54,459 nucleotides of DNA from an uncultured Erysipelotrichaceae bacterium. Its GTDB lineage: Bacteria > Bacillota_I > Bacilli_A > RFN20 > CAG-288. A program made the position numbers and the translations under genes. Under the pieces are notes generated by a model. It had not been told where the DNA came from and did not search any database. It was given only the letters and a program-made list of their open reading frames with translations. Numbering within the stretch: position 1 is the first letter of the stretch; each line of letters opens with the position of its first letter. The stretch lies in NCBI GenBank assembly GCA_902773085.1, contig CACYDF010000089.1, forward strand, positions 1-54,459. The letters run 5' to 3'. Positions 1-54,459 of this stretch are shown here, in pieces.

Positions 1-1
1 A

Positions 2-334
2 CTATTCAATGATTTAGAACACCTTATTTTTATAAACTGTAAATATAACGATTTAAATAGTAGTATCGGCAAACTTATCCACGATATAAAAAGCAGTATA
101 TATGATAAAAAATGTTATAATATTTTTATAGAAAATGAAGAAAAAGGAGATTCTAAAATGGGTGAACAATGTAATATGATTCGACAAGAAGGTATTAAAA
201 TTGGTAGAGAAAGAACTGTTTCTTCTCTTATTATTGCAATGCTCAAAGAAAATTTATCAATTGACTTGATTTCAAAAATAACTAAAAAATCAGAAAAGAC
301 AATTCTTAAAATTAAGGAAAAGAATAATTTATAA
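2..334 (+). CDS. 3' end of a gene truncated by the window edge; tail resembles Rpn/YhgA-like PD-(D/E)XK nuclease (transposase_31-type) proteins
   Basis: Frame 2 is open from the window edge to TAA 332-334 (...GEQCNMIRQEGIKIGRERTVSSLIIAMLKENLSIDLISKITKKSEKTILKIKEKNNL*). It is absent from the ORF track because the start lies outside the window. The family call rests only on the remembered C-terminal pattern of that family. Confidence 0.4.
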   Translation, partial: LFNDLEHLIFINCKYNDLNSSIGKLIHDIKSSIYDKKCYNIFIENEEKGDSKMGEQCNMIRQEGIKIGRERTVSSLIIAMLKENLSIDLISKITKKSEKTILKIKEKNNL

Positions 335-372
335 ATTAAAAAAGGGATGACTTAGTCATCCCTTCTTTTTTT
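335..372. terminator. Bidirectional intrinsic terminator between convergent genes
   Basis: A-run 335-343, stem GGGATGAC (344-351) / GTCATCCC (355-362), then T-rich run 363-372. Lies between the stop of the + strand fragment and the stop of rubrerythrin. Confidence 0.6.
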
Positions 373-387
373 GTATAAGAATTTAAA

Positions 388-951
388 CTACTTCTTCTTT
401 GGTGACCAATTGTATGTTACAACATATGGAACAAAAGAAGATTCATGTTTACAAATTGGGCATACCTTTGGTGCTTTTAATCCAACGTGTACATGACCGC
501 AAACATCGCATTTCCAAACAGAAATATTACTTTGTGGCATTGTAACTTCATTAGCATTTAAATCTTCTAATAACTTTTTATATCTTGCTTCATGTCTTGC
601 TTCAACTGCAGCAATTAAATCCATCTTTTCTGCAATTTCTGTAAAACCTTCTGCTCTTGCAACTTTTGCCATTTCTGGATACATTACATTTGTTTCGTAA
701 TTTTCTCCACTTGCAGCATCAATTAAATTATCTTTAGTTGTTGGGATGCCACCATCATGTAAATACTTAAACCATACTTCTGCATGTTCTAATTCATTTT
801 TGCTAGTTTCTTCAAATAAAGCTGCAAATGAATGCCATCCTTCTTTCTTTGCCTTACTTGCATAATATTTATATTTTGCATGGGCTTGTGATTCACCAGC
901 AAATGCTTTCTTTAAATTGGCTTCTGTTTTCGATCCTTTTAATTCTTTCAT
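388..951 (-). CDS. rbr: Rubrerythrin (diiron four-helix bundle plus C-terminal rubredoxin-like domain)
   Basis: ExxH diiron motifs (ELEHAEVW, EARHEARY) and C-terminal CDVCGH...CPICKH Cys pairs. GGAGG SD lies upstream on the minus strand. Confidence 0.93.
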   Translation of the reverse strand: MKELKGSKTEANLKKAFAGESQAHAKYKYYASKAKKEGWHSFAALFEETSKNELEHAEVWFKYLHDGGIPTTKDNLIDAASGENYETNVMYPEMAKVARAEGFTEIAEKMDLIAAVEARHEARYKKLLEDLNANEVTMPQSNISVWKCDVCGHVHVGLKAPKVCPICKHESSFVPYVVTYNWSPKKK

Positions 952-985
952 TTTTTGCCTCCGTAATAAATAACTACTTAATAAT

Positions 986-1008
986 TATAAACTATATTTT
1001 AGTTTATA
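986..1008. promoter_or_regulatory. 9-5-9 perfect inverted repeat in the rbr / trk divergent promoter region (candidate operator)
   Basis: TATAAACTA (986-994) N5 TAGTTTATA (1000-1008). On the minus strand it sits between a TAGACT -35-like and a TATAAT -10-like hexamer, about 35-57 nt upstream of the rbr start. Confidence 0.35.
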
Positions 1009-1077
1009 GTCTATTGTTTTTTACTTGTTTTTATAAAACTTATATATTATTATATCTTTGTTTTATTTTCTGCACGT

Positions 1078-1506
1078 ATGAAAAGAAATAACGAAAAAAA
1101 GTTAACTATCGTAATTGGATCATCTCGTCTTGGTGCCAATATTGCTAGTTATAACTCTCAAAATGGAGTATATACTGTTATTATTGATAAAAACCCTTTA
1201 GCTTTTAGAAAACTAGATTCTAGTTTTTCAGGTTATCAAATTGAAGGTGATGCTGAAAATTTAGATATTCTCAATGCTGCAAATATAAAGGAAGCAACAG
1301 AAGTAGACGTGTTAACTAATTCTGATAATACTAATATCTTTATTGCTAATGTTGTTTTAAAGTATTATAAAGTTCCTTTAGTTCTTGTTAGATTAATGGA
1401 TACTACTAAATCAGTCTTCTTAGATGATCCAAGAATTAGAATTATTTCTCCTGCAATCTTATCATTTAGATCATATAAAGAAATTATTACAGAGAAGGAA
1501 TTATAA
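1078..1506 (+). CDS. RCK/TrkA-N domain protein (N-domain only; K+ transporter regulatory subunit)
   Basis: Rossmann-like LTIVIGSSRLGANIA...VIIDKN pattern with a degenerate glycine motif (GSSRLG). First gene of an operon with a TrkA-N+C gene and a TrkH-family gene. Confidence 0.7.
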   Translation: MKRNNEKKLTIVIGSSRLGANIASYNSQNGVYTVIIDKNPLAFRKLDSSFSGYQIEGDAENLDILNAANIKEATEVDVLTNSDNTNIFIANVVLKYYKVPLVLVRLMDTTKSVFLDDPRIRIISPAILSFRSYKEIITEKEL

Positions 1507-1508
1507 AT

Positions 1509-2177
1509 ATGAAAATTATTATTTGTGGTAATTATTCTCAAGTTTCTTTTGTCATCCGTTCTTTTACTGCTGAAGAAAGCAATAAAATCATTGTTATTTG
1601 CGATTCTGAAAAAGATGCTGCTGCTTTATCAAAAATTGATAATATTACTGTTTTTAATTCTGACCCTACTAAGATTTATTCTTATGAAATTTCTGATGTA
1701 TATGATTTTGATTTAATTGTTTCTCTTCTTGATAATGATGCTAATAATTTTATAGCTTGTACAATAGCTAAGAAACTATTTAATGTTAAGAAATCTATCT
1801 GCACTGTCAATAATCCTAACAATGTTAATATCTTTAGAGACTTAGGTATTGATTCCCCTATTAGTGCACCTTATCTTCTTTCTGAAAAAATAAAAGGTGA
1901 ATCTGATATTAATTCCCTTATTAAAACAATGTCTCTTGAAAATAGTCGAATTGTTATTACAGAAATAAGAGTTAAAAAAGATTTTTTCTGTGCTAATAAA
2001 CAACTAAAAAATATTTCTTTACCAAACACAGGAAATATTACTTGTATCTTTAGAGATCCTAGTGTTTTAATTCCTAGAGGTGACACTAGTATTATTCCTG
2101 GTGATTTATTAATTATCGCCAGTGCTCCAAATGATCAAAAAGATTTAGTTCAATATATTAGAAAAGGGCGAAAATGA
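1509..2177 (+). CDS. RCK protein with TrkA-N and TrkA-C domains (KtrA/TrkA-like)
   Basis: 222 aa, the typical KtrA size. C-terminal ...ITEIRVKKDFFCANKQLKNISLP...IPRGDTSIIPGDLLIIASAP is TrkA-C-like. SD GAAGGAA upstream; ATGA overlap with the next gene. Confidence 0.75.
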   Translation: MKIIICGNYSQVSFVIRSFTAEESNKIIVICDSEKDAAALSKIDNITVFNSDPTKIYSYEISDVYDFDLIVSLLDNDANNFIACTIAKKLFNVKKSICTVNNPNNVNIFRDLGIDSPISAPYLLSEKIKGESDINSLIKTMSLENSRIVITEIRVKKDFFCANKQLKNISLPNTGNITCIFRDPSVLIPRGDTSIIPGDLLIIASAPNDQKDLVQYIRKGRK

Positions 2178-3877
2178 ACACTATAAAAGAAAACAAACCG
2201 ATTTCTGGTGCAAGATTACTTCTTGGCTATTTAGGTCTTTTTTTAATATTTATTGGAATAATAAATTTTCTGCCTTTATTTGTAATTCCTTTTTATCCAG
2301 ACACTTTTTATGCCTGGTGGTTTTTCTATGTTCCTTCTTTTTTAAGTGTAACTATTGGTGGAATATTTTATATTCCTATAAGAAATAAATCTTTCGGAAC
2401 TTTATCTTTACTTAATACGATTGCCCTTACTCTTCTTGTTTGGATTGTTGCTATTTTTATTTCATCCCTTCCTTATTTTATTTGGGGTCATGTTGGTGGT
2501 CCTAATAATCCTGTTTTTGTTGTTGAAGAAGGTATTACAAAAGTATATGGAGAATATCTGCCCGGAGATAGTAATCATATTTATCATTCTTTGAGTAACT
2601 GTATTTTTGAAGCTGTTTCTGGTTTCTCTTCTACTGGATTAACTCTCTTTCCAACTTGTGAATATCCTGCTGGAACATATCTATACAATGCCAATATGTT
2701 TAGATATACAAGTGGTAGTTATTCTGAGTTTTTACCTAATTGTCAAATCTTCTTTTTCCATAGAGCTATCATGACTTTTACTGGTGGCGTAGGTTTAGTG
2801 TTAATTCTTACATCTGCAATAAATAAACGTTCTTCTTTCCAGTTATATTTACTTGAAGGTCACAATGATAAACTTTTACCTAACTTATTAAAGTCTGCTC
2901 GTAATATTATTTATATTTATGTTTTTATTTTCTTAGTCGGAACTCTCCTTCTTTCTTCTGCTGGCGTTTCTCTTTTTGATGCAATGTGCTATTCAATGGC
3001 AGGAGTTTCTACTGGTGGTTTTGCTACTCATGCCACTTCACTTGGATTCTTTTCTACTGCTTTAGGAAACACAAGAGGAATTATTGTTGAAGCCTTTATG
3101 ATAGTTGTCATGGTATTAGGAATGCTTCCTTTTATCATTCATCATTTCTTCTTTACTAAACAATATAAGAAAATCTTTTTACATTATGAAGTCTTTGTTG
3201 CTGTAGGAATTGTATTATTATTTTTACCTTTATTTATTTATGGAATGTTTGTCCAATATAATTCAGTTGATCAAGCTTTTAGAAAAGGAATATTCGAATT
3301 TTCTTCTTTCTTTTCTACTTCTGGTTTTTCTATTTATTCTCCTGGATATTCTTTCACTAATATTAATTCTTTCTTATTCTTAGGTATGATGGTTGTTACA
3401 ACTATTGGTGGCTTTACTGGTTCAACTGCTGGTGGAATTAAGCTATATAGAATTGGTGATGCTTTTGTTTCTTTAAGAGAAACTTTTTCTTCTTCTGCAT
3501 CTCTTCCTGAAGAAGTTAAAGTTACTAAGATTTATAAATTTGGTGAAAAACGAATTGTTACTAAAGACGAATTAAAGAAAAGTTCTGATTTTATTTTCTT
3601 ATATCTTCTTTGTGAATTTGTTGCAGTAGTTGTTTTAATGTTAAACAACTACAGTGTTCAAGATTCTATTTTTGAAATATCTTCTGCTTTTAGTAGTTTA
3701 GGTCAAACGACTGGCCTTTCTTTATCAGCTGCAACAAAGCATCAATATAGTGCTATATGGGCATTAATTATATCAATGTTTATTGGTAGACTTGAAATTC
3801 AGATTGTATTTAATTTATTTGTTAGACTATTTAAGTACTTTGAAAATAGAAAAAACATCTATAATATTCAAAAATAA
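2174..3877 (+). CDS. TrkH/KtrB-family cation (K+) transporter membrane subunit
   Basis: Polytopic membrane protein with repeated pore-loop glycine motifs (SGFSSTGLT, TGGVGLV, VSTGGFAT, TSGFSIY, GGFTGSTAGGIKLYR, LGQTTGLS) typical of the TrkH family. Confidence 0.85.
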   Translation: MNTIKENKPISGARLLLGYLGLFLIFIGIINFLPLFVIPFYPDTFYAWWFFYVPSFLSVTIGGIFYIPIRNKSFGTLSLLNTIALTLLVWIVAIFISSLPYFIWGHVGGPNNPVFVVEEGITKVYGEYLPGDSNHIYHSLSNCIFEAVSGFSSTGLTLFPTCEYPAGTYLYNANMFRYTSGSYSEFLPNCQIFFFHRAIMTFTGGVGLVLILTSAINKRSSFQLYLLEGHNDKLLPNLLKSARNIIYIYVFIFLVGTLLLSSAGVSLFDAMCYSMAGVSTGGFATHATSLGFFSTALGNTRGIIVEAFMIVVMVLGMLPFIIHHFFFTKQYKKIFLHYEVFVAVGIVLLFLPLFIYGMFVQYNSVDQAFRKGIFEFSSFFSTSGFSIYSPGYSFTNINSFLFLGMMVVTTIGGFTGSTAGGIKLYRIGDAFVSLRETFSSSASLPEEVKVTKIYKFGEKRIVTKDELKKSSDFIFLYLLCEFVAVVVLMLNNYSVQDSIFEISSAFSSLGQTTGLSLSAATKHQYSAIWALIISMFIGRLEIQIVFNLFVRLFKYFENRKNIYNIQK

Positions 3878-3969
3878 ATCTTTCAACAATAAATATTTTT
3901 TTAGCAACTTTTTTGTTAATTCTCCATTTTGATGTTCGTAATTCTTGTTTTTTCTTTAATTCTTTTAAT

Positions 3970-4201
3970 TTATCCACAAGTTATCCACCACAAAAAATAA
4001 ATATTAACAATCCAATTTAAAAGTGAGATTTTTTGGTGGAAAAGTTGCTTTTTTATCGATAATATCGCCGTTTTTGCGTTGTGGATAACTTTTAAAAATG
4101 TTTGTAGTTATCAACTTATCAACAAGAAAGTTATCAACACTGATTTACAATTGTCTATAAATTATAACAATTGTGGAAAACTTTTTTCTTTTTGTGGATA
4201 A
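3970..4201. promoter_or_regulatory. oriC part 1: DnaA-box cluster upstream of dnaA
   Basis: Perfect TTATCCACA at 3970-3978; perfect reverse boxes TGTGGATAA at 4080-4088 and 4193-4201. Near-consensus boxes: TTATCCACC 3981-3989, TTATCAACT 4108-4116, TTATCAACA 4116-4124 and 4131-4139, TGTGGAAAA 4172-4180. Weak box TGGTGGAAA 4034-4042. Confidence 0.8.
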
Positions 4202-4267
4202 CTTTTTTTTGCTTTACAAACCAATAAAAATTTAATATAATTTTTCTTGCCTAAGAAAGGGGTATGT

Positions 4268-5662
4268 ATGCGTGAAAGTGTTATTAATCAACAAGTAGAA
4301 GAAATCTTTTCTCAATTACTTAAAAATCTCAAAGACAAAGTGCCTTCTGCTTTTTTTGATTCCATGTTTGACAACGATTCTTTTTCACTTAAATCTTTAA
4401 GTAATAATAAAGCACTTTTTATTTGTGATAGTGAATCAAATGCTCTAATGTTAAATAAAGCATATAAATCAACTATCTCTGATTATTTAAACAATATTAC
4501 TCAATCAAACTACGAAGTAGAAATAATTGATAACAATACTTATAAAAAAAGAAAAGCTGATTCTTCAGATAGAGAAATTAATTCTTCTTTCTTTAAGAAT
4601 TCTCATCTTTCTCCTTCTCAAACTTTTGATTCTTTTGTTATTGGAGAAAGTAATAAAAATGCATATCAAGCTGCTTTATTTGCAGTTGAAAAACCAGGTA
4701 TTACAAATCCTATTTTTATTCATTCTAAATCAGGTCTTGGAAAAACTCATTTATTAAATGCAATCGGAAATGAAGTAAAAAAGAAAAATCCTAATGCTAG
4801 TGTTCTTTTTATTTCAAGTGATGATTTTATAAGTGAATATGTTAAATACACTTTAGGTGCAAAAGGATCTGATGAACTTAAAAATTTCTTTTCTTCTGTA
4901 GATTATCTTCTTATTGATGATATTCAACTTTTTTCTGGTAAAACAGGCACACAAGATTTCTTTTTTAATGTCTTTAATTTATTAGTTAATAACAATAAAC
5001 AAATAATCATTACTTCTGATAAATCTCCAAGTGAATTAGAAGATTTAGGAGAATCTAATATTCAGGATCGTCTTGTAAGCAGATTTAAAGGGGGTCTTAC
5101 TTTATCTATTCTTTCTCCTAATAAAAATACTCTTGTTGAGATTTTAAAAATGAAAATGAAAAATAATAATTTAGAAAGTGATTTTCTTTCTGATGAAGTT
5201 TGTTTATATTTAGCTAATTCTTTTTCAAAAAATGTAAGAGTACTTGAAGGGGCTTTTATTACTTTATTATTTAACATTACTGCAAATAAGATATCAAAAG
5301 AAAATATTACTTTAGATTATGTTAAAAGTGTATTTGAATCGGAAGAAAAGAATAAATCTAAGAAAGAAAAACTTTCGTTTGAAACTATCTTAGATGTTGT
5401 CTCTTCTTATTATTCTCTTTCAACAAATCAATTAAAAAGTAAAATACGAACTAGTCAAATTGCTCTAGCTAGACAAATAGCTATGTATTTAACTAGAGAA
5501 ATATTAAATATTCCTTATCAAGAAGTTGGAAGATATTTTAATAAAGATCATTCCACTGTATTATCTAATTGTAAAAAGATAGATGAATTAAGAAAAAAAG
5601 ACGAAGTTTTAAATAAAGTTTTAAATAATTTAAAAGAAAAAATTAATAGTCAAAAATTATAG
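4268..5662 (+). CDS. dnaA: Chromosomal replication initiator protein DnaA
   Basis: AAA+ Walker A (SGLGKTHLL) and C-terminal DNA-binding signature (IALARQIAMYLTREILNIPYQEVGRYFNKDHSTVLSNCKKI). Start placed at in-frame ATG 4268 behind SD AAGAAAGGGG (4254-4262), not the TTG 4247 of the ORF track. Confidence 0.96.
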   Translation: MRESVINQQVEEIFSQLLKNLKDKVPSAFFDSMFDNDSFSLKSLSNNKALFICDSESNALMLNKAYKSTISDYLNNITQSNYEVEIIDNNTYKKRKADSSDREINSSFFKNSHLSPSQTFDSFVIGESNKNAYQAALFAVEKPGITNPIFIHSKSGLGKTHLLNAIGNEVKKKNPNASVLFISSDDFISEYVKYTLGAKGSDELKNFFSSVDYLLIDDIQLFSGKTGTQDFFFNVFNLLVNNNKQIIITSDKSPSELEDLGESNIQDRLVSRFKGGLTLSILSPNKNTLVEILKMKMKNNNLESDFLSDEVCLYLANSFSKNVRVLEGAFITLLFNITANKISKENITLDYVKSVFESEEKNKSKKEKLSFETILDVVSSYYSLSTNQLKSKIRTSQIALARQIAMYLTREILNIPYQEVGRYFNKDHSTVLSNCKKIDELRKKDEVLNKVLNNLKEKINSQKL

Positions 5663-5664
5663 CT

Positions 5665-5940
5665 TGTTGATAAGTATATATTTATCAACTTTTATAAACA
5701 AATAAGCAACAAGAAATTGTTGTTTTTTTTCTTCTTTTTTCTCGATATTTTCGGCCTTTTTACACTTATCCACATTATTAACACTTCTTATTATCATCCT
5801 TTATAAATCTTTAAATATATACTAATTAAAAAGAAACACTTCTTTCTTTTTTACTCAGTTTCTTTTCTTTTTAAGTATATTTATATAATAAATATATTTA
5901 AAATCTTAAAAAGAGAATATAATATACTTGTTGTCTGTGG
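5665..5940. promoter_or_regulatory. oriC part 2: DnaA boxes plus AT-rich candidate unwinding region between dnaA and dnaN
   Basis: TGTTGATAA 5665-5673, TTATCAACT 5682-5690, perfect TTATCCACA 5766-5774 directly abutting TTATTAACA 5775-5783. These are followed by an almost pure A/T tract (about 5810-5930) before the dnaN SD. Confidence 0.65.
5707..5730 (+). terminator. Candidate intrinsic terminator after dnaA
   Basis: CAACAA (5707-5712), loop GAAA, TTGTTG (5717-5722), followed by T8 (5723-5730). Weak AT-rich stem. Confidence 0.45.
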
Positions 5941-5949
5941 AGGCATAAT

Positions 5950-7101
5950 ATGAAACTTGTTATTAAAAGAAATGAATTACTTTCTATACTTACATCACTA
6001 ATTCAAATTATTCCAACTAAGAGTTCGGAAGTTCTCTTTTTTGATTTTTTAATTAAATGTGAAAATGAAAAATTAACTATAATTGCTAGTGATGGTCTTA
6101 TTTCTATGAAAATAGAACAAGGATTAAAAAATGAGAAAGGAGAAGAAGTTATTTTATCAATTGAAGAAGGTCAAATATTAACTCCTGCCAAAATCTTATT
6201 TGATATCATCAATAAATGTGAAGGAGATATTATTTCTTTAACATTAGTAGATTCTAATTATTTACATATTTCAGATGAAAAATCAGAATTTAAAGTTGTT
6301 GTTAAACCTGGAGAAGAATATCCAGATATTAATTTAAGTGTTGAAGATAACAATCAAAAAATTCAAGTTAAAATTGAAGATCTTAAAAAGTTATATGAAA
6401 AAACAAATTTTGCAGTAGCTACAAAAGGACCACGAGAATTATTTTACGGAATAAATATAAATTATTCTAATGACAGAGTTTCTTTTCTTTCAACAGATAC
6501 ATATAGAATGGCAAAATACACAGTTCATGGAATAGGAGAAAAAGACATTAATTTTACTTGTCCAATAAAAGCTTTAACCTTAATTAAAGATATTGAAGAA
6601 AAAGGTGAATGCACAATTTATAAAGATAATAAGTCTGCTCTTTTTGTTACAAAGAAAGGAATTCTTGCAACTAGATTATTAATAGGAGATTTCCCAGGAG
6701 TTGAGGGAATCATTCCTGAAGAAACTCCATATGTTGTAAAAATTAAGAGCGAAGAATTTATTAAGATTGCAGAAAGAATGAGTATTCTTTCAGATTTTGA
6801 AAAAAAGAATGCACAAATTAAATTAACTATCGACGAAGAAAGAAAAGTAACATTATCTGCAAATTCAATCGACTATGGTAATTCTAATGAAACAGTAAAA
6901 GATGCCAAAGTTGAAATACCACAAAACGAAAAAATATTTGAAATAGGATTTAATATTGATTTTGTTCTTCCTGCAGTTAAAGCACAAGAAAGCGAATCTG
7001 TTTCTCTTTGCTTTAGTTCACCAACAAAAGTATTCATAGTAAAAAGTGAAGATAAAAATAATATTCAAATCATTACTCCTGTAAGATTAAATAATTATTA
7101 A
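5950..7101 (+). CDS. dnaN: DNA polymerase III beta sliding clamp
   Basis: 383 aa, immediately after dnaA. STDTYRMA motif (cf. ATDGHRLA) and overall three-domain clamp length. GGAGG SD upstream. Confidence 0.93.
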   Translation: MKLVIKRNELLSILTSLIQIIPTKSSEVLFFDFLIKCENEKLTIIASDGLISMKIEQGLKNEKGEEVILSIEEGQILTPAKILFDIINKCEGDIISLTLVDSNYLHISDEKSEFKVVVKPGEEYPDINLSVEDNNQKIQVKIEDLKKLYEKTNFAVATKGPRELFYGININYSNDRVSFLSTDTYRMAKYTVHGIGEKDINFTCPIKALTLIKDIEEKGECTIYKDNKSALFVTKKGILATRLLIGDFPGVEGIIPEETPYVVKIKSEEFIKIAERMSILSDFEKKNAQIKLTIDEERKVTLSANSIDYGNSNETVKDAKVEIPQNEKIFEIGFNIDFVLPAVKAQESESVSLCFSSPTKVFIVKSEDKNNIQIITPVRLNNY

Positions 7102-7102
7102 A

Positions 7103-9943
7103 ATGACAAAAGAAGAAGCATTTAAATATTGGGAATTATTTTATCAAGGAAAAAAAGAAGCCTTTGATTATGCCAATATTTTAATGAAGAAAGAAGATTA
7201 TCTTAATAAGAAATCAAAATACGGATGGGCGATAGATAATAAAGATAATAAGACAATCGCATTAAATCAGAAAGAAACTTTCTTAAATACTTTTCCTTGT
7301 TCAATAACATCAATGAATATCAGACAAGGTAAACAACACTTCCATATTAATGGAAGAGAGTTTAATTTTGCTATTGATAAAAAGACTAAAGAAAAGAAAT
7401 TATATGAAATAAAAGGACGAGAAATGAAGTGTGTAGATCCACACCAAAGATTGCAAGAAAGACTCGATGATAAAGATAATGAAAAGATCATGGAAATCGC
7501 TGGAGTAAAAATTAAGGCAAGACAAGAATTAAATGGAAATCTTGTTTTAGTTGCTACAGACGAAGAACAATTAGTCACAGGTCTTTTTTCTCTTGCAGAT
7601 TACATAGATAAATTTAAAAGCAAAATTAAAGATAATAAAAACATATTAGTAGAACTTGTTCCACCACTGGCAAAAAGATTTGAAATACCTAAACAAATAT
7701 ATATCTCAACTGAAACAAATAGAAGCGAAGATATATTATTGTTTAGAGAAATGATTCTAAATAAAAATACAACTAATTTTGATTATAACGAAAGTGAACA
7801 CACTTTATATTGTTATGATGAAAATCAAACACGAAAAGAAGCTTTTATTAAAAAGAAACAAATGTTAAAAGATGAAATATATTTTTTAACAATTAGAATA
7901 GAAGGAGATAAAGGATTATTATCAATGTTCTTTTCTGAAGAAATTGATGATGATAATGAAGAAGAAAAAGCCCCTGAAATTGATGCCTCCTTCACTTTCA
8001 ACTTAAATAAACATGATTTTACTCAAGAATTGAAGAAAGAAGAAACAAAGGCTCAAGAAGAACCTAAACAAGAAGTTAAAGAAGAAGCAAAACCAAGTGA
8101 AGAAGTTGAAGAAATAATAGAAGAAGAAAAAGAAGAACAACCTCAAGAAGAGGAAGTTTTAGAAGAGATTAATGAAGAAATAGATCAAGAAGCACAAGAC
8201 GATATCCCAACTCCGCCTGTACAAGAAGAAATACCTAAAGAAGAAGAGGAGATAGAAGAAGAGAAAGAAGAAAAAGTAGAACCAGAAGAAATTGAAGAAG
8301 AACATCAAGATGTAGAAGAACAAGAAGTAGAAGATAGCGAAGATACTCAAGAAATCGTTAATGAAAAATACAATCATAGATTTGATACTCTTTTAAAGAT
8401 TAATAAAGAAGAAATAAGAAGAGACTTAGAAAGATTAAGCCTTGAAAAAGCAAAGAAAGAGATGAAAGAGGAAGAAGAAAAAGCACGTCTAAAAGAACAA
8501 GAGCGTGCAAGAGAAAAAGAAGAACAAGAAGAACAAAAGAAGTTAAAAGATTATATCGAACAAGAAAACTATAAAACAAAGATATTTAAAAAAGCAGATT
8601 TAATAAAAGAAGAAAGAAAAGAAGTAGAAGAAGTTGCAAAGATAGTTGCAGATGATATTGAAAAGAAAAAACAAGAAAAAAGAGAACAAGAAGAAAGAGA
8701 AAGAAAAGCTTACGAAGAAAAAATAAGACTTGAAGAAAAAGCAAAACAAGAAGAGGAAGAAAGAGCAAGATTAGAAGAGGAAAGAATTAAGGAAGAAGAA
8801 AGAAGAAAAATCGAAGAAGAGCTTGAAAAGAAAAACAAAGAACTTCAAGAAGAAGTCCAAGAAACAGATTTTATTAAAATTACAGAAGAACTTGAAAGAC
8901 AAGCTATAGAAGAAAATCAAGAAAACATAGAATCACTTGGAGACTTATTAGAAGGAGATATTCCTTCTCAAGAACAAGAAACAACAATTCAACTTGAAGA
9001 TGAAGAAGAAAACGAAGAAACAGAAAAGAAAAGAAAAGAAGAAATTGTAGCTAAACAATTATTTAGAAAAATCTATGGTGATAATGCTGAAAAAGGAAAA
9101 GACTTTGCAGGAAGAACAATCGCTTTTTCAGATTATGCAAATTACTCTTCTGATACAGGATGGGATTACATATTATTAAAAGATACTTTTGGAATAGAAT
9201 TAGAAAATGTTGTTCTAGCCAATGTTCAAACTTTAGGAGAATTTAAATTAAATCAAAAGTTTGAAAGTAATGGACATATTTTCTATATGACAAAAGTTGG
9301 CGAAAAAAATATATTACAAAGTGATGACGTTTTAATTAATCCATTTAGTTATTATGAAGCAAAAAGATTATCTAATATAAATAAGAAAACAAAGAAGAAT
9401 CTTGTTTATTTATATATTAAATGTACAGAGTATGATGGACTAAGTGTTCAAAGTGAACACTTCAATATATTTGTAGACTTTATTCAAAGAAGTATTTATA
9501 AGATGATAATCACTTCATTAGTTAAATTTGAAGTTGGTAAAGACTATATCTTTATTTCATTAGATGGTGATAGAAACGAAGCATTTGAAGAAGCATATAA
9601 TTACGCAGTATTATTAAACTCATATAGAAAAGAATTAAAGAAAGATAAAATTATAAATGCAATTATCGTTCTTTCATCTATGGAAACACATCATTTAAAT
9701 ATAAATAAGTCAGCAAAAGATATAGCCTTAACAGATTCAACATTTAAAGCAATTGTAGAAGAATTAAGTAAAAAGAGTATTGATCCAACAATAAAAAGAG
9801 CAATTCATATTGGACCAGAAGTCCTTAATCATCTAGCTGTAGAAAGAAATCTACTATCAAAATCAAGGCTTATTCAAAATTTAGTAAAAGAAGAATATTA
9901 TGAATGTAAATTTGTTTACATGCTTAATAGAGAAGTTTTTTAG
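7103..9943 (+). CDS. Large hypothetical protein: two diverged terminal modules separated by a polyacidic / ER-K-rich low-complexity region
   Basis: 946-aa uninterrupted ORF starting 1 nt after the dnaN stop (TAA-A-ATG). No family recognised with confidence. Confidence 0.85.
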   Translation: MTKEEAFKYWELFYQGKKEAFDYANILMKKEDYLNKKSKYGWAIDNKDNKTIALNQKETFLNTFPCSITSMNIRQGKQHFHINGREFNFAIDKKTKEKKLYEIKGREMKCVDPHQRLQERLDDKDNEKIMEIAGVKIKARQELNGNLVLVATDEEQLVTGLFSLADYIDKFKSKIKDNKNILVELVPPLAKRFEIPKQIYISTETNRSEDILLFREMILNKNTTNFDYNESEHTLYCYDENQTRKEAFIKKKQMLKDEIYFLTIRIEGDKGLLSMFFSEEIDDDNEEEKAPEIDASFTFNLNKHDFTQELKKEETKAQEEPKQEVKEEAKPSEEVEEIIEEEKEEQPQEEEVLEEINEEIDQEAQDDIPTPPVQEEIPKEEEEIEEEKEEKVEPEEIEEEHQDVEEQEVEDSEDTQEIVNEKYNHRFDTLLKINKEEIRRDLERLSLEKAKKEMKEEEEKARLKEQERAREKEEQEEQKKLKDYIEQENYKTKIFKKADLIKEERKEVEEVAKIVADDIEKKKQEKREQEERERKAYEEKIRLEEKAKQEEEERARLEEERIKEEERRKIEEELEKKNKELQEEVQETDFIKITEELERQAIEENQENIESLGDLLEGDIPSQEQETTIQLEDEEENEETEKKRKEEIVAKQLFRKIYGDNAEKGKDFAGRTIAFSDYANYSSDTGWDYILLKDTFGIELENVVLANVQTLGEFKLNQKFESNGHIFYMTKVGEKNILQSDDVLINPFSYYEAKRLSNINKKTKKNLVYLYIKCTEYDGLSVQSEHFNIFVDFIQRSIYKMIITSLVKFEVGKDYIFISLDGDRNEAFEEAYNYAVLLNSYRKELKKDKIINAIIVLSSMETHHLNINKSAKDIALTDSTFKAIVEELSKKSIDPTIKRAIHIGPEVLNHLAVERNLLSKSRLIQNLVKEEYYECKFVYMLNREVF
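7937..9043 (+). repeat. Purine-rich (GAA/AAG-dominated) low-complexity coding tract
   Basis: Encodes EEIDDDNEEEK...EEEKEEQPQEEEVLEE... (acidic), then ...EKARLKEQERAREKEEQEEQKKL...EERERKAYEEKIRLEEKAKQEEEERARLEEERIKEEERRKIEEELEKK (ER/K type). Confidence 0.8.
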
Positions 9944-9946
9944 TTA

Positions 9947-9962
9947 TATTTCACGTGAAACG
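9947..9962. promoter_or_regulatory. parS-like palindrome (candidate ParB/Spo0J binding site)
   Basis: TATTTCACGTGAAACG matches the Firmicutes parS consensus TGTTTCACGTGAAACA at 14 of 16 positions; the inner 12 bp TTTCACGTGAAA are a perfect palindrome. Intergenic, about 4 kb from oriC. Confidence 0.45.
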
Positions 9963-9973
9963 AGGTAAAAAGT

Positions 9974-11173
9974 ATGGGATTTATCGAAAAATTTAAAAGT
10001 TATGTTAAATATGAAACGACCTCCACCGAACCCAAAGAAAATTGCTGTTCTAATGCAATAATGTTAGATCTTGCATATCATCTTTTTAGTGAACTTCAGA
10101 AGCTAAAACCATATGAAATAAGTATTAATAAATTTGGTGTAGTAGATGCTAAACTTGCAGGAAGTAATAAAAAAGAACCAATATGTCTTTTAGCACATAT
10201 TGATACATCTAATCAAGTGAGTGGAAAAAATGTTAAGCCAATAGTAGAAAAATATTTAGGTAAAACTATTAAGTTAAAAAATAATAAAGTGTTATCTGAA
10301 AAAGACTTCCCATATTTAAAAAAATCAAAGAATCATACTATTGTTCATTCAGATGGAACAACACTTCTTGGTTCTGATGACAAAAGTGGTATTGCAATTA
10401 TCTTACAGGCAATAGAAGAAATAAAGAAAGAAAAGAAAGAACATCGAGAAATAGAAATAATCTTTACAACAGATGAAGAAATAGGAGTTGATGCAGAACA
10501 TATCTCAAGAGAAATAGTAAATGCAAAATATGGTTATACACTCGATGGAGGAGATATTGATTATGCATCAATAGAAACATTTTCTGCATATGGAGTAAAA
10601 GTAGAAGTAGAAGGAAAATCCATTCATCCAGGAGAAGCTAAAGATAAGATGGTAAATGCAAGTAATGTCTTTATTGCTTTTCATAATCTTTTACCAGAAA
10701 AACTTAGACCTGAAAATACTTGGAAAAAAGAACCTTTCTATCATCTCCTTGGAATGAAGGGACACGAAGAACATTTAGAAGCAAGTTACATAGTTAGATC
10801 TTTTGATGAACAAGAAATAAAAGACATGATTGAACTAATGAAAGAAAATGCAAAAAGAGTAAATTCTAAACTTGGTTATAATGCACTTAATTTAGTTATT
10901 AAAAGACAATATAAAAATATGAAGGCTGTACTTGATAAACATCCACAAATTCAAAGAGAAATAGAAGAAGCATATAAAAAATGTGGAAGAAGAGTAAAGT
11001 ATGAAGCAGTAAGAGGCGGAACAACAGGATCAAGATTATCGTATATGGGAATACCATGTCCTAATTTAGGAACAGGAGGATATAACTTCCATGGAGTATA
11101 CGAATATCTTGATGTTGACCAAGCTTTGGAAATGATAAAGATATTAAAGACAATAATAGCAGTGGAGAAATAA
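9974..11173 (+). CDS. pepT: Peptidase T (tripeptide aminopeptidase, M20B)
   Basis: LLAHIDTS, GSDDKSGIAIIL, FTTDEEIG and C-terminal RGGTTGSRLSYMGIPCPNLGTGGYNFHGVYEYL are characteristic PepT motifs. SD GAGG upstream. Confidence 0.92.
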   Translation: MGFIEKFKSYVKYETTSTEPKENCCSNAIMLDLAYHLFSELQKLKPYEISINKFGVVDAKLAGSNKKEPICLLAHIDTSNQVSGKNVKPIVEKYLGKTIKLKNNKVLSEKDFPYLKKSKNHTIVHSDGTTLLGSDDKSGIAIILQAIEEIKKEKKEHREIEIIFTTDEEIGVDAEHISREIVNAKYGYTLDGGDIDYASIETFSAYGVKVEVEGKSIHPGEAKDKMVNASNVFIAFHNLLPEKLRPENTWKKEPFYHLLGMKGHEEHLEASYIVRSFDEQEIKDMIELMKENAKRVNSKLGYNALNLVIKRQYKNMKAVLDKHPQIQREIEEAYKKCGRRVKYEAVRGGTTGSRLSYMGIPCPNLGTGGYNFHGVYEYLDVDQALEMIKILKTIIAVEK

Positions 11174-12100
11174 ATGGATAGTATTTTAAGTTCAGAAAAT
11201 TTATCTTTTATTTATTACGAAGAAGAACAAGAAAAACAAACAAAACCAATATCAATTTCTTTTGCAAGTAATGATAGAGTTTTAATAATAAATGATATTA
11301 AAACAGCAGGAACTATTTCTGAATATCTTTTAGGTAATAAAAAAAGTAAAGTAAATTATAAAAATAAAGAACTTAATAAAATGTATCAAAAAGAAAAAGA
11401 AGATTTTTGTTTTAGAAAAGTTTCTGTGATTGAAAATAACATAAATAAACAAATTAGTAACGACCATCTTATTCTTCCTCAATTAATTAAGAATATAAAG
11501 AAAACTTCTGATTTAAAAAAGAATATATATCTAGACAAAGTTCTTCACTATAAAGAAAAAGTCAAAGATATAAAAAAGAACAAAGCAGAAATTATTCAAA
11601 ACATATGTAAAAAAGAAATATTAACAATAGAAGAAGGAACAAAAGAATACAAAAAGATATTAAACGAAAACAAAAACAAAGTAGTAATAAAAAAACTAGA
11701 AGCAAGAAATGATTACATAGTAAATAAAGCAAAATTAGAATTAGATTTAGAAAAAAAAGAAAATAAAAAACAAATATTAAAAACCAAATTAAAATCTTCA
11801 ACTAAACAAGCAAGAGGAGAAATAGAAGCAGTACTAAAACAAGCAGGTATTACTTCTACATCATTCTTATTAAAGGCTTATGATAAAACTAGCACAAGTG
11901 AAAATAAAATAATAAATCTTCTTTCTGCCTTTACTGGAAAAAAAGAAATTCTTATTATTTCTTCGAGTCTCTTTGATCAAGAAGAAATGAAATTAATAAA
12001 TAAATTATTAGAATATAAAAACTTGTTATTCATTTACATTACTTCTGATAAAGAAGTTGAAAAAGAATATTTTAATAAAGTAATAAAAATTCAAAAATAA
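11174..12100 (+). CDS. ABC-ATPase-like protein with degenerate catalytic motifs and a Lys-rich coiled-coil insert (probable pseudo-ATPase)
   Basis: N-terminus aligns to ABC NBDs (LSSENLSFIY...ISISFASNDRVLIINDIKTAGTISEYLLG), but the Walker A GxxGxGKS is replaced by NDIKTAGT. C-terminus aligns to signature / Walker B / H-loop (TSTSENKIINLLSAFTGKKEILIISSSLFDQEE...LLFIYITSDKE) with LSGGQ, DE and H all lost. Starts at TAAATG right after pepT. Confidence 0.6.
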   Translation: MDSILSSENLSFIYYEEEQEKQTKPISISFASNDRVLIINDIKTAGTISEYLLGNKKSKVNYKNKELNKMYQKEKEDFCFRKVSVIENNINKQISNDHLILPQLIKNIKKTSDLKKNIYLDKVLHYKEKVKDIKKNKAEIIQNICKKEILTIEEGTKEYKKILNENKNKVVIKKLEARNDYIVNKAKLELDLEKKENKKQILKTKLKSSTKQARGEIEAVLKQAGITSTSFLLKAYDKTSTSENKIINLLSAFTGKKEILIISSSLFDQEEMKLINKLLEYKNLLFIYITSDKEVEKEYFNKVIKIQK

Positions 12101-12101
12101 A

Positions 12102-12120
12102 AGACCTAATCTTTAGGTCT
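12102..12120. terminator. Hairpin between convergent genes (bidirectional terminator candidate)
   Basis: AGACCTAA (12102-12109) / TTAGGTCT (12113-12120), perfect 8-bp stem. Overlaps the last codons of the minus-strand gene. Confidence 0.5.
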
Positions 12121-13026
12121 AATATCAATAATCTCTGGTTCTATTTCTTCATTGCTATTATTCGAATTATTATTAAAGGGAGAAGAAGAATTTGGGCTTG
12201 CTTTTGCAAATCCGTTAAAAGTAGAATCAGTTCGAGCTTTATTATAAGAGAAAGAAGAATTGTTTTGATTTGTATTCCTTGATTGGAAAGACGAATAATT
12301 AAAACTACTTTGTGTATTATTTGGAGTAGATGAAAAAGAATGATTAGTATTAGATTGATATGAAGCAGTTTCTTTCTTAGATGAAGCAGCACTAGCAAAA
12401 AGCTTCTTAGAATTTTTAGAGTTTATAGCAGTTACAATAATACTAACAAAACCGATGAAGATTAGTAATATACCGATAATAATTCCAATCATTCTTTCCC
12501 CGCCAGTTAAACCTTCAAATTCATCAACTAAATTATCATTAATAAATAAGTAAGCACCACCAAGACCTGCACAAGCAGCAGCTCCTAAAAAAGAAAAGAA
12601 AACTAAAAGACTAGAACCTTTTCTTTTTTTTCTGGTTTTAATTAAATAGAAAATATGAACAAATAACAAAAACGCAAAAGCAAAAAGACAAACGATAGTA
12701 ATTACTGCAAAAAGAGAATATACTACGCTAGATTTTAAAATTAAGACAAAGGCTATAGCAATAAAGGCAACTCCTAAAATAACATTTTGAGAAAAAGGAG
12801 ATTTATATATTACATATCCACTAATTAACGTTAATAATCCATAAATAATAAAAGCAATTCCTAAAATTAAAGCAAGACCTCGAAAAACTTCTTCTGGATT
12901 ATCAAATAAAGACAAGTGATAAAAAGAAAAAATACCACCCACAGCAATTAATATTACATATTGAACATACTTTAGCCATGAAAAGGTTCGTATCTTGGAT
13001 ATATTAATGTCAGGTGCATTTGCCAT
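12106..13026 (-). CDS. Integral membrane protein, HdeD/DUF308-like repeats, with Ser/Asn-rich C-terminal tail
   Basis: Six or so hydrophobic helices with repeated G-rich loops (GGIFSFYHL..., LALILGIAFIIYGLLTLISGYVIY), then a low-complexity tail SSFNYSSFQSRNTNQNNSSFSYN. Family call is tentative. Confidence 0.55.
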   Translation of the reverse strand: MANAPDINISKIRTFSWLKYVQYVILIAVGGIFSFYHLSLFDNPEEVFRGLALILGIAFIIYGLLTLISGYVIYKSPFSQNVILGVAFIAIAFVLILKSSVVYSLFAVITIVCLFAFAFLLFVHIFYLIKTRKKRKGSSLLVFFSFLGAAACAGLGGAYLFINDNLVDEFEGLTGGERMIGIIIGILLIFIGFVSIIVTAINSKNSKKLFASAASSKKETASYQSNTNHSFSSTPNNTQSSFNYSSFQSRNTNQNNSSFSYNKARTDSTFNGFAKASPNSSSPFNNNSNNSNEEIEPEIIDIRPKD

Positions 13027-13117
13027 ATAGTGAATATTATAATAAAAAAGGTGCTTTTCTTAAAGAAAAAAAGAAAAAAATTTTAATGTAAAATAAAAAC
13101 AAGTATAATAGTTATAT

Positions 13118-14764
13118 ATGGAAAGCGAAACACGACAACTTAAAGAAAAGAAACGTCTTCCTTGGTTCGTTAGATTTTTAAGAAACTTATTAATTGTCAT
13201 TATTATTTTAATAGGTGGAGTTTTTGCTGCTTTTTATGTTAATGACAAGACAGAAGTAGCTACTAACGATCAAACAAATGTACAAACAGTTTACTATTCA
13301 GCCTTATCAAAAAGTGTCGACGATATAGAAGAAACAAAGAAAATGAAATTTTCCCTTGAACAAATCTTTGTTAATTCAGTTATAAAAAAAGCAATTGATA
13401 GTGCAGGAGAAAAAGTAAAAAAATATATAACAGGGGCATATTTTGTTATAGAAGATAACAAATCATTTACAGCTGCAATTAAACTTAAAATAGCTTTTTT
13501 CTCGTCGCGTATTTCAATGAAGTGGGATTTTGAACAATATAATGGAGAAACAGAAGAAACAAGCGGATTCAAATTTAGATTAGCAGAAGTTAAAATTGGA
13601 AGAATTCCTGGATTTACTAATCTTATGCAAGCAATAGCTAGAGCTTTTAAAATAGAAACAATACTTGCGAACTTAGGATCTTCAATGGGACTATCAGCAG
13701 AAATAAATCTAGAAAGAAGAGAGATAACATATTCATATGCAAACTTTAAAAAAGATTTAAAAGGAATTATACAAAACACAAGAGAAGGGGAAGGATCAAC
13801 AAAATTAGAGATTTTTGAAGACTTCTTAGGAAGGATTATCTCTAAAGAAAATGTTGAAATGGCAATAGACAAAGAAAAAATTGAAGTAAATATAAGTTGT
13901 AATTCTTTATCTGCAGGAGATGTTGAAGAAAAAAGAATTCATTATGATTATAAAAAATTAAGAGAAATGATTAATATTCTACTTCCAAAAAATGAATCAT
14001 TAAAACAAAAAGATGTTTTACAATATTTAACTTATTATTATGTTCATGGCTATGACAACTCATCTTTAGCTACACAAGAAATGATGAAACAAATAGATTT
14101 TAGTGATTATACTGAAATATCTGACTATAAAACATATAATGGCATACTTCCATTTACCCAAGAATATAACCTTGAAGAAGAAATATATTATCAACTTTTC
14201 TCAGAAATACAAACAACCATTCAAAAAATTAATAATGGGGAACCAGTATTAGATTTAACAGACGCAAACTTTACAACAACAATGAGAGAAAATAGAACCA
14301 TCCTTGGTTATGCAAGTATTCTTGAAAGAGAAGAAGAAGGTAAAATAATATTCAACTTAATGAGTATTAAAGATTTCTATTGTGAAATAAATCAAAATGA
14401 AGTCGATTTTCACATTATTGTATCTTTAAATGGGCTTGATATGAATTTTGTATTAAAAACAAAAGTATCTACTAATATAGGAAATCATTTCCGTCTTTAT
14501 TTTGCTGTTGAACAACTTTTCTTAGGAGAAAACGAAGTAGACATTGATGCAATGAAAGAAATAATAAATGTTTTAGTTCAAAGTACTCAATATAAAAGTT
14601 TATTTGTTGTTACTCAAAACGGGAAACCTTTTATCTATTTAGATATAGATAACATTTTAAGTCGTCAAAATCCTCAAATACTAGATGCAATAAATGCTAA
14701 TAACAAAAGAGTAACTATTGAAGAAGGTTCTCAAAAAGACCATCTAGTATTATCATTTAAATAA
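13118..14764 (+). CDS. Hypothetical membrane-anchored protein (single N-terminal TM helix, large extracytoplasmic part)
   Basis: 548-aa ORF. N-terminal basic stretch then LLIVIIILIGGVFAAFYV helix. No recognisable catalytic motif. Confidence 0.8.
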   Translation: MESETRQLKEKKRLPWFVRFLRNLLIVIIILIGGVFAAFYVNDKTEVATNDQTNVQTVYYSALSKSVDDIEETKKMKFSLEQIFVNSVIKKAIDSAGEKVKKYITGAYFVIEDNKSFTAAIKLKIAFFSSRISMKWDFEQYNGETEETSGFKFRLAEVKIGRIPGFTNLMQAIARAFKIETILANLGSSMGLSAEINLERREITYSYANFKKDLKGIIQNTREGEGSTKLEIFEDFLGRIISKENVEMAIDKEKIEVNISCNSLSAGDVEEKRIHYDYKKLREMINILLPKNESLKQKDVLQYLTYYYVHGYDNSSLATQEMMKQIDFSDYTEISDYKTYNGILPFTQEYNLEEEIYYQLFSEIQTTIQKINNGEPVLDLTDANFTTTMRENRTILGYASILEREEEGKIIFNLMSIKDFYCEINQNEVDFHIIVSLNGLDMNFVLKTKVSTNIGNHFRLYFAVEQLFLGENEVDIDAMKEIINVLVQSTQYKSLFVVTQNGKPFIYLDIDNILSRQNPQILDAINANNKRVTIEEGSQKDHLVLSFK

Positions 14765-14793
14765 AAAAGGTTATATATTTTAAATATATAACC
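14762..14793 (-). terminator. Intrinsic terminator of rpmE
   Basis: GGTTATATATTT (14769-14780) / AAATATATAACC (14782-14793) inverted repeat. On the minus strand it is followed by a T-run (complement of AAAAAA 14763-14768). Confidence 0.6.
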
Positions 14794-14819
14794 CCATTAA
14801 ATATAAAGTAAAAATAAGA

Positions 14820-15047
14820 CTATTTTTTCTTTTCTTGTAAAGCTTTAGCAGCTTCTGCTTTTTTATTGAATTTTGCAACTCTACCAGTATCTGCAGTATA
14901 AGAAAGTTTTCCTGTATAGAAAGAGTGACAATGTGAACAAGTATCAACTTTAATTTCTTTGACAGTTGATCCAGTTTCAAAAGTTGTTCCACAAGTAAGA
15001 CAAGTTACTTTAGCACGATTATAATTAGGATGTATATCTTTTTTCAT
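14820..15047 (-). CDS. rpmE: 50S ribosomal protein L31 (Zn-ribbon, four-Cys type)
   Basis: MKKDIHPNY... start, CLTCG...CSHCH cysteines, and HSFYTGK motif. Confidence 0.94.
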   Translation of the reverse strand: MKKDIHPNYNRAKVTCLTCGTTFETGSTVKEIKVDTCSHCHSFYTGKLSYTADTGRVAKFNKKAEAAKALQEKKK

Positions 15048-15134
15048 CTTTGTTTCTCCTTTTTAGGCAACAACAATTTTAACATAGCAAAATAATAAGT
15101 GCAAGAAAAAGTGAAAAATTGCCTTACATAGTTC

Positions 15135-17105
15135 TTAGTTATTATTTCTTTCAATTATGATAGTTGAATCACTACTAGGTAAGATAGAATCTATTTTATA
15201 TCTTGTTCCAGTTTCTTCAATATAAAAAGAAAGATTATCAAGTGAAGTAATATTTAATGCATTACATAAACGAGAATAATTATCTTGAATAGTTGAACCA
15301 GGAATAATATAACAAGAAGAAGTATATTCGCCAGTAAAAGAAAGTAATATTCCTTTAGTAACTTTGTTATAGATATTAATTATAGGAGGTTCATCAAAAG
15401 AAGAAGAACCACTAATAGTTTCATTATTATTCTTTAACGAGAAAGAAGAGTCATAATAAAGGCCATCATATAAATAAGTATTATTGTTATATAATATATC
15501 ATCATATAAAGAAGGATACAAACTAGAAATAGACATATTTACTTCATTAGATTTGTAATGACCAAGAGATACATTACTAATAATATTTTTTTCATCAATT
15601 AAGGTTATTAAATTAATAATAGAAGTGTATTCTATTTTTAAATAAATAGATAGACTTCTACCAGGCATTAAAGTAGATGAAAAAAGAATTTCATTATTAT
15701 TTGATAAATAATAATAAGACTCTCCTTCAATTATTTTAGATAAGTAATCACTAGAAGAAGTTACTTTATCTTTAAACGAATTTAAATAAGAAGAAATATC
15801 ACTTCCTGAAGGAAGAAGTATTTCTTGATTTGAATAATAAGATTGATCATAAGAGTAATTATTAGGGAAAAAATAATTTATAAATAAAGAAGGGTAAGAA
15901 GTATATTGAGCAATAAGAGTTACATCATCATTGGGTAAAGCAAAAGAAAAAAGATTAATTTTTTCATTATTTACTAAGTAATGATTAAAGAATGTTGTTT
16001 CTTTTGTAGGATATTCATCTTTTATATATGATGGTAGAGAATCATATCCGTAACTTATAAAAGACAAAGAAGACTCTCCATTTAATGTTCCACCATTATA
16101 GTCAATTGTTACATTAATCTTTTTACCCCATAATAAATATAAAGAAATAGATTGTTCACCAATATCACTAGAGACAGGGAATTCTTCTTCGTAATCAGAA
16201 TCAAGGAAACAACCGATTAATTTATATTCTCTATCTCTAATATATATTTCTTTGTTTTCTCCGTATTCAATTTGACCAAGATTATTTTCAATAGTTTCAA
16301 TAATATTTGTGTAGATATTTTTGTTTTGAGCAAAAAAGGAAACTTGTAAATCATCTAATCCAAGATTAACAGTGACAGTAGAATTATCAACCCAGATAGC
16401 TTTTAATGTAATTGATTTTTTCTCTCCGCTTATTTGAGGAAAAGAAAAAGATTGGGCATTCTTATAAAAGTCTAAGAAATTATATTCGCCTTTTTCACTA
16501 TATTCATCAACCTTGTAAAAAACCTTTTTTGTATTTGGATCTGTTTGCTCAATAAGTTTATATTCAATTGCCCAATATGAAAAAGTTTTATTTAAACATG
16601 TTGCAGTAGGAAGATAGTTAGAAGAAGCAAATTCTTTTTTTTCATATCCATATAAAGTTAGATTCTCTGCATTAAAATCTCTATTTGGAGAAACAGGAGG
16701 AACTATCTTTGGTTCATATTCTTCACCGACATTTAAATCAAAAACAAAAGTTTCTTCTGGTTCAAAATAAGTATATAAAGTAGTAACACCATAAGGGTAT
16801 AGATATACTTCTTGACCAAAGAAAGGGGAAGAAGAATCAGTAATTAATCTTTTTTGTAAAAACTGATAAGAACCATTAATATATTCTCTCCATCCAACAA
16901 AATAATATCCTTCTTTTTTTGCTTGAGGAAGTCCACTAACAATGATAGTGTTACTTTCTCCTTTTATATAATTTGTAGAAAAAGAAGGATCAGCAAAAGC
17001 AGCACCTTCTTCTAAAACAAAAGTAATTGTTCCTGTTGGATTTAAGTTAGTACAAGATGATATAAACAATGAAAAAATAACAGGAAGGAATCTTTTCATC
17101 TTCAT
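15135..17105 (-). CDS. Lipoprotein with Listeria/Bacteroides-type (Flg_new-like) repeats
   Basis: Signal peptide with lipobox (FSLFISS-C). Repeated G(Y/F)xFxGW-type motifs (EGYYFVGWREY, TFSYWAIEY, YKLIGCFLD). Confidence 0.75.
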   Translation of the reverse strand: MKMKRFLPVIFSLFISSCTNLNPTGTITFVLEEGAAFADPSFSTNYIKGESNTIIVSGLPQAKKEGYYFVGWREYINGSYQFLQKRLITDSSSPFFGQEVYLYPYGVTTLYTYFEPEETFVFDLNVGEEYEPKIVPPVSPNRDFNAENLTLYGYEKKEFASSNYLPTATCLNKTFSYWAIEYKLIEQTDPNTKKVFYKVDEYSEKGEYNFLDFYKNAQSFSFPQISGEKKSITLKAIWVDNSTVTVNLGLDDLQVSFFAQNKNIYTNIIETIENNLGQIEYGENKEIYIRDREYKLIGCFLDSDYEEEFPVSSDIGEQSISLYLLWGKKINVTIDYNGGTLNGESSLSFISYGYDSLPSYIKDEYPTKETTFFNHYLVNNEKINLFSFALPNDDVTLIAQYTSYPSLFINYFFPNNYSYDQSYYSNQEILLPSGSDISSYLNSFKDKVTSSSDYLSKIIEGESYYYLSNNNEILFSSTLMPGRSLSIYLKIEYTSIINLITLIDEKNIISNVSLGHYKSNEVNMSISSLYPSLYDDILYNNNTYLYDGLYYDSSFSLKNNNETISGSSSFDEPPIINIYNKVTKGILLSFTGEYTSSCYIIPGSTIQDNYSRLCNALNITSLDNLSFYIEETGTRYKIDSILPSSDSTIIIERNNN

Positions 17106-17113
17106 ATATTTAA

Positions 17114-19327
17114 TTAATGTCTTTTTTTGAAAGGTTTATTAAAAGGTTTATTTTCTCGTGGTACTTCAACATAGTTATCAGGTTTCTTAACAAATTCTCT
17201 ATGAGAAATATCAATCTTTCCCTGGGAATCAATACTAGTAATAACAACTTTTAATTTATCGCCTAAAGAGCAGACATCTTCTACTTTTTCAACTCTATTC
17301 CAGTCAAGTTTAGAAATATGACATAAAGCATCAGTAGTTCCATATAATCTTACAAAAGCACCATAAGGTTCAATTCTAACTACTTCTCCTTCATATTCTT
17401 CACCAACTTGTGGGACTCTAGCTATATTCATAATAAGCTCATATGCTTTATTAATAGCATCATTATTTACAGAGTAAATAATAACATCTCCGCTATCTTG
17501 AATATTTATTTTTACTTCTTTGTTGCATTGGTCAATAATACTATTAATCATTTTTCCTTGTGGACCAATGATTTCTCTTATTTTATCAACAGCAACAACA
17601 AATTTCTTCATCTTTAATGCATAAGCAGAAAGTTCTTTTCGAGGTTCTTTAATTGCTTTAAGCATTACTTTTAATATTTCTTCTCTAGCGGGTTTAGCTT
17701 GATATAAAGCTTCTTTTAATATCTCTTTTGTAATACCTCTAATCTTAATATCCATTTGAAGTGCAGTAATACCTTTACTTGTTCCTGCAACTTTAAAATC
17801 CATATCACCAAGATGATCTTCAAGACCTTGAATATCGGTAAGTATTGTATAAGGGTGTTTTCCATCAAGTGGTCCTGAAGTAATAAGTCCCATTGCTATA
17901 CCACTAACAGGTGCTTTGATTGGAACACCAGCATCCATTAAAGCCATACAAGAAGCACAGATAGATGCTTGAGATGAAGAACCATTAGATTCACAAACAT
18001 CGGCAACACATCTGATTGTATAAGGGAATTCTTCTTTTGATGGAATTATATAAGAAAGAGCTCTTTCTCCTAAATTACCATGACCGATTTCTCTTCTTCC
18101 TGGAGTACCAACTCTTCCAAGTTCTCCAACAGAATATGGAGGGAAGTTATAGTGGTGCATCCATCTCTTTTCAGTTGGTCCACCAATATCATCTAATATT
18201 TGAACTTCATCTAATGAACCTAGAGTACAAGTAGAAAGAACTTGTGTTTCACCTCTAGTAAATAAAGCAGAACCATGAGTTCTAGGAAGAATAGAAACTT
18301 GTGCATCAAGAGGTCTAATTTCAGTTAACTTTCTTCCATCAGATCTTACTTTATCAATAGTAATAAGTCTTCTTACTTCATCTCTTACAACAGTTTCAAA
18401 CACTTCTTTAACTTCATTAACTGTTACATCGTGAAGTAAAGGAGTCTTATAATCTTTTGCATCATAGATATCAATAACTTCTTTTTCTAGTTCGTCAATT
18501 GTATTTTGTCTTTTTAATTTATCAGATATTGAACAAGCTGCAATAAGTCTTTCTTTATGTGTTTTCTTTTGACCATCTGATACATAGTTTAAACAATAAT
18601 TAACAAGTTCTTCATCAATTTTGTGTATATTAAGTGGTCTTTTTTCTTTACCAACCGCTTTTGCAATTTTCTTTTCAAATTCACATAATTGTTTAATAGC
18701 TTCATGACCAAACATTAAAGCTTCTAACATATCATCTTCACTAACTTCATTAGCACCAGCTTCAACCATATTGATGGCTTTTTCAGTACCTGCTACAGTT
18801 AAGTTAATTTCAGATTTTTCCATTTCTTCTTCGCTTGGATTGATCACTAACTTTCCATCAATTTTACCAACGTGGACTCCTGCGACAGGTTCATCAAAAG
18901 GAATATCTGAAATAGCAAGGGCAAGAGATGAACCAAATAAAGCAGCTATTTCTGGACTTGCACTTCTATCCATAGATAAGACAGTTGCTGTTATTTGAGT
19001 TTCATTTACATATCCTTCTGGGAACATTGGTCTAATTGGTCTATCAATTAAACGTGAAAAAAGAGTTTCTCTACTTGATTGTCTACCTTCTCTTTTTGTA
19101 AATGAACCAGGGATTTTTCCGGCTGCATATTGCCTTTCAAAATAATTAACAGTTAGGGGGAAGAAATCCTGACCTAACTTTGCTTCTTTTGCTCCACAAA
19201 CAGCACATAAGACGACTGTGTCATCTAGTCGTACTAGACAAGAACCATCAGCTTGTTTACTAATTTCACCAGTCTCAACAACAAGCTTCTTGCCATAAAA
19301 ATCTAATTTAAATTCTTTCTTTGACAT
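17114..19327 (-). CDS. pnp: Polyribonucleotide nucleotidyltransferase (PNPase)
   Basis: Two RNase PH domains (FFPLTVNYFERQYAAGKIPGSFTKREGR; GHGNLGERAL), then KH (IIGPQGKMIN) and S1 (GEVVRIEPYGAFVRL) domains. Confidence 0.96.
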   Translation of the reverse strand: MSKKEFKLDFYGKKLVVETGEISKQADGSCLVRLDDTVVLCAVCGAKEAKLGQDFFPLTVNYFERQYAAGKIPGSFTKREGRQSSRETLFSRLIDRPIRPMFPEGYVNETQITATVLSMDRSASPEIAALFGSSLALAISDIPFDEPVAGVHVGKIDGKLVINPSEEEMEKSEINLTVAGTEKAINMVEAGANEVSEDDMLEALMFGHEAIKQLCEFEKKIAKAVGKEKRPLNIHKIDEELVNYCLNYVSDGQKKTHKERLIAACSISDKLKRQNTIDELEKEVIDIYDAKDYKTPLLHDVTVNEVKEVFETVVRDEVRRLITIDKVRSDGRKLTEIRPLDAQVSILPRTHGSALFTRGETQVLSTCTLGSLDEVQILDDIGGPTEKRWMHHYNFPPYSVGELGRVGTPGRREIGHGNLGERALSYIIPSKEEFPYTIRCVADVCESNGSSSQASICASCMALMDAGVPIKAPVSGIAMGLITSGPLDGKHPYTILTDIQGLEDHLGDMDFKVAGTSKGITALQMDIKIRGITKEILKEALYQAKPAREEILKVMLKAIKEPRKELSAYALKMKKFVVAVDKIREIIGPQGKMINSIIDQCNKEVKINIQDSGDVIIYSVNNDAINKAYELIMNIARVPQVGEEYEGEVVRIEPYGAFVRLYGTTDALCHISKLDWNRVEKVEDVCSLGDKLKVVITSIDSQGKIDISHREFVKKPDNYVEVPRENKPFNKPFKKRH

Positions 19328-19501
19328 CTTTTTATTAACCTCGTATAAATCAATCTATTTTAGCATAAAACAAAAAAAGGCGAATTAATTATATAGGATA
19401 ATTAAGTTTCACTCTTTTAATTATTGACTCTTTATTGATAAAGTAGTTGCTCTTGGTTTTACTTTTATAAATACTTTTATATAATAAAGTTGTGGTAGTT
19501 T

Positions 19502-20611
19502 ATGCTTTATACAAACAAGTTATTTAGAAAAAGAGACATCTATAATCACTTAAAATATGAAGCTCTGTTTTTTAAGGCAATTAAAGAAAACTGCTTATAC
19601 TTATATAAGCACTGTGCAGAGTATAAGAAGATTTTAGATGATAAATATTTTAATATTAATAGAGATTTAAAAAGCGTTGATGATATTAGTAAAATCCCTT
19701 TTATTCCTACTTTATATTTGAAAAGACATAAACTTACAACAATTAAACATAAATCTTTAATTACAGTAACTAGTAGTGGTACTTCAAGCAGAAATAAATC
19801 AGAAATAGATTTCAATTTAGGTTTCCTTCTTAGAGCTTGGAATATGACAAGAAGAGTAGCTAAGTATCATAAACTTTGGTCAATAAAGCCAACAAGATAT
19901 TTAATCCTTGGTTACAAACCAAATAAAAAGAATCCAGCAGCAGTAACAAAAACCGCTTTTGCTGCAACCTTCTTTGCACCAGGAATAAGTCGTACTTATG
20001 CTATTGATTATGTTAATGGTGAATATAAAGTTGATTTAGATAAATTAAAGAACAAGTTAGTTAAATTTGCAAAAGGTAGATTACCAGTAAGAACTATGGG
20101 CTTTCCAGCTTACACATATTTTTTGTTAAAGCAAATGAAGGACGAAGGAATCAAAGTTAAACTACCTAAGGGAAGCAAGATTATGCTTGGAGGTGGATGG
20201 AAACAGTTCTATGCAGAGAAAGTAGACAAAGAAGAATTTTATAAACTAGCTGAAGAAGTTTTAGGGGTTAATGATAAAAATATTGTTGAGTTTTTTGGAG
20301 CAGTCGAACATCCTATTTTATATACAGATTGTAGAGAACACCATTTTCATGTTCCTATCTATTCAAAAATAATTATTAGAGATGTATCTACTTTAGAACC
20401 ACTTGAAGAAGGCAAAATAGGTTTAATTAATTTAATTACTCCTATAGCATCATCTTCTCCATTAGTATCTATTATGACTGATGATTTAGGAGTTCTGCAT
20501 TCATCTTGTAAGTGTGGAGAAAAAGGTCAGTATCTAGAAATAATTGGGCGAGTAGGAATTAAAGATATTGTTACATGTGCTCAAGGGGCAGAGGAGATGT
20601 TAAAGCAATGA
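19502..20611 (+). CDS. LuxE-like acyl-protein synthetase / adenylate-forming enzyme
   Basis: N-terminal LFFKAIKENCLYLYKHCAEYKKIL...ISKIPFIPTLYLKRHKL and the TSSGTSS adenylation motif match my memory of the LuxE family (PF04443). Confidence 0.75.
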   Translation: MLYTNKLFRKRDIYNHLKYEALFFKAIKENCLYLYKHCAEYKKILDDKYFNINRDLKSVDDISKIPFIPTLYLKRHKLTTIKHKSLITVTSSGTSSRNKSEIDFNLGFLLRAWNMTRRVAKYHKLWSIKPTRYLILGYKPNKKNPAAVTKTAFAATFFAPGISRTYAIDYVNGEYKVDLDKLKNKLVKFAKGRLPVRTMGFPAYTYFLLKQMKDEGIKVKLPKGSKIMLGGGWKQFYAEKVDKEEFYKLAEEVLGVNDKNIVEFFGAVEHPILYTDCREHHFHVPIYSKIIIRDVSTLEPLEEGKIGLINLITPIASSSPLVSIMTDDLGVLHSSCKCGEKGQYLEIIGRVGIKDIVTCAQGAEEMLKQ

Positions 20612-21864
20612 TATTATTTCAAGGTCAAGTATATAAAGATAGTAAACAAGATGAACTCATATCTAAATTATATGAGACAGCTTTGCTTACTTTAAAAAAT
20701 AAACCTCTTGATCCTTTAACTGTTATTAATGCATGTGACAAGTTATATAAAAAGGTAATGAACCACGACTTTGATGATATTATTCTACCTTTACTTGAAA
20801 CATTTGATATTTCTTATCCTTACTTTTTAGATAGTGCAAAAAACTTTTCTAAAGAAGGACTACTGACTAAATTAAAAATAGAATTAGGTGAAGATTATGC
20901 ATCTTTATCAAAATTAAAAAGCGGAACTAAAAGGCAGTATTATCCACTTGGAATTCTTTTCCATGTTGCTGCAGGAAATGTTGATGCTCTTCCTGCATAT
21001 AGTGTAATAGAAGGATTACTTGCAGGTAATATTAATATTTTAAAGTTACCTAGTGGTGATTCAGGTATATCAATTAAGTTGTTAAGTGAATTAATTAAGG
21101 AAGAACCAATATTAAAAGATTACATTTATGTATTTGATGTTCCTTCTACTGAAATAGAAACCATAAAAAGACTTGCAAATATATCAAATGGAATTGTTGT
21201 ATGGGGAGGAGATTTTGCTTTAAAATCTGCAAGAGAATTTGCTCCAATTAATTCAAAGATTATTTGCTGGGGACATAAACTTTCTTTTGCATACGCTTCT
21301 TTAGATGCTAGTGAAAAAGAACTTGAAGAGCTTGCTTCTCATATATGTCAAACTAATCAAGTACTTTGTTCTTCTGTCCAAGGGATATTTGTAGATACTG
21401 AAAAAGAAGATGAGGCTAAGAAGTTTGCAGATAGATTCTTTAATATACTTGTTAAAGTTAGTAAATCTGGTGCTAAATACGATTTAGGAATGGCTGGTAA
21501 AAATACTATTAATTTATATGTAGATAAAATGGAAGATCCTTCTTTATATCTTTTAAATAGTGATGGAGTATCTGTTGTATACAAAAAAGATAGCAAACTG
21601 GAATTATCGTATATGTTTAGAAATGTGTGGATTAAACGATTACCAAGAGATAAAATTCTTACTTTACATAAAAACAAATCTTATTTACAAAGTGTTGCTT
21701 TATTGTGCACGGATAAAGATAGAGAAATTTTGTCAACTTTACTAGCTCAAGCAGGAGTTACAAGAGTTTCTGGCCCTAACTCATCTAGACTTTTCCTAGG
21801 AGAGTCACATGATGGTCTTTATCCACTTAGAGAATATTCAAGAGTAGTTGAATTTGATAAATAA
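20608..21864 (+). CDS. LuxC-like acyl-CoA (acyl-protein) reductase
   Basis: GILFHVAAGNVDALPAYSVIEGLLAGNINILKLPS is typical of LuxC/PF05893. Start set at ATG 20608 (ATGA overlap with the luxE-like stop, GGGGCAGAGGAG SD upstream), not the ORF-track start 20575. Confidence 0.75.
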   Translation: MILFQGQVYKDSKQDELISKLYETALLTLKNKPLDPLTVINACDKLYKKVMNHDFDDIILPLLETFDISYPYFLDSAKNFSKEGLLTKLKIELGEDYASLSKLKSGTKRQYYPLGILFHVAAGNVDALPAYSVIEGLLAGNINILKLPSGDSGISIKLLSELIKEEPILKDYIYVFDVPSTEIETIKRLANISNGIVVWGGDFALKSAREFAPINSKIICWGHKLSFAYASLDASEKELEELASHICQTNQVLCSSVQGIFVDTEKEDEAKKFADRFFNILVKVSKSGAKYDLGMAGKNTINLYVDKMEDPSLYLLNSDGVSVVYKKDSKLELSYMFRNVWIKRLPRDKILTLHKNKSYLQSVALLCTDKDREILSTLLAQAGVTRVSGPNSSRLFLGESHDGLYPLREYSRVVEFDK

Positions 21865-22003
21865 AGAAACAGGAATATGTGGTTAAAAAAATCTGGAATA
21901 TAATGAAGAAGAAAAATAAATCAATGCAAAAAACTGTTTATACTATTTGTTTTTAATATTAGTATGGAAAAATCAAATTTATTTGTGAAAAAAAAGTAAA
22001 AAT

Positions 22004-22026
22004 CCCCTGGAACACGAGAAGAAAAA
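22004..22026. repeat. Palindromic element copy a (3' arm conserved, 5' arm diverged)
   Basis: CCCCTGGAACAC-GAGAAGAAAAA. Confidence 0.5.
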
Positions 22027-22205
22027 CTAATTTAAACAATAATAGTACAAAGAGAAAATATAAATAAAGTATATTTAATTTAATTAATAAACACTCTCAG
22101 CACCTAAAGTAAAACAAAAGAGACACGAAGAAGTAAAACAATTTACGCAAAACGACAATTTTATAAATATAATTGATCGAATATAAAAAATAGTAATAAT
22201 ACCAA

Positions 22206-22235
22206 TTTCTTCTCGTATAAGAGAATAAAAACACG
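22206..22235. repeat. Palindromic element copy b
   Basis: TTTCTTCTC-GTATAA-GAGAATAAAAACACG. TTCTC/GAGAA stem. Confidence 0.7.
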
Positions 22236-22326
22236 TTTTTAAATAGTTAAGTTACTTATAAATACACTATATAATTATATAAATAACAAATTAAAAATCG
22301 TCTTATTAAAATGGCAAAAAAACAAA

Positions 22327-22354
22327 TTTTCTCCTCTTATATGAGAAGAAAACG
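22327..22354. repeat. Palindromic element copy c
   Basis: TTTTCTCCTC-TTATAT-GAGAAGAAAACG. One mismatch in the stem. Confidence 0.8.
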
Positions 22355-22640
22355 CTTGTTTTGTAATAACAATAGCATGCTTATGATTGATGAGAGCGGG
22401 AAGATATTAAAGATCTACAGTCAAATTAAAAACACAAACACATACATGTAATTAAATTTTGCAAACATATCATTGTAATTTCTTTAACAAAGAATAGGTC
22501 ATAAAATTTAAAGTTAAAGTAATAATCATATTATATCAGGAAAAATCATTTTACTAATCTGAAAAAAACATATTAACTTTTTTTCATTGGATAGAGTACT
22601 AAGAAAAAAATTTAACAAAAAACAACCTTGTTAAAATATA

Positions 22641-22680
22641 AAGTTGCTAATTTGATTTTACTCTCAAACAAGAAGGAGAA
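22641..22680 (+). repeat. Direct repeat k, copy 1
   Basis: AAGTTGCTAATTTGATTTTACTCTCAAACAAGAAGGAG shares an identical 15-mer TCTCAAACAAGAAGG (22662-22676) and flanks with copy 2. Confidence 0.7.
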
Positions 22681-22842
22681 ATCAATTTTTGATAATAGTT
22701 GTTTAACAATTTATTCACTTAATAAAACACGGAATTTCAAAAGATATGACAAGTGTTAATTTTTTTAATAATATGGATAATTGTAATATGATAACACCTT
22801 CTGATATATGTGATATTTTAATATAAACAATTAACTATAAAT

Positions 22843-22872
22843 CGTTTTTTCTTCTCTTATACGGGAACAAAA
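22843..22872. repeat. Palindromic element copy d (3' arm degenerate)
   Basis: CGTTTTTTCTTCTC-TTATAC-GGGAACAAAA. Confidence 0.65.
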
Positions 22873-23132
22873 TTACTTTTTCATGCTGTTATATTAAGGA
22901 TGCAGAAGATTCTTAAATTTATACTTACTGCATTTAATAAATAAAGGAACAACAAAAAAGAAATATTATTACTATTGATTAATAAGTTTATTTTTTACTA
23001 TATCCATTTTCTTTTTTTGCTTTCAACTTACCTTTTATATATTTGATCTGTTTTATAGTGAACTAAAATTGATATATTACATCTTATAAAGAACAGGACA
23101 AAATTAAACAAAAGCAACTTTGTGATATTTTT

Positions 23133-23170
23133 AAATTGTTAATAAAGATTTGTTCTCAAACAAGAAGGTG
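23133..23170 (+). repeat. Direct repeat k, copy 2
   Basis: AAATTGTTAATAAAGATTTGTTCTCAAACAAGAAGGTG. 15-mer at 23154-23168. Confidence 0.7.
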
Positions 23171-23222
23171 TTTTCTTCTTTTTTTAAAAAGCACTATATC
23201 CTTCAGAGTTTTCATTTGCTTG

Positions 23223-23245
23223 TTTTTTCTCTTGAATGAGAATTA
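23223..23245. repeat. Palindromic element copy i (short form)
   Basis: TTTTTTCTC-TTGAAT-GAGAATTATT. Confidence 0.5.
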
Positions 23246-23348
23246 TTAAAATTTGATAATATTCATCATAATATAATATCTTGGAATTATACTTGAATCA
23301 AACCTACTTATTGTTAATTTCTTTTGTATCAAATAATTCCATAAAAAC

Positions 23349-23377
23349 CGCGTTTCTTCTCTTATATGAGAAGAAAA
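23349..23377. repeat. Palindromic element copy e (best preserved)
   Basis: CGCG-TTTCTTCTC (23353-23361) TTATAT GAGAAGAAA (23368-23376). Perfect 9-bp stem. Confidence 0.85.
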
Positions 23378-23462
23378 TGGTCATTTATAATTAATTTTTT
23401 TACATGAATTATTATTAGCAATATTATCAATATAACTAAAATGAATTTTAATCTATACTCTA

Positions 23463-23494
23463 TTTTTTCTCCCAATTATTTGTAGCTTTGTTTT
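23463..23494 (+). repeat. Direct repeat j, copy 1
   Basis: TTTTTTCTCCCAATTATTTGTAGCTTTGTTTT. Core CAATTATTTGTA at 23473-23484. Confidence 0.7.
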
Positions 23495-23605
23495 ATTAAC
23501 GATTATTTAATAGATCTAAATTTTAGTACAGAATCATAGTCAAAGTATAATAAAAGAAAGAATTATATTGAATGTTTAAAACAATAATGTAAAGCTTTAT
23601 TAAAA

Positions 23606-23630
23606 TTTTTCTTCTCGTACGCGAGAGGAT
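23606..23630. repeat. Palindromic element copy f (compensated stem, UACG loop)
   Basis: TTTTT-CTTCTCG-TACG-CGAGAGG. 7-bp stem including one G-T pair. The loop reads UACG in RNA. Confidence 0.75.
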
Positions 23631-23646
23631 TTTTCTTCTCTTATAC
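23631..23646. repeat. Palindromic element half copy f2 (5' arm plus loop only), abutting copy f
   Basis: TTTTCTTCTC-TTATAC, followed by unrelated T-rich sequence. Confidence 0.5.
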
Positions 23647-23715
23647 TTTTATTTATTATTGTTTCCTTTTTTTGTTTTACAATTTATTTTCTTATTTTTA
23701 TTTCTACTTTTTATC

Positions 23716-23744
23716 TTTTTCTTCTCTTATGAGAAGGGGAAAAG
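23716..23744. repeat. Palindromic element copy g
   Basis: TTTTT-CTTCTC-TTAT-GAGAAG-GGGAAAAG. Confidence 0.8.
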
Positions 23745-23764
23745 CAAAAAGTAGTTTAGTTTTA

Positions 23765-23796
23765 TTTTTCTTCAATTATTTGTAAATTGGCGTTTT
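23765..23796 (+). repeat. Direct repeat j, copy 2 (runs into palindromic copy h)
   Basis: TTTTTCTTCAATTATTTGTAAATTGGCGTTTT. Core CAATTATTTGTA at 23773-23784, exactly 300 bp from copy 1. Confidence 0.7.
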
Positions 23797-23820
23797 GCTT
23801 CTGGTACTTGAGAAGAAAAG
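23791..23820. repeat. Palindromic element copy h
   Basis: CGTTTTG-CTTCT-GGTACTTG-AGAAG-AAAAG. Confidence 0.65.
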
Positions 23821-23908
23821 TGGTTTTCGTTGCTTATAAATTTAATCTCTAAATAAATATATAGTTCATCTCTTTTTTAAATATAAAATAAATTTATTTA
23901 TTTTAGAT

Positions 23909-23914
23909 TATAAT
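23909..23914 (+). promoter_or_regulatory. Candidate -10 box for leuS
   Basis: TATAAT lies 19 nt upstream of the leuS ATG and just before the GGGAG SD. No convincing -35. Confidence 0.3.
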
Positions 23915-23932
23915 ATATTTCGGGAGAAAAAC

Positions 23933-26338
23933 ATGTTTGACCACAAAAAAGTAGAAATTAAATGGGAAAAAAGATGGGAGAAAGAAAAAGTATATAAAAC
24001 AGATACTTCTGACTTTTCAAAACCTAAATATTATATCTTGGATATGTTTCCATACCCAAGTGCTGTCGGACTTCATGTAGGACATGTTGAAGGTTATACT
24101 GCAACTGATGCCTTAAGTAGAATGAAAAGGATGCAAGGATATAATGTGCTTCATCCTATTGGATACGACGCTTTTGGTCTTCCTGCAGAGCAGTTTGCGA
24201 TTAAAAATAACAAAAATCCAAAGATTTATACCGATCAAAATATCGAAAATTTTCAAAAGCAGCTAAAAAGACTTGGATTTTCGTATGATTGGGATAGAGT
24301 AGTAAAAACAAGCGATCCAAAGTATTATAAGTGGACTCAAACTATTTTTAATATGCTTTATGACCAAGGACTAGCATATGAAGATTATAGAGCAGTAAAT
24401 TATTGCCCAAAATTAGGTACAGTTCTTGCAAATGAGGAAGTAATTGACGGAAAAAGCGAAAGAGGAGGCTATCCAGTAGAAAAAAGGCTCATGAAACAAT
24501 GGGTTTTAAAGATTACGGCCTATGCAGAAGAACTTCTAGAAGGACTTAGTACTATAGAATGGCCACAATCTACTATTGCAATGCAAAAAAACTGGATTGG
24601 TAAGTCAAAAGGCGTAGTTATTACCTTTAAAGTCAAAGATAATGATACAAAGTTTGATGTATATACAACAAGAGTAGATACCTTATATGGATGTACATAT
24701 GTTGTACTAGCTCCTGAACATGAACTAGTTAAAAAACTAGTATCAAAAGAACAGAAAAAAGAAGTAGAACAATATATCAAAGAAACAAACAAAAAATCAG
24801 ACATAGAAAGAAATGATACATCTAAAGAAAAAACAGGAGTATTTTTAGGATGTTATGCTATCAATCCAATTAATGGAGAAGAGGTCCCAATTTACATTGG
24901 AGACTATGTATTATCTAGTTATGGATGTGGAGCAGTAATGGCTGTTCCAGCACACGATCAAAGAGACTATGAATTTGCAAAAAAACATAATCTAAAAATT
25001 AAACAAGTTTTGGAAGGAGATATCTCTAAGCATGCATTTGAAGATGATGGTGTTCACATTAATTCCGAAGAAGCTAATGGATTAAATATAGCAGATGCAA
25101 AATCGAAGATTACTGAGAAATTAATTAGTTTAAAAGCAGGAAGATATCAAACAAATTATAAGTTAAGAGATTGGCTATTTTCTCGACAAAGATATTGGGG
25201 AGAACCAATACCTATTATTCATTTAGAAGATGGGACAATTGCAGTAGAGAGAAAGCTTCCTTTAATATTACCAGAACTTGAAGATTATAAGCCTTCAAAA
25301 GATGGCAAAGCACCTTTATCAAAAGCAAGTAAATGGTTAGAAGTAAAAGTAGGATCAAAAAAAGGAACTAGAGAGATTAATACAATGCCACAATGGGCAG
25401 GGTCAAGTTGGTATTATGCTAGATACATTGATCCTAAAAATGATAAAGAAATTGGAGATAAGAAGTTGCTTGATCATTGGCTACCAGTTGATGTTTACAT
25501 AGGTGGTGCAGAACATGCTGTACTTCACTTGTTGTACGCAAGATTCTGGCACAAATTTTTACATAACCAAGGTATATTTAAATCAAGTGAACCATTTAAA
25601 AAACTTTATCATCAAGGACTAATATTAGGAACTGATGGGCAGAAGATGTCAAAGTCTGCAGGTAATGCAGTTTCACCAGATGAAATTATAGAAGAATTTG
25701 GAGCAGATGCTTTACGACTTTATGAGATGTTTAAAGGGCCAGTTGATCAGTCTCTTCCTTGGTCTATACAAGGGCCAAAAGCTGCAAAGAAGTTTATTGA
25801 TAGATTCTATAGATTATTTATAGATAGCCAATTTAAACAAATAACAACCGACAAGAACAACGACAAGTTGGATTATGTATACAACTATACAATTAAGAAA
25901 TGCACTCAAGATTATGAGATGCTACATTTCAATACAGGTGTATCTCAAATTATGATTTTTGTTAATGCATTATATGAAGCAAATTCTATTCCAAAAAAGA
26001 TGCTCGTTGATTTAGCAAAATTAATTGCACCAATCTGCCCTCATCTTGGTCAGGAATGTTATTCTTTAATATGTGATAACAATGAATTGATTGACTATAC
26101 TTCTTGGCCAAAATACAAGGAAGAAAAAATTAGTGCTAAACCAATCACATATGCAGTTCAAGTTAACGGAAAACTTCGTGGTACTATTGAATATAAGTTT
26201 GATGCTAATGATAAAGAACTTGAAGAGTTAAAAGAGAAAGCAGTTAAATTAGAAAGTGTAAAAACTTATTTAGAGAATAAAGAAATAATAAAAATAATTG
26301 TTGTAAAAAATAAGATAATTTCTATTGTAGTTAAGTAG
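23933..26338 (+). CDS. leuS: Leucine--tRNA ligase
   Basis: HIGH-type motif (GLHVGHVEGY), KMSKS (QKMSKSAGN), and CP1 editing-domain length. 801 aa. Confidence 0.96.
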   Translation: MFDHKKVEIKWEKRWEKEKVYKTDTSDFSKPKYYILDMFPYPSAVGLHVGHVEGYTATDALSRMKRMQGYNVLHPIGYDAFGLPAEQFAIKNNKNPKIYTDQNIENFQKQLKRLGFSYDWDRVVKTSDPKYYKWTQTIFNMLYDQGLAYEDYRAVNYCPKLGTVLANEEVIDGKSERGGYPVEKRLMKQWVLKITAYAEELLEGLSTIEWPQSTIAMQKNWIGKSKGVVITFKVKDNDTKFDVYTTRVDTLYGCTYVVLAPEHELVKKLVSKEQKKEVEQYIKETNKKSDIERNDTSKEKTGVFLGCYAINPINGEEVPIYIGDYVLSSYGCGAVMAVPAHDQRDYEFAKKHNLKIKQVLEGDISKHAFEDDGVHINSEEANGLNIADAKSKITEKLISLKAGRYQTNYKLRDWLFSRQRYWGEPIPIIHLEDGTIAVERKLPLILPELEDYKPSKDGKAPLSKASKWLEVKVGSKKGTREINTMPQWAGSSWYYARYIDPKNDKEIGDKKLLDHWLPVDVYIGGAEHAVLHLLYARFWHKFLHNQGIFKSSEPFKKLYHQGLILGTDGQKMSKSAGNAVSPDEIIEEFGADALRLYEMFKGPVDQSLPWSIQGPKAAKKFIDRFYRLFIDSQFKQITTDKNNDKLDYVYNYTIKKCTQDYEMLHFNTGVSQIMIFVNALYEANSIPKKMLVDLAKLIAPICPHLGQECYSLICDNNELIDYTSWPKYKEEKISAKPITYAVQVNGKLRGTIEYKFDANDKELEELKEKAVKLESVKTYLENKEIIKIIVVKNKIISIVVK

Positions 26339-26346
26339 GTAACAAA

Positions 26347-27651
26347 ATGTATTTATGGCATGAAGTTTTATTCTTGGTTCTATTAATAATTAACTTAGTT
26401 TTTTTATTCCTTTTTTCAATACCAATTTTACTTCAGATTTTTCAAGTTACTGTTGCGTTATTATCAAGAAAAAAGAGATTTCCAAAAGCAGAAAGAAAAG
26501 TTAGCTTTGCTTTTATTATTCCAGCTCATAATGAAGAAGATGTAATCTATGATACAGTTAAAGATATTTTAGATAATCAAGATTATGATAAAGAACTAAT
26601 TAAGGTTTATGTAGTTGCAGATAACTGTAATGATAAAACAGAAGCACTTGCAAAAAAAGCAGGCGCCATTACTCTTGTAAGAAATGATCCAGATCCGGCA
26701 CATCATGCTGCAAGATTTCCTCTTCAATACGGCATTGACTATATTTTAAAAAACAGTGATGCAGAGCTAATAGTTCATGCCGATGCAGATAATCATTTTA
26801 ATAATGAATTTTGCTCGTTAATGAATGATGCATATGTAAGTAAAAATTATCATTTTTTAAGACCATTTGAAGGAGCAATAAACGGTACTCAAAATTTCTA
26901 TACTAAAGCATGCTGCTTTTTCTATGCATTTGATTCTAGACTCGGAGCTAGAAGTAGAGAAGTTCTTCGCCTAGCTCAACATGTTCAAGGAAGTGGAGCA
27001 ACAATGTCTAGAGAACTTTTATTAAAATGTGGGGGGTATGATTCAACTTCTATTTCTGATGATGCTGAATTCTGTTTTCGAAGATTACTTGATGGAACCA
27101 AGGCTCACTTTGTTGAAGATGCTATTGTTTATGAAGACATGCCATCAACTGCTAAAGATACCTTTGCTAGAAACTCAAGAATAAAGTTTGGAGCAAAAGA
27201 ATTATTTAAAGAGCATATATCTAAAATGCCTAAAATGTTTTTTAAAACTGGTGATTTTTCGTTTTTAGAAATACCTTTAACTTATATCTGGCTTTTTATA
27301 GGTGCACCATTTATTGTTTGGTTATTAACATTTATTGTTTCGTTTTTTACATATGTAGGTCTATCAATTGGAGGAATTATTCCTTTAAGTGGTTTTTCAA
27401 TAGAAGGATTTAAACATATGTTATGGATGATAGCGAATGTTTCAATTGTAATATTAATATTTGTTTTCCTTCTTTTTTATGTATCTGTTGGATTTATATT
27501 AATTAAGAATTATAAAATGTATGGTGCAAAAAAAAGAAGAGAAATGATATCTTTGGTTTTATTTCTTCCATTTTATTTAGCTGTTTATTCTTTTTCTTTA
27601 AATGATAAGAAGCAAAAGACGCATGGATGGGAAAAAATAAAAAGAAACTGA
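26347..27651 (+). CDS. Membrane-embedded family-2 glycosyltransferase (synthase-type)
   Basis: N-terminal TM helices, FAFIIPAHNEEDVI...VVADNCNDKT...HADADNH GT-A motifs, and several C-terminal TM helices. Confidence 0.78.
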   Translation: MYLWHEVLFLVLLIINLVFLFLFSIPILLQIFQVTVALLSRKKRFPKAERKVSFAFIIPAHNEEDVIYDTVKDILDNQDYDKELIKVYVVADNCNDKTEALAKKAGAITLVRNDPDPAHHAARFPLQYGIDYILKNSDAELIVHADADNHFNNEFCSLMNDAYVSKNYHFLRPFEGAINGTQNFYTKACCFFYAFDSRLGARSREVLRLAQHVQGSGATMSRELLLKCGGYDSTSISDDAEFCFRRLLDGTKAHFVEDAIVYEDMPSTAKDTFARNSRIKFGAKELFKEHISKMPKMFFKTGDFSFLEIPLTYIWLFIGAPFIVWLLTFIVSFFTYVGLSIGGIIPLSGFSIEGFKHMLWMIANVSIVILIFVFLLFYVSVGFILIKNYKMYGAKKRREMISLVLFLPFYLAVYSFSLNDKKQKTHGWEKIKRN

Positions 27652-27672
27652 TAGTATGGTAAAATTGACAAG

Positions 27673-28596
27673 ATGAGCGAGATATTAAAAGTTGAAAACC
27701 TTACTAAAAGATATGATGAAATATTGGCTGTAGATAATATTTCTTTTGACGTACAAAAAGGAGATTTATTTGCTTTTTTAGGCGTAAATGGGGCAGGGAA
27801 GTCCACAACTATCAATATTATTTGTTCTATTATCAGTAAAGATAGTGGAAAGGTTTTTATTGAAGGATTAGATTTAGATACCCATAGAAAAGAAATAAAA
27901 AAGAAATTAGGAGTAGTTTTCCAATCATCTGTTTTAGATGAAAGATTAACAGTATATGATAATTTACGATATCGTCTTTCTTTCTATCCTATGGATAGAA
28001 TCCAAGAAAAAGAATCTTTAAATAATATTATTAAGTTATTAGAATTAGAACCTATTGTTAATCGACCAATTAAAAAGTTATCAGGTGGTCAAAAAAGAAG
28101 AGTAGATATTGCAAGAGCAATTTCACATAACCCAAAGTTTTTAATTTTAGATGAACCAACGACAGGATTAGATCCTCAAACAAGAAAGACGGTTTGGTCA
28201 ATATTAGATAAGATTAGAACCGAAACTGGAATGACGATATTTTTAACCACTCATTATTTAGAAGAAGCAGAACTTGCAAGTGATGTAGTTGTAATGGATA
28301 AAGGAAGAATAATAACTCGTGGAACACCAAATGAATTAAAAAATAAATATTCATATGACTATATCCTTTCTTATTCTAAGCAAAATAATACATTCGAAAA
28401 TTTATTAAAGAAAGAAAAGATAGAATTTTCATTCAATAACGAACAAAATTTCTATGTATTAAAAATAAAGGATACAAAAGATGCAAAGAGACTAATATCT
28501 AAATATGACACATATCTTAGTGACATTGAAATAAAAAAAGGAACTATGGATGATGTATTTTTAAATATTACTGGGAGTAAGTCATTAAATGAATAA
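27673..28596 (+). CDS. ABC transporter ATP-binding protein (ABC-2/DrrA-like subfamily)
   Basis: Walker A GVNGAGKST, signature LSGGQKRR, Walker B FLILDEPTTGLD, H-loop TTHY. Confidence 0.9.
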   Translation: MSEILKVENLTKRYDEILAVDNISFDVQKGDLFAFLGVNGAGKSTTINIICSIISKDSGKVFIEGLDLDTHRKEIKKKLGVVFQSSVLDERLTVYDNLRYRLSFYPMDRIQEKESLNNIIKLLELEPIVNRPIKKLSGGQKRRVDIARAISHNPKFLILDEPTTGLDPQTRKTVWSILDKIRTETGMTIFLTTHYLEEAELASDVVVMDKGRIITRGTPNELKNKYSYDYILSYSKQNNTFENLLKKEKIEFSFNNEQNFYVLKIKDTKDAKRLISKYDTYLSDIEIKKGTMDDVFLNITGSKSLNE

Positions 28597-29593
28597 AGAG
28601 AACTTTAAACATTCTTTTCATCTTTATACTAGTTTAGTCTCTAGGCATTTAAAAGTTCTTCTTACTAATGCTATAAGACTTTTTTATACTCTCCTTGTTC
28701 CAGTTGTTTTACTTGTTGTTTATTTTATTTTTCTAAGAGGGCTTGAAGTATCAACTGTAGAAAATGAATTACTTAGAATAGGAGTTAACACTAGTGACAA
28801 CCAAGTTATTCCTTTAATAAATACAGTAATAGATTCATGGATGTTATCAGGAGTTATATGTCTAAGTAGTATAACTATTTCACTTCAAATTTGTTCATTA
28901 CTTGTAGAAGATAAAGTTAATAAAGTTGTTAGAGATTTTGTCTCTTCTCCAATAGATCCAAACATACTATATTTGTCTTATTTTTCATTCCTATTTATTG
29001 TTACATTTTTGTTAAGTATTGTAGTGTTATTAGTGTGTTTTATTTGCCTAGGAATCTTAGGGGAATTTATGTTCTCTTTTAGTATGATACTAATCTTATT
29101 TTTAATAGTTGTATTAACTAATATTTTTTCTTCTTTAACTGCTTTGTTTGTTTCATCTTTAGTAAAAAGTGAACCAGTGCTTGCTTCTATTGCTGCACTT
29201 GTTTCTACTGCTGCAGGATTTCTAATTGGTGCTTATATGCCACTTGGGCTTTTACCAAAAGGTGTTCAATATTTCTGCGCTTTTATTCCATGGACTTACT
29301 CATGTGCACTTTTAAGATATTGTTTTTTATCTATACCTTTTGAAATGGTTAGTAACACATTATCTGATTCAACAAAGATTACTCTCCCAAGCGGCATTAC
29401 TCCTGAAAAAATTAATCAATTATTAACAGATAACTTCTCATATAAAATTAATTTTTTTGGAATATATTTAGAACCGTGGCATTCAGCAATTATTACAGTC
29501 GGCTTTATTATAATCTTCATAGTTTTATGCAAGTTAACAACTAAAAATTTAATTAATCTTGATAAGCCAAATAAAAAAGGTAAAGTGAAATGA
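28589..29593 (+). CDS. ABC-2-type transporter permease
   Basis: About six hydrophobic helices. 8-nt overlap with the upstream ATPase gene. Confidence 0.72.
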   Translation: MNKENFKHSFHLYTSLVSRHLKVLLTNAIRLFYTLLVPVVLLVVYFIFLRGLEVSTVENELLRIGVNTSDNQVIPLINTVIDSWMLSGVICLSSITISLQICSLLVEDKVNKVVRDFVSSPIDPNILYLSYFSFLFIVTFLLSIVVLLVCFICLGILGEFMFSFSMILILFLIVVLTNIFSSLTALFVSSLVKSEPVLASIAALVSTAAGFLIGAYMPLGLLPKGVQYFCAFIPWTYSCALLRYCFLSIPFEMVSNTLSDSTKITLPSGITPEKINQLLTDNFSYKINFFGIYLEPWHSAIITVGFIIIFIVLCKLTTKNLINLDKPNKKGKVK

Positions 29594-30948
29594 TTGTATT
29601 TGATACTATATGTGCACTTGCTACCCCTCCTTACAAAAGTGCGCTTGCAATCGTAAGACTTTCTGGAGAACAAGCTTTACCTATTTTAAGGCAAATAACA
29701 AAAAGAGATTTAGACAAGATAAAGCCAAATTATGCTTTTTATACAAAGTTGTTTAAAGATAAAAATAACGAAAACACAAAGATTGATGAGTGTATTGTTG
29801 TTTATTATAAAGGTCCAGAATCTTATACAGGAAATGATAGTGTAGACTTTTTCTTACATGGTAATCCTGTTATTTGTGAAGAGTTGCTTTCGACTTTAGT
29901 GGCTCTTGGAGCTAGAAGAGCCAACAAAGGAGAGTTCTCTGCTCAGGCCTATTTTAATTCCAAGTTTGATTTGCTAAAAGCACAAGGAATAAACGATTTA
30001 ATTAACGCAAATACTCTGCGATCTAAAAATCTTGCACTAAATACTTTGGGTGGAAAAAACACAAAACTAATTAACAAAATAAAAGAAGAAATTTTGTTAT
30101 CTATTTCAAGCATGGAATACTATATCGAAGATCAATATATTGAAAATGATTTAGAAGCAAATAATGAACTTGATAATACAAAAAGCAAAATTCAAAAACT
30201 AATTGATGAAATAGATTATCATTTACAAAATACAAAGAAAAATAATTTTATATATAAAGGTGTTAATGTAGGAATTATTGGAAAGTCCAATGTTGGTAAG
30301 TCGACTTTATTAAATGCGTTACTAAAAAAAGAAAAGGCAATTGTTTCTTCAATTCCAGGAACAACAAGAGACGTAGTTGAAGGAGAGATTGAACTATCTG
30401 GCATTAAGATTATTTTTAATGATACGGCAGGTATTAGACTAACTAAAAGCAGAATAGAAAATCTAGGTATTAAAAAGACATATGAGATAATAAAAAAGTC
30501 AGATTTATTACTATTACTAAGTGATACTAATTTTGATATGTTTAAAGGAAAGAAAATACTATCATTAATAAAGAATAAACCCTGCATTAAAGTTCAGACA
30601 AAAAAAGATTTAAATAAGAAAGGAAAAGAAGATGAAGCTGATATTTTTATTTCGGCATTAAAAGAAGATATTAAACCTCTTACTGATTTAATACTAAAGA
30701 AACTAGACTTATTAAATGTTGAAGAAGGGTACTTCCTTGGGCAAAGAGATGTAGACTACTTAACAAAGATAAGTAATCAGCTAAAAGATGCAAAAGAATC
30801 AATAAATATAATAAACGAAATAGAAATATGTTCTGATAAACTTAGGGTAGTGATTAATACTATAAATGAATATCTTGGGAATAATGAAGCAAAAACTGCT
30901 GAAGATATATATGAAACTTTGTTTTCACATTTTTGTTTGGGTAAATAA
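29590..30948 (+). CDS. mnmE: tRNA modification GTPase MnmE
   Basis: N-terminal DTICALATPP...AIVRLSG, G-domain GKSNVGKSTLLNAL / DTAGIR, and C-terminal FCLGK tetrapeptide. Confidence 0.94.
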   Translation: MIVFDTICALATPPYKSALAIVRLSGEQALPILRQITKRDLDKIKPNYAFYTKLFKDKNNENTKIDECIVVYYKGPESYTGNDSVDFFLHGNPVICEELLSTLVALGARRANKGEFSAQAYFNSKFDLLKAQGINDLINANTLRSKNLALNTLGGKNTKLINKIKEEILLSISSMEYYIEDQYIENDLEANNELDNTKSKIQKLIDEIDYHLQNTKKNNFIYKGVNVGIIGKSNVGKSTLLNALLKKEKAIVSSIPGTTRDVVEGEIELSGIKIIFNDTAGIRLTKSRIENLGIKKTYEIIKKSDLLLLLSDTNFDMFKGKKILSLIKNKPCIKVQTKKDLNKKGKEDEADIFISALKEDIKPLTDLILKKLDLLNVEEGYFLGQRDVDYLTKISNQLKDAKESINIINEIEICSDKLRVVINTINEYLGNNEAKTAEDIYETLFSHFCLGK

Positions 30949-31731
30949 ATGAAATATTTAGATTGTCACGCACATTTATATGACGAAAAATTATGTAATC
31001 AAATAGATGATATTGTTTCTTCATCTAAAAGAAATGGTTGTGTTGGTATTTATAATTGTGGAGATTCTTTAGATTCATTAACGAAAATATTATCAATAAA
31101 AGACCAATATTCAGACATTTGTCATGCAGTTTTAGGTATTCATCCTGAATTTGCACTTGAAAATGATGATTACTTTAAGCAAGCTTATGAAATAATTAAT
31201 AAAAATATATCAAATATTGAAGCTATAGGCGAAATTGGTCTAGATTATCATTATTCTAAGGAAGAAAAATTAAAAATTAAGCAAAAAGAACTGTTTATTG
31301 AGCAAATCAGACTAGCAAAAAGACATAATTTACCAATTGTAGTTCATTCTCGAGATGCAGGAGAAGATACATTGAAGATAATAAAGGAAGAAAAGCCTAT
31401 AAAAACATATCTACACTGCTATAGTGATTCAAAAGAGATATTTAATCAATATTTAAAACTTGGAATACCAGTTTTCTTTGGAATTGGAGGAGTATTAACA
31501 TTTAAGAATGCAAAAACTATTCAAGATATTGTTTCTTCAAGTTCTCTAGATGTCTTTTTAAGTGAAACAGATTCACCATATCTTTCACCAGAGCCATATA
31601 GAGGAAAGATTAATACTCCTGCTAATATTCCATTAATTATTAAACAAGTTTCAAAATTAAAGAATATAGATGAAGAAAAAGTAGCTAAAATATTATTAGA
31701 TAACGGAGAAAGGTTTTATGGAATTAAATAA
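30949..31731 (+). CDS. tatD: TatD-family metal-dependent hydrolase/DNase
   Basis: LDCHAHL, EIGLDYHY, VVHSRDA, ETDSPYL motifs. Confidence 0.9.
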   Translation: MKYLDCHAHLYDEKLCNQIDDIVSSSKRNGCVGIYNCGDSLDSLTKILSIKDQYSDICHAVLGIHPEFALENDDYFKQAYEIINKNISNIEAIGEIGLDYHYSKEEKLKIKQKELFIEQIRLAKRHNLPIVVHSRDAGEDTLKIIKEEKPIKTYLHCYSDSKEIFNQYLKLGIPVFFGIGGVLTFKNAKTIQDIVSSSSLDVFLSETDSPYLSPEPYRGKINTPANIPLIIKQVSKLKNIDEEKVAKILLDNGERFYGIK

Positions 31732-32272
31732 TATAGGTGATAATAGATATCTCTATGTGTGTGAAGGAAAAACTGACTCTGATAGACTTAAGAAATTAGG
31801 ATGCCTTTTTGTTGTTGAAACTGGTGGGAAATATATTCCAAGAGAAGTAATAGAGTTTTTAAAAGAAGTTCATAAAATTAGAGAAATAGTTTTAGTCCTT
31901 GATCCTGACTCTCCTGGAAAAGAAATAAAGGAAAAATTAAAAAGAGAACTTGGTAAATGCTTAACTTGTTATGTTAAACAAAAAGATGCCAAAGACTCAA
32001 ACAATAAAATCGGTATTGCACAAGCAAAAAGTGAAGTACTAAAAGAAGCCCTAGCACCATTTATTAAACATGATTTATTTATAGATGAAAACTTATCTTT
32101 AGGAGATGACGATTATTACGAACTAGGTTTATCTGGAGAAAGCAGCAGAGAGAAAAGAGAAAAAGTAGTTAAACATTTTAGAATACCTTTTCAAACAAAC
32201 AAAAAGATAGAAGATGCATTATTAATGCTCAGTATAACTAGATCAGAAATAGAGGATATTATCGATGAATGA
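31718..32272 (+). CDS. rnmV: Ribonuclease M5 (Toprim domain)
   Basis: VCEGKTDSDRLKKLG and VLDPDSPGKEIK Toprim motifs. Conserved tatD-rnmV-rsmA order as in Bacillus. Confidence 0.87.
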   Translation: MELNNIGDNRYLYVCEGKTDSDRLKKLGCLFVVETGGKYIPREVIEFLKEVHKIREIVLVLDPDSPGKEIKEKLKRELGKCLTCYVKQKDAKDSNNKIGIAQAKSEVLKEALAPFIKHDLFIDENLSLGDDDYYELGLSGESSREKREKVVKHFRIPFQTNKKIEDALLMLSITRSEIEDIIDE

Positions 32273-33074
32273 AGCAGAAAGAGTAAAAGCCATATTAGTA
32301 AAATATAATATTGTTCCAAAGAAATCTTTTGGTCAAAACTTTTTGATTGATGAACATGTTATTCACTCAATAATTTCTTTATTTGATTATTCTATTTATG
32401 ATGAAGTAATTGAGATTGGTCCAGGTATAGGTGCACTAACTATACCTTTATTTGATAGAGCAAAAAAATTAACAGTTATTGATGCTGATAGAGATATGGT
32501 AAAAATACTAAAAGATATCTTTCAAGACAAAGAAATTACAATCGTACAAAACGACTTTTTAAAGTATGAATTTGAAGATGAAATAGACAAGAATAGATTA
32601 ATAATTGGAAATCTTCCATACAACATAACATCAGCGTTATTGGAAAAATTGATAAAAGGCAACTTTTCTACATTCGGAATAATGGTTCAAAAAGAAGTCG
32701 CTGAAAAACTTATTTATGTTCCTGGTAAAAAGGAGAACACACCCATGGGACTATTCCTTGCTTGTGGATATAAAATTGATGGTGCAGTACAAGTAAAAAG
32801 TAGTTCTTTCTTCCCTTCACCTAAAGTTGATTCGACCTTTATTAGAATAGACAAATATGATGATATTGATTATAAATATTATTTACTTTTTAAGATAATG
32901 TTTAAGGATAATAATAAAGCAATAAAAAACTGTTTAAAACAAAACAAGTTTACAAAAGATTATTTAAGCAAAACCCACAGAGAAGAAATAAATGCTCTTC
33001 TTCTTTTAAGAGCAAGGCAGCTTACTGTTTCGCAAGCAAAATACTTAGCTAAAGATATTCTTAGCAATAAGTAA
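32265..33074 (+). CDS. rsmA: 16S rRNA (adenine1518/1519-N6)-dimethyltransferase
   Basis: KKSFGQNFLID, EIGPGIGALT, GNLPYNITS motifs. Confidence 0.93.
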   Translation: MNEAERVKAILVKYNIVPKKSFGQNFLIDEHVIHSIISLFDYSIYDEVIEIGPGIGALTIPLFDRAKKLTVIDADRDMVKILKDIFQDKEITIVQNDFLKYEFEDEIDKNRLIIGNLPYNITSALLEKLIKGNFSTFGIMVQKEVAEKLIYVPGKKENTPMGLFLACGYKIDGAVQVKSSSFFPSPKVDSTFIRIDKYDDIDYKYYLLFKIMFKDNNKAIKNCLKQNKFTKDYLSKTHREEINALLLLRARQLTVSQAKYLAKDILSNK

Positions 33075-33127
33075 TTGAAAGATTGTTCTTGCTATTCTAT
33101 TTTAGTTTGTAAAAGAATAAAATACAT

Positions 33128-34123
33128 ATGTCTATGGAAAAAGAAAACACAGAAATCTCTCTAATTTATCAAAGCAAAAGTGAGTGGATAAGATCATTAT
33201 TGTTTGGAATTGTCTTAGGCCTTTTTGTTATTATTCCAGGTGTTTCAGGAGCAACGCTTTTAATAAGTTTAGGAGTTTATTATAAAGTAGTTTATGCAGT
33301 TTCAAATATTCTAAAAAAAGGAAAGAAAAAAATGTGTTTTACTTTTCTTCTTCCACTTGTGTTAGGTATATTAATAGGTTTACTAAGTGGTTTATTTTTA
33401 ATTAGATTTTTATTAGATATAGTCCCTTTCTCAACAATCTTTTTATTTGCAGGACTAATGATAGGATCATCCCCTGTTCTATTTAAAGAAATTAAAGGGA
33501 AAGAAAAAAGACCATCTAATATTCTTTTAATGCTTATAGGAACTATTTTTATTTTATTTATTTGTCTCTTGTCTATTTATTTATCAAGAGAAGAATTATT
33601 TTATGGTCAAGAAAAAAGTGTAAGAACTTTAGTTGATGTAGAAACATATTTTTACTTTGTAAGTATCTTAATTGGTTTTGTAATAGGAATTACGCAGGTT
33701 ATTCCAGGATTGTCAGCATCTGCATTTTTAATGATGATAGGATATTATTCAATTATTTTAAATTCTATTCATTTTTCAATCATTATAGAATCACCAATGA
33801 TTATTCTAATATTTGTATTATTAATTGTTGGATTCCTCTTAGGTGTATTAATAACCAACAAAATTATGCTAGTTTCAATGAAAAAGAATAAAGAAAAGAT
33901 GGATTTTTTTATTTCAGGTCTTGCAATTGGTTCAATAATAGCTATTTTTGTTTCTAAAGAACTATTTGAAAAGGTTTATTTGGTTTATTTTTCATCAAAA
34001 ATGTCAACTATACAACTAGTTGACTTTATAATTGGCTTTTTAACTTTTGGTATAGGAATAACTATATCTTTATTAATATCCAGGAAAGCAACAACAAAAG
34101 AAGAAATAAAAGAAATTAACTAA
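33128..34123 (+). CDS. DUF368-family membrane protein (family implicated in undecaprenyl-phosphate recycling)
   Basis: Internal duplication, each half carrying the PG(V/L)S(G/A) motif (VIIPGVSGATLL; VIPGLSASAFLM). Polytopic. Confidence 0.72.
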   Translation: MSMEKENTEISLIYQSKSEWIRSLLFGIVLGLFVIIPGVSGATLLISLGVYYKVVYAVSNILKKGKKKMCFTFLLPLVLGILIGLLSGLFLIRFLLDIVPFSTIFLFAGLMIGSSPVLFKEIKGKEKRPSNILLMLIGTIFILFICLLSIYLSREELFYGQEKSVRTLVDVETYFYFVSILIGFVIGITQVIPGLSASAFLMMIGYYSIILNSIHFSIIIESPMIILIFVLLIVGFLLGVLITNKIMLVSMKKNKEKMDFFISGLAIGSIIAIFVSKELFEKVYLVYFSSKMSTIQLVDFIIGFLTFGIGITISLLISRKATTKEEIKEIN

Positions 34124-36782
34124 TATTAATTTGATAAGAACACTTGGAGCCGTTATTAAATAATGCTTTGTTTCCAAAGCCAGCTGGAACAAGTAAAGAA
34201 TTAAATATAGTTGTTTCTTCAGCATCTAAGGCGGTATTACTATTACGCTTTTTAATAATACTCCATTGTTTGCTTGTGTAATATTGGGTTGGGCCATTGT
34301 ATTCAAGCCAATAATATAAATTGTTTAATTCTTCAGGAGACAAATCTTTAACTAGTGAAGAAAGGAAACCAAAGCAAGATAAGGAATTTCTTTTTTCATT
34401 TTCTTTCATTCTGGAAGGATATTCCATTACAGTTGTAGGGGTTGTATAACTTCCTATTTCAAAGCTAGATCCACTTTTGAAAAGAACAGAATTGCAGTCA
34501 GATGTAGTGGACTTTAGGTAATAAGAAGAATCAACATATTCTTCATTGTCGACAGTAAGGATTCTAATTTCATCACAGTAATTAGCAAATTTTTCGCCAC
34601 CTACTATATTTGCAATTGCACCATTTCGATTTTTAGAACCATGTTCAGCAAACTCGCCATACTCAGTATTAGTAATAGGACAAGCAAGAAGTTCATTTTC
34701 ACCTAGAGAAATGAGGTGAACAGGATCTGAAGGAACTACATATTCGTTATTAGAATATACTAAACCTCTTTTATCAACGTGATAAATTCTTACACCAGTA
34801 TTTGTAAAATTTTGAGTAGAATAAACATCATATCCTTTGGTATTAAGATTATCATTGATACTACTTGAATAAGGGTAATTAGATTCAGGTGTGAAAAAGT
34901 CAATAACAAGATATTCATCATAAGGAATGAATTTTGTTTCACCACGACTATTCTTATAATATGAACTTGAATAATCAAGAGAATCATAAGGTATAACAAC
35001 AACTTGGTTTTTGTATAAAGAGGGTTTTAACGTAATTGTAGATTTTCCGTATACTAAATATGGTTTTGTCCAACCTAGAAGAAGTTTACTATATGGATTA
35101 TGATCGAGGAAGTTTTTATCCATGAAATCAAGACCGCCAAGAGGGGCGTAATTTGCGACGTGTGAATTACCTTTAGTTTGAAAAACATAAGGAGCATCAC
35201 TGCTTGCTGTTACTGAATAGTAGTCGCTAAGTCCAAGTAAGTGACCTGTTTCGTGAATAATAGAATGTGCATCTCCAGTAGAGTTTTGACCAGTTGTTCC
35301 TGCACTAGTAGTTTTTTGTGCTTTATAGAAATCATCATTTAAAGTGCCGATAGGAGTCCATGCAAACATATTAACAACTGGTTCAGATACATTAGGAGTT
35401 GTATTTAAAAGGTTATTAGTATGTGGCCAGCCAGCATGTGAATTATTGGCTAAAGGACTGATAGGATTAAATGATACAAACCATAGCGCATCAATATAAC
35501 CATCTCCATTAGAATCAAAGTCTCTTAAATCAAAACCAGACTTCTTAACATAGCTGACAGCATCTTTAAGCATAGGGGCTAAATCATTATCAGTAAGAAC
35601 TGGTAAGCCATCACTACCAAAATTAATTTTATACGATTTTGATCCATCAATTTGAGGATTAAATGGAGGCGCAACTTGTCCGTAAAAATTTAACAAGCCA
35701 TAACTGCTCTTATAGTAGAAAGATCTAAGAGACTCATAATATAAATCATCAGAGTTTCCAAAGAAGCACTTCTCTATTATTGATAAATTTTCATCAGTGA
35801 ATAACTCGTGGCTTTTGCTGTTATTAAAGTAAAAAGGAATTACTAAAACAGGAACATCACCAATAGAGGGACACACTATTTTTTCCTCGTCGTTTTTTGT
35901 TCTAAAATAATCAAAACCAAAAGAGTTATCTACTTGACTTGGACTGATATAATTTTCTGTGCCTGTTTGTCTAGATTGATCAATCTCATTATTTGTAATA
36001 GTTAAAGTAATTGTTTCGTCAGTATCATATTTAACTATTGTTGATTCATCAAAATCTTCTAAAGATAAAGAAGAGGAAACAGCCGAATCTGTTACGTTTA
36101 TTTTATATGTAGCTGGTGCAGTTTGCTTTCCAGAAAACAAAAAAGAAGGCGCAGTAACTGAAATTGTATAAACCCCTTTGGTCCCTTCTGGAAACATATA
36201 GCCTTTTGTTAAAGGGATGTTTCTATTGTTGTTACGATAAGAAAAAGAACAAGCACTTAGAGGAACATCATAAATCTTTTTTAATTGTTGACCATTAAGT
36301 GTTTCATAAGTTAATAATCTTTTTGCAACTAAACCTTCTCCACTAAATGTACTAGAAGGAGAATTTGCATAATAATATTGATGAATAGGATAAGAAGAGA
36401 TATAGAAGCTTTCACTCATAGCTTCATATATCGTGATTTCTATACTATAGTTTTTATATCCTTCAGAAGAAAAAACCCATCTATATTTTCCTGGTGTTAT
36501 TGAAAGGATGTCACCTTGTCGGATATCCTGTTTAGCATTTGCCCATCTAATTGTGTAGTTAACTTCCTTTTTGTCGCCTGTTTCATAATCGACACCTTTA
36601 ACTATACAATCACTTAAATCGACAGTTTCATTAACAAAATATTCTCTTTTTGTTAAATCTACTTCAAGATAATTATCAGTTGTAATAGTTGCAGCTTCTG
36701 ACAAGCCAAAAATTGTACAACTAGGAATTAGAAGTGAAAGAGAAAAAGATAAAAAAGCAAAAAGACGTTTTTGTTTTCCCAT
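34116..36782 (-). CDS. Large lipoprotein with M6 (immune inhibitor A)-like zinc metalloprotease motif
   Basis: Signal peptide plus lipobox (LLIPS-C). HETGHLLGLSDYY fits HExxHxxGxxD. 8-nt 3' overlap with the convergent DUF368 gene. Confidence 0.72.
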   Translation of the reverse strand: MGKQKRLFAFLSFSLSLLIPSCTIFGLSEAATITTDNYLEVDLTKREYFVNETVDLSDCIVKGVDYETGDKKEVNYTIRWANAKQDIRQGDILSITPGKYRWVFSSEGYKNYSIEITIYEAMSESFYISSYPIHQYYYANSPSSTFSGEGLVAKRLLTYETLNGQQLKKIYDVPLSACSFSYRNNNRNIPLTKGYMFPEGTKGVYTISVTAPSFLFSGKQTAPATYKINVTDSAVSSSLSLEDFDESTIVKYDTDETITLTITNNEIDQSRQTGTENYISPSQVDNSFGFDYFRTKNDEEKIVCPSIGDVPVLVIPFYFNNSKSHELFTDENLSIIEKCFFGNSDDLYYESLRSFYYKSSYGLLNFYGQVAPPFNPQIDGSKSYKINFGSDGLPVLTDNDLAPMLKDAVSYVKKSGFDLRDFDSNGDGYIDALWFVSFNPISPLANNSHAGWPHTNNLLNTTPNVSEPVVNMFAWTPIGTLNDDFYKAQKTTSAGTTGQNSTGDAHSIIHETGHLLGLSDYYSVTASSDAPYVFQTKGNSHVANYAPLGGLDFMDKNFLDHNPYSKLLLGWTKPYLVYGKSTITLKPSLYKNQVVVIPYDSLDYSSSYYKNSRGETKFIPYDEYLVIDFFTPESNYPYSSSINDNLNTKGYDVYSTQNFTNTGVRIYHVDKRGLVYSNNEYVVPSDPVHLISLGENELLACPITNTEYGEFAEHGSKNRNGAIANIVGGEKFANYCDEIRILTVDNEEYVDSSYYLKSTTSDCNSVLFKSGSSFEIGSYTTPTTVMEYPSRMKENEKRNSLSCFGFLSSLVKDLSPEELNNLYYWLEYNGPTQYYTSKQWSIIKKRNSNTALDAEETTIFNSLLVPAGFGNKALFNNGSKCSYQINIS

Positions 36783-36853
36783 ATTATTTAATAATTAATG
36801 CAATATTTATTATATATAATACCATTATTTTCGGCAATTAAAAAGAAAGCCAA

Positions 36854-39800
36854 TTAGAAAAGAGTCATCTGATCAGATTCTGGAAGAGAATCAAGAGCAT
36901 GAATGTTTCGTAGCATTTCAAGAACCCTTTCATTGACATGAGCTCTTTCTTGTAAATCGACAATACTAGAAAACGGCCTAATCTTTCTTTCCTTAACAAT
37001 ATTTTCAGCAATAGCCTCTCCTAGATTATCTAAAGTGATGAAAGGAGGAATTAATTTTCCTGTTTTTTCATTTATTAAAAACTTATTTGTATCAGATAGT
37101 TCAATCGAGATATTTTCAAATTCAATACCACGATCATACATTTCAATAGTGACTTCGTATGTGGTAATTAAATTAGATTCTTTTGCATCAACTTTTTCTC
37201 TATTTGCAATTTTATTCCTAATAAAATTTATTTTCTCCTTGCAAGCAGAAATTCCCTTTTGCATAGTCACTATGTCATATGCATCACTTCTAAGTGAAAA
37301 ATAGGCTGCATAGTATTCTTTTGGATGATAAATTTTAAACCAGGCACAACGACAGGCCATAGCAACATAAGCAACTGCGTGAGCTTTTGGGAAAAGATAT
37401 TCTATCTTCTCACAAGAACGTATATAGTATTCTGGAACTTTGTGTTCTCTCATCATCTGAACATACTTAATAAAGTTATCGCCTAAGCTCTTTTTATTGA
37501 ACTTGCCTTTTCTTACATTCTCCATTATTTGGAAGGCTGTCGATTTATCAAAACCATATTTATTTACAAGAGTAATCATAATATCGTCTCGACAAGCAAT
37601 AACATCAGATAAAAGTAAACCATCATTAATAATTAAATCTCGCGCATTTCCTCTATAAACATTAGTTCCATGAGAAAGGCCGCAGATTCTAACTAAGTCT
37701 GCAAAAGACTTTGGCTGAGTCTCTTTTAGTGTATCTCTACCAATAGAAGTTCCAAATTCAGGAAGACCTAAAGCTCCAGTTTCTTGTTTTAATGCATTAT
37801 CTTTTAAATTTAAAACAGCTGTTGAGAAAAAGACAGAAACGACTTTAGGATCAGTAATATCAACATCGTATCTTAAATCACCAAGGGAAGAAAACTTAAT
37901 ATTGCACAATTCATTCATTAATTTAACTGTACAAGGGTCAGTGTGAGATAGTGCATCAAATTTTAAAACATTATCATGAATAGCGTGGAAATCAAAATGT
38001 GTAGTTTTCCAAGAGGCATCAGAATTATTAGCAGGATATTGATAAGGAGAAAAATCAAATATTTCTTTACCTTTTGGAATAACAATAATTCCACCTGGGT
38101 GTTGACCTGTGCTTCTTCTTACTTCAGTTATACCAGAAGCAAGGTAGTCTAGTTGCGCATCAGATATATCACCTGTAGGAACACCAAGAGATTCATAATA
38201 ACCAAGAACATAACCTCTTGCTTGCTTTTCTTGAGTAGCTTGAATAGTACCTGCTCTAAAACAAGAATTACCAGTTTTATTTAATTCACTAGCTAAGTGT
38301 TCCATTGCCTGATCTTGGAAATCAGAAGGAAAATTTAAATCAATATCAGGAACCTTTTCAGCATGGAATCCAAGGAAGACAGCAAAGGGAATATTTTGAC
38401 CATCTCTATCAAGTTCATGCCCACATTTAGGGCAAGCTTTTGGCTCCAAATCAAAACCAGATTCATATTGATTTTCATCGGCCCATTCAAGGTAATGACA
38501 AGATGGACATAGGTAATGAGGAGGCAAAGGATTAACTTCAGAAATACCAGAAAACATAGCCACTAAAGATGAACCAACAGAACCTCGAGATCCAACAATA
38601 TAACCTTGGTCATTTGTCCATTTAACAATCATTGATGAAAGCCAATAAATAACACCATATCCATTAGAGACAATACCGTTTAATTCTTCATCTAATCTAG
38701 ACTTAATTTTTTCAGGAAGAGGAGAACCATATTTCTCAGTAGCGGTTTGATTTACAAGAGAAATTAATAAGTCATCACAACCTGGCATATATGGAGTATG
38801 AAGGCCTTGTGTAATAGGTATTAAATTAGGAATGGAATCAGCAATTTTATTTGTGTTTTCAACAACAATTTCATCAACTAATTCATCATCATTTAAAAAC
38901 GCAAATTGTTCCTTCATTTCAGTAGTTGTTAGAAATTCTTGGTCAGGATTTGGAAGAGGATGAGAATACCATTCTTGTAAAATCTTCTGATTCTTTTCGT
39001 GTTCAAAAGGAGCAAGATTTAATGGATGCCTAACGCCTTTCAATCCCTTAGCAGATATTAATACATCTCTAAATTTCTTTTCGTCTTTATCGAAGTAATG
39101 GACATCGCCAGTTGCGCAAACAATTTTATTTTGAGATTTAGCAACTTTTATTAAATCAGACAAAATTTCTTGCACCATAGTTTCGTCAGTCAGTCTCCCG
39201 CGGTGGATTAAGTATAAATAATTTTTTGGTGGTTGGACCTCAATAATGTCATAAAACTTCATTGACTCAATTAAGGTTGCATCACCTTTTGTCATAGCAT
39301 TGTTAAATACTTCTCCGTTTAAGCATGCACTACCTAAATAGAGGTTATCTCTAAGTGAAATTAGCTCGTCTCTAGTCACAAAAGGATTACCAGATTTTGA
39401 TATATGTTCAGTTGAAGAAATAGATATTAATTTGTATAAATCTTTTATACCTTGTTCATTCTTTGCATAGGCAGTTACATGGTAAGGGAATATAGATTCT
39501 AGGCTTTGTTTATCAAGAGTTAAATTCTCTAAATCTTTATGTTTAATTTGCTTTCCAAATTTATTAAAAAGTTGCTGTAATATTCCAGAGAAAATTAGAG
39601 ATAATCTATCAGCATCATAGTTAGCTCTGTGAGCAGTAGAATCATCAAATTCAATCTGTAGTTTTCTAGCTATAGCTTTTTCATTATAAGAAGAAAAATC
39701 AGGATATAAATATCTTGCAATTTCAAGTGTGTCAATTACTGGATTAGTAATTTTTTCCATACCGTTATTTACTAAGGCTTCATTAATAAAGTCATAGTCA

Positions 39801-41197
39801 AAAGCAGCGTTGTGTGCAACTAAAATACAGTCAGAAAAGAACTCTTTTATTTCTTCCAAAGCTTGCTTAATTTGTTTACCTGAATCGGCTTCAAGTTGAG
39901 ATATGTGAGATACATCCATAGAGAACTTACTAATCTTCTGATTTGGTTTTATAAAGAAATTTACTTCATCTATTTTTCTTCCATGTGCATTAACTTTCAC
40001 AGCACCAAATTCAATAAGACGATTATACTTACAAGAAAGGCCAGTTGTTTCAGTATCGAATATAACAAAGGTTGCATCTTGTAATATTTGCTCAGAGGGA
40101 TTATAGATAAATTTTCTTTTAGTATCGACCATGTAAAGTTCACAACCATAGATTATTTTTAAACCAGTTTTTTGTGCAACATTATATGCATTAGGAAAAG
40201 CTTGAACAACTCCGTGATCAGTAATTGCAAAAGCAGTATGGCCAAGTTTTTTTAATTTGTCTGCATAAGTTTCAACACTTGTTACACCATCAAGAGTAGA
40301 CATTTTTGTGTGAAGATGAAGTTCAACTCTTTTCTTTTTTGCATAATCAACTTTTGGAGGAGTGCTAGGAAGAGTAGTAATTGAATATGGTTGAATGCAC
40401 AGTTGTCCCCGATTAAAGTCATCTCGTGTAACTCTTCCAGTAACTTTAACACTAACTCCTTCTTCGTATTGATCTAGTTCTTCTTTTGTTCTTCTTTTAT
40501 TCTCAAATAACGTAAAATAGGTTGCATAAGTAGAATCTGCGATATAGATTGTTTTAATTAATAAGTTTTTTTTAGAATATTTAGAATCAGTTTTAAATAT
40601 TTTTCCTTCAACAATTACACTGTTATAAATACTCATATCTTTAATTTTTACTTGATGGAATTCATTTTGATGAGCTAATAATTCTTGTTCTTGCATTGAA
40701 AAAGCAAGAGATTCTAAGTTATGCTCTCTTTCTAAATCATCAAGAATAGTATCATCTGAGAACACAGACTCTTGTAAATAAACATTATATGAAGAAGAAA
40801 TAGAGTTAAGGAACTCTCCTGCTTTAGTAACAGTTCCACTCATTTCATCTAAGACTTCTTGATTTGTATAAAAGAATATTATTTTCTTTTCTTTTTCAAA
40901 TATTTGTTGTCGATAATTTGGGCAGATTTCATCAATTAAATTTTCAATATTATCTTCATTTTCATATGCAAAAGAAAGTTGAACAGAAAAACCACCACTA
41001 GAAAAAAAGCTATTACATTTCTCAAATAAAGTCAAATAACTTTTATAAGGTAAATACTTAGGATTCTTAATTGTTGCAATGATACGATTGTTCTCGGCGT
41101 CGTTAATAAGATTCGAAAAAAAAGCAGAAGAAAAATTTTTCTTTTCTTCTTCTGTAAAGCCAATTTTTGTCAAAAATCTATCTAATTTATTATCCAT
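36854..41197 (-). CDS. polC: DNA polymerase III PolC-type alpha subunit
   Basis: 1447 aa. PHP (HLHTKMS), inserted DEDD exonuclease (FVIFDTETTGL, VAHNAAFDYDFI), Zn-finger Cys pairs (CPSCH...CPKCGH), and polymerase core. Confidence 0.97.
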   Translation of the reverse strand: MDNKLDRFLTKIGFTEEEKKNFSSAFFSNLINDAENNRIIATIKNPKYLPYKSYLTLFEKCNSFFSSGGFSVQLSFAYENEDNIENLIDEICPNYRQQIFEKEKKIIFFYTNQEVLDEMSGTVTKAGEFLNSISSSYNVYLQESVFSDDTILDDLEREHNLESLAFSMQEQELLAHQNEFHQVKIKDMSIYNSVIVEGKIFKTDSKYSKKNLLIKTIYIADSTYATYFTLFENKRRTKEELDQYEEGVSVKVTGRVTRDDFNRGQLCIQPYSITTLPSTPPKVDYAKKKRVELHLHTKMSTLDGVTSVETYADKLKKLGHTAFAITDHGVVQAFPNAYNVAQKTGLKIIYGCELYMVDTKRKFIYNPSEQILQDATFVIFDTETTGLSCKYNRLIEFGAVKVNAHGRKIDEVNFFIKPNQKISKFSMDVSHISQLEADSGKQIKQALEEIKEFFSDCILVAHNAAFDYDFINEALVNNGMEKITNPVIDTLEIARYLYPDFSSYNEKAIARKLQIEFDDSTAHRANYDADRLSLIFSGILQQLFNKFGKQIKHKDLENLTLDKQSLESIFPYHVTAYAKNEQGIKDLYKLISISSTEHISKSGNPFVTRDELISLRDNLYLGSACLNGEVFNNAMTKGDATLIESMKFYDIIEVQPPKNYLYLIHRGRLTDETMVQEILSDLIKVAKSQNKIVCATGDVHYFDKDEKKFRDVLISAKGLKGVRHPLNLAPFEHEKNQKILQEWYSHPLPNPDQEFLTTTEMKEQFAFLNDDELVDEIVVENTNKIADSIPNLIPITQGLHTPYMPGCDDLLISLVNQTATEKYGSPLPEKIKSRLDEELNGIVSNGYGVIYWLSSMIVKWTNDQGYIVGSRGSVGSSLVAMFSGISEVNPLPPHYLCPSCHYLEWADENQYESGFDLEPKACPKCGHELDRDGQNIPFAVFLGFHAEKVPDIDLNFPSDFQDQAMEHLASELNKTGNSCFRAGTIQATQEKQARGYVLGYYESLGVPTGDISDAQLDYLASGITEVRRSTGQHPGGIIVIPKGKEIFDFSPYQYPANNSDASWKTTHFDFHAIHDNVLKFDALSHTDPCTVKLMNELCNIKFSSLGDLRYDVDITDPKVVSVFFSTAVLNLKDNALKQETGALGLPEFGTSIGRDTLKETQPKSFADLVRICGLSHGTNVYRGNARDLIINDGLLLSDVIACRDDIMITLVNKYGFDKSTAFQIMENVRKGKFNKKSLGDNFIKYVQMMREHKVPEYYIRSCEKIEYLFPKAHAVAYVAMACRCAWFKIYHPKEYYAAYFSLRSDAYDIVTMQKGISACKEKINFIRNKIANREKVDAKESNLITTYEVTIEMYDRGIEFENISIELSDTNKFLINEKTGKLIPPFITLDNLGEAIAENIVKERKIRPFSSIVDLQERAHVNERVLEMLRNIHALDSLPESDQMTLF

Positions 41198-41322
41198 ATT
41201 TCTCTTTAGTATTATACAAAAATAATAAATATTTATTATTTTATTTCACTAGAAAAACGTTTTTATCATATTTAATTAAAAAAGAAAGCGAAAATAAGCA
41301 AAAGAATAATGAGAGGAAAATA

Positions 41323-43293
41323 ATGGAATTAATCAGATTTGAGAATGTTTCTTTTTGTTATTCAAATGAAAATAACGTTCTTTTTAATATTTCTTTTTCT
41401 TTAAAAGATAATGGACTAGTTATTATCTTAGGAGAATCGGGAAGTGGTAAAAGCACCCTTCTTTCTCTAATGAATCATTCTTTAGTTCCAACAAGTGGGA
41501 AGATTATTAAGAAAGAAGGAGTAAGAATATCTACTTCTTTTCAGTCACCTACATTACTTGATTATTTAAATGTTAAAGAAAATGTAGCTTTACCTTTGTA
41601 TTTAAAAGATGAAAAAGATGATCTAATTGACGAAGAGGTTGATAATGCTTTATTACAAGTTGATATGCTTGATAAGAAGGAGCGAGATATTAAGAACCTT
41701 TCAGGTGGTGAAAAAATGAGAGTTTCCATTGCAAGAGCACTTGTAAATAAAAGCAATATTCTAATTTTAGATGAGCCAACAGGCGCTTTAGATGATATTA
41801 CGACAAAAGAAATCTATTCATTAATAAAAAAATTATCAGAAAAAATGTTAATAGTTTTAGTTACTCATGATGAAAAAGGCGCATATGATTTAGCAGAAAT
41901 ATTATACGAACTTAAAGAAGGAAGACTTAATTTAGTTTTTAACAAAAAAAAAGAAAACAAAAAAGAAACAGAAGTAGTTAAAGAAGATAATAGGCATATA
42001 AGTTACAAAAAAGGAATGCTATTAAATTTAAAGTATTTGTTAAAACACAAGATAAGAATAATGTTATGTGTAATCTTCTTATCACTTTCTTTTTCGTTTC
42101 AGTATATTGGTATGAATATATTCTTTAACATCGATAATACTTTAACCAAATCTATGGATATGTTTTACTCTAGTTCAACAGCATATTTATCAAGAGTAGA
42201 ACAGGTAGAAACTTCATCAAATTTGAAGCTTGAAAAAGTCTCCTTACCAGCAAAAAAAGATCTACAAGAATTAGGAGTAAAAAAAGTTAGAAGTTCTCTT
42301 GATTATTTTATTCCTCAATATCAAGAAATATACTTAAATAATATAAGTGGTGATTGCTACTTTTTTCCGGTTGTTGAAGAAGATAAAAGTAAATTAAAAG
42401 AGGGAGAAGGAATACTCAGTTCTGTGAGTATTGTAGTTAACTCTTTATTTGTAAAAATGTTTAAAATAGAAGATTCACCTCTAAATCAAAAAATATATTT
42501 TAATCATCAATTTATTGTTAATGATGATAAAGAAGAAATAAGTGATTTATGCAATTTGGAATTAACATTTATAGTTAGTGGGGTAAGTAAAGAAAGTAGT
42601 TCATTTAGTAAACCAATTGTTTATTATTCATATGAAGGCATATATCAATCATTAAATAAAATAAGATGTGAAAATATATCAAAGAAATATGATAGAGAAG
42701 TTAGTGTAAAAGAGATGCTAGAAACATATAGTTTATCAAGTTGTGATTTAAACAGCAGATCATATGTAATTACAGATAAAGAAATATTACAAATGAAAGA
42801 AAAAATAGAAGAGAAAAATCTAAAACTCAAATTAAATTCTTTAACTATAGAGATATATGATTCAACAAAAGAAGTGGTAACATCAATTACAAAAATAATA
42901 ATGGTGTATTTATTATTGTTTATTATTTTATCTACACTGTTACTATTCTTAAGTACATATTCGCTATATGAAAACAATATTAAGTTTTTAGCGTTAGTAA
43001 AAGTTTTCTCATTGAATAACAAGAAAAACAATTTTATTATAACATTTACAAATGGTATAATTGTATTTCTCACAATTTATTTACTTTTTGCACTTTGTTC
43101 AGTACTGAATACTATTGTTGGGAGTATAGCATTTAAAGTAATGGGGCTACCCAATTTTATTAAGATAATAGATATAAAATCAGCTGGCTTAATTTTTGTT
43201 CTATTAATTATTGTTACAAGTTTTACTTCATTTTTAGCAAGGCAAAAAATAAAAGATAAACGTATAAAAAAAGAATTAGACGGGGAAGACTAA
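41323..43293 (+). CDS. Fused ABC ATPase-permease (MacB/FtsX-like architecture)
   Basis: GESGSGKSTLL, LSGGEKMR, ILILDEPTGALD, then TM1, a loop of roughly 250 aa, and three C-terminal TM helices. Start set at ATG 41323 (SD GAGAGG) because the ORF-track N-terminal 52 aa overlap the polC start. Confidence 0.8.
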   Translation: MELIRFENVSFCYSNENNVLFNISFSLKDNGLVIILGESGSGKSTLLSLMNHSLVPTSGKIIKKEGVRISTSFQSPTLLDYLNVKENVALPLYLKDEKDDLIDEEVDNALLQVDMLDKKERDIKNLSGGEKMRVSIARALVNKSNILILDEPTGALDDITTKEIYSLIKKLSEKMLIVLVTHDEKGAYDLAEILYELKEGRLNLVFNKKKENKKETEVVKEDNRHISYKKGMLLNLKYLLKHKIRIMLCVIFLSLSFSFQYIGMNIFFNIDNTLTKSMDMFYSSSTAYLSRVEQVETSSNLKLEKVSLPAKKDLQELGVKKVRSSLDYFIPQYQEIYLNNISGDCYFFPVVEEDKSKLKEGEGILSSVSIVVNSLFVKMFKIEDSPLNQKIYFNHQFIVNDDKEEISDLCNLELTFIVSGVSKESSSFSKPIVYYSYEGIYQSLNKIRCENISKKYDREVSVKEMLETYSLSSCDLNSRSYVITDKEILQMKEKIEEKNLKLKLNSLTIEIYDSTKEVVTSITKIIMVYLLLFIILSTLLLFLSTYSLYENNIKFLALVKVFSLNNKKNNFIITFTNGIIVFLTIYLLFALCSVLNTIVGSIAFKVMGLPNFIKIIDIKSAGLIFVLLIIVTSFTSFLARQKIKDKRIKKELDGED

Positions 43294-43294
43294 A

Positions 43295-46126
43295 ATGATA
43301 GAAATAAAAAATATAACAAAAAATTATAGTAAAGATTCACCTCCTGTTTTAGATAATATTAGTTATCGTTTTTCTAGCAAAGGGCTTTACTATATTGTTG
43401 GGAAAAGTGGGTGTGGTAAATCTACTCTTTTGCATATTATTGGTGGTATAGATTATAACTACAATGGAGATGTATTTTTCCTTAATAAAAAGGTCAAATC
43501 TTTTGATGAACATGAAAGAGCAAATCATCTATTTTCTACTTGTTCTTTTTCTTTCCAAGATTACAAAATAGATGATAAAAAGAAAGTATATTCTTTGTTA
43601 AAAAGCGCATTAGAAATAAGCACATTATCAGATAAAGAAATAAGAGAAAGAATAGACAAATATTTAAGCAAGGTTGGTTTATTTGAAAAGAGGGAATCTT
43701 TATTTTCGTCTCTTTCTGGAGGAGAGAAAAAAAGGATTTCTTTAGTTAGAGCTTTAATTCGAGATAATCCTGTTTTACTAATTGATGAACCAATTTCATC
43801 ATTAAATAAAAAGCTAAGAAAAGAGATAACTTCTTTATTAATTGAAGAAAGTAAATTTCGCTTAATAATTGTTATTACTCACGAGAAAAAAGAGATACCT
43901 CAAGATGCCTTTGTTTTGTCACTAGAAAACGGGAGACTATCAGAAATAAATAAAGGTAATCTTTCATCAGAAAAAGAGATGAAAACTCACTATGAAAGAA
44001 AGAATTATTCTGGAATAAATTTCTATAAAAATATTATTCAATCTTTACTTTTAAAAAAAGAATATTTTGCTTTAGCTTTAACTTCTCTTTCGATTGCCCT
44101 ATTTACTATTACTCTTTCCTTTATGTTAGTCTTTAATGTTTCATCTTCTCTTTTGGGATCTTTACTTTCTTACATGGAAGAAGACTCCTTAGTAATAAGC
44201 AAAAAAGAAAACGAAGAAGTAGATTCTTATTACTCTTTACCTGAAAAGGAAGAAATAGAAAAACTCAAACAAGATTTAGGAGATACTATTATCACGACAG
44301 ATGAGTTCTATGTAACAAATATAGATTCAATAATTAGTGAATATCAGCAATTCTCTTTTGTCTTTAATAATAAAAGCTTGTATATTGAGAATTTCTCCCT
44401 TTCAACATTTCTAGAATGTTACAAGTTAGAAGAAAAAAAAGAAAACGATCAATTATTCTTTCATAGTAAAGAAATGAAGCCAGATGAAATAATTATAGGA
44501 ATTGATGAAAAGAAATTTAAATCTTTATATTATTTAATTACTGGAGAAAAGATTAAAAATTACGAAAATGAATATGGGAAACACTTACTAGAGCTTATAG
44601 AAGCAAACACTCTTTCGTTTAGAATTGAAGCAAGAAAGATTTCGTGGAAATATAATTTAGATTATTCATATAAAATTGTTGGTTTTGTTTTTTCTGATTA
44701 TAACTATGTAATGTCTAATAATCATTCTTTCACTTCTTCATTTGTTAAAAACACTCTAGGTTTTAAAGAAAGATTTATAGGAGAAGATACATTTCAAGAT
44801 TATCCTGCTTTATTAGAAAAAGCATATGGTATAACAATAAATCCAAAAAAGAAAGAAGAGTTTATTATTAGATATTTAAATAGTAAGTTCTCAGATCATC
44901 TATCAATTCAAAACTTTTCATCTCAACAATATTTTGTAAAAAACAATTATGAAACTTATAATCGATTTTTAGTTTATAAAGATTATTTGAATAAGTTATC
45001 GTTAAGTGATATCAATAGATTTGTTTCAGATAACAAAGAAAAGATTTCTTCAATTGATTATTCAACAGCAGCATATACTTATACTACTAGTGGATACATT
45101 TCAGGTTTTACTAAGCCTTTCTTTTTTAGCAAGTATAAAAACAAATTAATCGAAATAGAAGGAGAATACACTTTTGCAGAAGATAACTTAGGTCAGATGC
45201 AAGCAAGTACAATTCAGGTGGAAAAAGATGTATTCAAAGGGGATCTACTTTCTTCAATTGATAAAAGCGGAATCGTCTTTGTTTCTTTTGATAGAAATAA
45301 AGATAATCTCAAATATGGACATAAGCCTTTTAGTTATAATGAAGTTGCAATTTCTTCTTCCTTTGCAAAGAAATTAAATAAACAAGAAGAGCAAGTTTTA
45401 GGAATGACATTGCATACTTTACTTCTTGAAAAAACAAGTGTGATAGGAAATAAATACCAAAACGAGTTTTCTTTTGGAGAACTTACTGTTTGTGGAATAT
45501 ACGAAAATGACAATCTAAATATATATCATGAAAGTTTATTCCCTTTTGCTTATTTGTTTTCTCATTCAGTGATTGAACCTAGTCAAATACATGTTAATGA
45601 AGTTGTTCTAAAAGTAGATATAGAAAACTATAGTGAAGATTATTATTTAGAAGAAATAAAAAGATACGGAGATTATAAAGGAAGTTTTCCAATGTTAATA
45701 ATAAGTAAACAGATGCAAAAAACTTTAGCAAATCTAACAATTCTTTTTTCTATACTTGCAGGAATTTCATTATTAATTTCATCATTTTTAATTACTCTTA
45801 ATTTGTTTCTTATAATTGAAAAAGACAAGAAAGAAATAGGCATTTTATTATCTTTAGGATATACGAAGAAAGAAATAAGAAAGTTTTATATCTTCTTAAC
45901 TTTAATGATAGGGGCAATTAGCTATCTTTCTTCTCTAGTTATAAGTATATTTGCACAGAAAACGATTTTTGAACAACTATCTTTGATACTAAATCATTTT
46001 TCTTTTTCATTTGTTCCATATTTGATTTCGCTTATTGTAGGTTTACTATTATCTTTGATAATAGGGACTATAGCAACATCAAAAATAAAAAATATAGATA
46101 TAAAGGAGGCTTTTGATAAATTTTGA
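43295..46126 (+). CDS. Fused ABC ATPase-permease with very large extracytoplasmic loop and FtsX-like C-terminus
   Basis: GKSGCGKSTLL, LSGGEKKR, LLIDEP; TM; loop of roughly 500 aa; EKDKKEIGILLSLGYTKKEIRKF FtsX-type segment. Starts 1 nt after the upstream stop. Confidence 0.8.
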   Translation: MIEIKNITKNYSKDSPPVLDNISYRFSSKGLYYIVGKSGCGKSTLLHIIGGIDYNYNGDVFFLNKKVKSFDEHERANHLFSTCSFSFQDYKIDDKKKVYSLLKSALEISTLSDKEIRERIDKYLSKVGLFEKRESLFSSLSGGEKKRISLVRALIRDNPVLLIDEPISSLNKKLRKEITSLLIEESKFRLIIVITHEKKEIPQDAFVLSLENGRLSEINKGNLSSEKEMKTHYERKNYSGINFYKNIIQSLLLKKEYFALALTSLSIALFTITLSFMLVFNVSSSLLGSLLSYMEEDSLVISKKENEEVDSYYSLPEKEEIEKLKQDLGDTIITTDEFYVTNIDSIISEYQQFSFVFNNKSLYIENFSLSTFLECYKLEEKKENDQLFFHSKEMKPDEIIIGIDEKKFKSLYYLITGEKIKNYENEYGKHLLELIEANTLSFRIEARKISWKYNLDYSYKIVGFVFSDYNYVMSNNHSFTSSFVKNTLGFKERFIGEDTFQDYPALLEKAYGITINPKKKEEFIIRYLNSKFSDHLSIQNFSSQQYFVKNNYETYNRFLVYKDYLNKLSLSDINRFVSDNKEKISSIDYSTAAYTYTTSGYISGFTKPFFFSKYKNKLIEIEGEYTFAEDNLGQMQASTIQVEKDVFKGDLLSSIDKSGIVFVSFDRNKDNLKYGHKPFSYNEVAISSSFAKKLNKQEEQVLGMTLHTLLLEKTSVIGNKYQNEFSFGELTVCGIYENDNLNIYHESLFPFAYLFSHSVIEPSQIHVNEVVLKVDIENYSEDYYLEEIKRYGDYKGSFPMLIISKQMQKTLANLTILFSILAGISLLISSFLITLNLFLIIEKDKKEIGILLSLGYTKKEIRKFYIFLTLMIGAISYLSSLVISIFAQKTIFEQLSLILNHFSFSFVPYLISLIVGLLLSLIIGTIATSKIKNIDIKEAFDKF

Positions 46127-46141
46127 TAATAAAAAAAGACA

Positions 46142-46168
46142 ACAATTTTCTAAAAATTGTATTTTTTT
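46142..46168 (+). terminator. Weak AT-rich terminator candidate after the ABC pair
   Basis: ACAATTTT (46142-46149) / AAAATTGT (46153-46160), followed by a T-run 46162-46168. Confidence 0.4.
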
Positions 46169-46244
46169 AGATATTAAAATAAAGTTTTTATTTTTTTTTG
46201 ATATTCTTTTTAGTAATATTTAATAGTTTAAGGAGACGTAAAAG

Positions 46245-46460
46245 ATGAAAGGTAAAGTTAAACGATTTGATAAGGACAAAGGGTTCGGATTCATAGTCGG
46301 TGAAGATGAAAAGGAATATTTTTTCCATTTTTCAGAAATTGTAATGGAAGGATTTAAAACCATTGCAGCTGATACAGAAGTTGAATTTGAAACTGCTGAA
46401 ACTGAAAAAGGTTTACGTGCAAATCATGTAGTTGCAGTTAATAACGAAGAAGCAAAATAA
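46245..46460 (+). CDS. Cold-shock domain protein (CspA family)
   Basis: KGFGFI (RNP1) and YFFHFS (RNP2-like). 71 aa. AAGGAG SD. Confidence 0.92.
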   Translation: MKGKVKRFDKDKGFGFIVGEDEKEYFFHFSEIVMEGFKTIAADTEVEFETAETEKGLRANHVVAVNNEEAK

Positions 46461-46494
46461 AAATATTTATAACATTTTATAAAGTATAAATAAT

Positions 46495-46528
46495 AAAAAC
46501 CGCCTTATAAGAAAAGGGCGGTTTTTTC
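46495..46528. terminator. Bidirectional intrinsic terminator (csp on +, galE operon on -)
   Basis: AAAAACCGCC...GGGCGGTTTTTT. GC-rich stem ACCGCC (46499-46504) / GGCGGT (46517-46522), flanked by A- and T-runs. Confidence 0.75.
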
Positions 46529-46590
46529 ATATATATTCAAGAATATTTAAGTTTAGTTCTTAAAGTTGTTTATAAGAAAAAAGGCGTAAT

Positions 46591-47712
46591 TTATTTAGTG
46601 TATTTTTTAAGATTAAAGGAATCAATGTTTTCGATATTTTCATATAAAGAAGCATAATACTTCTTTGGCTTGATTTTTAAGTCGACAATTTCTAGATCGC
46701 TCTTGATATTTGAAAAATGATTTTTACCATATAAGGATGGATTTTTTTGTCTCCAATTTAAATCATCTCTAATCATATTTTCTAAGTTATTATCAATTGT
46801 CCATTTTAAGATTTCTTTAGCATGTTTATTAGAAGCTACAATACTATCAGCATCCCCTGGCCTTCTTGGACCGAAGACATAATTAACTTCTTTATTTAAT
46901 ACTTTACTCACAGCTTGAATTATTTCTAGGTTTGTATATCCAGTTTCACTACCTAGATTAAAAATATCGCTTTGTTTAGTTTTAATTAAATGAGTAATAC
47001 CAAGAACATGTGCTTTAGCTAAATCAAGAACATGGATATAATCTCTTAAATTAGTTCCATCTCTTGTTTGAGAATCATTACCAAAAAGAGTAAATTGTTT
47101 ATTCTTCAACTGAGATATTAATATACATGGAATGATATGAGTTTCAACTGGATGTGCTTCTCCAATTGATCCATCCTTACTTGCACCTGCAACATTAAAA
47201 TATCTAAATATACAATATTTTAATCCATATGCATGAGCAGCATCTTTAATCATGTTTTCAGACATTAATTTACTTCTGCCATATGGAGAAGTAGGATTAA
47301 GTATTGCATCTTCACTAATTGCATCTTCTTTACTTGAACCATATACTGCTGCAGTAGAAGAAAACACAATATTCTTAACATTATATAACCGCATGGCTCT
47401 TAAAATAGAAAGAACCGAAAAAGAATTATCATCATAATAAGATAAAGGAGAAGAAACACTTTCTGCAACTTGTATCTTACCAGCAAAATGAATAATTCCA
47501 TCAAAGTGATATTTATCAAATAAAGAATTAAGTAGTCCTAAATTACGGCAATCACCAACAACGAGTTTAGCTCTTTTATCAACAGCCTTTAAATAACCTG
47601 TTGATAAATTATCTAAAACAACCACATCATAATTATTATCTAAAAGAAGTTTAACTGTATGAGAACCAATATATCCTGCACCACCAGTAACAAGAATTAA
47701 ATTTTTTGACAT
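46591..47712 (-). CDS. galE: UDP-glucose 4-epimerase (with about 40-aa C-terminal extension)
   Basis: VTGGAGYIGSH Rossmann motif and SPYGRSK (YxxxK) catalytic motif. Confidence 0.9.
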   Translation of the reverse strand: MSKNLILVTGGAGYIGSHTVKLLLDNNYDVVVLDNLSTGYLKAVDKRAKLVVGDCRNLGLLNSLFDKYHFDGIIHFAGKIQVAESVSSPLSYYDDNSFSVLSILRAMRLYNVKNIVFSSTAAVYGSSKEDAISEDAILNPTSPYGRSKLMSENMIKDAAHAYGLKYCIFRYFNVAGASKDGSIGEAHPVETHIIPCILISQLKNKQFTLFGNDSQTRDGTNLRDYIHVLDLAKAHVLGITHLIKTKQSDIFNLGSETGYTNLEIIQAVSKVLNKEVNYVFGPRRPGDADSIVASNKHAKEILKWTIDNNLENMIRDDLNWRQKNPSLYGKNHFSNIKSDLEIVDLKIKPKKYYASLYENIENIDSFNLKKYTK

Positions 47713-47717
47713 AACAT

Positions 47718-49082
47718 TTATCTCCTTAAGACGTTTAAGATATTACCAAGAGTATTTTGGTTATTTGTATCAGTGGTACATATAATAGAACTTTCAATTC
47801 CAAAAACACTGTTTTTCTTAACAACTAAGTCATTATATGAAATTCCACCAAAGGCATCACCTGAATGATCAAGATAACCAGTTAGTTCTCTAATTTCTGG
47901 GAAGGCATCATATTTAGGTAGAGTTGTATCATCAGAAAGAATATAAGTTGAGAAAGAAGAATAAGTATCTGCTTTTAAATATGTAGAAACATAGTTATTA
48001 CTTAGTGAACTATTAATGGCAATAGCAGTATGAACTTTTGCTTTACTAACTTCTTCAATTGAAGAAAAGTAAGTAGCTTGATATAAATGAGTATCAGTTT
48101 TATTATCAATAGATTTTTCATTATTAATTGCAGAAACAAGTTCTTTACAAATGTTAACAAGTTCGTTACTTGGTTCATCACTTTTTTCAATTCTTTCTTC
48201 ACCATTTGATGACTTTGCATAAATAGAAGGATAGATTGCAACATCATAATATCCTGAAGCTAGAGTTGAACCTGTATCAACTACATCAATTAAAGTAAAT
48301 GGAGATGCTGAATTATTTCTAATTGTAACTTTATTTCTCCTCCCGCTTTCTTTACTAGGTAGAGTATAGAAAGTTTCATTAATAGGATTATCATACTTAA
48401 TTGAATAAGGTGCAATATCACTTTTAGAAGTCTCTGGTGCTGATGTTTCTTGAATCGGATAAAAGACGTATTTACCAGGACTTACTAAAGAAAAATCAAT
48501 ATAGTATTTCCCATTGGCGATATCAGTTCTACCATTATTAAAGTTATGACTATTTGTTTCAAGATTATATAAAGCAAATCCATAATTACCTTCACCAAAG
48601 ACATAATTAGGATTACTATAAGCAGTTGGAGTTAGTTTACATTCGCCAACAAAAAATTTACTTCCAACAATAGAAAAGTCTTTAATTTTTTGAGAATTAT
48701 CTCTTTTGAAATCTGTTAATATTCGAGTAGTTTTTGTATAAGAATAATTTGTAATATTAAGATAAGAATTTAAAGAAGAGTTACTTGTTGATGTATCAAC
48801 TAAAAAAGAAATAATTGAAAAAGCAGCAAAGCCAACAAGAGTTCCAGTAATTGCAATCGCAAGGATATTTGATATTAGTTTAGCAGTATTTCTAGTTGAA
48901 GCAACCTTATTATTATCATCTGAATTGCTCCCGGTATTAATATTTATATTTAAATTAGTGCCTTGTTGATTAGGCATATTTTGAGAAGAATCTAAGTTAG
49001 TATTTAAAGTAGCTTGAGGTATTTCTTCTACAATAGGAGTGATGACATTAGGTGAATCTTTTTCTTTTTTTCTTCCAAACAT
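47718..49082 (-). CDS. Hypothetical membrane-anchored protein (disordered N-terminus, one TM, large external domain)
   Basis: 454-aa ORF packed between asnS and galE. TM LISNILAIAITGTLVGFAAFSIISFLV. Confidence 0.8.
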   Translation of the reverse strand: MFGRKKEKDSPNVITPIVEEIPQATLNTNLDSSQNMPNQQGTNLNININTGSNSDDNNKVASTRNTAKLISNILAIAITGTLVGFAAFSIISFLVDTSTSNSSLNSYLNITNYSYTKTTRILTDFKRDNSQKIKDFSIVGSKFFVGECKLTPTAYSNPNYVFGEGNYGFALYNLETNSHNFNNGRTDIANGKYYIDFSLVSPGKYVFYPIQETSAPETSKSDIAPYSIKYDNPINETFYTLPSKESGRRNKVTIRNNSASPFTLIDVVDTGSTLASGYYDVAIYPSIYAKSSNGEERIEKSDEPSNELVNICKELVSAINNEKSIDNKTDTHLYQATYFSSIEEVSKAKVHTAIAINSSLSNNYVSTYLKADTYSSFSTYILSDDTTLPKYDAFPEIRELTGYLDHSGDAFGGISYNDLVVKKNSVFGIESSIICTTDTNNQNTLGNILNVLRR

Positions 49083-49089
49083 ATCTTAA

Positions 49090-50460
49090 TTAGAATAGCA
49101 TATTTCGATAATTTCGTGGATAAGGTTGAGTATCACGAATATTATCAATTCCTGTTACTAACATTACAAGTCTTTCAAAGCCAAGTCCAAAACCAGCATG
49201 AGGCATTGAACCGTTCTTTCTTAAATCAAGATACCACTTGTAACTTTCAAGAGGCATCTTTAATTCTTTAATTCTCTTTAATAGAAGATCGTAATTATCT
49301 TCTCTTACACTTCCACCACAAAGTTCTCCAATTCCAGGAGTAAGTAAATCAACAGCTTGGACTGTTTTATTATCATCATTTAACTTCATATAGAAGGCTT
49401 TAATATCTTTTGGCATATTTCTTAAAAAGATAGGTTTTTTAAAGACGACTTCAGTTAAATATTTTTCATGTTCACTATTTAAATCAAGTCCAAAATCAAT
49501 ATCATTATTTTCAAATTTAACACCTTCTTTTTGGGCTTTCTTTAATAGATTTATACAATCAGAATATTCAACAAATTCAAATGACTTAGTAAGAAAATCA
49601 TTTAGTTTAGTTTTTAAATTTTTATCTATAAAAGATGCAAAAACATTGATATCATCTTCGCAATCTTGAATAGTGTTTTTAACAACGTATTTTAAAAACT
49701 CTTCTTCGATTTTACATAGAGTATCTAAATCAGCAAAAGCAATTTCAGGTTCAATCATCCAGAACTCTGCAGCATGTCTAGTAGTATTAGATTTCTCTGC
49801 TCTAAAAGTTGGACCAAATGTATAAACCTTTTGATAAGCAAGAGCAAAGGGTTCAACATGTAACTGGCCACTGACAGTTAGATGTGGATTAGGACTATTA
49901 AAATATTTTGATTCTCCAACTTTGTCACCAGAGGCTAGAACATCAAATACTTGTCCTTCACCTTCACAATCATTTCCAGTTATAATTGGAGTATGAATCC
50001 AAAGATATCCATTCTTATGGAAATATTCATGAATGTAATAAGAAAGAGTACTACGAATTCTAAATAGAGCATTAAAAGTGTTTGTTCGTACTCTCCACTG
50101 AGGAATTTCTCTTAAATATTCAAAAGACATTCTTTGTTTTTGTAAAACATAATCTTCTTCAACATCACTAATAAGATCTATTTTCATTGATTCAAGTTCA
50201 ACTATTTGTTTTGCTTCAGGAGTTAAGTGAATCTTGCCTTTAACAGAGATTGAACAACCCATTCTAATAGCTTGAGCTTTTTTATCAGTAGACGAATAGA
50301 CAATTTGCAAAGAAGAAAAACAGCTACCATCATTAAGGAGGATAAAACCAACATTACCCATAAATCTATTTCCTCTAACAAGGCCTTTAATAGTTACTTC
50401 TTTTCCTTCAATAGATTTATCTTGTTTTTTACTAAGTTCGTATATTTCTTTTATTGTCAT
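49090..50460 (-). CDS. asnS: Asparagine--tRNA ligase
   Basis: Class II motifs FRAEKSNTTRHAAEFWMIEPE and GFGLGFERLV. N-terminal OB fold. 456 aa. Confidence 0.92.
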   Translation of the reverse strand: MTIKEIYELSKKQDKSIEGKEVTIKGLVRGNRFMGNVGFILLNDGSCFSSLQIVYSSTDKKAQAIRMGCSISVKGKIHLTPEAKQIVELESMKIDLISDVEEDYVLQKQRMSFEYLREIPQWRVRTNTFNALFRIRSTLSYYIHEYFHKNGYLWIHTPIITGNDCEGEGQVFDVLASGDKVGESKYFNSPNPHLTVSGQLHVEPFALAYQKVYTFGPTFRAEKSNTTRHAAEFWMIEPEIAFADLDTLCKIEEEFLKYVVKNTIQDCEDDINVFASFIDKNLKTKLNDFLTKSFEFVEYSDCINLLKKAQKEGVKFENNDIDFGLDLNSEHEKYLTEVVFKKPIFLRNMPKDIKAFYMKLNDDNKTVQAVDLLTPGIGELCGGSVREDNYDLLLKRIKELKMPLESYKWYLDLRKNGSMPHAGFGLGFERLVMLVTGIDNIRDTQPYPRNYRNMLF

Positions 50461-50462
50461 AT

Positions 50463-51947
50463 TTATTCTCCTTCAATTTCTAAATCGAGATTCGCACTAG
50501 TTGGTGTATCAAATTTGCACATCCTGTTAATTGCAATTTTCTTACTTGCAACTAAACCAATCATAGCAGCATTATCAGTAGTAAGTTCTAAAGGAGGAAT
50601 AAATAAATTGTATCTGCTTGCCTTACATCTATTAGTAATTTCTTTTCTTAAATAAGAATTTGCAGAAACTCCTCCACCTAAAATAATATTTTTTATCTTC
50701 AAGTCTTTTGCAGCAATAAATAATTTTTCAAGTAATTGATCAATAAATACCTTTTCAACAGAATAAGCAATTGAACATTTAGTTTTATCAGTAAGAGGTC
50801 CTTTACTCTTTTCTTTTTCAATTAATCTAGCAACATGACTTTTAATTCCTGAATAGGAGAAGTTATATCCATCAACATTTACTTTAGGTAAATTAATTAA
50901 AGGATATTCATTATTACCAACTAATTCATCAATTGCTTTTCCACCAGGATATGGTAAATCAAGAAGTCTAGCAACTTTATCTAGAGCTTCACCAATAGCA
51001 TCATCAAGACTTTGTCCGATAATTTTAAATGACATTGATTCTTTTAATAAAACTATTTCACTATTTCCACCAGAGGCAACAAGTGCTAAAGCAGGATACG
51101 AATATGGTTTTACAAATTCACCAGCATAAATATGTCCAGCAAGATGATTAACACCTATTAAGGGAACATCTAAATAAGATGCAATTGTTTTAGCAACAAC
51201 TGAACCAATTTGGAGTGCGCCAGGAAGACCAGGGCCCTGAGTAAAAGCAACATGAGTAATAGTGGTAAAATCAAAGTCTTTTAAAGACATTAAATACTTT
51301 AATAATTTAGGCATATTTTGAAGATGTAATCTTGAAGCAAGTTCAGGATATACTCCTCCATATTTTTGATGTTCTTTAATTTGAGTATCCACAGTATTTG
51401 CAATAATCTCTTTTCCGTTTTTAACAATAGCAAGAGCAGATTCATCACAGCTTGATTCAATAGCTAAGATGATTTCATTTTTACGTCTAACTTTTTCTTT
51501 TTCTTGTTTAATGATTTCTTTCTTCATACAGAAAGCATCATCTAGATTTGGTTCAGGATAATAATTTGGTCTAATGCTAGTAGTAGTAAAACCATTTTTC
51601 TTATAGAATCTAAATGCCTGCATATTCTTTCTTCTAACATCAAGAAGAAGGTTAATAACATTTTTATCAACCAGATCTTTAATAGCTTCTAGTAAAAGCT
51701 GCGTTCCAATTCCCTGATGTTGCCTATCACTATTAATAGCTATAGCATCAATTTCAGCATCTTCGCCTTCAATTCTTATAGAGATAAAACCGACTATTTT
51801 TTTATCATCTGCAACATAAACTAAATGAGCAGGGTCACTAATGTATTTATTTAAATCTTCTTCTTTAAAAGAAAAGTCTAATAATACTTTTTGACCAATA
51901 GCGATAATTGATTTTACGTCTTTAGTTTCTGCTAGTCTTATTATCAT
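50463..51947 (-). CDS. tsaD: Fusion protein: RimI-like GNAT acetyltransferase (N-terminal) + tRNA t6A synthesis protein TsaD (C-terminal)
   Basis: aa 1-145 are GNAT-like (RQHQGIGTQLL acetyl-CoA motif; FYKKNGF). A linker IKQEKEKVRRKNE follows. Then TsaD (LAIESSCDESA, GVNHLAGHI, GGVSAN). Single uninterrupted 494-aa ORF. Confidence 0.88.
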   Translation of the reverse strand: MIIRLAETKDVKSIIAIGQKVLLDFSFKEEDLNKYISDPAHLVYVADDKKIVGFISIRIEGEDAEIDAIAINSDRQHQGIGTQLLLEAIKDLVDKNVINLLLDVRRKNMQAFRFYKKNGFTTTSIRPNYYPEPNLDDAFCMKKEIIKQEKEKVRRKNEIILAIESSCDESALAIVKNGKEIIANTVDTQIKEHQKYGGVYPELASRLHLQNMPKLLKYLMSLKDFDFTTITHVAFTQGPGLPGALQIGSVVAKTIASYLDVPLIGVNHLAGHIYAGEFVKPYSYPALALVASGGNSEIVLLKESMSFKIIGQSLDDAIGEALDKVARLLDLPYPGGKAIDELVGNNEYPLINLPKVNVDGYNFSYSGIKSHVARLIEKEKSKGPLTDKTKCSIAYSVEKVFIDQLLEKLFIAAKDLKIKNIILGGGVSANSYLRKEITNRCKASRYNLFIPPLELTTDNAAMIGLVASKKIAINRMCKFDTPTSANLDLEIEGE

Positions 51948-52555
51948 ATTTTAGCCTCATATATTGGAAGGAATTTTTCAGGAGTCGAGGAATAATCATC
52001 AAATAAATCTTTTCGATTAATCATTTCTTGAACAACATTAACTCCTTTTGCTTTTTCACTAAGATTATTATCAAGGATAACTTGTTTACAAGTTTCATCT
52101 AAATCTTCATAAAAAATCTTGTCATATTTAGAAATGACTTCTCCAATCTTATTCTTATTTATTTTTTCACTTTTACCTTTTTTTTCATCATAGATGAAAA
52201 AGTTTCCACTTCTATCAGATAAAAATGAAACACCTTCATAATTCATTAACTTCAAAGTGTTAACTCCAAAGATTTTAACTTTTGGATTTAAAGTGTGAAT
52301 AATTTTACAAATAGTAATACCTACTCTAATACCAGTATTAGACCCTGGACCAAGAAGAGTATATAGACAATCGACATCTTCAATCTTTAGATTTTCAGAC
52401 ATTAATAATCTATTCATTAATAAGTTAGATTTTTCAGTAACTGTTCTAGTGTTTTCATGAGAAATAACTCTTGCCTTAGTATCAATAAGGAGAGACATTT
52501 CAAAACGGTTTGTCGAAGTATCGATAAATAAAGAAACTATTTTACTACCTTTCAT
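51944..52555 (-). CDS. tsaB: tRNA t6A synthesis protein TsaB
   Basis: IDTSTN... and GPGSNTGIRVG motifs. Positioned between tsaE and tsaD. Confidence 0.85.
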   Translation of the reverse strand: MKGSKIVSLFIDTSTNRFEMSLLIDTKARVISHENTRTVTEKSNLLMNRLLMSENLKIEDVDCLYTLLGPGSNTGIRVGITICKIIHTLNPKVKIFGVNTLKLMNYEGVSFLSDRSGNFFIYDEKKGKSEKINKNKIGEVISKYDKIFYEDLDETCKQVILDNNLSEKAKGVNVVQEMINRKDLFDDYSSTPEKFLPIYEAKI

Positions 52556-52985
52556 CTTTTACAAGCACCTTTCTTTCTTTTCCATCACCAAAAGACATTT
52601 CTATTTTTATTGCTGGTGAAAACTTCTTTAGTGATGACTGAGCAAACTCAGGCCATTCAACAAGAAATACATTGTTTTCTTTTCCAATAAATTCATCTAA
52701 GTTTAGATTTTTAGATTCTTCACTAGCTTCTTCAAGTCTATAGCAATCAACATGATAAAAATTTAAATCATCAAGTTGATATAACTTTACTAAATTAAAA
52801 GTTGGTGAATTTATTATTTGACTAATTCCAAGTGCTTTTCCAAGTTCTTTAGCAAGGTATGTTTTACCTACACCTAAAGGTCCACTAACTAAAATTACTT
52901 CGTTCTTTTTTAATGTTGGAACTAAGTCTTTTGTAATATTAGATAAATCTTCAACCTTCTTAATTAAATATTCTTTTTTCTTCAT
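52545..52985 (-). CDS. tsaE: tRNA t6A synthesis ATPase TsaE
   Basis: P-loop SGPLGVGKT, NSPTFNL, HVDCYRL motifs. 146 aa. Confidence 0.9.
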   Translation of the reverse strand: MKKKEYLIKKVEDLSNITKDLVPTLKKNEVILVSGPLGVGKTYLAKELGKALGISQIINSPTFNLVKLYQLDDLNFYHVDCYRLEEASEESKNLNLDEFIGKENNVFLVEWPEFAQSSLKKFSPAIKIEMSFGDGKERKVLVKDER

Positions 52986-54229
52986 TTCTTTTTCTTCTCT
53001 AAATGGTCAACGAAAGCAAATAAATCCTTAGCTGGATTAATAAAATTATCAAAAATAGATTGAGTAATACCTTTTTCATCTAATGGGAGTTGCATTGCTT
53101 TTTCACTAAGATTAAGTCCTACTCTAATTCCATATGAGTTTGCCGAAATAAAACCAGATAAGAAATCATCATTAACTTTAACTTTATTTAGTAATTCGAT
53201 TCCTTGTTTATCAAAGAACTTTTTGGATTTACTAATATCAAGAGCATAAACAACAATATTGTCATTTAATCCAGGAACTTTTATTGCTTCAAAACCAGTT
53301 AAGTAATTTGGTAAGAAAGTATTTTTAATTCCGCCTCTAAAAGCAATAATAATACTTTCATTTGAATCAAGAGGTAAATCATAACTGAATAACTTACCAT
53401 AGATACCAAAATAAGTTTCTCGTGGTTCTTGTTGTTTCTTAAATAAAAGTGGACTTGCAGCTTGACTTACTTCTTCAATTTCAGGATTAGTAACTTCAAC
53501 TTCTTTTCCTTCTAAATTAAGATATTTAGTTGGAAGTTTATTAGCTTCAGTAAAGGTAACAGGAGGAATTAAAACTGCGAGTTCTCCGCATCTAATATTT
53601 TTATTATTTCTTTTTCCTTCAGTAATACCTCGAGAATGGATATCATTAATAGTTGCAAAATAGTGAGTTCTAATAACATCTTGATCGTCAATTTTTCCAG
53701 CAACAGAAAGTTGAATATCTTTTACATTAATATTTGAAAGAGTTTCACCATTAACTAGAGTTTCATATTTTTTTAGATATTCACTTGTAAAGAGAGTTTT
53801 CTTTTTTGAAAATATTCTTGAAAAGACAAAAGCAGCAACTAAAAAGACTGCAGTTAAAGAAAAGAGAATAATCTTAATTGGATTGTTCTCACTAACTTTT
53901 ATAAAGAGAATAATCATACTTGCAAAGACAAGGCCAATAGTTAAAAGCATTATTAAAGTGCTAATAATTGTTGGAAGACGGACTGCTTTTTTATAATTTA
54001 GTAAAGCAGATTTAATATCTTCACTAATTGGTTTTCCACTAGGATTATATTCAAGTTTTTGAAAAACAGAAGGATCTCTTTTTACTAAATCATTATAGTC
54101 TCCTTCAACTGAATCAGATTTAGTTACTGGTTCAATAATAGCAGGAGCGACTTCTTCTTTTTTAGTAGCTTCAACTTCTTTCTTGATTACTTGTTTTTTT
54201 GGTGCTTCTTTTTTTTGTTTAGGAGCCAT
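52982..54229 (-). CDS. Hypothetical membrane protein (Lys-rich N-terminus, TM hairpin, about 250-aa C-terminal domain)
   Basis: 415-aa ORF, 4-nt overlap with tsaE. Two adjacent TM helices (LPTIISTLIMLLTIGLVFASMIILFI; IILFSLTAVFLVAAFVFSRIF). Confidence 0.8.
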   Translation of the reverse strand: MAPKQKKEAPKKQVIKKEVEATKKEEVAPAIIEPVTKSDSVEGDYNDLVKRDPSVFQKLEYNPSGKPISEDIKSALLNYKKAVRLPTIISTLIMLLTIGLVFASMIILFIKVSENNPIKIILFSLTAVFLVAAFVFSRIFSKKKTLFTSEYLKKYETLVNGETLSNINVKDIQLSVAGKIDDQDVIRTHYFATINDIHSRGITEGKRNNKNIRCGELAVLIPPVTFTEANKLPTKYLNLEGKEVEVTNPEIEEVSQAASPLLFKKQQEPRETYFGIYGKLFSYDLPLDSNESIIIAFRGGIKNTFLPNYLTGFEAIKVPGLNDNIVVYALDISKSKKFFDKQGIELLNKVKVNDDFLSGFISANSYGIRVGLNLSEKAMQLPLDEKGITQSIFDNFINPAKDLFAFVDHLEKKKK

Positions 54230-54388
54230 ATATTACCTCTTAAAATCGACAAGTTATATTATATCATTTTTAGTTCTTTTTTGTCTTGATAGCGAAGAAA
54301 TAATTCATTATTTTAGGCTATATTCGCATAAAAAAAGAGTCTCATTTACTGATAGAGAAAAGCAAAAAAATTGTCGAAAAATATTGCG

Positions 54389-54402
54389 TTTTTTTTTTTT
54401 TT
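54389..54402. repeat. Homopolymeric T14 tract
   Basis: Counted directly: T at 54389-54402. Confidence 0.9.
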
Positions 54403-54420
54403 ACTATACAATGTTTTAAT

Positions 54421-54435
54421 AAAAAAAAAAAAAAA
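54421..54435. repeat. Homopolymeric A15 tract ending in the A of an ATG
   Basis: Counted directly: A at 54421-54435, then TGG... Between the two tracts lies ACTATACAATGTTTTAAT, which contains a -10-like TATACAAT. Confidence 0.9.
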
Positions 54436-54459
54436 TGGATAACAACGAATTAAAAGAAG
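54435..54459 (+). CDS. Possible 5' end of a gene running off the window (MDNNELKE...)
   Basis: ATG at 54435, open to the window end. Only 8 codons visible and no SD (poly-A leader). Confidence 0.25.

Follow-up and report, generated by a model that had tools for sequence, protein, structure and literature searches.

The DNA between a luxC-like gene and leuS in an uncultured Erysipelotrichaceae bacterium is hypervariable between strains, yet the short hairpins within it are retained, and this is the main new fact of the analysis. Comparison of the alleles showed that the hairpins have been kept while the DNA between them diverged to near-random between strains of one species. Since the host lineage (uncultured rumen/gut Bacilli, RF39/Enterosoma-like) has very compact intergenic DNA, a 2-kb gene-free island calls for explanation.

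A gene-free island between luxC and leuS

The whole stretch of DNA that was analysed, here called the window, comprises 54,459 nucleotides. An earlier note on this DNA had pointed to an ORF-free gap that was unusually large for the genome, and both observations hold: the longest six-frame ORF overlapping 21865–23932 is 46 aa, and the next largest gene-free spacers, at 3877–4247 and 5662–5950 around dnaA, are ~370 bp. The apparent gaps at 14764–15135 and 46126–46591 are occupied by rpmE and a csp gene. Recoding of a single stop yields at most 141 codons in the gap, and only with TAA as sense, or at most 95 with TGA or TAG. An alternative genetic code or a recoded phage gene was rejected, as reading TGA or TAG as sense opens no frame. 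The gap is carried by two independent assemblies (L081 and L082, 99.98% identity) and is therefore no assembly artefact. Short-read assemblies are broken by the island, several contigs terminating within it.

The GC content of the gap is ~0.20–0.24 (~21% overall) vs ~0.30–0.35 in the flanking genes. The flip from A-rich to T-rich that had been described by eye was confirmed near 22,800 by an AT-skew analysis, the check that the earlier note had suggested: AT skew is +0.205 in 21865–22800 and −0.139 in 22801–23866 (chi-square p = 1.5e-11), T-richness peaks at 23600–23800 (skew −0.44), and the GC skew of the gap is about 0.

The extent of the gap had to be revised. Its last 66 nt (23867–23932) are the leuS promoter and ribosome-binding site, which are conserved, also in the sister species, so that the part that stays unexplained is 21865–23866. 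The island and its borders are as follows.

20608–21864, + strand: luxC-like acyl-CoA reductase gene (Pfam LuxC, E = 3e-50; 418 aa in same-strain contigs), the left border of the island
21865–23866, no strand assigned: AT-rich, ORF-free, strain-variable island with no coding signal; homology to the 97.9%-identical strain ends at 23867
23867–23932, + strand: leuS promoter with a TATAAT-like −10, and ribosome-binding site; outside the variable island and shared, as conserved sequence, by the second strain and the sister species
23933–26338, + strand: leuS (identified by Pfam), the right border of the island; downstream synteny is kept in the sister species

The earlier note could match the gap to no known RNA family, and an Rfam search indeed gave 0 matches in the whole window at the gathering threshold. 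Sub-threshold matches in the gap and in the L092 allele were eukaryotic miRNA/snoRNA noise only, and no tRNA was found in the gap.

One family of short hairpins confined to the island

Three repeat families had been noticed in the gap and nowhere else in the window. The restriction to the gap stands, but all three are one element, a palindrome of 22–28 nt with the consensus TTTCTTCTC-TTRTAT-GAGAAGAAA, a stem of 9–11 bp and a loop of ~6 nt. About 12 copies are present in the gap, whether intact, half or decayed. The pattern TTCTTCTC-N6-GAGAAGAA with up to 3 mismatches has 9 matches in the window vs 1.0 expected, 7 of them in the gap, and 0 of 100 shuffles attained 9 matches. With a covariance model of the hairpin, every match at E < 0.1 in 563 kb of this and related genomes was confined to alleles of the gap; no copy was found in the ~2.2 kb of intergenic DNA that the window has outside the gap, nor in ~50 kb of the sister species. 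The copies identified are listed below, with distances given from the leuS ATG and with the hairpins of the second strain (L092, labelled s) to which they align.

21998–22026, − strand: copy Z, a G/E-type variant, TTTTTCTTCTC-GTGTTCCA-GGGGATTTTT on the − strand, with the + strand motif CTGGAACACGAGAAGAAAAA; inverted pair (I5) with copy E
22205–22230, + strand: hairpin A, TTTCTTCTC-GTATAA-GAGAATAAA; model score 37.7 bits; identical in L096
22327–22352, no strand assigned: hairpin B, TTTTCTCCTC-TTATAT-GAGAAGAAAA; the sole copy folding better on the − strand; identical in L096
22656–22683, − strand: decayed copy Y1, TTTCTCCTTC-TTGTTT-GAGAGTAAA on the − strand, noticed earlier as a CTCAAACAAGAAGG repeat; read from the sequence; model E = 0.34
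22847–22872, + strand: hairpin C, TTTTCTTCTC-TTATAC-GGGAACAAAA; at −1084, aligning with s1 (−1103)
23150–23172, − strand: decayed copy Y2, the second CTCAAACAAGAAGG repeat; read from the sequence
23224–23245, + strand: weak copy X, TTTTTCTC-TTGAAT-GAGAATTA; model score 32.9 bits
23352–23377, + strand: hairpin D, perfect copy TTTCTTCTC-TTATAT-GAGAAGAAA; aligns with s3 at 21/22 positions; MFE −11.1 kcal/mol
23606–23646, + strand: hairpin E, TCTTCTC-GTACGC-GAGAGGA followed by T5, terminator-like, and the adjoining half-copy E2; aligns with s4
23717–23742, + strand: hairpin F, TTTTCTTCTC-TTAT-GAGAAGGGGAAA; at −214, aligning with s5 (−216)
23794–23819, + strand: hairpin G, G-type, GCTTCTGGTACTTGAGAAGAAAA; at −137, aligning with sZ (−138)

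Start-to-start spacings are irregular (122, 520, 505, 255, 24, 86 and 77). In the E/E2 pair the purine arm is able to pair with either pyrimidine arm, and T-runs directly follow copy E in the window and s2 in the second strain. The motif TGGWAC-N2-GAGAA is common to hairpin G and sZ.

The 45-nt flanks of 15 copies resemble one another no more than shuffled flanks do, so the repeat unit is the palindrome alone, and a longer MITE-like unit was ruled out on the same comparison. The alignment of the copies (A4) contains no conserved column outside the stem-loop and no flanking tetranucleotide. We also rejected the gap as one big degenerate palindrome, a reading prompted by inverted pairs nested around a centre close to the skew flip: when the left half was compared with the right half in reverse complement, only one hairpin and ~30 nt aligned, with a score of 51 vs 48 for the direct comparison.

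Scanning metagenomes for the perfect hairpin gave more than 120 matches, and those inspected look chance or unrelated; the sole AT-rich candidate (L136) is located within an ORF. Among metagenome loci with several relaxed matches none resembled the array of the gap, and a scan of IMG/VR gave one chance match only.

Comparison of alleles and relatives

From the leuS promoter (23867) rightwards, the second strain (contigs L092–L095) matches the window over 12.5 kb with 97.9% identity, and upstream of 23867 BLAST finds nothing in it that can be aligned to the window. Its allele has 5 canonical hairpin copies and one G-type copy. An unanchored global alignment of the two alleles, with an overall identity of 57%, pairs C with s1, D with s3, E with s4, F with s5 and G with sZ, and the best-scoring 22-nt alignment windows outside the promoter are mainly these paired hairpins. 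Their distances from the ATG are −1084/−1103, −579/−668, −324/−375, −214/−216 and −137/−138 (window/L092); over n = 5 intervals, such similar spacing may be due to descent or to coincidence. In the second strain a lipoprotein-like gene (MKRSRLLLALLSLSLNAC...) lies 1.43 kb upstream of leuS, and the upstream neighbour there is a divergent gene. A search with the lipoprotein fragment for sequence beyond the ends of its contig gave no match.

Across the left 590 bp of the island, L096, from a third set of contigs, shows 50 mismatches (9%) and 42 indel positions. In luxEC the same sequence has 35 differences in 2363 nt (1.5%; 2.9% at third codon positions). No change in L096 falls within the approximately 85–95 nt of hairpins Z, A and B. 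Copy Z is unaltered in L097 as well, and the orthologous L096/L097 site is a weak match to the model. Hairpin F carries a disrupting A>T in a third lineage, so not all copies are strictly kept.

In the sister species (LeuS 88–89% identical) the 112 bp upstream of leuS are without hairpins, eight genes stand at the place of the island, and luxEC occurs in a different context; in relatives, synteny breaks off on either side of the locus. The best LeuS match in the GTDB representatives reaches no more than 70% identity and shows no synteny.

Strand preference and pairing of the hairpins

In the hairpin alignment 88.9% of cells are paired. The pyrimidine arm deviates from the consensus in 4 of 117 cells, vs 20 deviations in the purine arm (Fisher p = 8.6e-4). 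Ten of the arm changes are A>G, giving a U.G wobble, and one is T>C; G>A does not occur. Substitutions in the spacers are strand-symmetric (A/G 10, C/T 14), and a mutational strand bias behind the asymmetry of the arms was ruled out on this symmetry together with the gap GC skew of about 0. The pattern of arm substitutions preserves base pairing on the + strand only. Of 13 copies, 12 have a lower RNA folding energy on the + strand; the means are −8.0 kcal/mol (+) and −6.6 kcal/mol (−) (Wilcoxon p = 0.02), against −1.1 kcal/mol for background 30-mers. The loop consensus TTRTAT and the pyrimidine arm are kept in sequence beyond pairing alone, and compensatory double changes were seen in 0 of 9 pairs.

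The bias between the arms and the strand-specific folding point to a hairpin in single-stranded nucleic acid (RNA or ssDNA), not to a palindrome bound by a dimer. A protein-binding array, another suggestion made for the gap, is in its symmetric form (parS or DnaA type) disfavoured by the unequal conservation of the arms (4 vs 20 deviations) and by the presence of normal sites elsewhere. In searches with the DnaA and parS motifs (TTATCCACA and TGTTNCACGTGAAACA), DnaA boxes cluster at 3970–4201 and 5665–5774 with 2 one-mismatch boxes in the gap, and the sole parS-like site in the window lies at 9947–9962; on this placement a second origin or centromere was rejected. Convergent transcription units, proposed from the skew flip, find no support either, because the flip is absent from the L092 allele, where AT skew is near 0 throughout, and + strand hairpins lie in both halves of the gap.

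Possible functions of the island

What stands of the earlier description is a non-coding gap with a locus-specific repeat; its convergent, symmetric-array and decayed-gene readings do not, and the proposed cluster of ncRNA genes matches no known family. We tentatively favour, while holding it to be somewhat short of probable, a REP/BIME-like cluster kept by selection within a dispensable, hypervariable island. The gap would then be non-coding DNA at a breakpoint of synteny, dispensable and evolving fast, and its sole conserved content would be short palindromes acting as + strand single-stranded hairpins. Such small extragenic palindromic units with unconstrained linkers would be closest in kind to a REP/BIME cluster. 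The hairpins may act in RNA derived from luxEC read-through or from island-internal promoters, as REP-like 3'-exonuclease barriers, partial terminators or protein-binding stem-loops; the ordinary terminators of the host genome are GC-rich, unlike these hairpins. Alternatively, they might fold in the DNA of the + strand, which serves as lagging-strand template to the right of oriC. New copies would come from insertion of the ~26-nt unit by itself or from its creation de novo; segmental duplication would not be the source, given that the copies have unrelated flanks.

REP/BIME elements are the repetitive extragenic palindromes of Enterobacteria and Pseudomonas. Like them, the present copies are imperfect palindromes forming a stem-loop (22–28 nt here, 20–40 nt in REP) and are strictly extragenic and clustered with variable linkers, all lying in the ORF-free gap; REP/BIME loci also vary between strains, and their hairpins are believed to function in single-stranded form, in mRNA or ssDNA. 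In contrast to REP/BIME, the known copies occur at one locus in the DNA searched (the 54-kb contig and ~50 kb of the sister species), lack a conserved GTAG-like flanking tetranucleotide, mostly share a single orientation where REP units alternate, and have a stem that is AT-rich and homopyrimidine/homopurine instead of GC-rich. Neither a RAYT or IS200/IS605-like Y1_Tnp nor another transposase was found in the 54-kb window or in six-frame translations of the gap. Further findings count against the REP/BIME-like reading: downstream of the array leuS is served by a conserved promoter of its own, the upstream neighbour in the second strain is a divergent gene, hairpin B and copy Z point the opposite way, hairpin F is disrupted in a third lineage, and, with no pair covarying, the support for the hairpin structure is the wobble asymmetry alone, in 13 copies and with post hoc tests.

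The hairpins were also compared with TMECO intrastrand triplex motifs, structure-forming repeats linked to genome instability that consist of a pyrimidine stem, a loop, a purine stem, a loop and a second purine stem (Holder et al. 2015, PMC4666352). An analogy in favour of the REP/BIME-like reading comes from close E. coli strains, in which loci with structure-forming repeats are more rearranged than control sites (PMC4666352). The gap hairpins share with TMECO the pyrimidine stem-loop-purine stem with stems of ~9 nt, and loci rearranged among close strains. However, TMECO motifs are GC-rich and have the third (second purine) stem, which no copy of the gap hairpins has, and a triplex is therefore not predicted.

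An array of recombination sites appears unlikely. Each palindrome would be the core site of a site-specific recombinase, with two ~10-bp inverted arms and a 6-bp centre, and exchange between sites would swap or shuffle segments and generate strain-specific spacers, as in shufflons, pdif modules and integron cassette arrays. The 10-6-10 geometry of dif, lox or sfx sites is seen in the sequence, and tyrosine recombinase core sites (dif/pdif modules, shufflon sfx, integron attC/CALIN) resemble the array both in their inverted arms with a ~6-bp centre and in the occurrence of several sites with a few hundred bp of variable DNA, strain-dependent in content, between them. The unrelated spacers between ~98%-identical strains, the sharp homology border at 23867 and the synteny breakpoint on both sides also speak for exchange, and heterodimeric Xer sites likewise conserve their arms unequally. 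However, there is no recombinase gene in 54 kb, no spacer is inverted, permuted or moved between alleles, and A>G without G>A is a prediction of base pairing, not of protein contacts; the hairpins are roughly collinear between alleles, which descent fits better than cassette swapping. Integron attC/CALIN sites differ further, being at least 55 nt long with R''-L''/L'-R' boxes (RYYYAAC/GTTRRRY), extrahelical bases and usually intI, whereas the stems here are (near-)perfect, 24–28 nt long and without GTT/AAC boxes or bulges, and no integrase is encoded in 54 kb.

It is similarly doubtful that the island is a graveyard, that is, the remains of genes or of a mobile element lost at a rearrangement point, with the hairpins left over from the gene starts or UTRs of a paralogous family (TTAT-ATG-AGA-AGA-AAA, MRRK...) or from terminators. 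In its favour, eight genes stand at this place in the sister species, where luxEC is elsewhere, and the second strain has the lipoprotein-like gene 1.43 kb upstream of leuS. An ATG is found at the loop/arm junction in 7 of 14 scored copies (GTG or TTG in two more), and the frame after the junction codon stays open for 20.5 codons vs 14.0 in the background (P about 0.04). On the other hand, the earlier note's own test for decayed genes revealed no frame-shifted remnants collinear with genes of relatives: tblastn of 19 neighbouring genes of the sister species and relatives against the gap gave at most 20 bits, six-frame Pfam was empty at E ≤ 10, and the recoding of stops likewise uncovered nothing, so a recognisable graveyard is unsupported. 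The peptides following the hairpins are mutually unrelated, the small ORF of hairpin F is lost to a stop in a close lineage (L218), and the GC-rich composition of the host's ordinary terminators does not suit leftover terminators. Decay also leaves unexplained why hairpins stay unchanged amid divergence from 9% to saturated.

Less likely still would be a long non-coding sponge or scaffold RNA, in which one or two long + strand transcripts carry a repeated protein-binding stem-loop under selection on the motif only, like CsrB/RsmZ on a much larger scale. The restriction of conservation to a short repeated stem-loop while the remainder evolves freely is shared with CsrB/RsmZ, and both the + strand fold preference and the retention of pyrimidine arm and loop in sequence, not merely in pairing, agree with such an RNA. 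The island differs in size (1–2 kb vs 0.1–0.4 kb), in its spacing of 77–520 nt, much looser than in known sponge RNAs, and in being known from sequence alone. No promoter or terminator frames the array (promoter-like sites number 17 vs 18.9 expected, i.e. chance level), and it is absent from the sister species.

More speculatively, and with little expectation that it is correct, the island might be a new repeat-spacer system. In such a system, processing or recognition would take place at hairpins of + strand RNA (or ssDNA) maintained by selection; the 80–500 nt segments between them, replaced or diversified between strains, would be the payload (guides, decoys or regulatory RNAs), with alleles far older than the core genome and under diversifying selection.

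A repeat-spacer guide array or type I/III toxin-antitoxin-like modules, with hairpins as processing sites and spacers or small ORFs as payload, would account for conserved repeats with strain-specific spacers and for the small hydrophobic ORFs in the gap but is very improbable, given the irregular spacing, the lack of cas, tas or toxN-like genes in the window, the absence of blastn matches to the gap in phage and plasmid collections, two 22–23-nt spacer probes without an exact match in IMG/VR, and peptides that are not conserved between copies or strains. CRISPR likewise combines a conserved palindromic repeat with strain-specific intervening sequence, but here the repeats are degenerate, 77–520 bp apart and not regular, with no leader, no phage or plasmid spacer matches and no cas domains in 54 kb. 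Tandem type I modules (Ldr, Ibs/Sib) are repeats of 300–500 bp, each of which encodes a small hydrophobic peptide, conserved among the modules, as well as an antisense RNA; in the gap the flanks of the copies are unrelated, the peptides are unconserved and the ORF of F is lost in L218.

Candidates tied to translation were examined as well. A T-box leader of leuS gave no covariance match even at E ≤ 10 in either allele, and the TGGTAC of copy G reads TGGAAC in the other allele, a change that under the T-box discriminator rule would break pairing with the A73 discriminator. A leader peptide with Leu-codon attenuation (TTT-CTT-CTC-TTA = FLLL) was rejected on a reading frame that is inconsistent between copies, and sequestration of the Shine-Dalgarno sequence or start codon of real small genes on the lack of a start codon at a consistent distance.

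At the leuS promoter the divergence between strains leaps from about 2% to near-saturated. One short hairpin family alone survives this leap, which argues for selection for, or regeneration of, the hairpins. If they are REP-like, such elements, none of which to our knowledge has been described in the host lineage, would reach a new lineage in an unusual form (AT-rich, at a single locus and mostly in one orientation). If instead the spacers are functional or exchanged, the locus would be a new type of hypervariable locus. The island could also be usable as a strain marker.

Extent and composition of the gap

The stretch between the luxC-like gene and leuS (21865-23932), which the earlier note described as ORF-free, is a real gene-free gap: the longest ORF overlapping it in six frames has 46 aa, and it is present in two independent assemblies (99.98% identity). 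A single-stop recoding scan, with any one stop read as sense, gave no gene-sized frame. The largest other truly gene-free spacers in the 54-kb contig are indeed below 400 bp, namely the two oriC halves (370 and 288 bp). GC content is ~0.21 in the gap and ~0.31 in the flanking genes. The gap ends in the leuS promoter and RBS (last 66 nt, 23867-23932), which another strain and the sister species have kept as well, leaving 21865-23866 to be explained.

The A-rich to T-rich flip is also real (AT skew +0.205 for 21865-22800 and -0.139 for 22801-23866, p = 1.5e-11). Its interpretation as a sign of convergent transcription units did not hold, as AT skew is close to zero along the whole second allele (L092 type, from another strain) and the hairpins described below do not switch orientation there. 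The flip belongs to the spacers of the window allele, notably the T-runs at 23640-23720.

Searches for known content

For the proposed cluster of ncRNA genes, no Rfam family reached its gathering threshold anywhere in the window; at E<=10, the gap and the second allele gave nothing but eukaryotic miRNA/snoRNA noise. No tRNA or tmRNA was found. Remnants of decayed genes were not detected either: six-frame translations of the gap had no Pfam match with the cutoff relaxed to E<=10, and tblastn of 19 genes flanking luxC or leuS in relatives gave nothing above 20 bits. No DNA similar to the gap was found in the phage and plasmid collections searched, and metagenome and IMG/VR scans yielded chance or unrelated matches only. 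The locus does not fit the definition of a CRISPR array, nor do its hairpins fit that of integron attC sites; the definitions of a triplex motif and of type I toxin-antitoxin modules do not fit either. A T-box was undetected, its putative discriminator contact differing between alleles, and a Leu-codon leader (FLLL) would have a frame inconsistent among copies.

The suggested segregation or protein-binding array was not borne out, as DnaA boxes cluster around dnaA and not in the gap, and a normal parS-like site lies elsewhere. This palindrome, TATTTCACGTGAAACG at 9947-9962, matches TGTTNCACGTGAAACA at 14/16 positions, is the window's only parS-like site, and lies 12 nt upstream of an M20 peptidase gene start, ~4 kb from dnaN. 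The window contains 31 DnaA boxes (15.9 expected); perfect and one-mismatch boxes cluster on both sides of dnaA (3970-4201, 5665-5774), which confirms a bipartite oriC.

Elsewhere in the window, T13 and A15 tracts surround a short AT-rich segment just short of the right contig end (54388-54436). They could form a phase-variable promoter spacer, prone to slippage, or may just be what broke the assembly here. Many gene starts are missing a recognisable Shine-Dalgarno (for example 13118; 15135-17105 and 34116-36782, both minus strand), and others have a strong GGAGG. The listed TTG start of an ABC-ATPase gene (41167) gives a 31-nt overlap (41167-41197) with the divergent polC start at 41197; translation probably begins at a codon more downstream.

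A single family of hairpins

Repeats are present in the gap as the earlier note had reported; rather than three families, all belong to one palindrome family with the consensus TTTCTTCTC-TTRTAT-GAGAAGAAA.

Hairpin copies in the gap
Z, 21998, G/E-type variant
A, 22205, clear copy
B, 22327, clear copy
Y1, 22656, minus strand, decayed copy
C, 22847, clear copy
Y2, 23150, minus strand, decayed copy
X, 23224, weak copy
D, 23352, clear copy
E, 23606, clear copy, with half copy E2 at 23630
F, 23717, clear copy
G, 23794, clear copy

The hairpin pattern occurs nine times in the window (1.0 expected), seven of them in the gap. The repeat unit is the palindrome alone, because the 45-nt flanks are no more alike than shuffled sequence. 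Ordinary terminators of the same genome are GC-rich, unlike the hairpins. A model of the entire gap as one large palindrome failed.

An unrelated long stem, (G)GAG-TTTCTTCTC-N6-GAGAAGAAA-CTC(C), with conserved flanks such as GACCGTCGTCCCTTCCTGCC, is widely repeated in metagenome contigs of ~50% GC (L099, L101, L104, L107, L110, L124, L132, L133, L141, L179, L182 and others); the many contigs that carry it come from a few metagenomes (accession prefix LFIK01 and brine samples), and Rfam gave no match to it at gathering thresholds. A similar hairpin occurs twice, 266 nt apart, in an unrelated 33% GC metagenome contig (L178, 5179-5215 and 5445-5485). In both copies, the purine arm directly joins an ATG (GAGAAGAAA-ATG-AAA...), and the arrangement resembles ribosome-binding-site sequestration in small genes arranged in tandem.

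Comparison with other strains and relatives

The host belongs to uncultured Bacilli of rumen or gut, and the LeuS of its closest GTDB representative is only 70% identical. In the sister species (LeuS 88-89%), synteny is kept downstream of leuS; upstream lie eight other genes, across a spacer of merely 112 bp that holds no hairpins, and luxEC is at another location. In a relative, the region upstream of a Fic-domain gene beside luxC (L085, 1800-1905) carries TGTGAAACAAA twice and its inverse, TGTTTCACA, once, in what looks like an operator arrangement.

Over the 12.5 kb from 23867, another strain of this species, here the second strain (L092-L095; 10-11 LeuS residue differences), shares 97.9% identity with the window, and BLAST found nothing alignable upstream of that point. 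Its spacer of 1.43 kb holds five canonical hairpin copies (s1-s5) and one G-type copy (sZ), and ends at a divergent lipoprotein-like gene (L092 1-243, minus strand; L093, L095) that begins with a lipoprotein-like signal peptide (MKRSRLLLALLSLSLNAC) and has no homologue in the window. All second-strain contigs reaching this gene end within it, which suggests that it is multi-copy or strain-variable.

Unanchored global alignment of the two alleles pairs C with s1 (-1084/-1103 from the ATG), D with s3 (-579/-668), E with s4 (-324/-375), F with s5 (-214/-216) and G with sZ (-137/-138). The most conserved 22-nt windows, promoter excluded, are mainly these paired hairpins; overall identity is 57%, about the value for optimally aligned unrelated AT-rich DNA. 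A third contig set (L096, L097; 6 LuxC residue differences) has the left 590 bp of the island in common, with 50 mismatches and 42 indel positions, compared to 35 differences in 2363 nt of luxEC (2.9% at third codon positions); none of the copies Z, A and B has changed. A fourth lineage (L218) has a window-type right end (~95% identity), with G intact and one disrupting change in F. Judged from these alignments, either the rate of evolution in the island exceeds that of neighbouring synonymous sites several-fold to more than ten-fold, or the alleles are very old; the hairpins are the part that persists.

The probable folding strand

None of the nine stem pairs changed on both sides, giving no covariation. 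In tests that were post hoc, based on few copies and mutually non-independent, deviations fell in 4/117 cells of the pyrimidine arm and 20/117 of the purine arm (p = 8.6e-4), and the + strand RNA was the more stable in 12 of 13 copies (mean -8.0 versus -6.6 kcal/mol, p = 0.02). The arm asymmetry follows one genomic orientation. Purine-arm substitutions include ten A>G and no G>A, with a single T>C in the pyrimidine arm; substitutions in the island spacers are strand-symmetric. With A>G in the purine arm, pairing survives as U.G (or T.G) only when it is the + strand that folds. Together, asymmetry, substitution bias and folding stability argue for a hairpin acting single-stranded on the + strand, not for a symmetric dimer-binding DNA site. 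The + strand carries luxC and leuS in sense and, right of oriC, is also the lagging-strand template.

Interpretation

That the gap is a graveyard, with hairpins as leftover gene-start or UTR modules, seems doubtful. An ATG lies at the loop/arm junction in 7/14 scored copies, reading ATG-AGA-AGA-AAA, and the frame that follows averages 20.5 codons against a background of 14.0 (P ~0.04); however, the peptides are mutually unrelated and one is lost in L218. An array of recombinase sites is similarly unlikely, given that the window genes have housekeeping functions only, none encoding a recombinase, a transposase or a Cas protein. A long RNA built of motif repeats is less probable still, and a repeat-spacer or toxin-antitoxin-like system very improbable.

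Our favoured, though tentative, reading is that the locus, at a synteny breakpoint, is a non-coding island both dispensable and hypervariable, with selected hairpins that fold on the + strand and resemble REP/BIME, the clusters of repetitive extragenic palindromes in other bacteria. In RNA, such hairpins may block exonucleases, terminate transcription leakily (E and the second-strain copy s2 carry T-runs) or serve as protein-binding stem-loops; alternatively, they may act in ssDNA. In close E. coli strains, loci with structure-forming repeats are rearranged (PMC4666352), which offers a useful analogy to the island, with no membership claimed.

Follow-up and report, generated by a model that had tools for sequence, protein, structure and literature searches.

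The reduced, RF39-type Bacilli of the gut and rumen carry very little non-coding DNA, so a gene-free spacer of 1.4-2 kb is in itself unusual. Here we describe such a spacer in the window, the whole 54,459-bp stretch of DNA that was analysed. The host is an uncultured, RF39-like, Bacillus-class bacterium of the gut or rumen. The locus comprises the following features.

20608 to 21864, plus strand: luxC-like acyl-CoA reductase, left flank (Pfam PF05893; homologues 418 aa)
21865 to 23932, unstranded: gene-free, AT-rich spacer (22% GC) between the luxC-like gene and leuS; present in this species only
23873 to 23932, plus strand: leuS promoter-proximal block (TATAAT at 23909-23914, GGGAG ribosome-binding site), outside the repeat family
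23933 to 26338, plus strand: leuS, right flank (Pfam leucyl-tRNA synthetase domains)

The spacer is 2,068 bp long, with a longest open reading frame (ORF) of 46 aa and a G + C content of 0.22, compared with 0.28-0.33 in the flanks. It is not an assembly artefact: contig L128, which is independent, crosses it with 98% identity. Sister species lack the gap; in them, 112 bp precede leuS and 216 bp follow luxC. The leuS promoter-proximal block is 87-98% conserved across sister species and the two alleles of the gap described below.

No Rfam family or tRNA was found in the spacer, and an Rfam search of positions 21700-24100 at E-values up to 10 gave no match, T-box included; a T-box leader, the usual leuS control in Firmicutes, was thus rejected upstream of leuS. 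The 46-aa ORF (22311-22451) was dismissed as a small protein because it carries a frameshift and a stop in strain L121, with mostly non-synonymous changes, and no ORF of at least 25 aa is common to the spacers of both alleles. Eroded genes were rejected after a tblastn search with the proteins that flank luxC or leuS in the sister species gave no match, and the lipoprotein fragment of L130 did not match the gap by tblastn either. A plasmid or phage origin of the gap was rejected for want of a blastn match. Nor is the gap a replication origin: the DnaA boxes (TTATCCACA) cluster at 3970-4201 and 5665-5774, which places oriC to the left of the gap at a distance of about 16 kb, and the gap itself contains just two one-mismatch box matches.

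A sequence-only reading of the window had proposed a family of about 10 short palindromes in this gap. All ten copies that it listed are present at their positions and with their loops, and the family is real. Its size needs qualification: six copies are well preserved (b, c, d, e, f and g) and about six are decayed, namely a, h and i, which are weak, f2, which has the left half only, and two that the reading had missed (j1 and j2). In a site of about 26 nt, the pyrimidine arm TTTCTTCTC is followed by a 6-nt loop with TATA at its centre and then by the purine arm G-R-G-R-R-N-A-A-A. Scores come from a covariance model (R1) that was built from 10 copies and applied, filters off, to the entire window; its training set included b, c, d, e and f but not g.

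22004 to 22026, minus strand: copy a, decayed; its minus-strand TTTCTTCTC arm is perfect and its partner arm reads GGGGA
22205 to 22230, plus strand: copy b, TTTCTTCTC gtataa GAGAATAAA; 38.8 bits
22327 to 22352, minus strand: copy c, TTTCTTCTC atataa GAGGAGAAA; better arm on the minus strand (40.4 bits, vs 33.3 on the plus strand)
22652 to 22686, minus strand: copy j1, decayed, newly found; 16.2 bits
22847 to 22872, plus strand: copy d, TTTCTTCTC ttatac GGGAACAAA; 38.7 bits; aligns with n1 of the other allele
about 23149 to 23172, unstranded: copy j2, decayed, newly found; read from the sequence; CTCAAACAAGAAGG common to j1 and j2
23223 to 23248, plus strand: copy i, decayed, TTTTTTCTC ttgaat GAGAATTAT; collinear with n2
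23352 to 23377, unstranded: copy e, perfect 9-bp dyad TTTCTTCTC ttatat GAGAAGAAA; 39.9 bits
23607 to 23630, plus strand: copy f, TTTCTTCTCG tacg CGAGAGGA, terminator-like; 32.4 bits
23631 to 23646, plus strand: copy f2, left arm and loop only; from a repeat search, 17/17 identical to copy d
23717 to 23742, plus strand: copy g, TTTCTTCTC ttat GAGAAGGGG, 4-nt loop; 26 bits, E=2e-4
23794 to 23819, unstranded: copy h, decayed, right arm better kept; 10.4 bits; aligned with n6

The family exceeds chance. Exact TTTCTTCTC occurs 16 times in the window (1.99 expected; largest shuffle, 5), and 10 of these matches lie inside the gap. CTTCTC-N2-10-GAGAAG has 2 matches (0.02 expected), and the relaxed dyad TTCTC-N6-GRGRR has 9 matches at 6 sites, all in the gap (0.7 expected). 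The covariance-model scan of the window returned solely b, c, d, e, f and g at E<0.01, all within the gap; a, h and i scored 10-16 bits, and the best match outside the gap (17.5 bits, E=0.06) is not a family member. A family of dyad-symmetric elements under constraint, as the sequence-only reading had it, is thus far supported. Its confinement to the gap, which had also been claimed, extends over the 54-kb window, where the motif is absent from other promoters and intergenic regions, and over about 12 kb of flanks in other strains. It is likewise absent from the sister species and from 80 luxC loci of other genomes. A JGI metagenome scan with a 24-nt degenerate pattern yielded 3 unrelated singletons only; a viral collection gave 39 loci (38 contigs), all unrelated in context and nearly all matching once; three copies occur on one contig, which has 45% GC and an unrelated context. 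Searching the literature for RF39 palindromes and for the TTTCTTCTC 9-mer turned up nothing useful.

The copies are irregularly spaced (24-520 bp) and mixed in orientation, in agreement with the earlier statement that they do not form a CRISPR array. Copies c, d and e are 520 and 505 bp apart, and the gap is similar to itself in direct orientation when shifted by about 495 bp (81 bits vs a shuffle maximum of 52), in register with which j1 and j2 lie 494 bp apart. The segments between palindromes are barely alike (about 58%), and inverted symmetry of the whole gap is not above shuffles. Decayed copies share sequence with sites of the other allele: j1 is 17/18 identical to the reverse of n5, TTTTCTTCTCGTGT is common to copy a and n2, and h, a and n6 form one subtype (YTGGWAC..GAGAAKAAAA).

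Two alleles of the gap exist within one species. Their leuS genes share 97.4% of their nucleotides (93.8% at third codon positions), and their spacers share just the last 57 bp at the blastn threshold used, the proximal 220 bp being 72% identical. Otherwise the spacers are unalignable, except for six collinear palindromes and the leuS promoter block. The palindromes keep the same order at spacings of 376, 129, 255, 110 and 77 bp in the window and 286, 149, 293, 159 and 83 bp in the other allele; site order is conserved and helical phasing differs. Element columns are 71% identical, vs 45% for the rest of the gap (p=8e-10), and the best local matches, the promoter block aside, are mostly the palindrome itself. 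A model trained on window copies alone recovered all five strong copies of the other allele, each of which scores higher on the plus strand and retains the TTTCTTCTC 9-mer in full (100%). Copy e is 23/26 identical to n3, and copy g, within the proximal block of 72% identity, is orthologous to n5. A lipoprotein gene flanks the other allele.

Among strains collinear with the window (L121, L128, L129), L121 has 92 differing alignment columns, none of which falls in copies a, b or c, and copy b is unchanged there despite 15% divergence of its surroundings; the corresponding figure for L122 is 0/33. Copy a scores 15.5 bits in the window and 23.2 bits in L121 and L122, and copy i 14.4 bits in the window and 23.6 bits in L128 and L129. 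Between the closest strains (98% identical), 6 of 39 differences lie within elements, which is no depletion, and some of them break pairs. The copies are probably functional sites, because their positions are kept while the DNA between them changes almost beyond recognition across strains; spacers unalignable save for collinear palindromes and a promoter block argue against mobile REP/MITE-like elements as well as against chance.

The two arms are unequally constrained. The left, pyrimidine arm is invariant in 10/10 aligned copies, and changes affect 1 of 99 positions in left arms and 16 of 99 in right arms (p=1.5e-4). At right-arm A positions, 10 of the 12 changes are A to G and keep a U·G pair (p about 0.008); since the copies share a history of duplication, not all of these events are independent. 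Paired cells make up 89% of the 10-copy alignment, 8 cells being U·G, and the C9-G26 pair is broken in four of the 10 copies. Compensatory covariation, which the sequence-only reading had proposed to look for, is absent from this alignment: beside the invariant left arm there is one cell changed on both sides, no more than in shuffles. The joint change of both arms that had been seen in copy f proved to be a stem extended by loop bases plus one A-to-G wobble. Several copies fold well (z -3.4 to -5.2), including c (RNA fold -16.2 kcal/mol, z -5.2) and e (-14.8 kcal/mol, z -4.8), and half are weak folders with z above -1.5 (b, d, h, a, n1 and n5; copy d, -4.3 kcal/mol, z -1.3). Since the weak folders still keep the 9-mer, sequence is conserved more than pairing. 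Held-out copies score 6-12 bits higher with a structured than with a sequence-only model, a gain that we do not take to show pairing, since the models cannot be compared strictly. Extending the stems outwards brings no improvement over shuffled flanks (z -1.45). The case for descent from a palindrome of about 30 nt, as once suggested, is weak because the outer CGTTTT/AAAACG arm occurs in the window-type allele only and is absent from n1-n5.

Part of the family resembles terminators, so that the earlier exclusion of intrinsic terminators in either direction went too far. The window gap has four terminator-like calls vs 0.2 expected: c and e on the minus strand, f on the plus strand and an alternative hairpin in which the right arm of f pairs with the left arm of f2 (the two calls of the f region being 23610-23629 and 23623-23640). 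In the other allele, 4 of 5 such calls fall on palindromes (n2, n3, and n4 on both strands; 0.2 expected). A stable stem followed by a U-tract is present in c(-), e(-), f(+), n2, n3 and n4 and absent in b, d, g, h and n5. The stems of terminators at other sites in the window are richer in GC and unrelated.

Our preferred reading, held with low confidence, is that the palindromes are hairpin sites at fixed positions, which act as single strands and are read on their loop and 5' arm. They would form a family of cis-acting sites restricted to one locus, which may have arisen by local duplication, as the faint period of about 495 bp suggests, and would be kept by selection. The sites would act as single-stranded stem-loops, either in a plus-strand RNA made in the spacer or, equally, in plus-strand DNA, which would be the lagging-strand template because oriC lies to the left. 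The sequence of the 5' arm and of the first bases of the loop would be recognised by a trans-acting factor; for the 3' arm, pairing would suffice. The subset with downstream T-runs may also stop or stabilise transcripts, and the leuS promoter would thereby be insulated from luxC read-through and from spurious starts in AT-rich DNA. The confinement of the family, its conserved positions, the unequal arms with their U·G-keeping changes, the terminator-like calls and the copies that fold well speak for this reading; the lack of compensatory covariation, the weak folds, the broken C9-G26 pairs, the outer stems and the undepleted differences between the closest strains speak against it.

A close rival, if on balance an unlikely one, is that a sequence-specific protein binds the sites as duplex DNA, with TTTCTTCTC half-sites set mostly as 9-6-9 dyads around a TATA centre; such an array would nucleate a nucleoprotein complex, which might serve as a regulator, as a silencer or insulator, or as a centromere-like site in the vicinity of oriC. 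It would explain why the 9-mer is invariant even where the partner arm pairs poorly, why f2 exists as a solo half-site and why the alignment lacks covariation, and it agrees with the 6-bp spacing in 10 of 11 scored copies around a self-complementary TATA centre, with a site order conserved between alleles, though helical phasing is not, and with the proximity to the DnaA-box clusters. A symmetric dimer, however, is not expected to produce the left/right asymmetry of the arms; compared with a symmetric-dimer operator, spacing and centre fit and the half-sites are not equally constrained. Copy g scores strongly with a 4-bp spacer, no DNA-binding gene adjoins the array, no regulator was found in the window, and the other promoters of the window lack the motif. 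That the copies are non-functional relics of a locally duplicated palindrome unit of about 500 bp, persisting by gene conversion or because low-complexity runs of pyrimidines and purines happened to be retained, is rather improbable. The self-similarity of the gap, the c-d-e spacing, the decay of several copies and the polymorphisms that strike elements at the background rate in the closest strains would all fit; the saturated flanks around five fully kept 9-mers in the second allele, and the lack of differences in a, b and c vs L121 and L122, would not.

Two explanations invoke mobility or rearrangement. The earlier suggestion of REP/MITE-like or Y1-transposase substrates, here taken as selfish REP/BIME or MITE/PATE hairpins moved by a Y1 enzyme (RAYT or IS200/IS605) encoded elsewhere, draws on the short imperfect palindromes outside genes, clustered, in both orientations and with one arm better kept. 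It is very unlikely: restriction to one locus and collinearity in two diverged alleles mean that the copies behave as fixed sites and not as mobile insertions. In addition, they are absent from the other intergenic regions, strain flanks, sister species, luxC loci and, three singletons apart, metagenomes given above; there is no GTAG-type 5' motif, flanking columns are unconserved, and the window ORFs include no transposase, RAYT or Y1 enzyme. We consider it still less probable that the palindromes are core sites of a site-specific recombinase in an invertible or shuffling spacer, possibly tied to the lipoprotein gene of the other allele. The 10-6-10 layout with an asymmetric centre, both orientations, that flanking gene and the contig ends (7 of 12 inside the gap and 3 more just beside it) speak for this, against which the alleles share palindromes alone, with no inverted or reordered segments, and L121, L128 and L129 are collinear with the window. 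The central sequence varies from copy to copy, no recombinase gene is present in the window, and the sites are unlike dif and lie near oriC, not the terminus.

Divergence of the spacer within the species far exceeds that at leuS synonymous sites, and the 9-mer and its pairing partner are kept at six ordered positions; a 9-mer retained in so diverged a spacer would be a clean natural footprint of a cis-acting site. Identification of its reader would give this lineage, which has no genetics, a further element of regulation or chromosome organisation; if there is no reader, the locus shows that local palindrome families can arise and persist without transposition. No known family fits the palindromes, and there is a slim chance that the six collinear hairpins are modules of an undescribed cis-acting system. 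This could be a non-coding RNA of 1.4-2 kb that is constrained only in protein-binding stem-loops and serves as scaffold or sponge, or an origin-proximal ssDNA or duplex array for a lineage-specific factor in chromosome organisation or segregation; no par genes were seen in the window.

Several known elements were rejected on comparison. A Leu-codon leader peptide (TTT CTT CTC TTA = F-L-L-L) fails for want of start codons, which most copies lack (in 10 of 17 copy/strand combinations there is none in frame), and of ribosome-binding sites, none of which was seen at the copies. Integron attC sites (RYYYAAC / GTTRRRY) differ from the arms found here (TTTCTTCTC / GAGAAGAAA), the DNA between sites is free of ORFs, and the window has no integrase. 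The arms are unlike the consensus of dif/Xer, a 28-bp site at the replication terminus in which the XerD arm is conserved, and the locus lies some 16 kb from the DnaA-box clusters. A MITE, in which terminal inverted repeats enclose a conserved core and target sites are duplicated, is at odds with inter-palindrome segments that are about 58% alike and with the lack of dispersed copies in 54 kb.

CRISPR arrays likewise combine conserved, partly palindromic repeats with intervening DNA that differs wholly between strains, but here spacing is irregular, orientation is mixed, positions are collinear between alleles and the window has no cas genes. REP/BIME elements occur in enterobacteria and pseudomonads in hundreds of dispersed copies with a conserved 5' GTAG and a RAYT gene; REPs of 20-40 nt fold into hairpins as RNA or ssDNA and are able to terminate or stabilise transcripts. 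The present family shares their imperfect palindromes outside genes, clustering and mixed orientation, and differs in that all copies occupy conserved positions in one spacer, with no GTAG and no RAYT seen in the window. Plasmid centromeres such as F sopC and chromosomal parS clusters, which act in cis and are specific to a replicon or species, consist of regularly spaced repeats or exact 16-mers, usually with par genes adjacent, and the chromosomal clusters lie near oriC; like them, the array comprises several species-specific copies of a short palindrome in non-coding DNA near the origin, unlike them its sites are asymmetric and the window lacks par genes. CIRCE, the HrcA operator TTAGCACTC-N9-GAGTGCTAA, is found once or twice before the groE and dnaK operons; its sequence differs, as does its spacer (9 vs 6), and about twelve copies in a gene-free spacer are foreign to it. 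In common with the palindromes described here, it is an inverted repeat of 9 bp whose ...CTC / GAG... ends border a spacer of fixed length, and it reportedly functions both as DNA operator and as mRNA stem-loop.

The short palindromes between luxC and leuS form a genuine family, statistically solid and informative in its evolutionary footprint. The window comes from the chromosome of a low-GC bacterium (26-33% GC) and, since it carries dnaA, dnaN and clusters of DnaA boxes, contains oriC (region 3860-5960):

3970-4201, canonical DnaA-box cluster upstream of dnaA
4247-5662, dnaA, ORF listed with a TTG start
5665-5774, canonical DnaA-box cluster downstream of dnaA
5950-7101, dnaN, downstream of dnaA

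Some 16 kb rightward of oriC is the gap, 2,068 bp long (21865-23932; 22% GC), with a luxE/luxC-like pair on one side and leuS on the other. It contains no ORF longer than 46 aa and no tRNA, and gave no Rfam match even at E values up to 10. The flanking proteins have their best named relatives among Mollicutes-like or RF39-type Bacilli (e.g. 'Ca. Enterosoma' LeuS, 70% identity). The A/T skew reverses within the gap (21850-23950): near 22750 the plus strand switches from A-rich in the left part (+0.33) to T-rich in the right part (-0.23). The second allele of the gap has no skew of this kind. The mechanically called luxC ORF begins 11 codons too early (20575-20611); all homologues have about 418 aa, which places the start at 20608, with a 4-nt overlap with the luxE stop.

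Elsewhere in the window, Pfam gave no match for eight sizeable ORFs of 306-946 aa, including those at 7103-9943, 11174-13026, 13118-14764, 15135-17105, 34116-36782, 47718-49082 and 52982-54229; the DNA around the 946-aa ORF has an extreme excess of purines (AT skew 0.57, GC skew 0.35 at 8-9 kb). The tsaD gene (50463-51947) appears to be a fusion with an N-terminal GNAT (RimI-like) acetyltransferase domain and is followed by a tsaB-like gene and tsaE. The stretch 158-364 comprises a 58-aa ORF with a good ribosome-binding site (AAAGGAGA) and, after the ORF, a strong terminator (342-364); by chance, the ORF contains the exact 13-mer TTTCTTCTCTTAT.

All ten copies listed by the sequence-only reading were found in place, and two decayed ones were added (j1 and j2):

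22004-22026, a, decayed
22205-22230, b, strong
22327-22352, c, strong
22652-22686, j1, decayed
22847-22872, d, strong
about 23149-23172, j2, decayed
23223-23248, i, decayed
23352-23377, e, strong
23607-23630, f, strong
23631-23646, f2, left half, identical to copy d over 17 nt
23717-23742, g, strong
23794-23819, h, decayed

The pyrimidine arm TTTCTTCTC has 16 matches in the window versus 2 expected, ten of them in the gap. The full dyad occurs twice (0.02 expected), and the relaxed dyad TTCTC-N6-GRGRR at six sites (0.7 expected), every one in the gap. A covariance model was built from ten copies and scanned across the entire window with its filters switched off. It set the six strong copies, among them copy g, which was not part of the training set, apart from everything else; the best match outside the gap (17.5 bits) is not a family member. 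Three exact TTTCTTCTC-N4-5-GAGAAGAAA dyads were also seen on a 198-kb viral contig (IMGVR_UViG_3300010219_000057; 45% GC), in a context unrelated to the window, and are probably the phage's own repeat:

L102 (viral contig), 470-491, dyad
L117 (viral contig), 5379-5401, dyad
L117, 5859-5881, dyad

Contigs reached through exact window proteins and close homologues comprised twelve from the same species, four from sister species and one, L123, from a luxC relative somewhat further away. The closest came from ENA metagenome assemblies and from Logan assemblies of public sequencing runs; among the more distant luxC relatives, many were rumen or faecal MAGs. The sister species (LeuS 88-89%, LuxC 86% identical) have no gap: an adh_short gene is followed by 112 bp and leuS, luxC is followed by 216 bp and a bmp operon, and sequence in common with the window is limited to roughly the last 55 bp ahead of leuS. 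The spacer is thus peculiar to the window's species and sits where synteny breaks.

Within the species, the gap exists as two alleles. The window-type allele (L125, L128, L129 and L137; 95-100% identity) is covered in its entirety by contig L128, so the gap did not arise in assembly. The second allele (L130, L131, L132, L136 and L138) is 1.43 kb long, and its left neighbour is not luxC but a minus-strand lipoprotein-like gene (L130 1-243; signal peptide ending LNAC) with no counterpart in the 54-kb window. Between alleles, leuS is 97.4% identical (93.8% at third codon positions), and the spacers have only the last 57 bp in common at the blastn threshold used. The leuS-proximal 220 bp can be aligned at 72% identity; the alleles are therefore orthologous, yet far more diverged than synonymous sites. 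Window 21865-23872 differs from L130 244-1613 by 28% in the proximal 220 bp, the rest being unalignable, versus 6% at leuS third positions; from L128 it differs by 1.9% in the spacer versus 0.4% at third positions. Recombination that preserved old alleles, or local hypermutability, could explain the excess. Ten of the twelve independent species contigs stop in or right beside the spacer, perhaps because the strains are heterogeneous, because very AT-rich hairpin DNA is poorly covered in sequencing, or because of structural variation:

ending inside the gap: L121, L122, L125, L129, L132, L137, L138
ending in the adjacent lipoprotein gene: L130, L131, L136

Five copies of the same palindrome (n1-n5) and a decayed sixth (n6) are present in the second allele. 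Global alignment of the alleles pairs d/n1, e/n3, f/n4, g/n5 and h/n6, and copy i adjoins n2, which completes the shared order. Spacings are parallel in the two alleles (376, 129, 255, 110 and 77 bp in the window versus 286, 149, 293, 159 and 83 bp), and identity is 71% in element columns versus 45% in the remainder of the gap (p=8e-10). The best local matches between alleles, the leuS promoter block aside, mostly involve the palindrome, and a model trained on window copies only finds all five strong second-allele copies and nothing else in 14 kb. In L121, a contig with LuxC 99% identical but the left part of the gap only 85% identical to the window, none of the 92 differing alignment columns falls in copies a, b or c. 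The nearest strains (98% identical) have 6 of 39 differences inside elements, i.e. no depletion, so that constraint is visible at deeper divergence only.

Constraint on the two arms is unequal (p=1.5e-4). The pyrimidine arm is unchanged in 10 of 11 scored copies (1 change in 99 positions); the purine arm has 16 changes over the same number of positions, and 10 of the 12 at its A positions are A to G and retain U·G pairs. The G pairing with C9 is lost in four of ten copies, and the first loop bases are conserved too (N-T-R-T). Covariation had been claimed from copy f; no compensatory covariation was found, in copy f or elsewhere. All five second-allele copies and most window copies score higher on the plus strand, c and a on the minus strand. 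As RNA, roughly half of the copies fold well (z-scores -3.4 to -5.2), the rest poorly; apparent outer stems are accounted for by the A-rich and T-rich flanks. The terminator scan called four sites in the window gap and five in the second allele, four of the latter on palindromes (about 0.2 expected in each); the earlier exclusion of intrinsic terminators was thus too strong. Several copies have no T-run, and terminators elsewhere in the window have stems unrelated to the palindrome.

Across the 54 kb of the window the family keeps to a single locus; it behaves as non-mobile and has stayed in place through deep allelic divergence, which points to cis-acting sites. Judging from the sequence pattern, we tentatively favour sites acting as single-stranded hairpins, which the unequal arms fit best: the 5' arm and loop would be read by sequence and the 3' arm would need only to pair, in RNA or plus-strand ssDNA. 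Such hairpins may have an insulating or terminating role. Nearly as likely is an array of duplex protein-binding sites, which would account for the retention of the 9-mer even where pairing is poor, and for the fixed spacing and TATA centre, but not for the arm asymmetry; there is also no DNA-binding gene nearby.

Faint direct self-similarity in the gap (about 495 bp) suggests that the family may have arisen by tandem duplication of a larger unit; that its copies are now relics of local duplication is doubtful. REP/MITE-like selfish elements, as once suggested, are unlikely for a locus-bound family, and recombinase sites are more improbable still.

The defining feature set of none of REP/BIME, CRISPR, attC, dif, MITE, T-box, leader-peptide attenuators or DnaA-box clusters was found, which agrees with the sequence-only reading that this is not a CRISPR array. 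The nearest analogies are REP/BIME clusters, which are likewise hairpins outside genes, centromere-like repeat arrays, and CIRCE, an inverted repeat of 9 bp that ends in CTC/GAG and is reported to act at both the DNA and the RNA level. The family belongs with short intergenic palindromic repeats, and is unusual in being limited to one hypervariable spacer and conserved by position.
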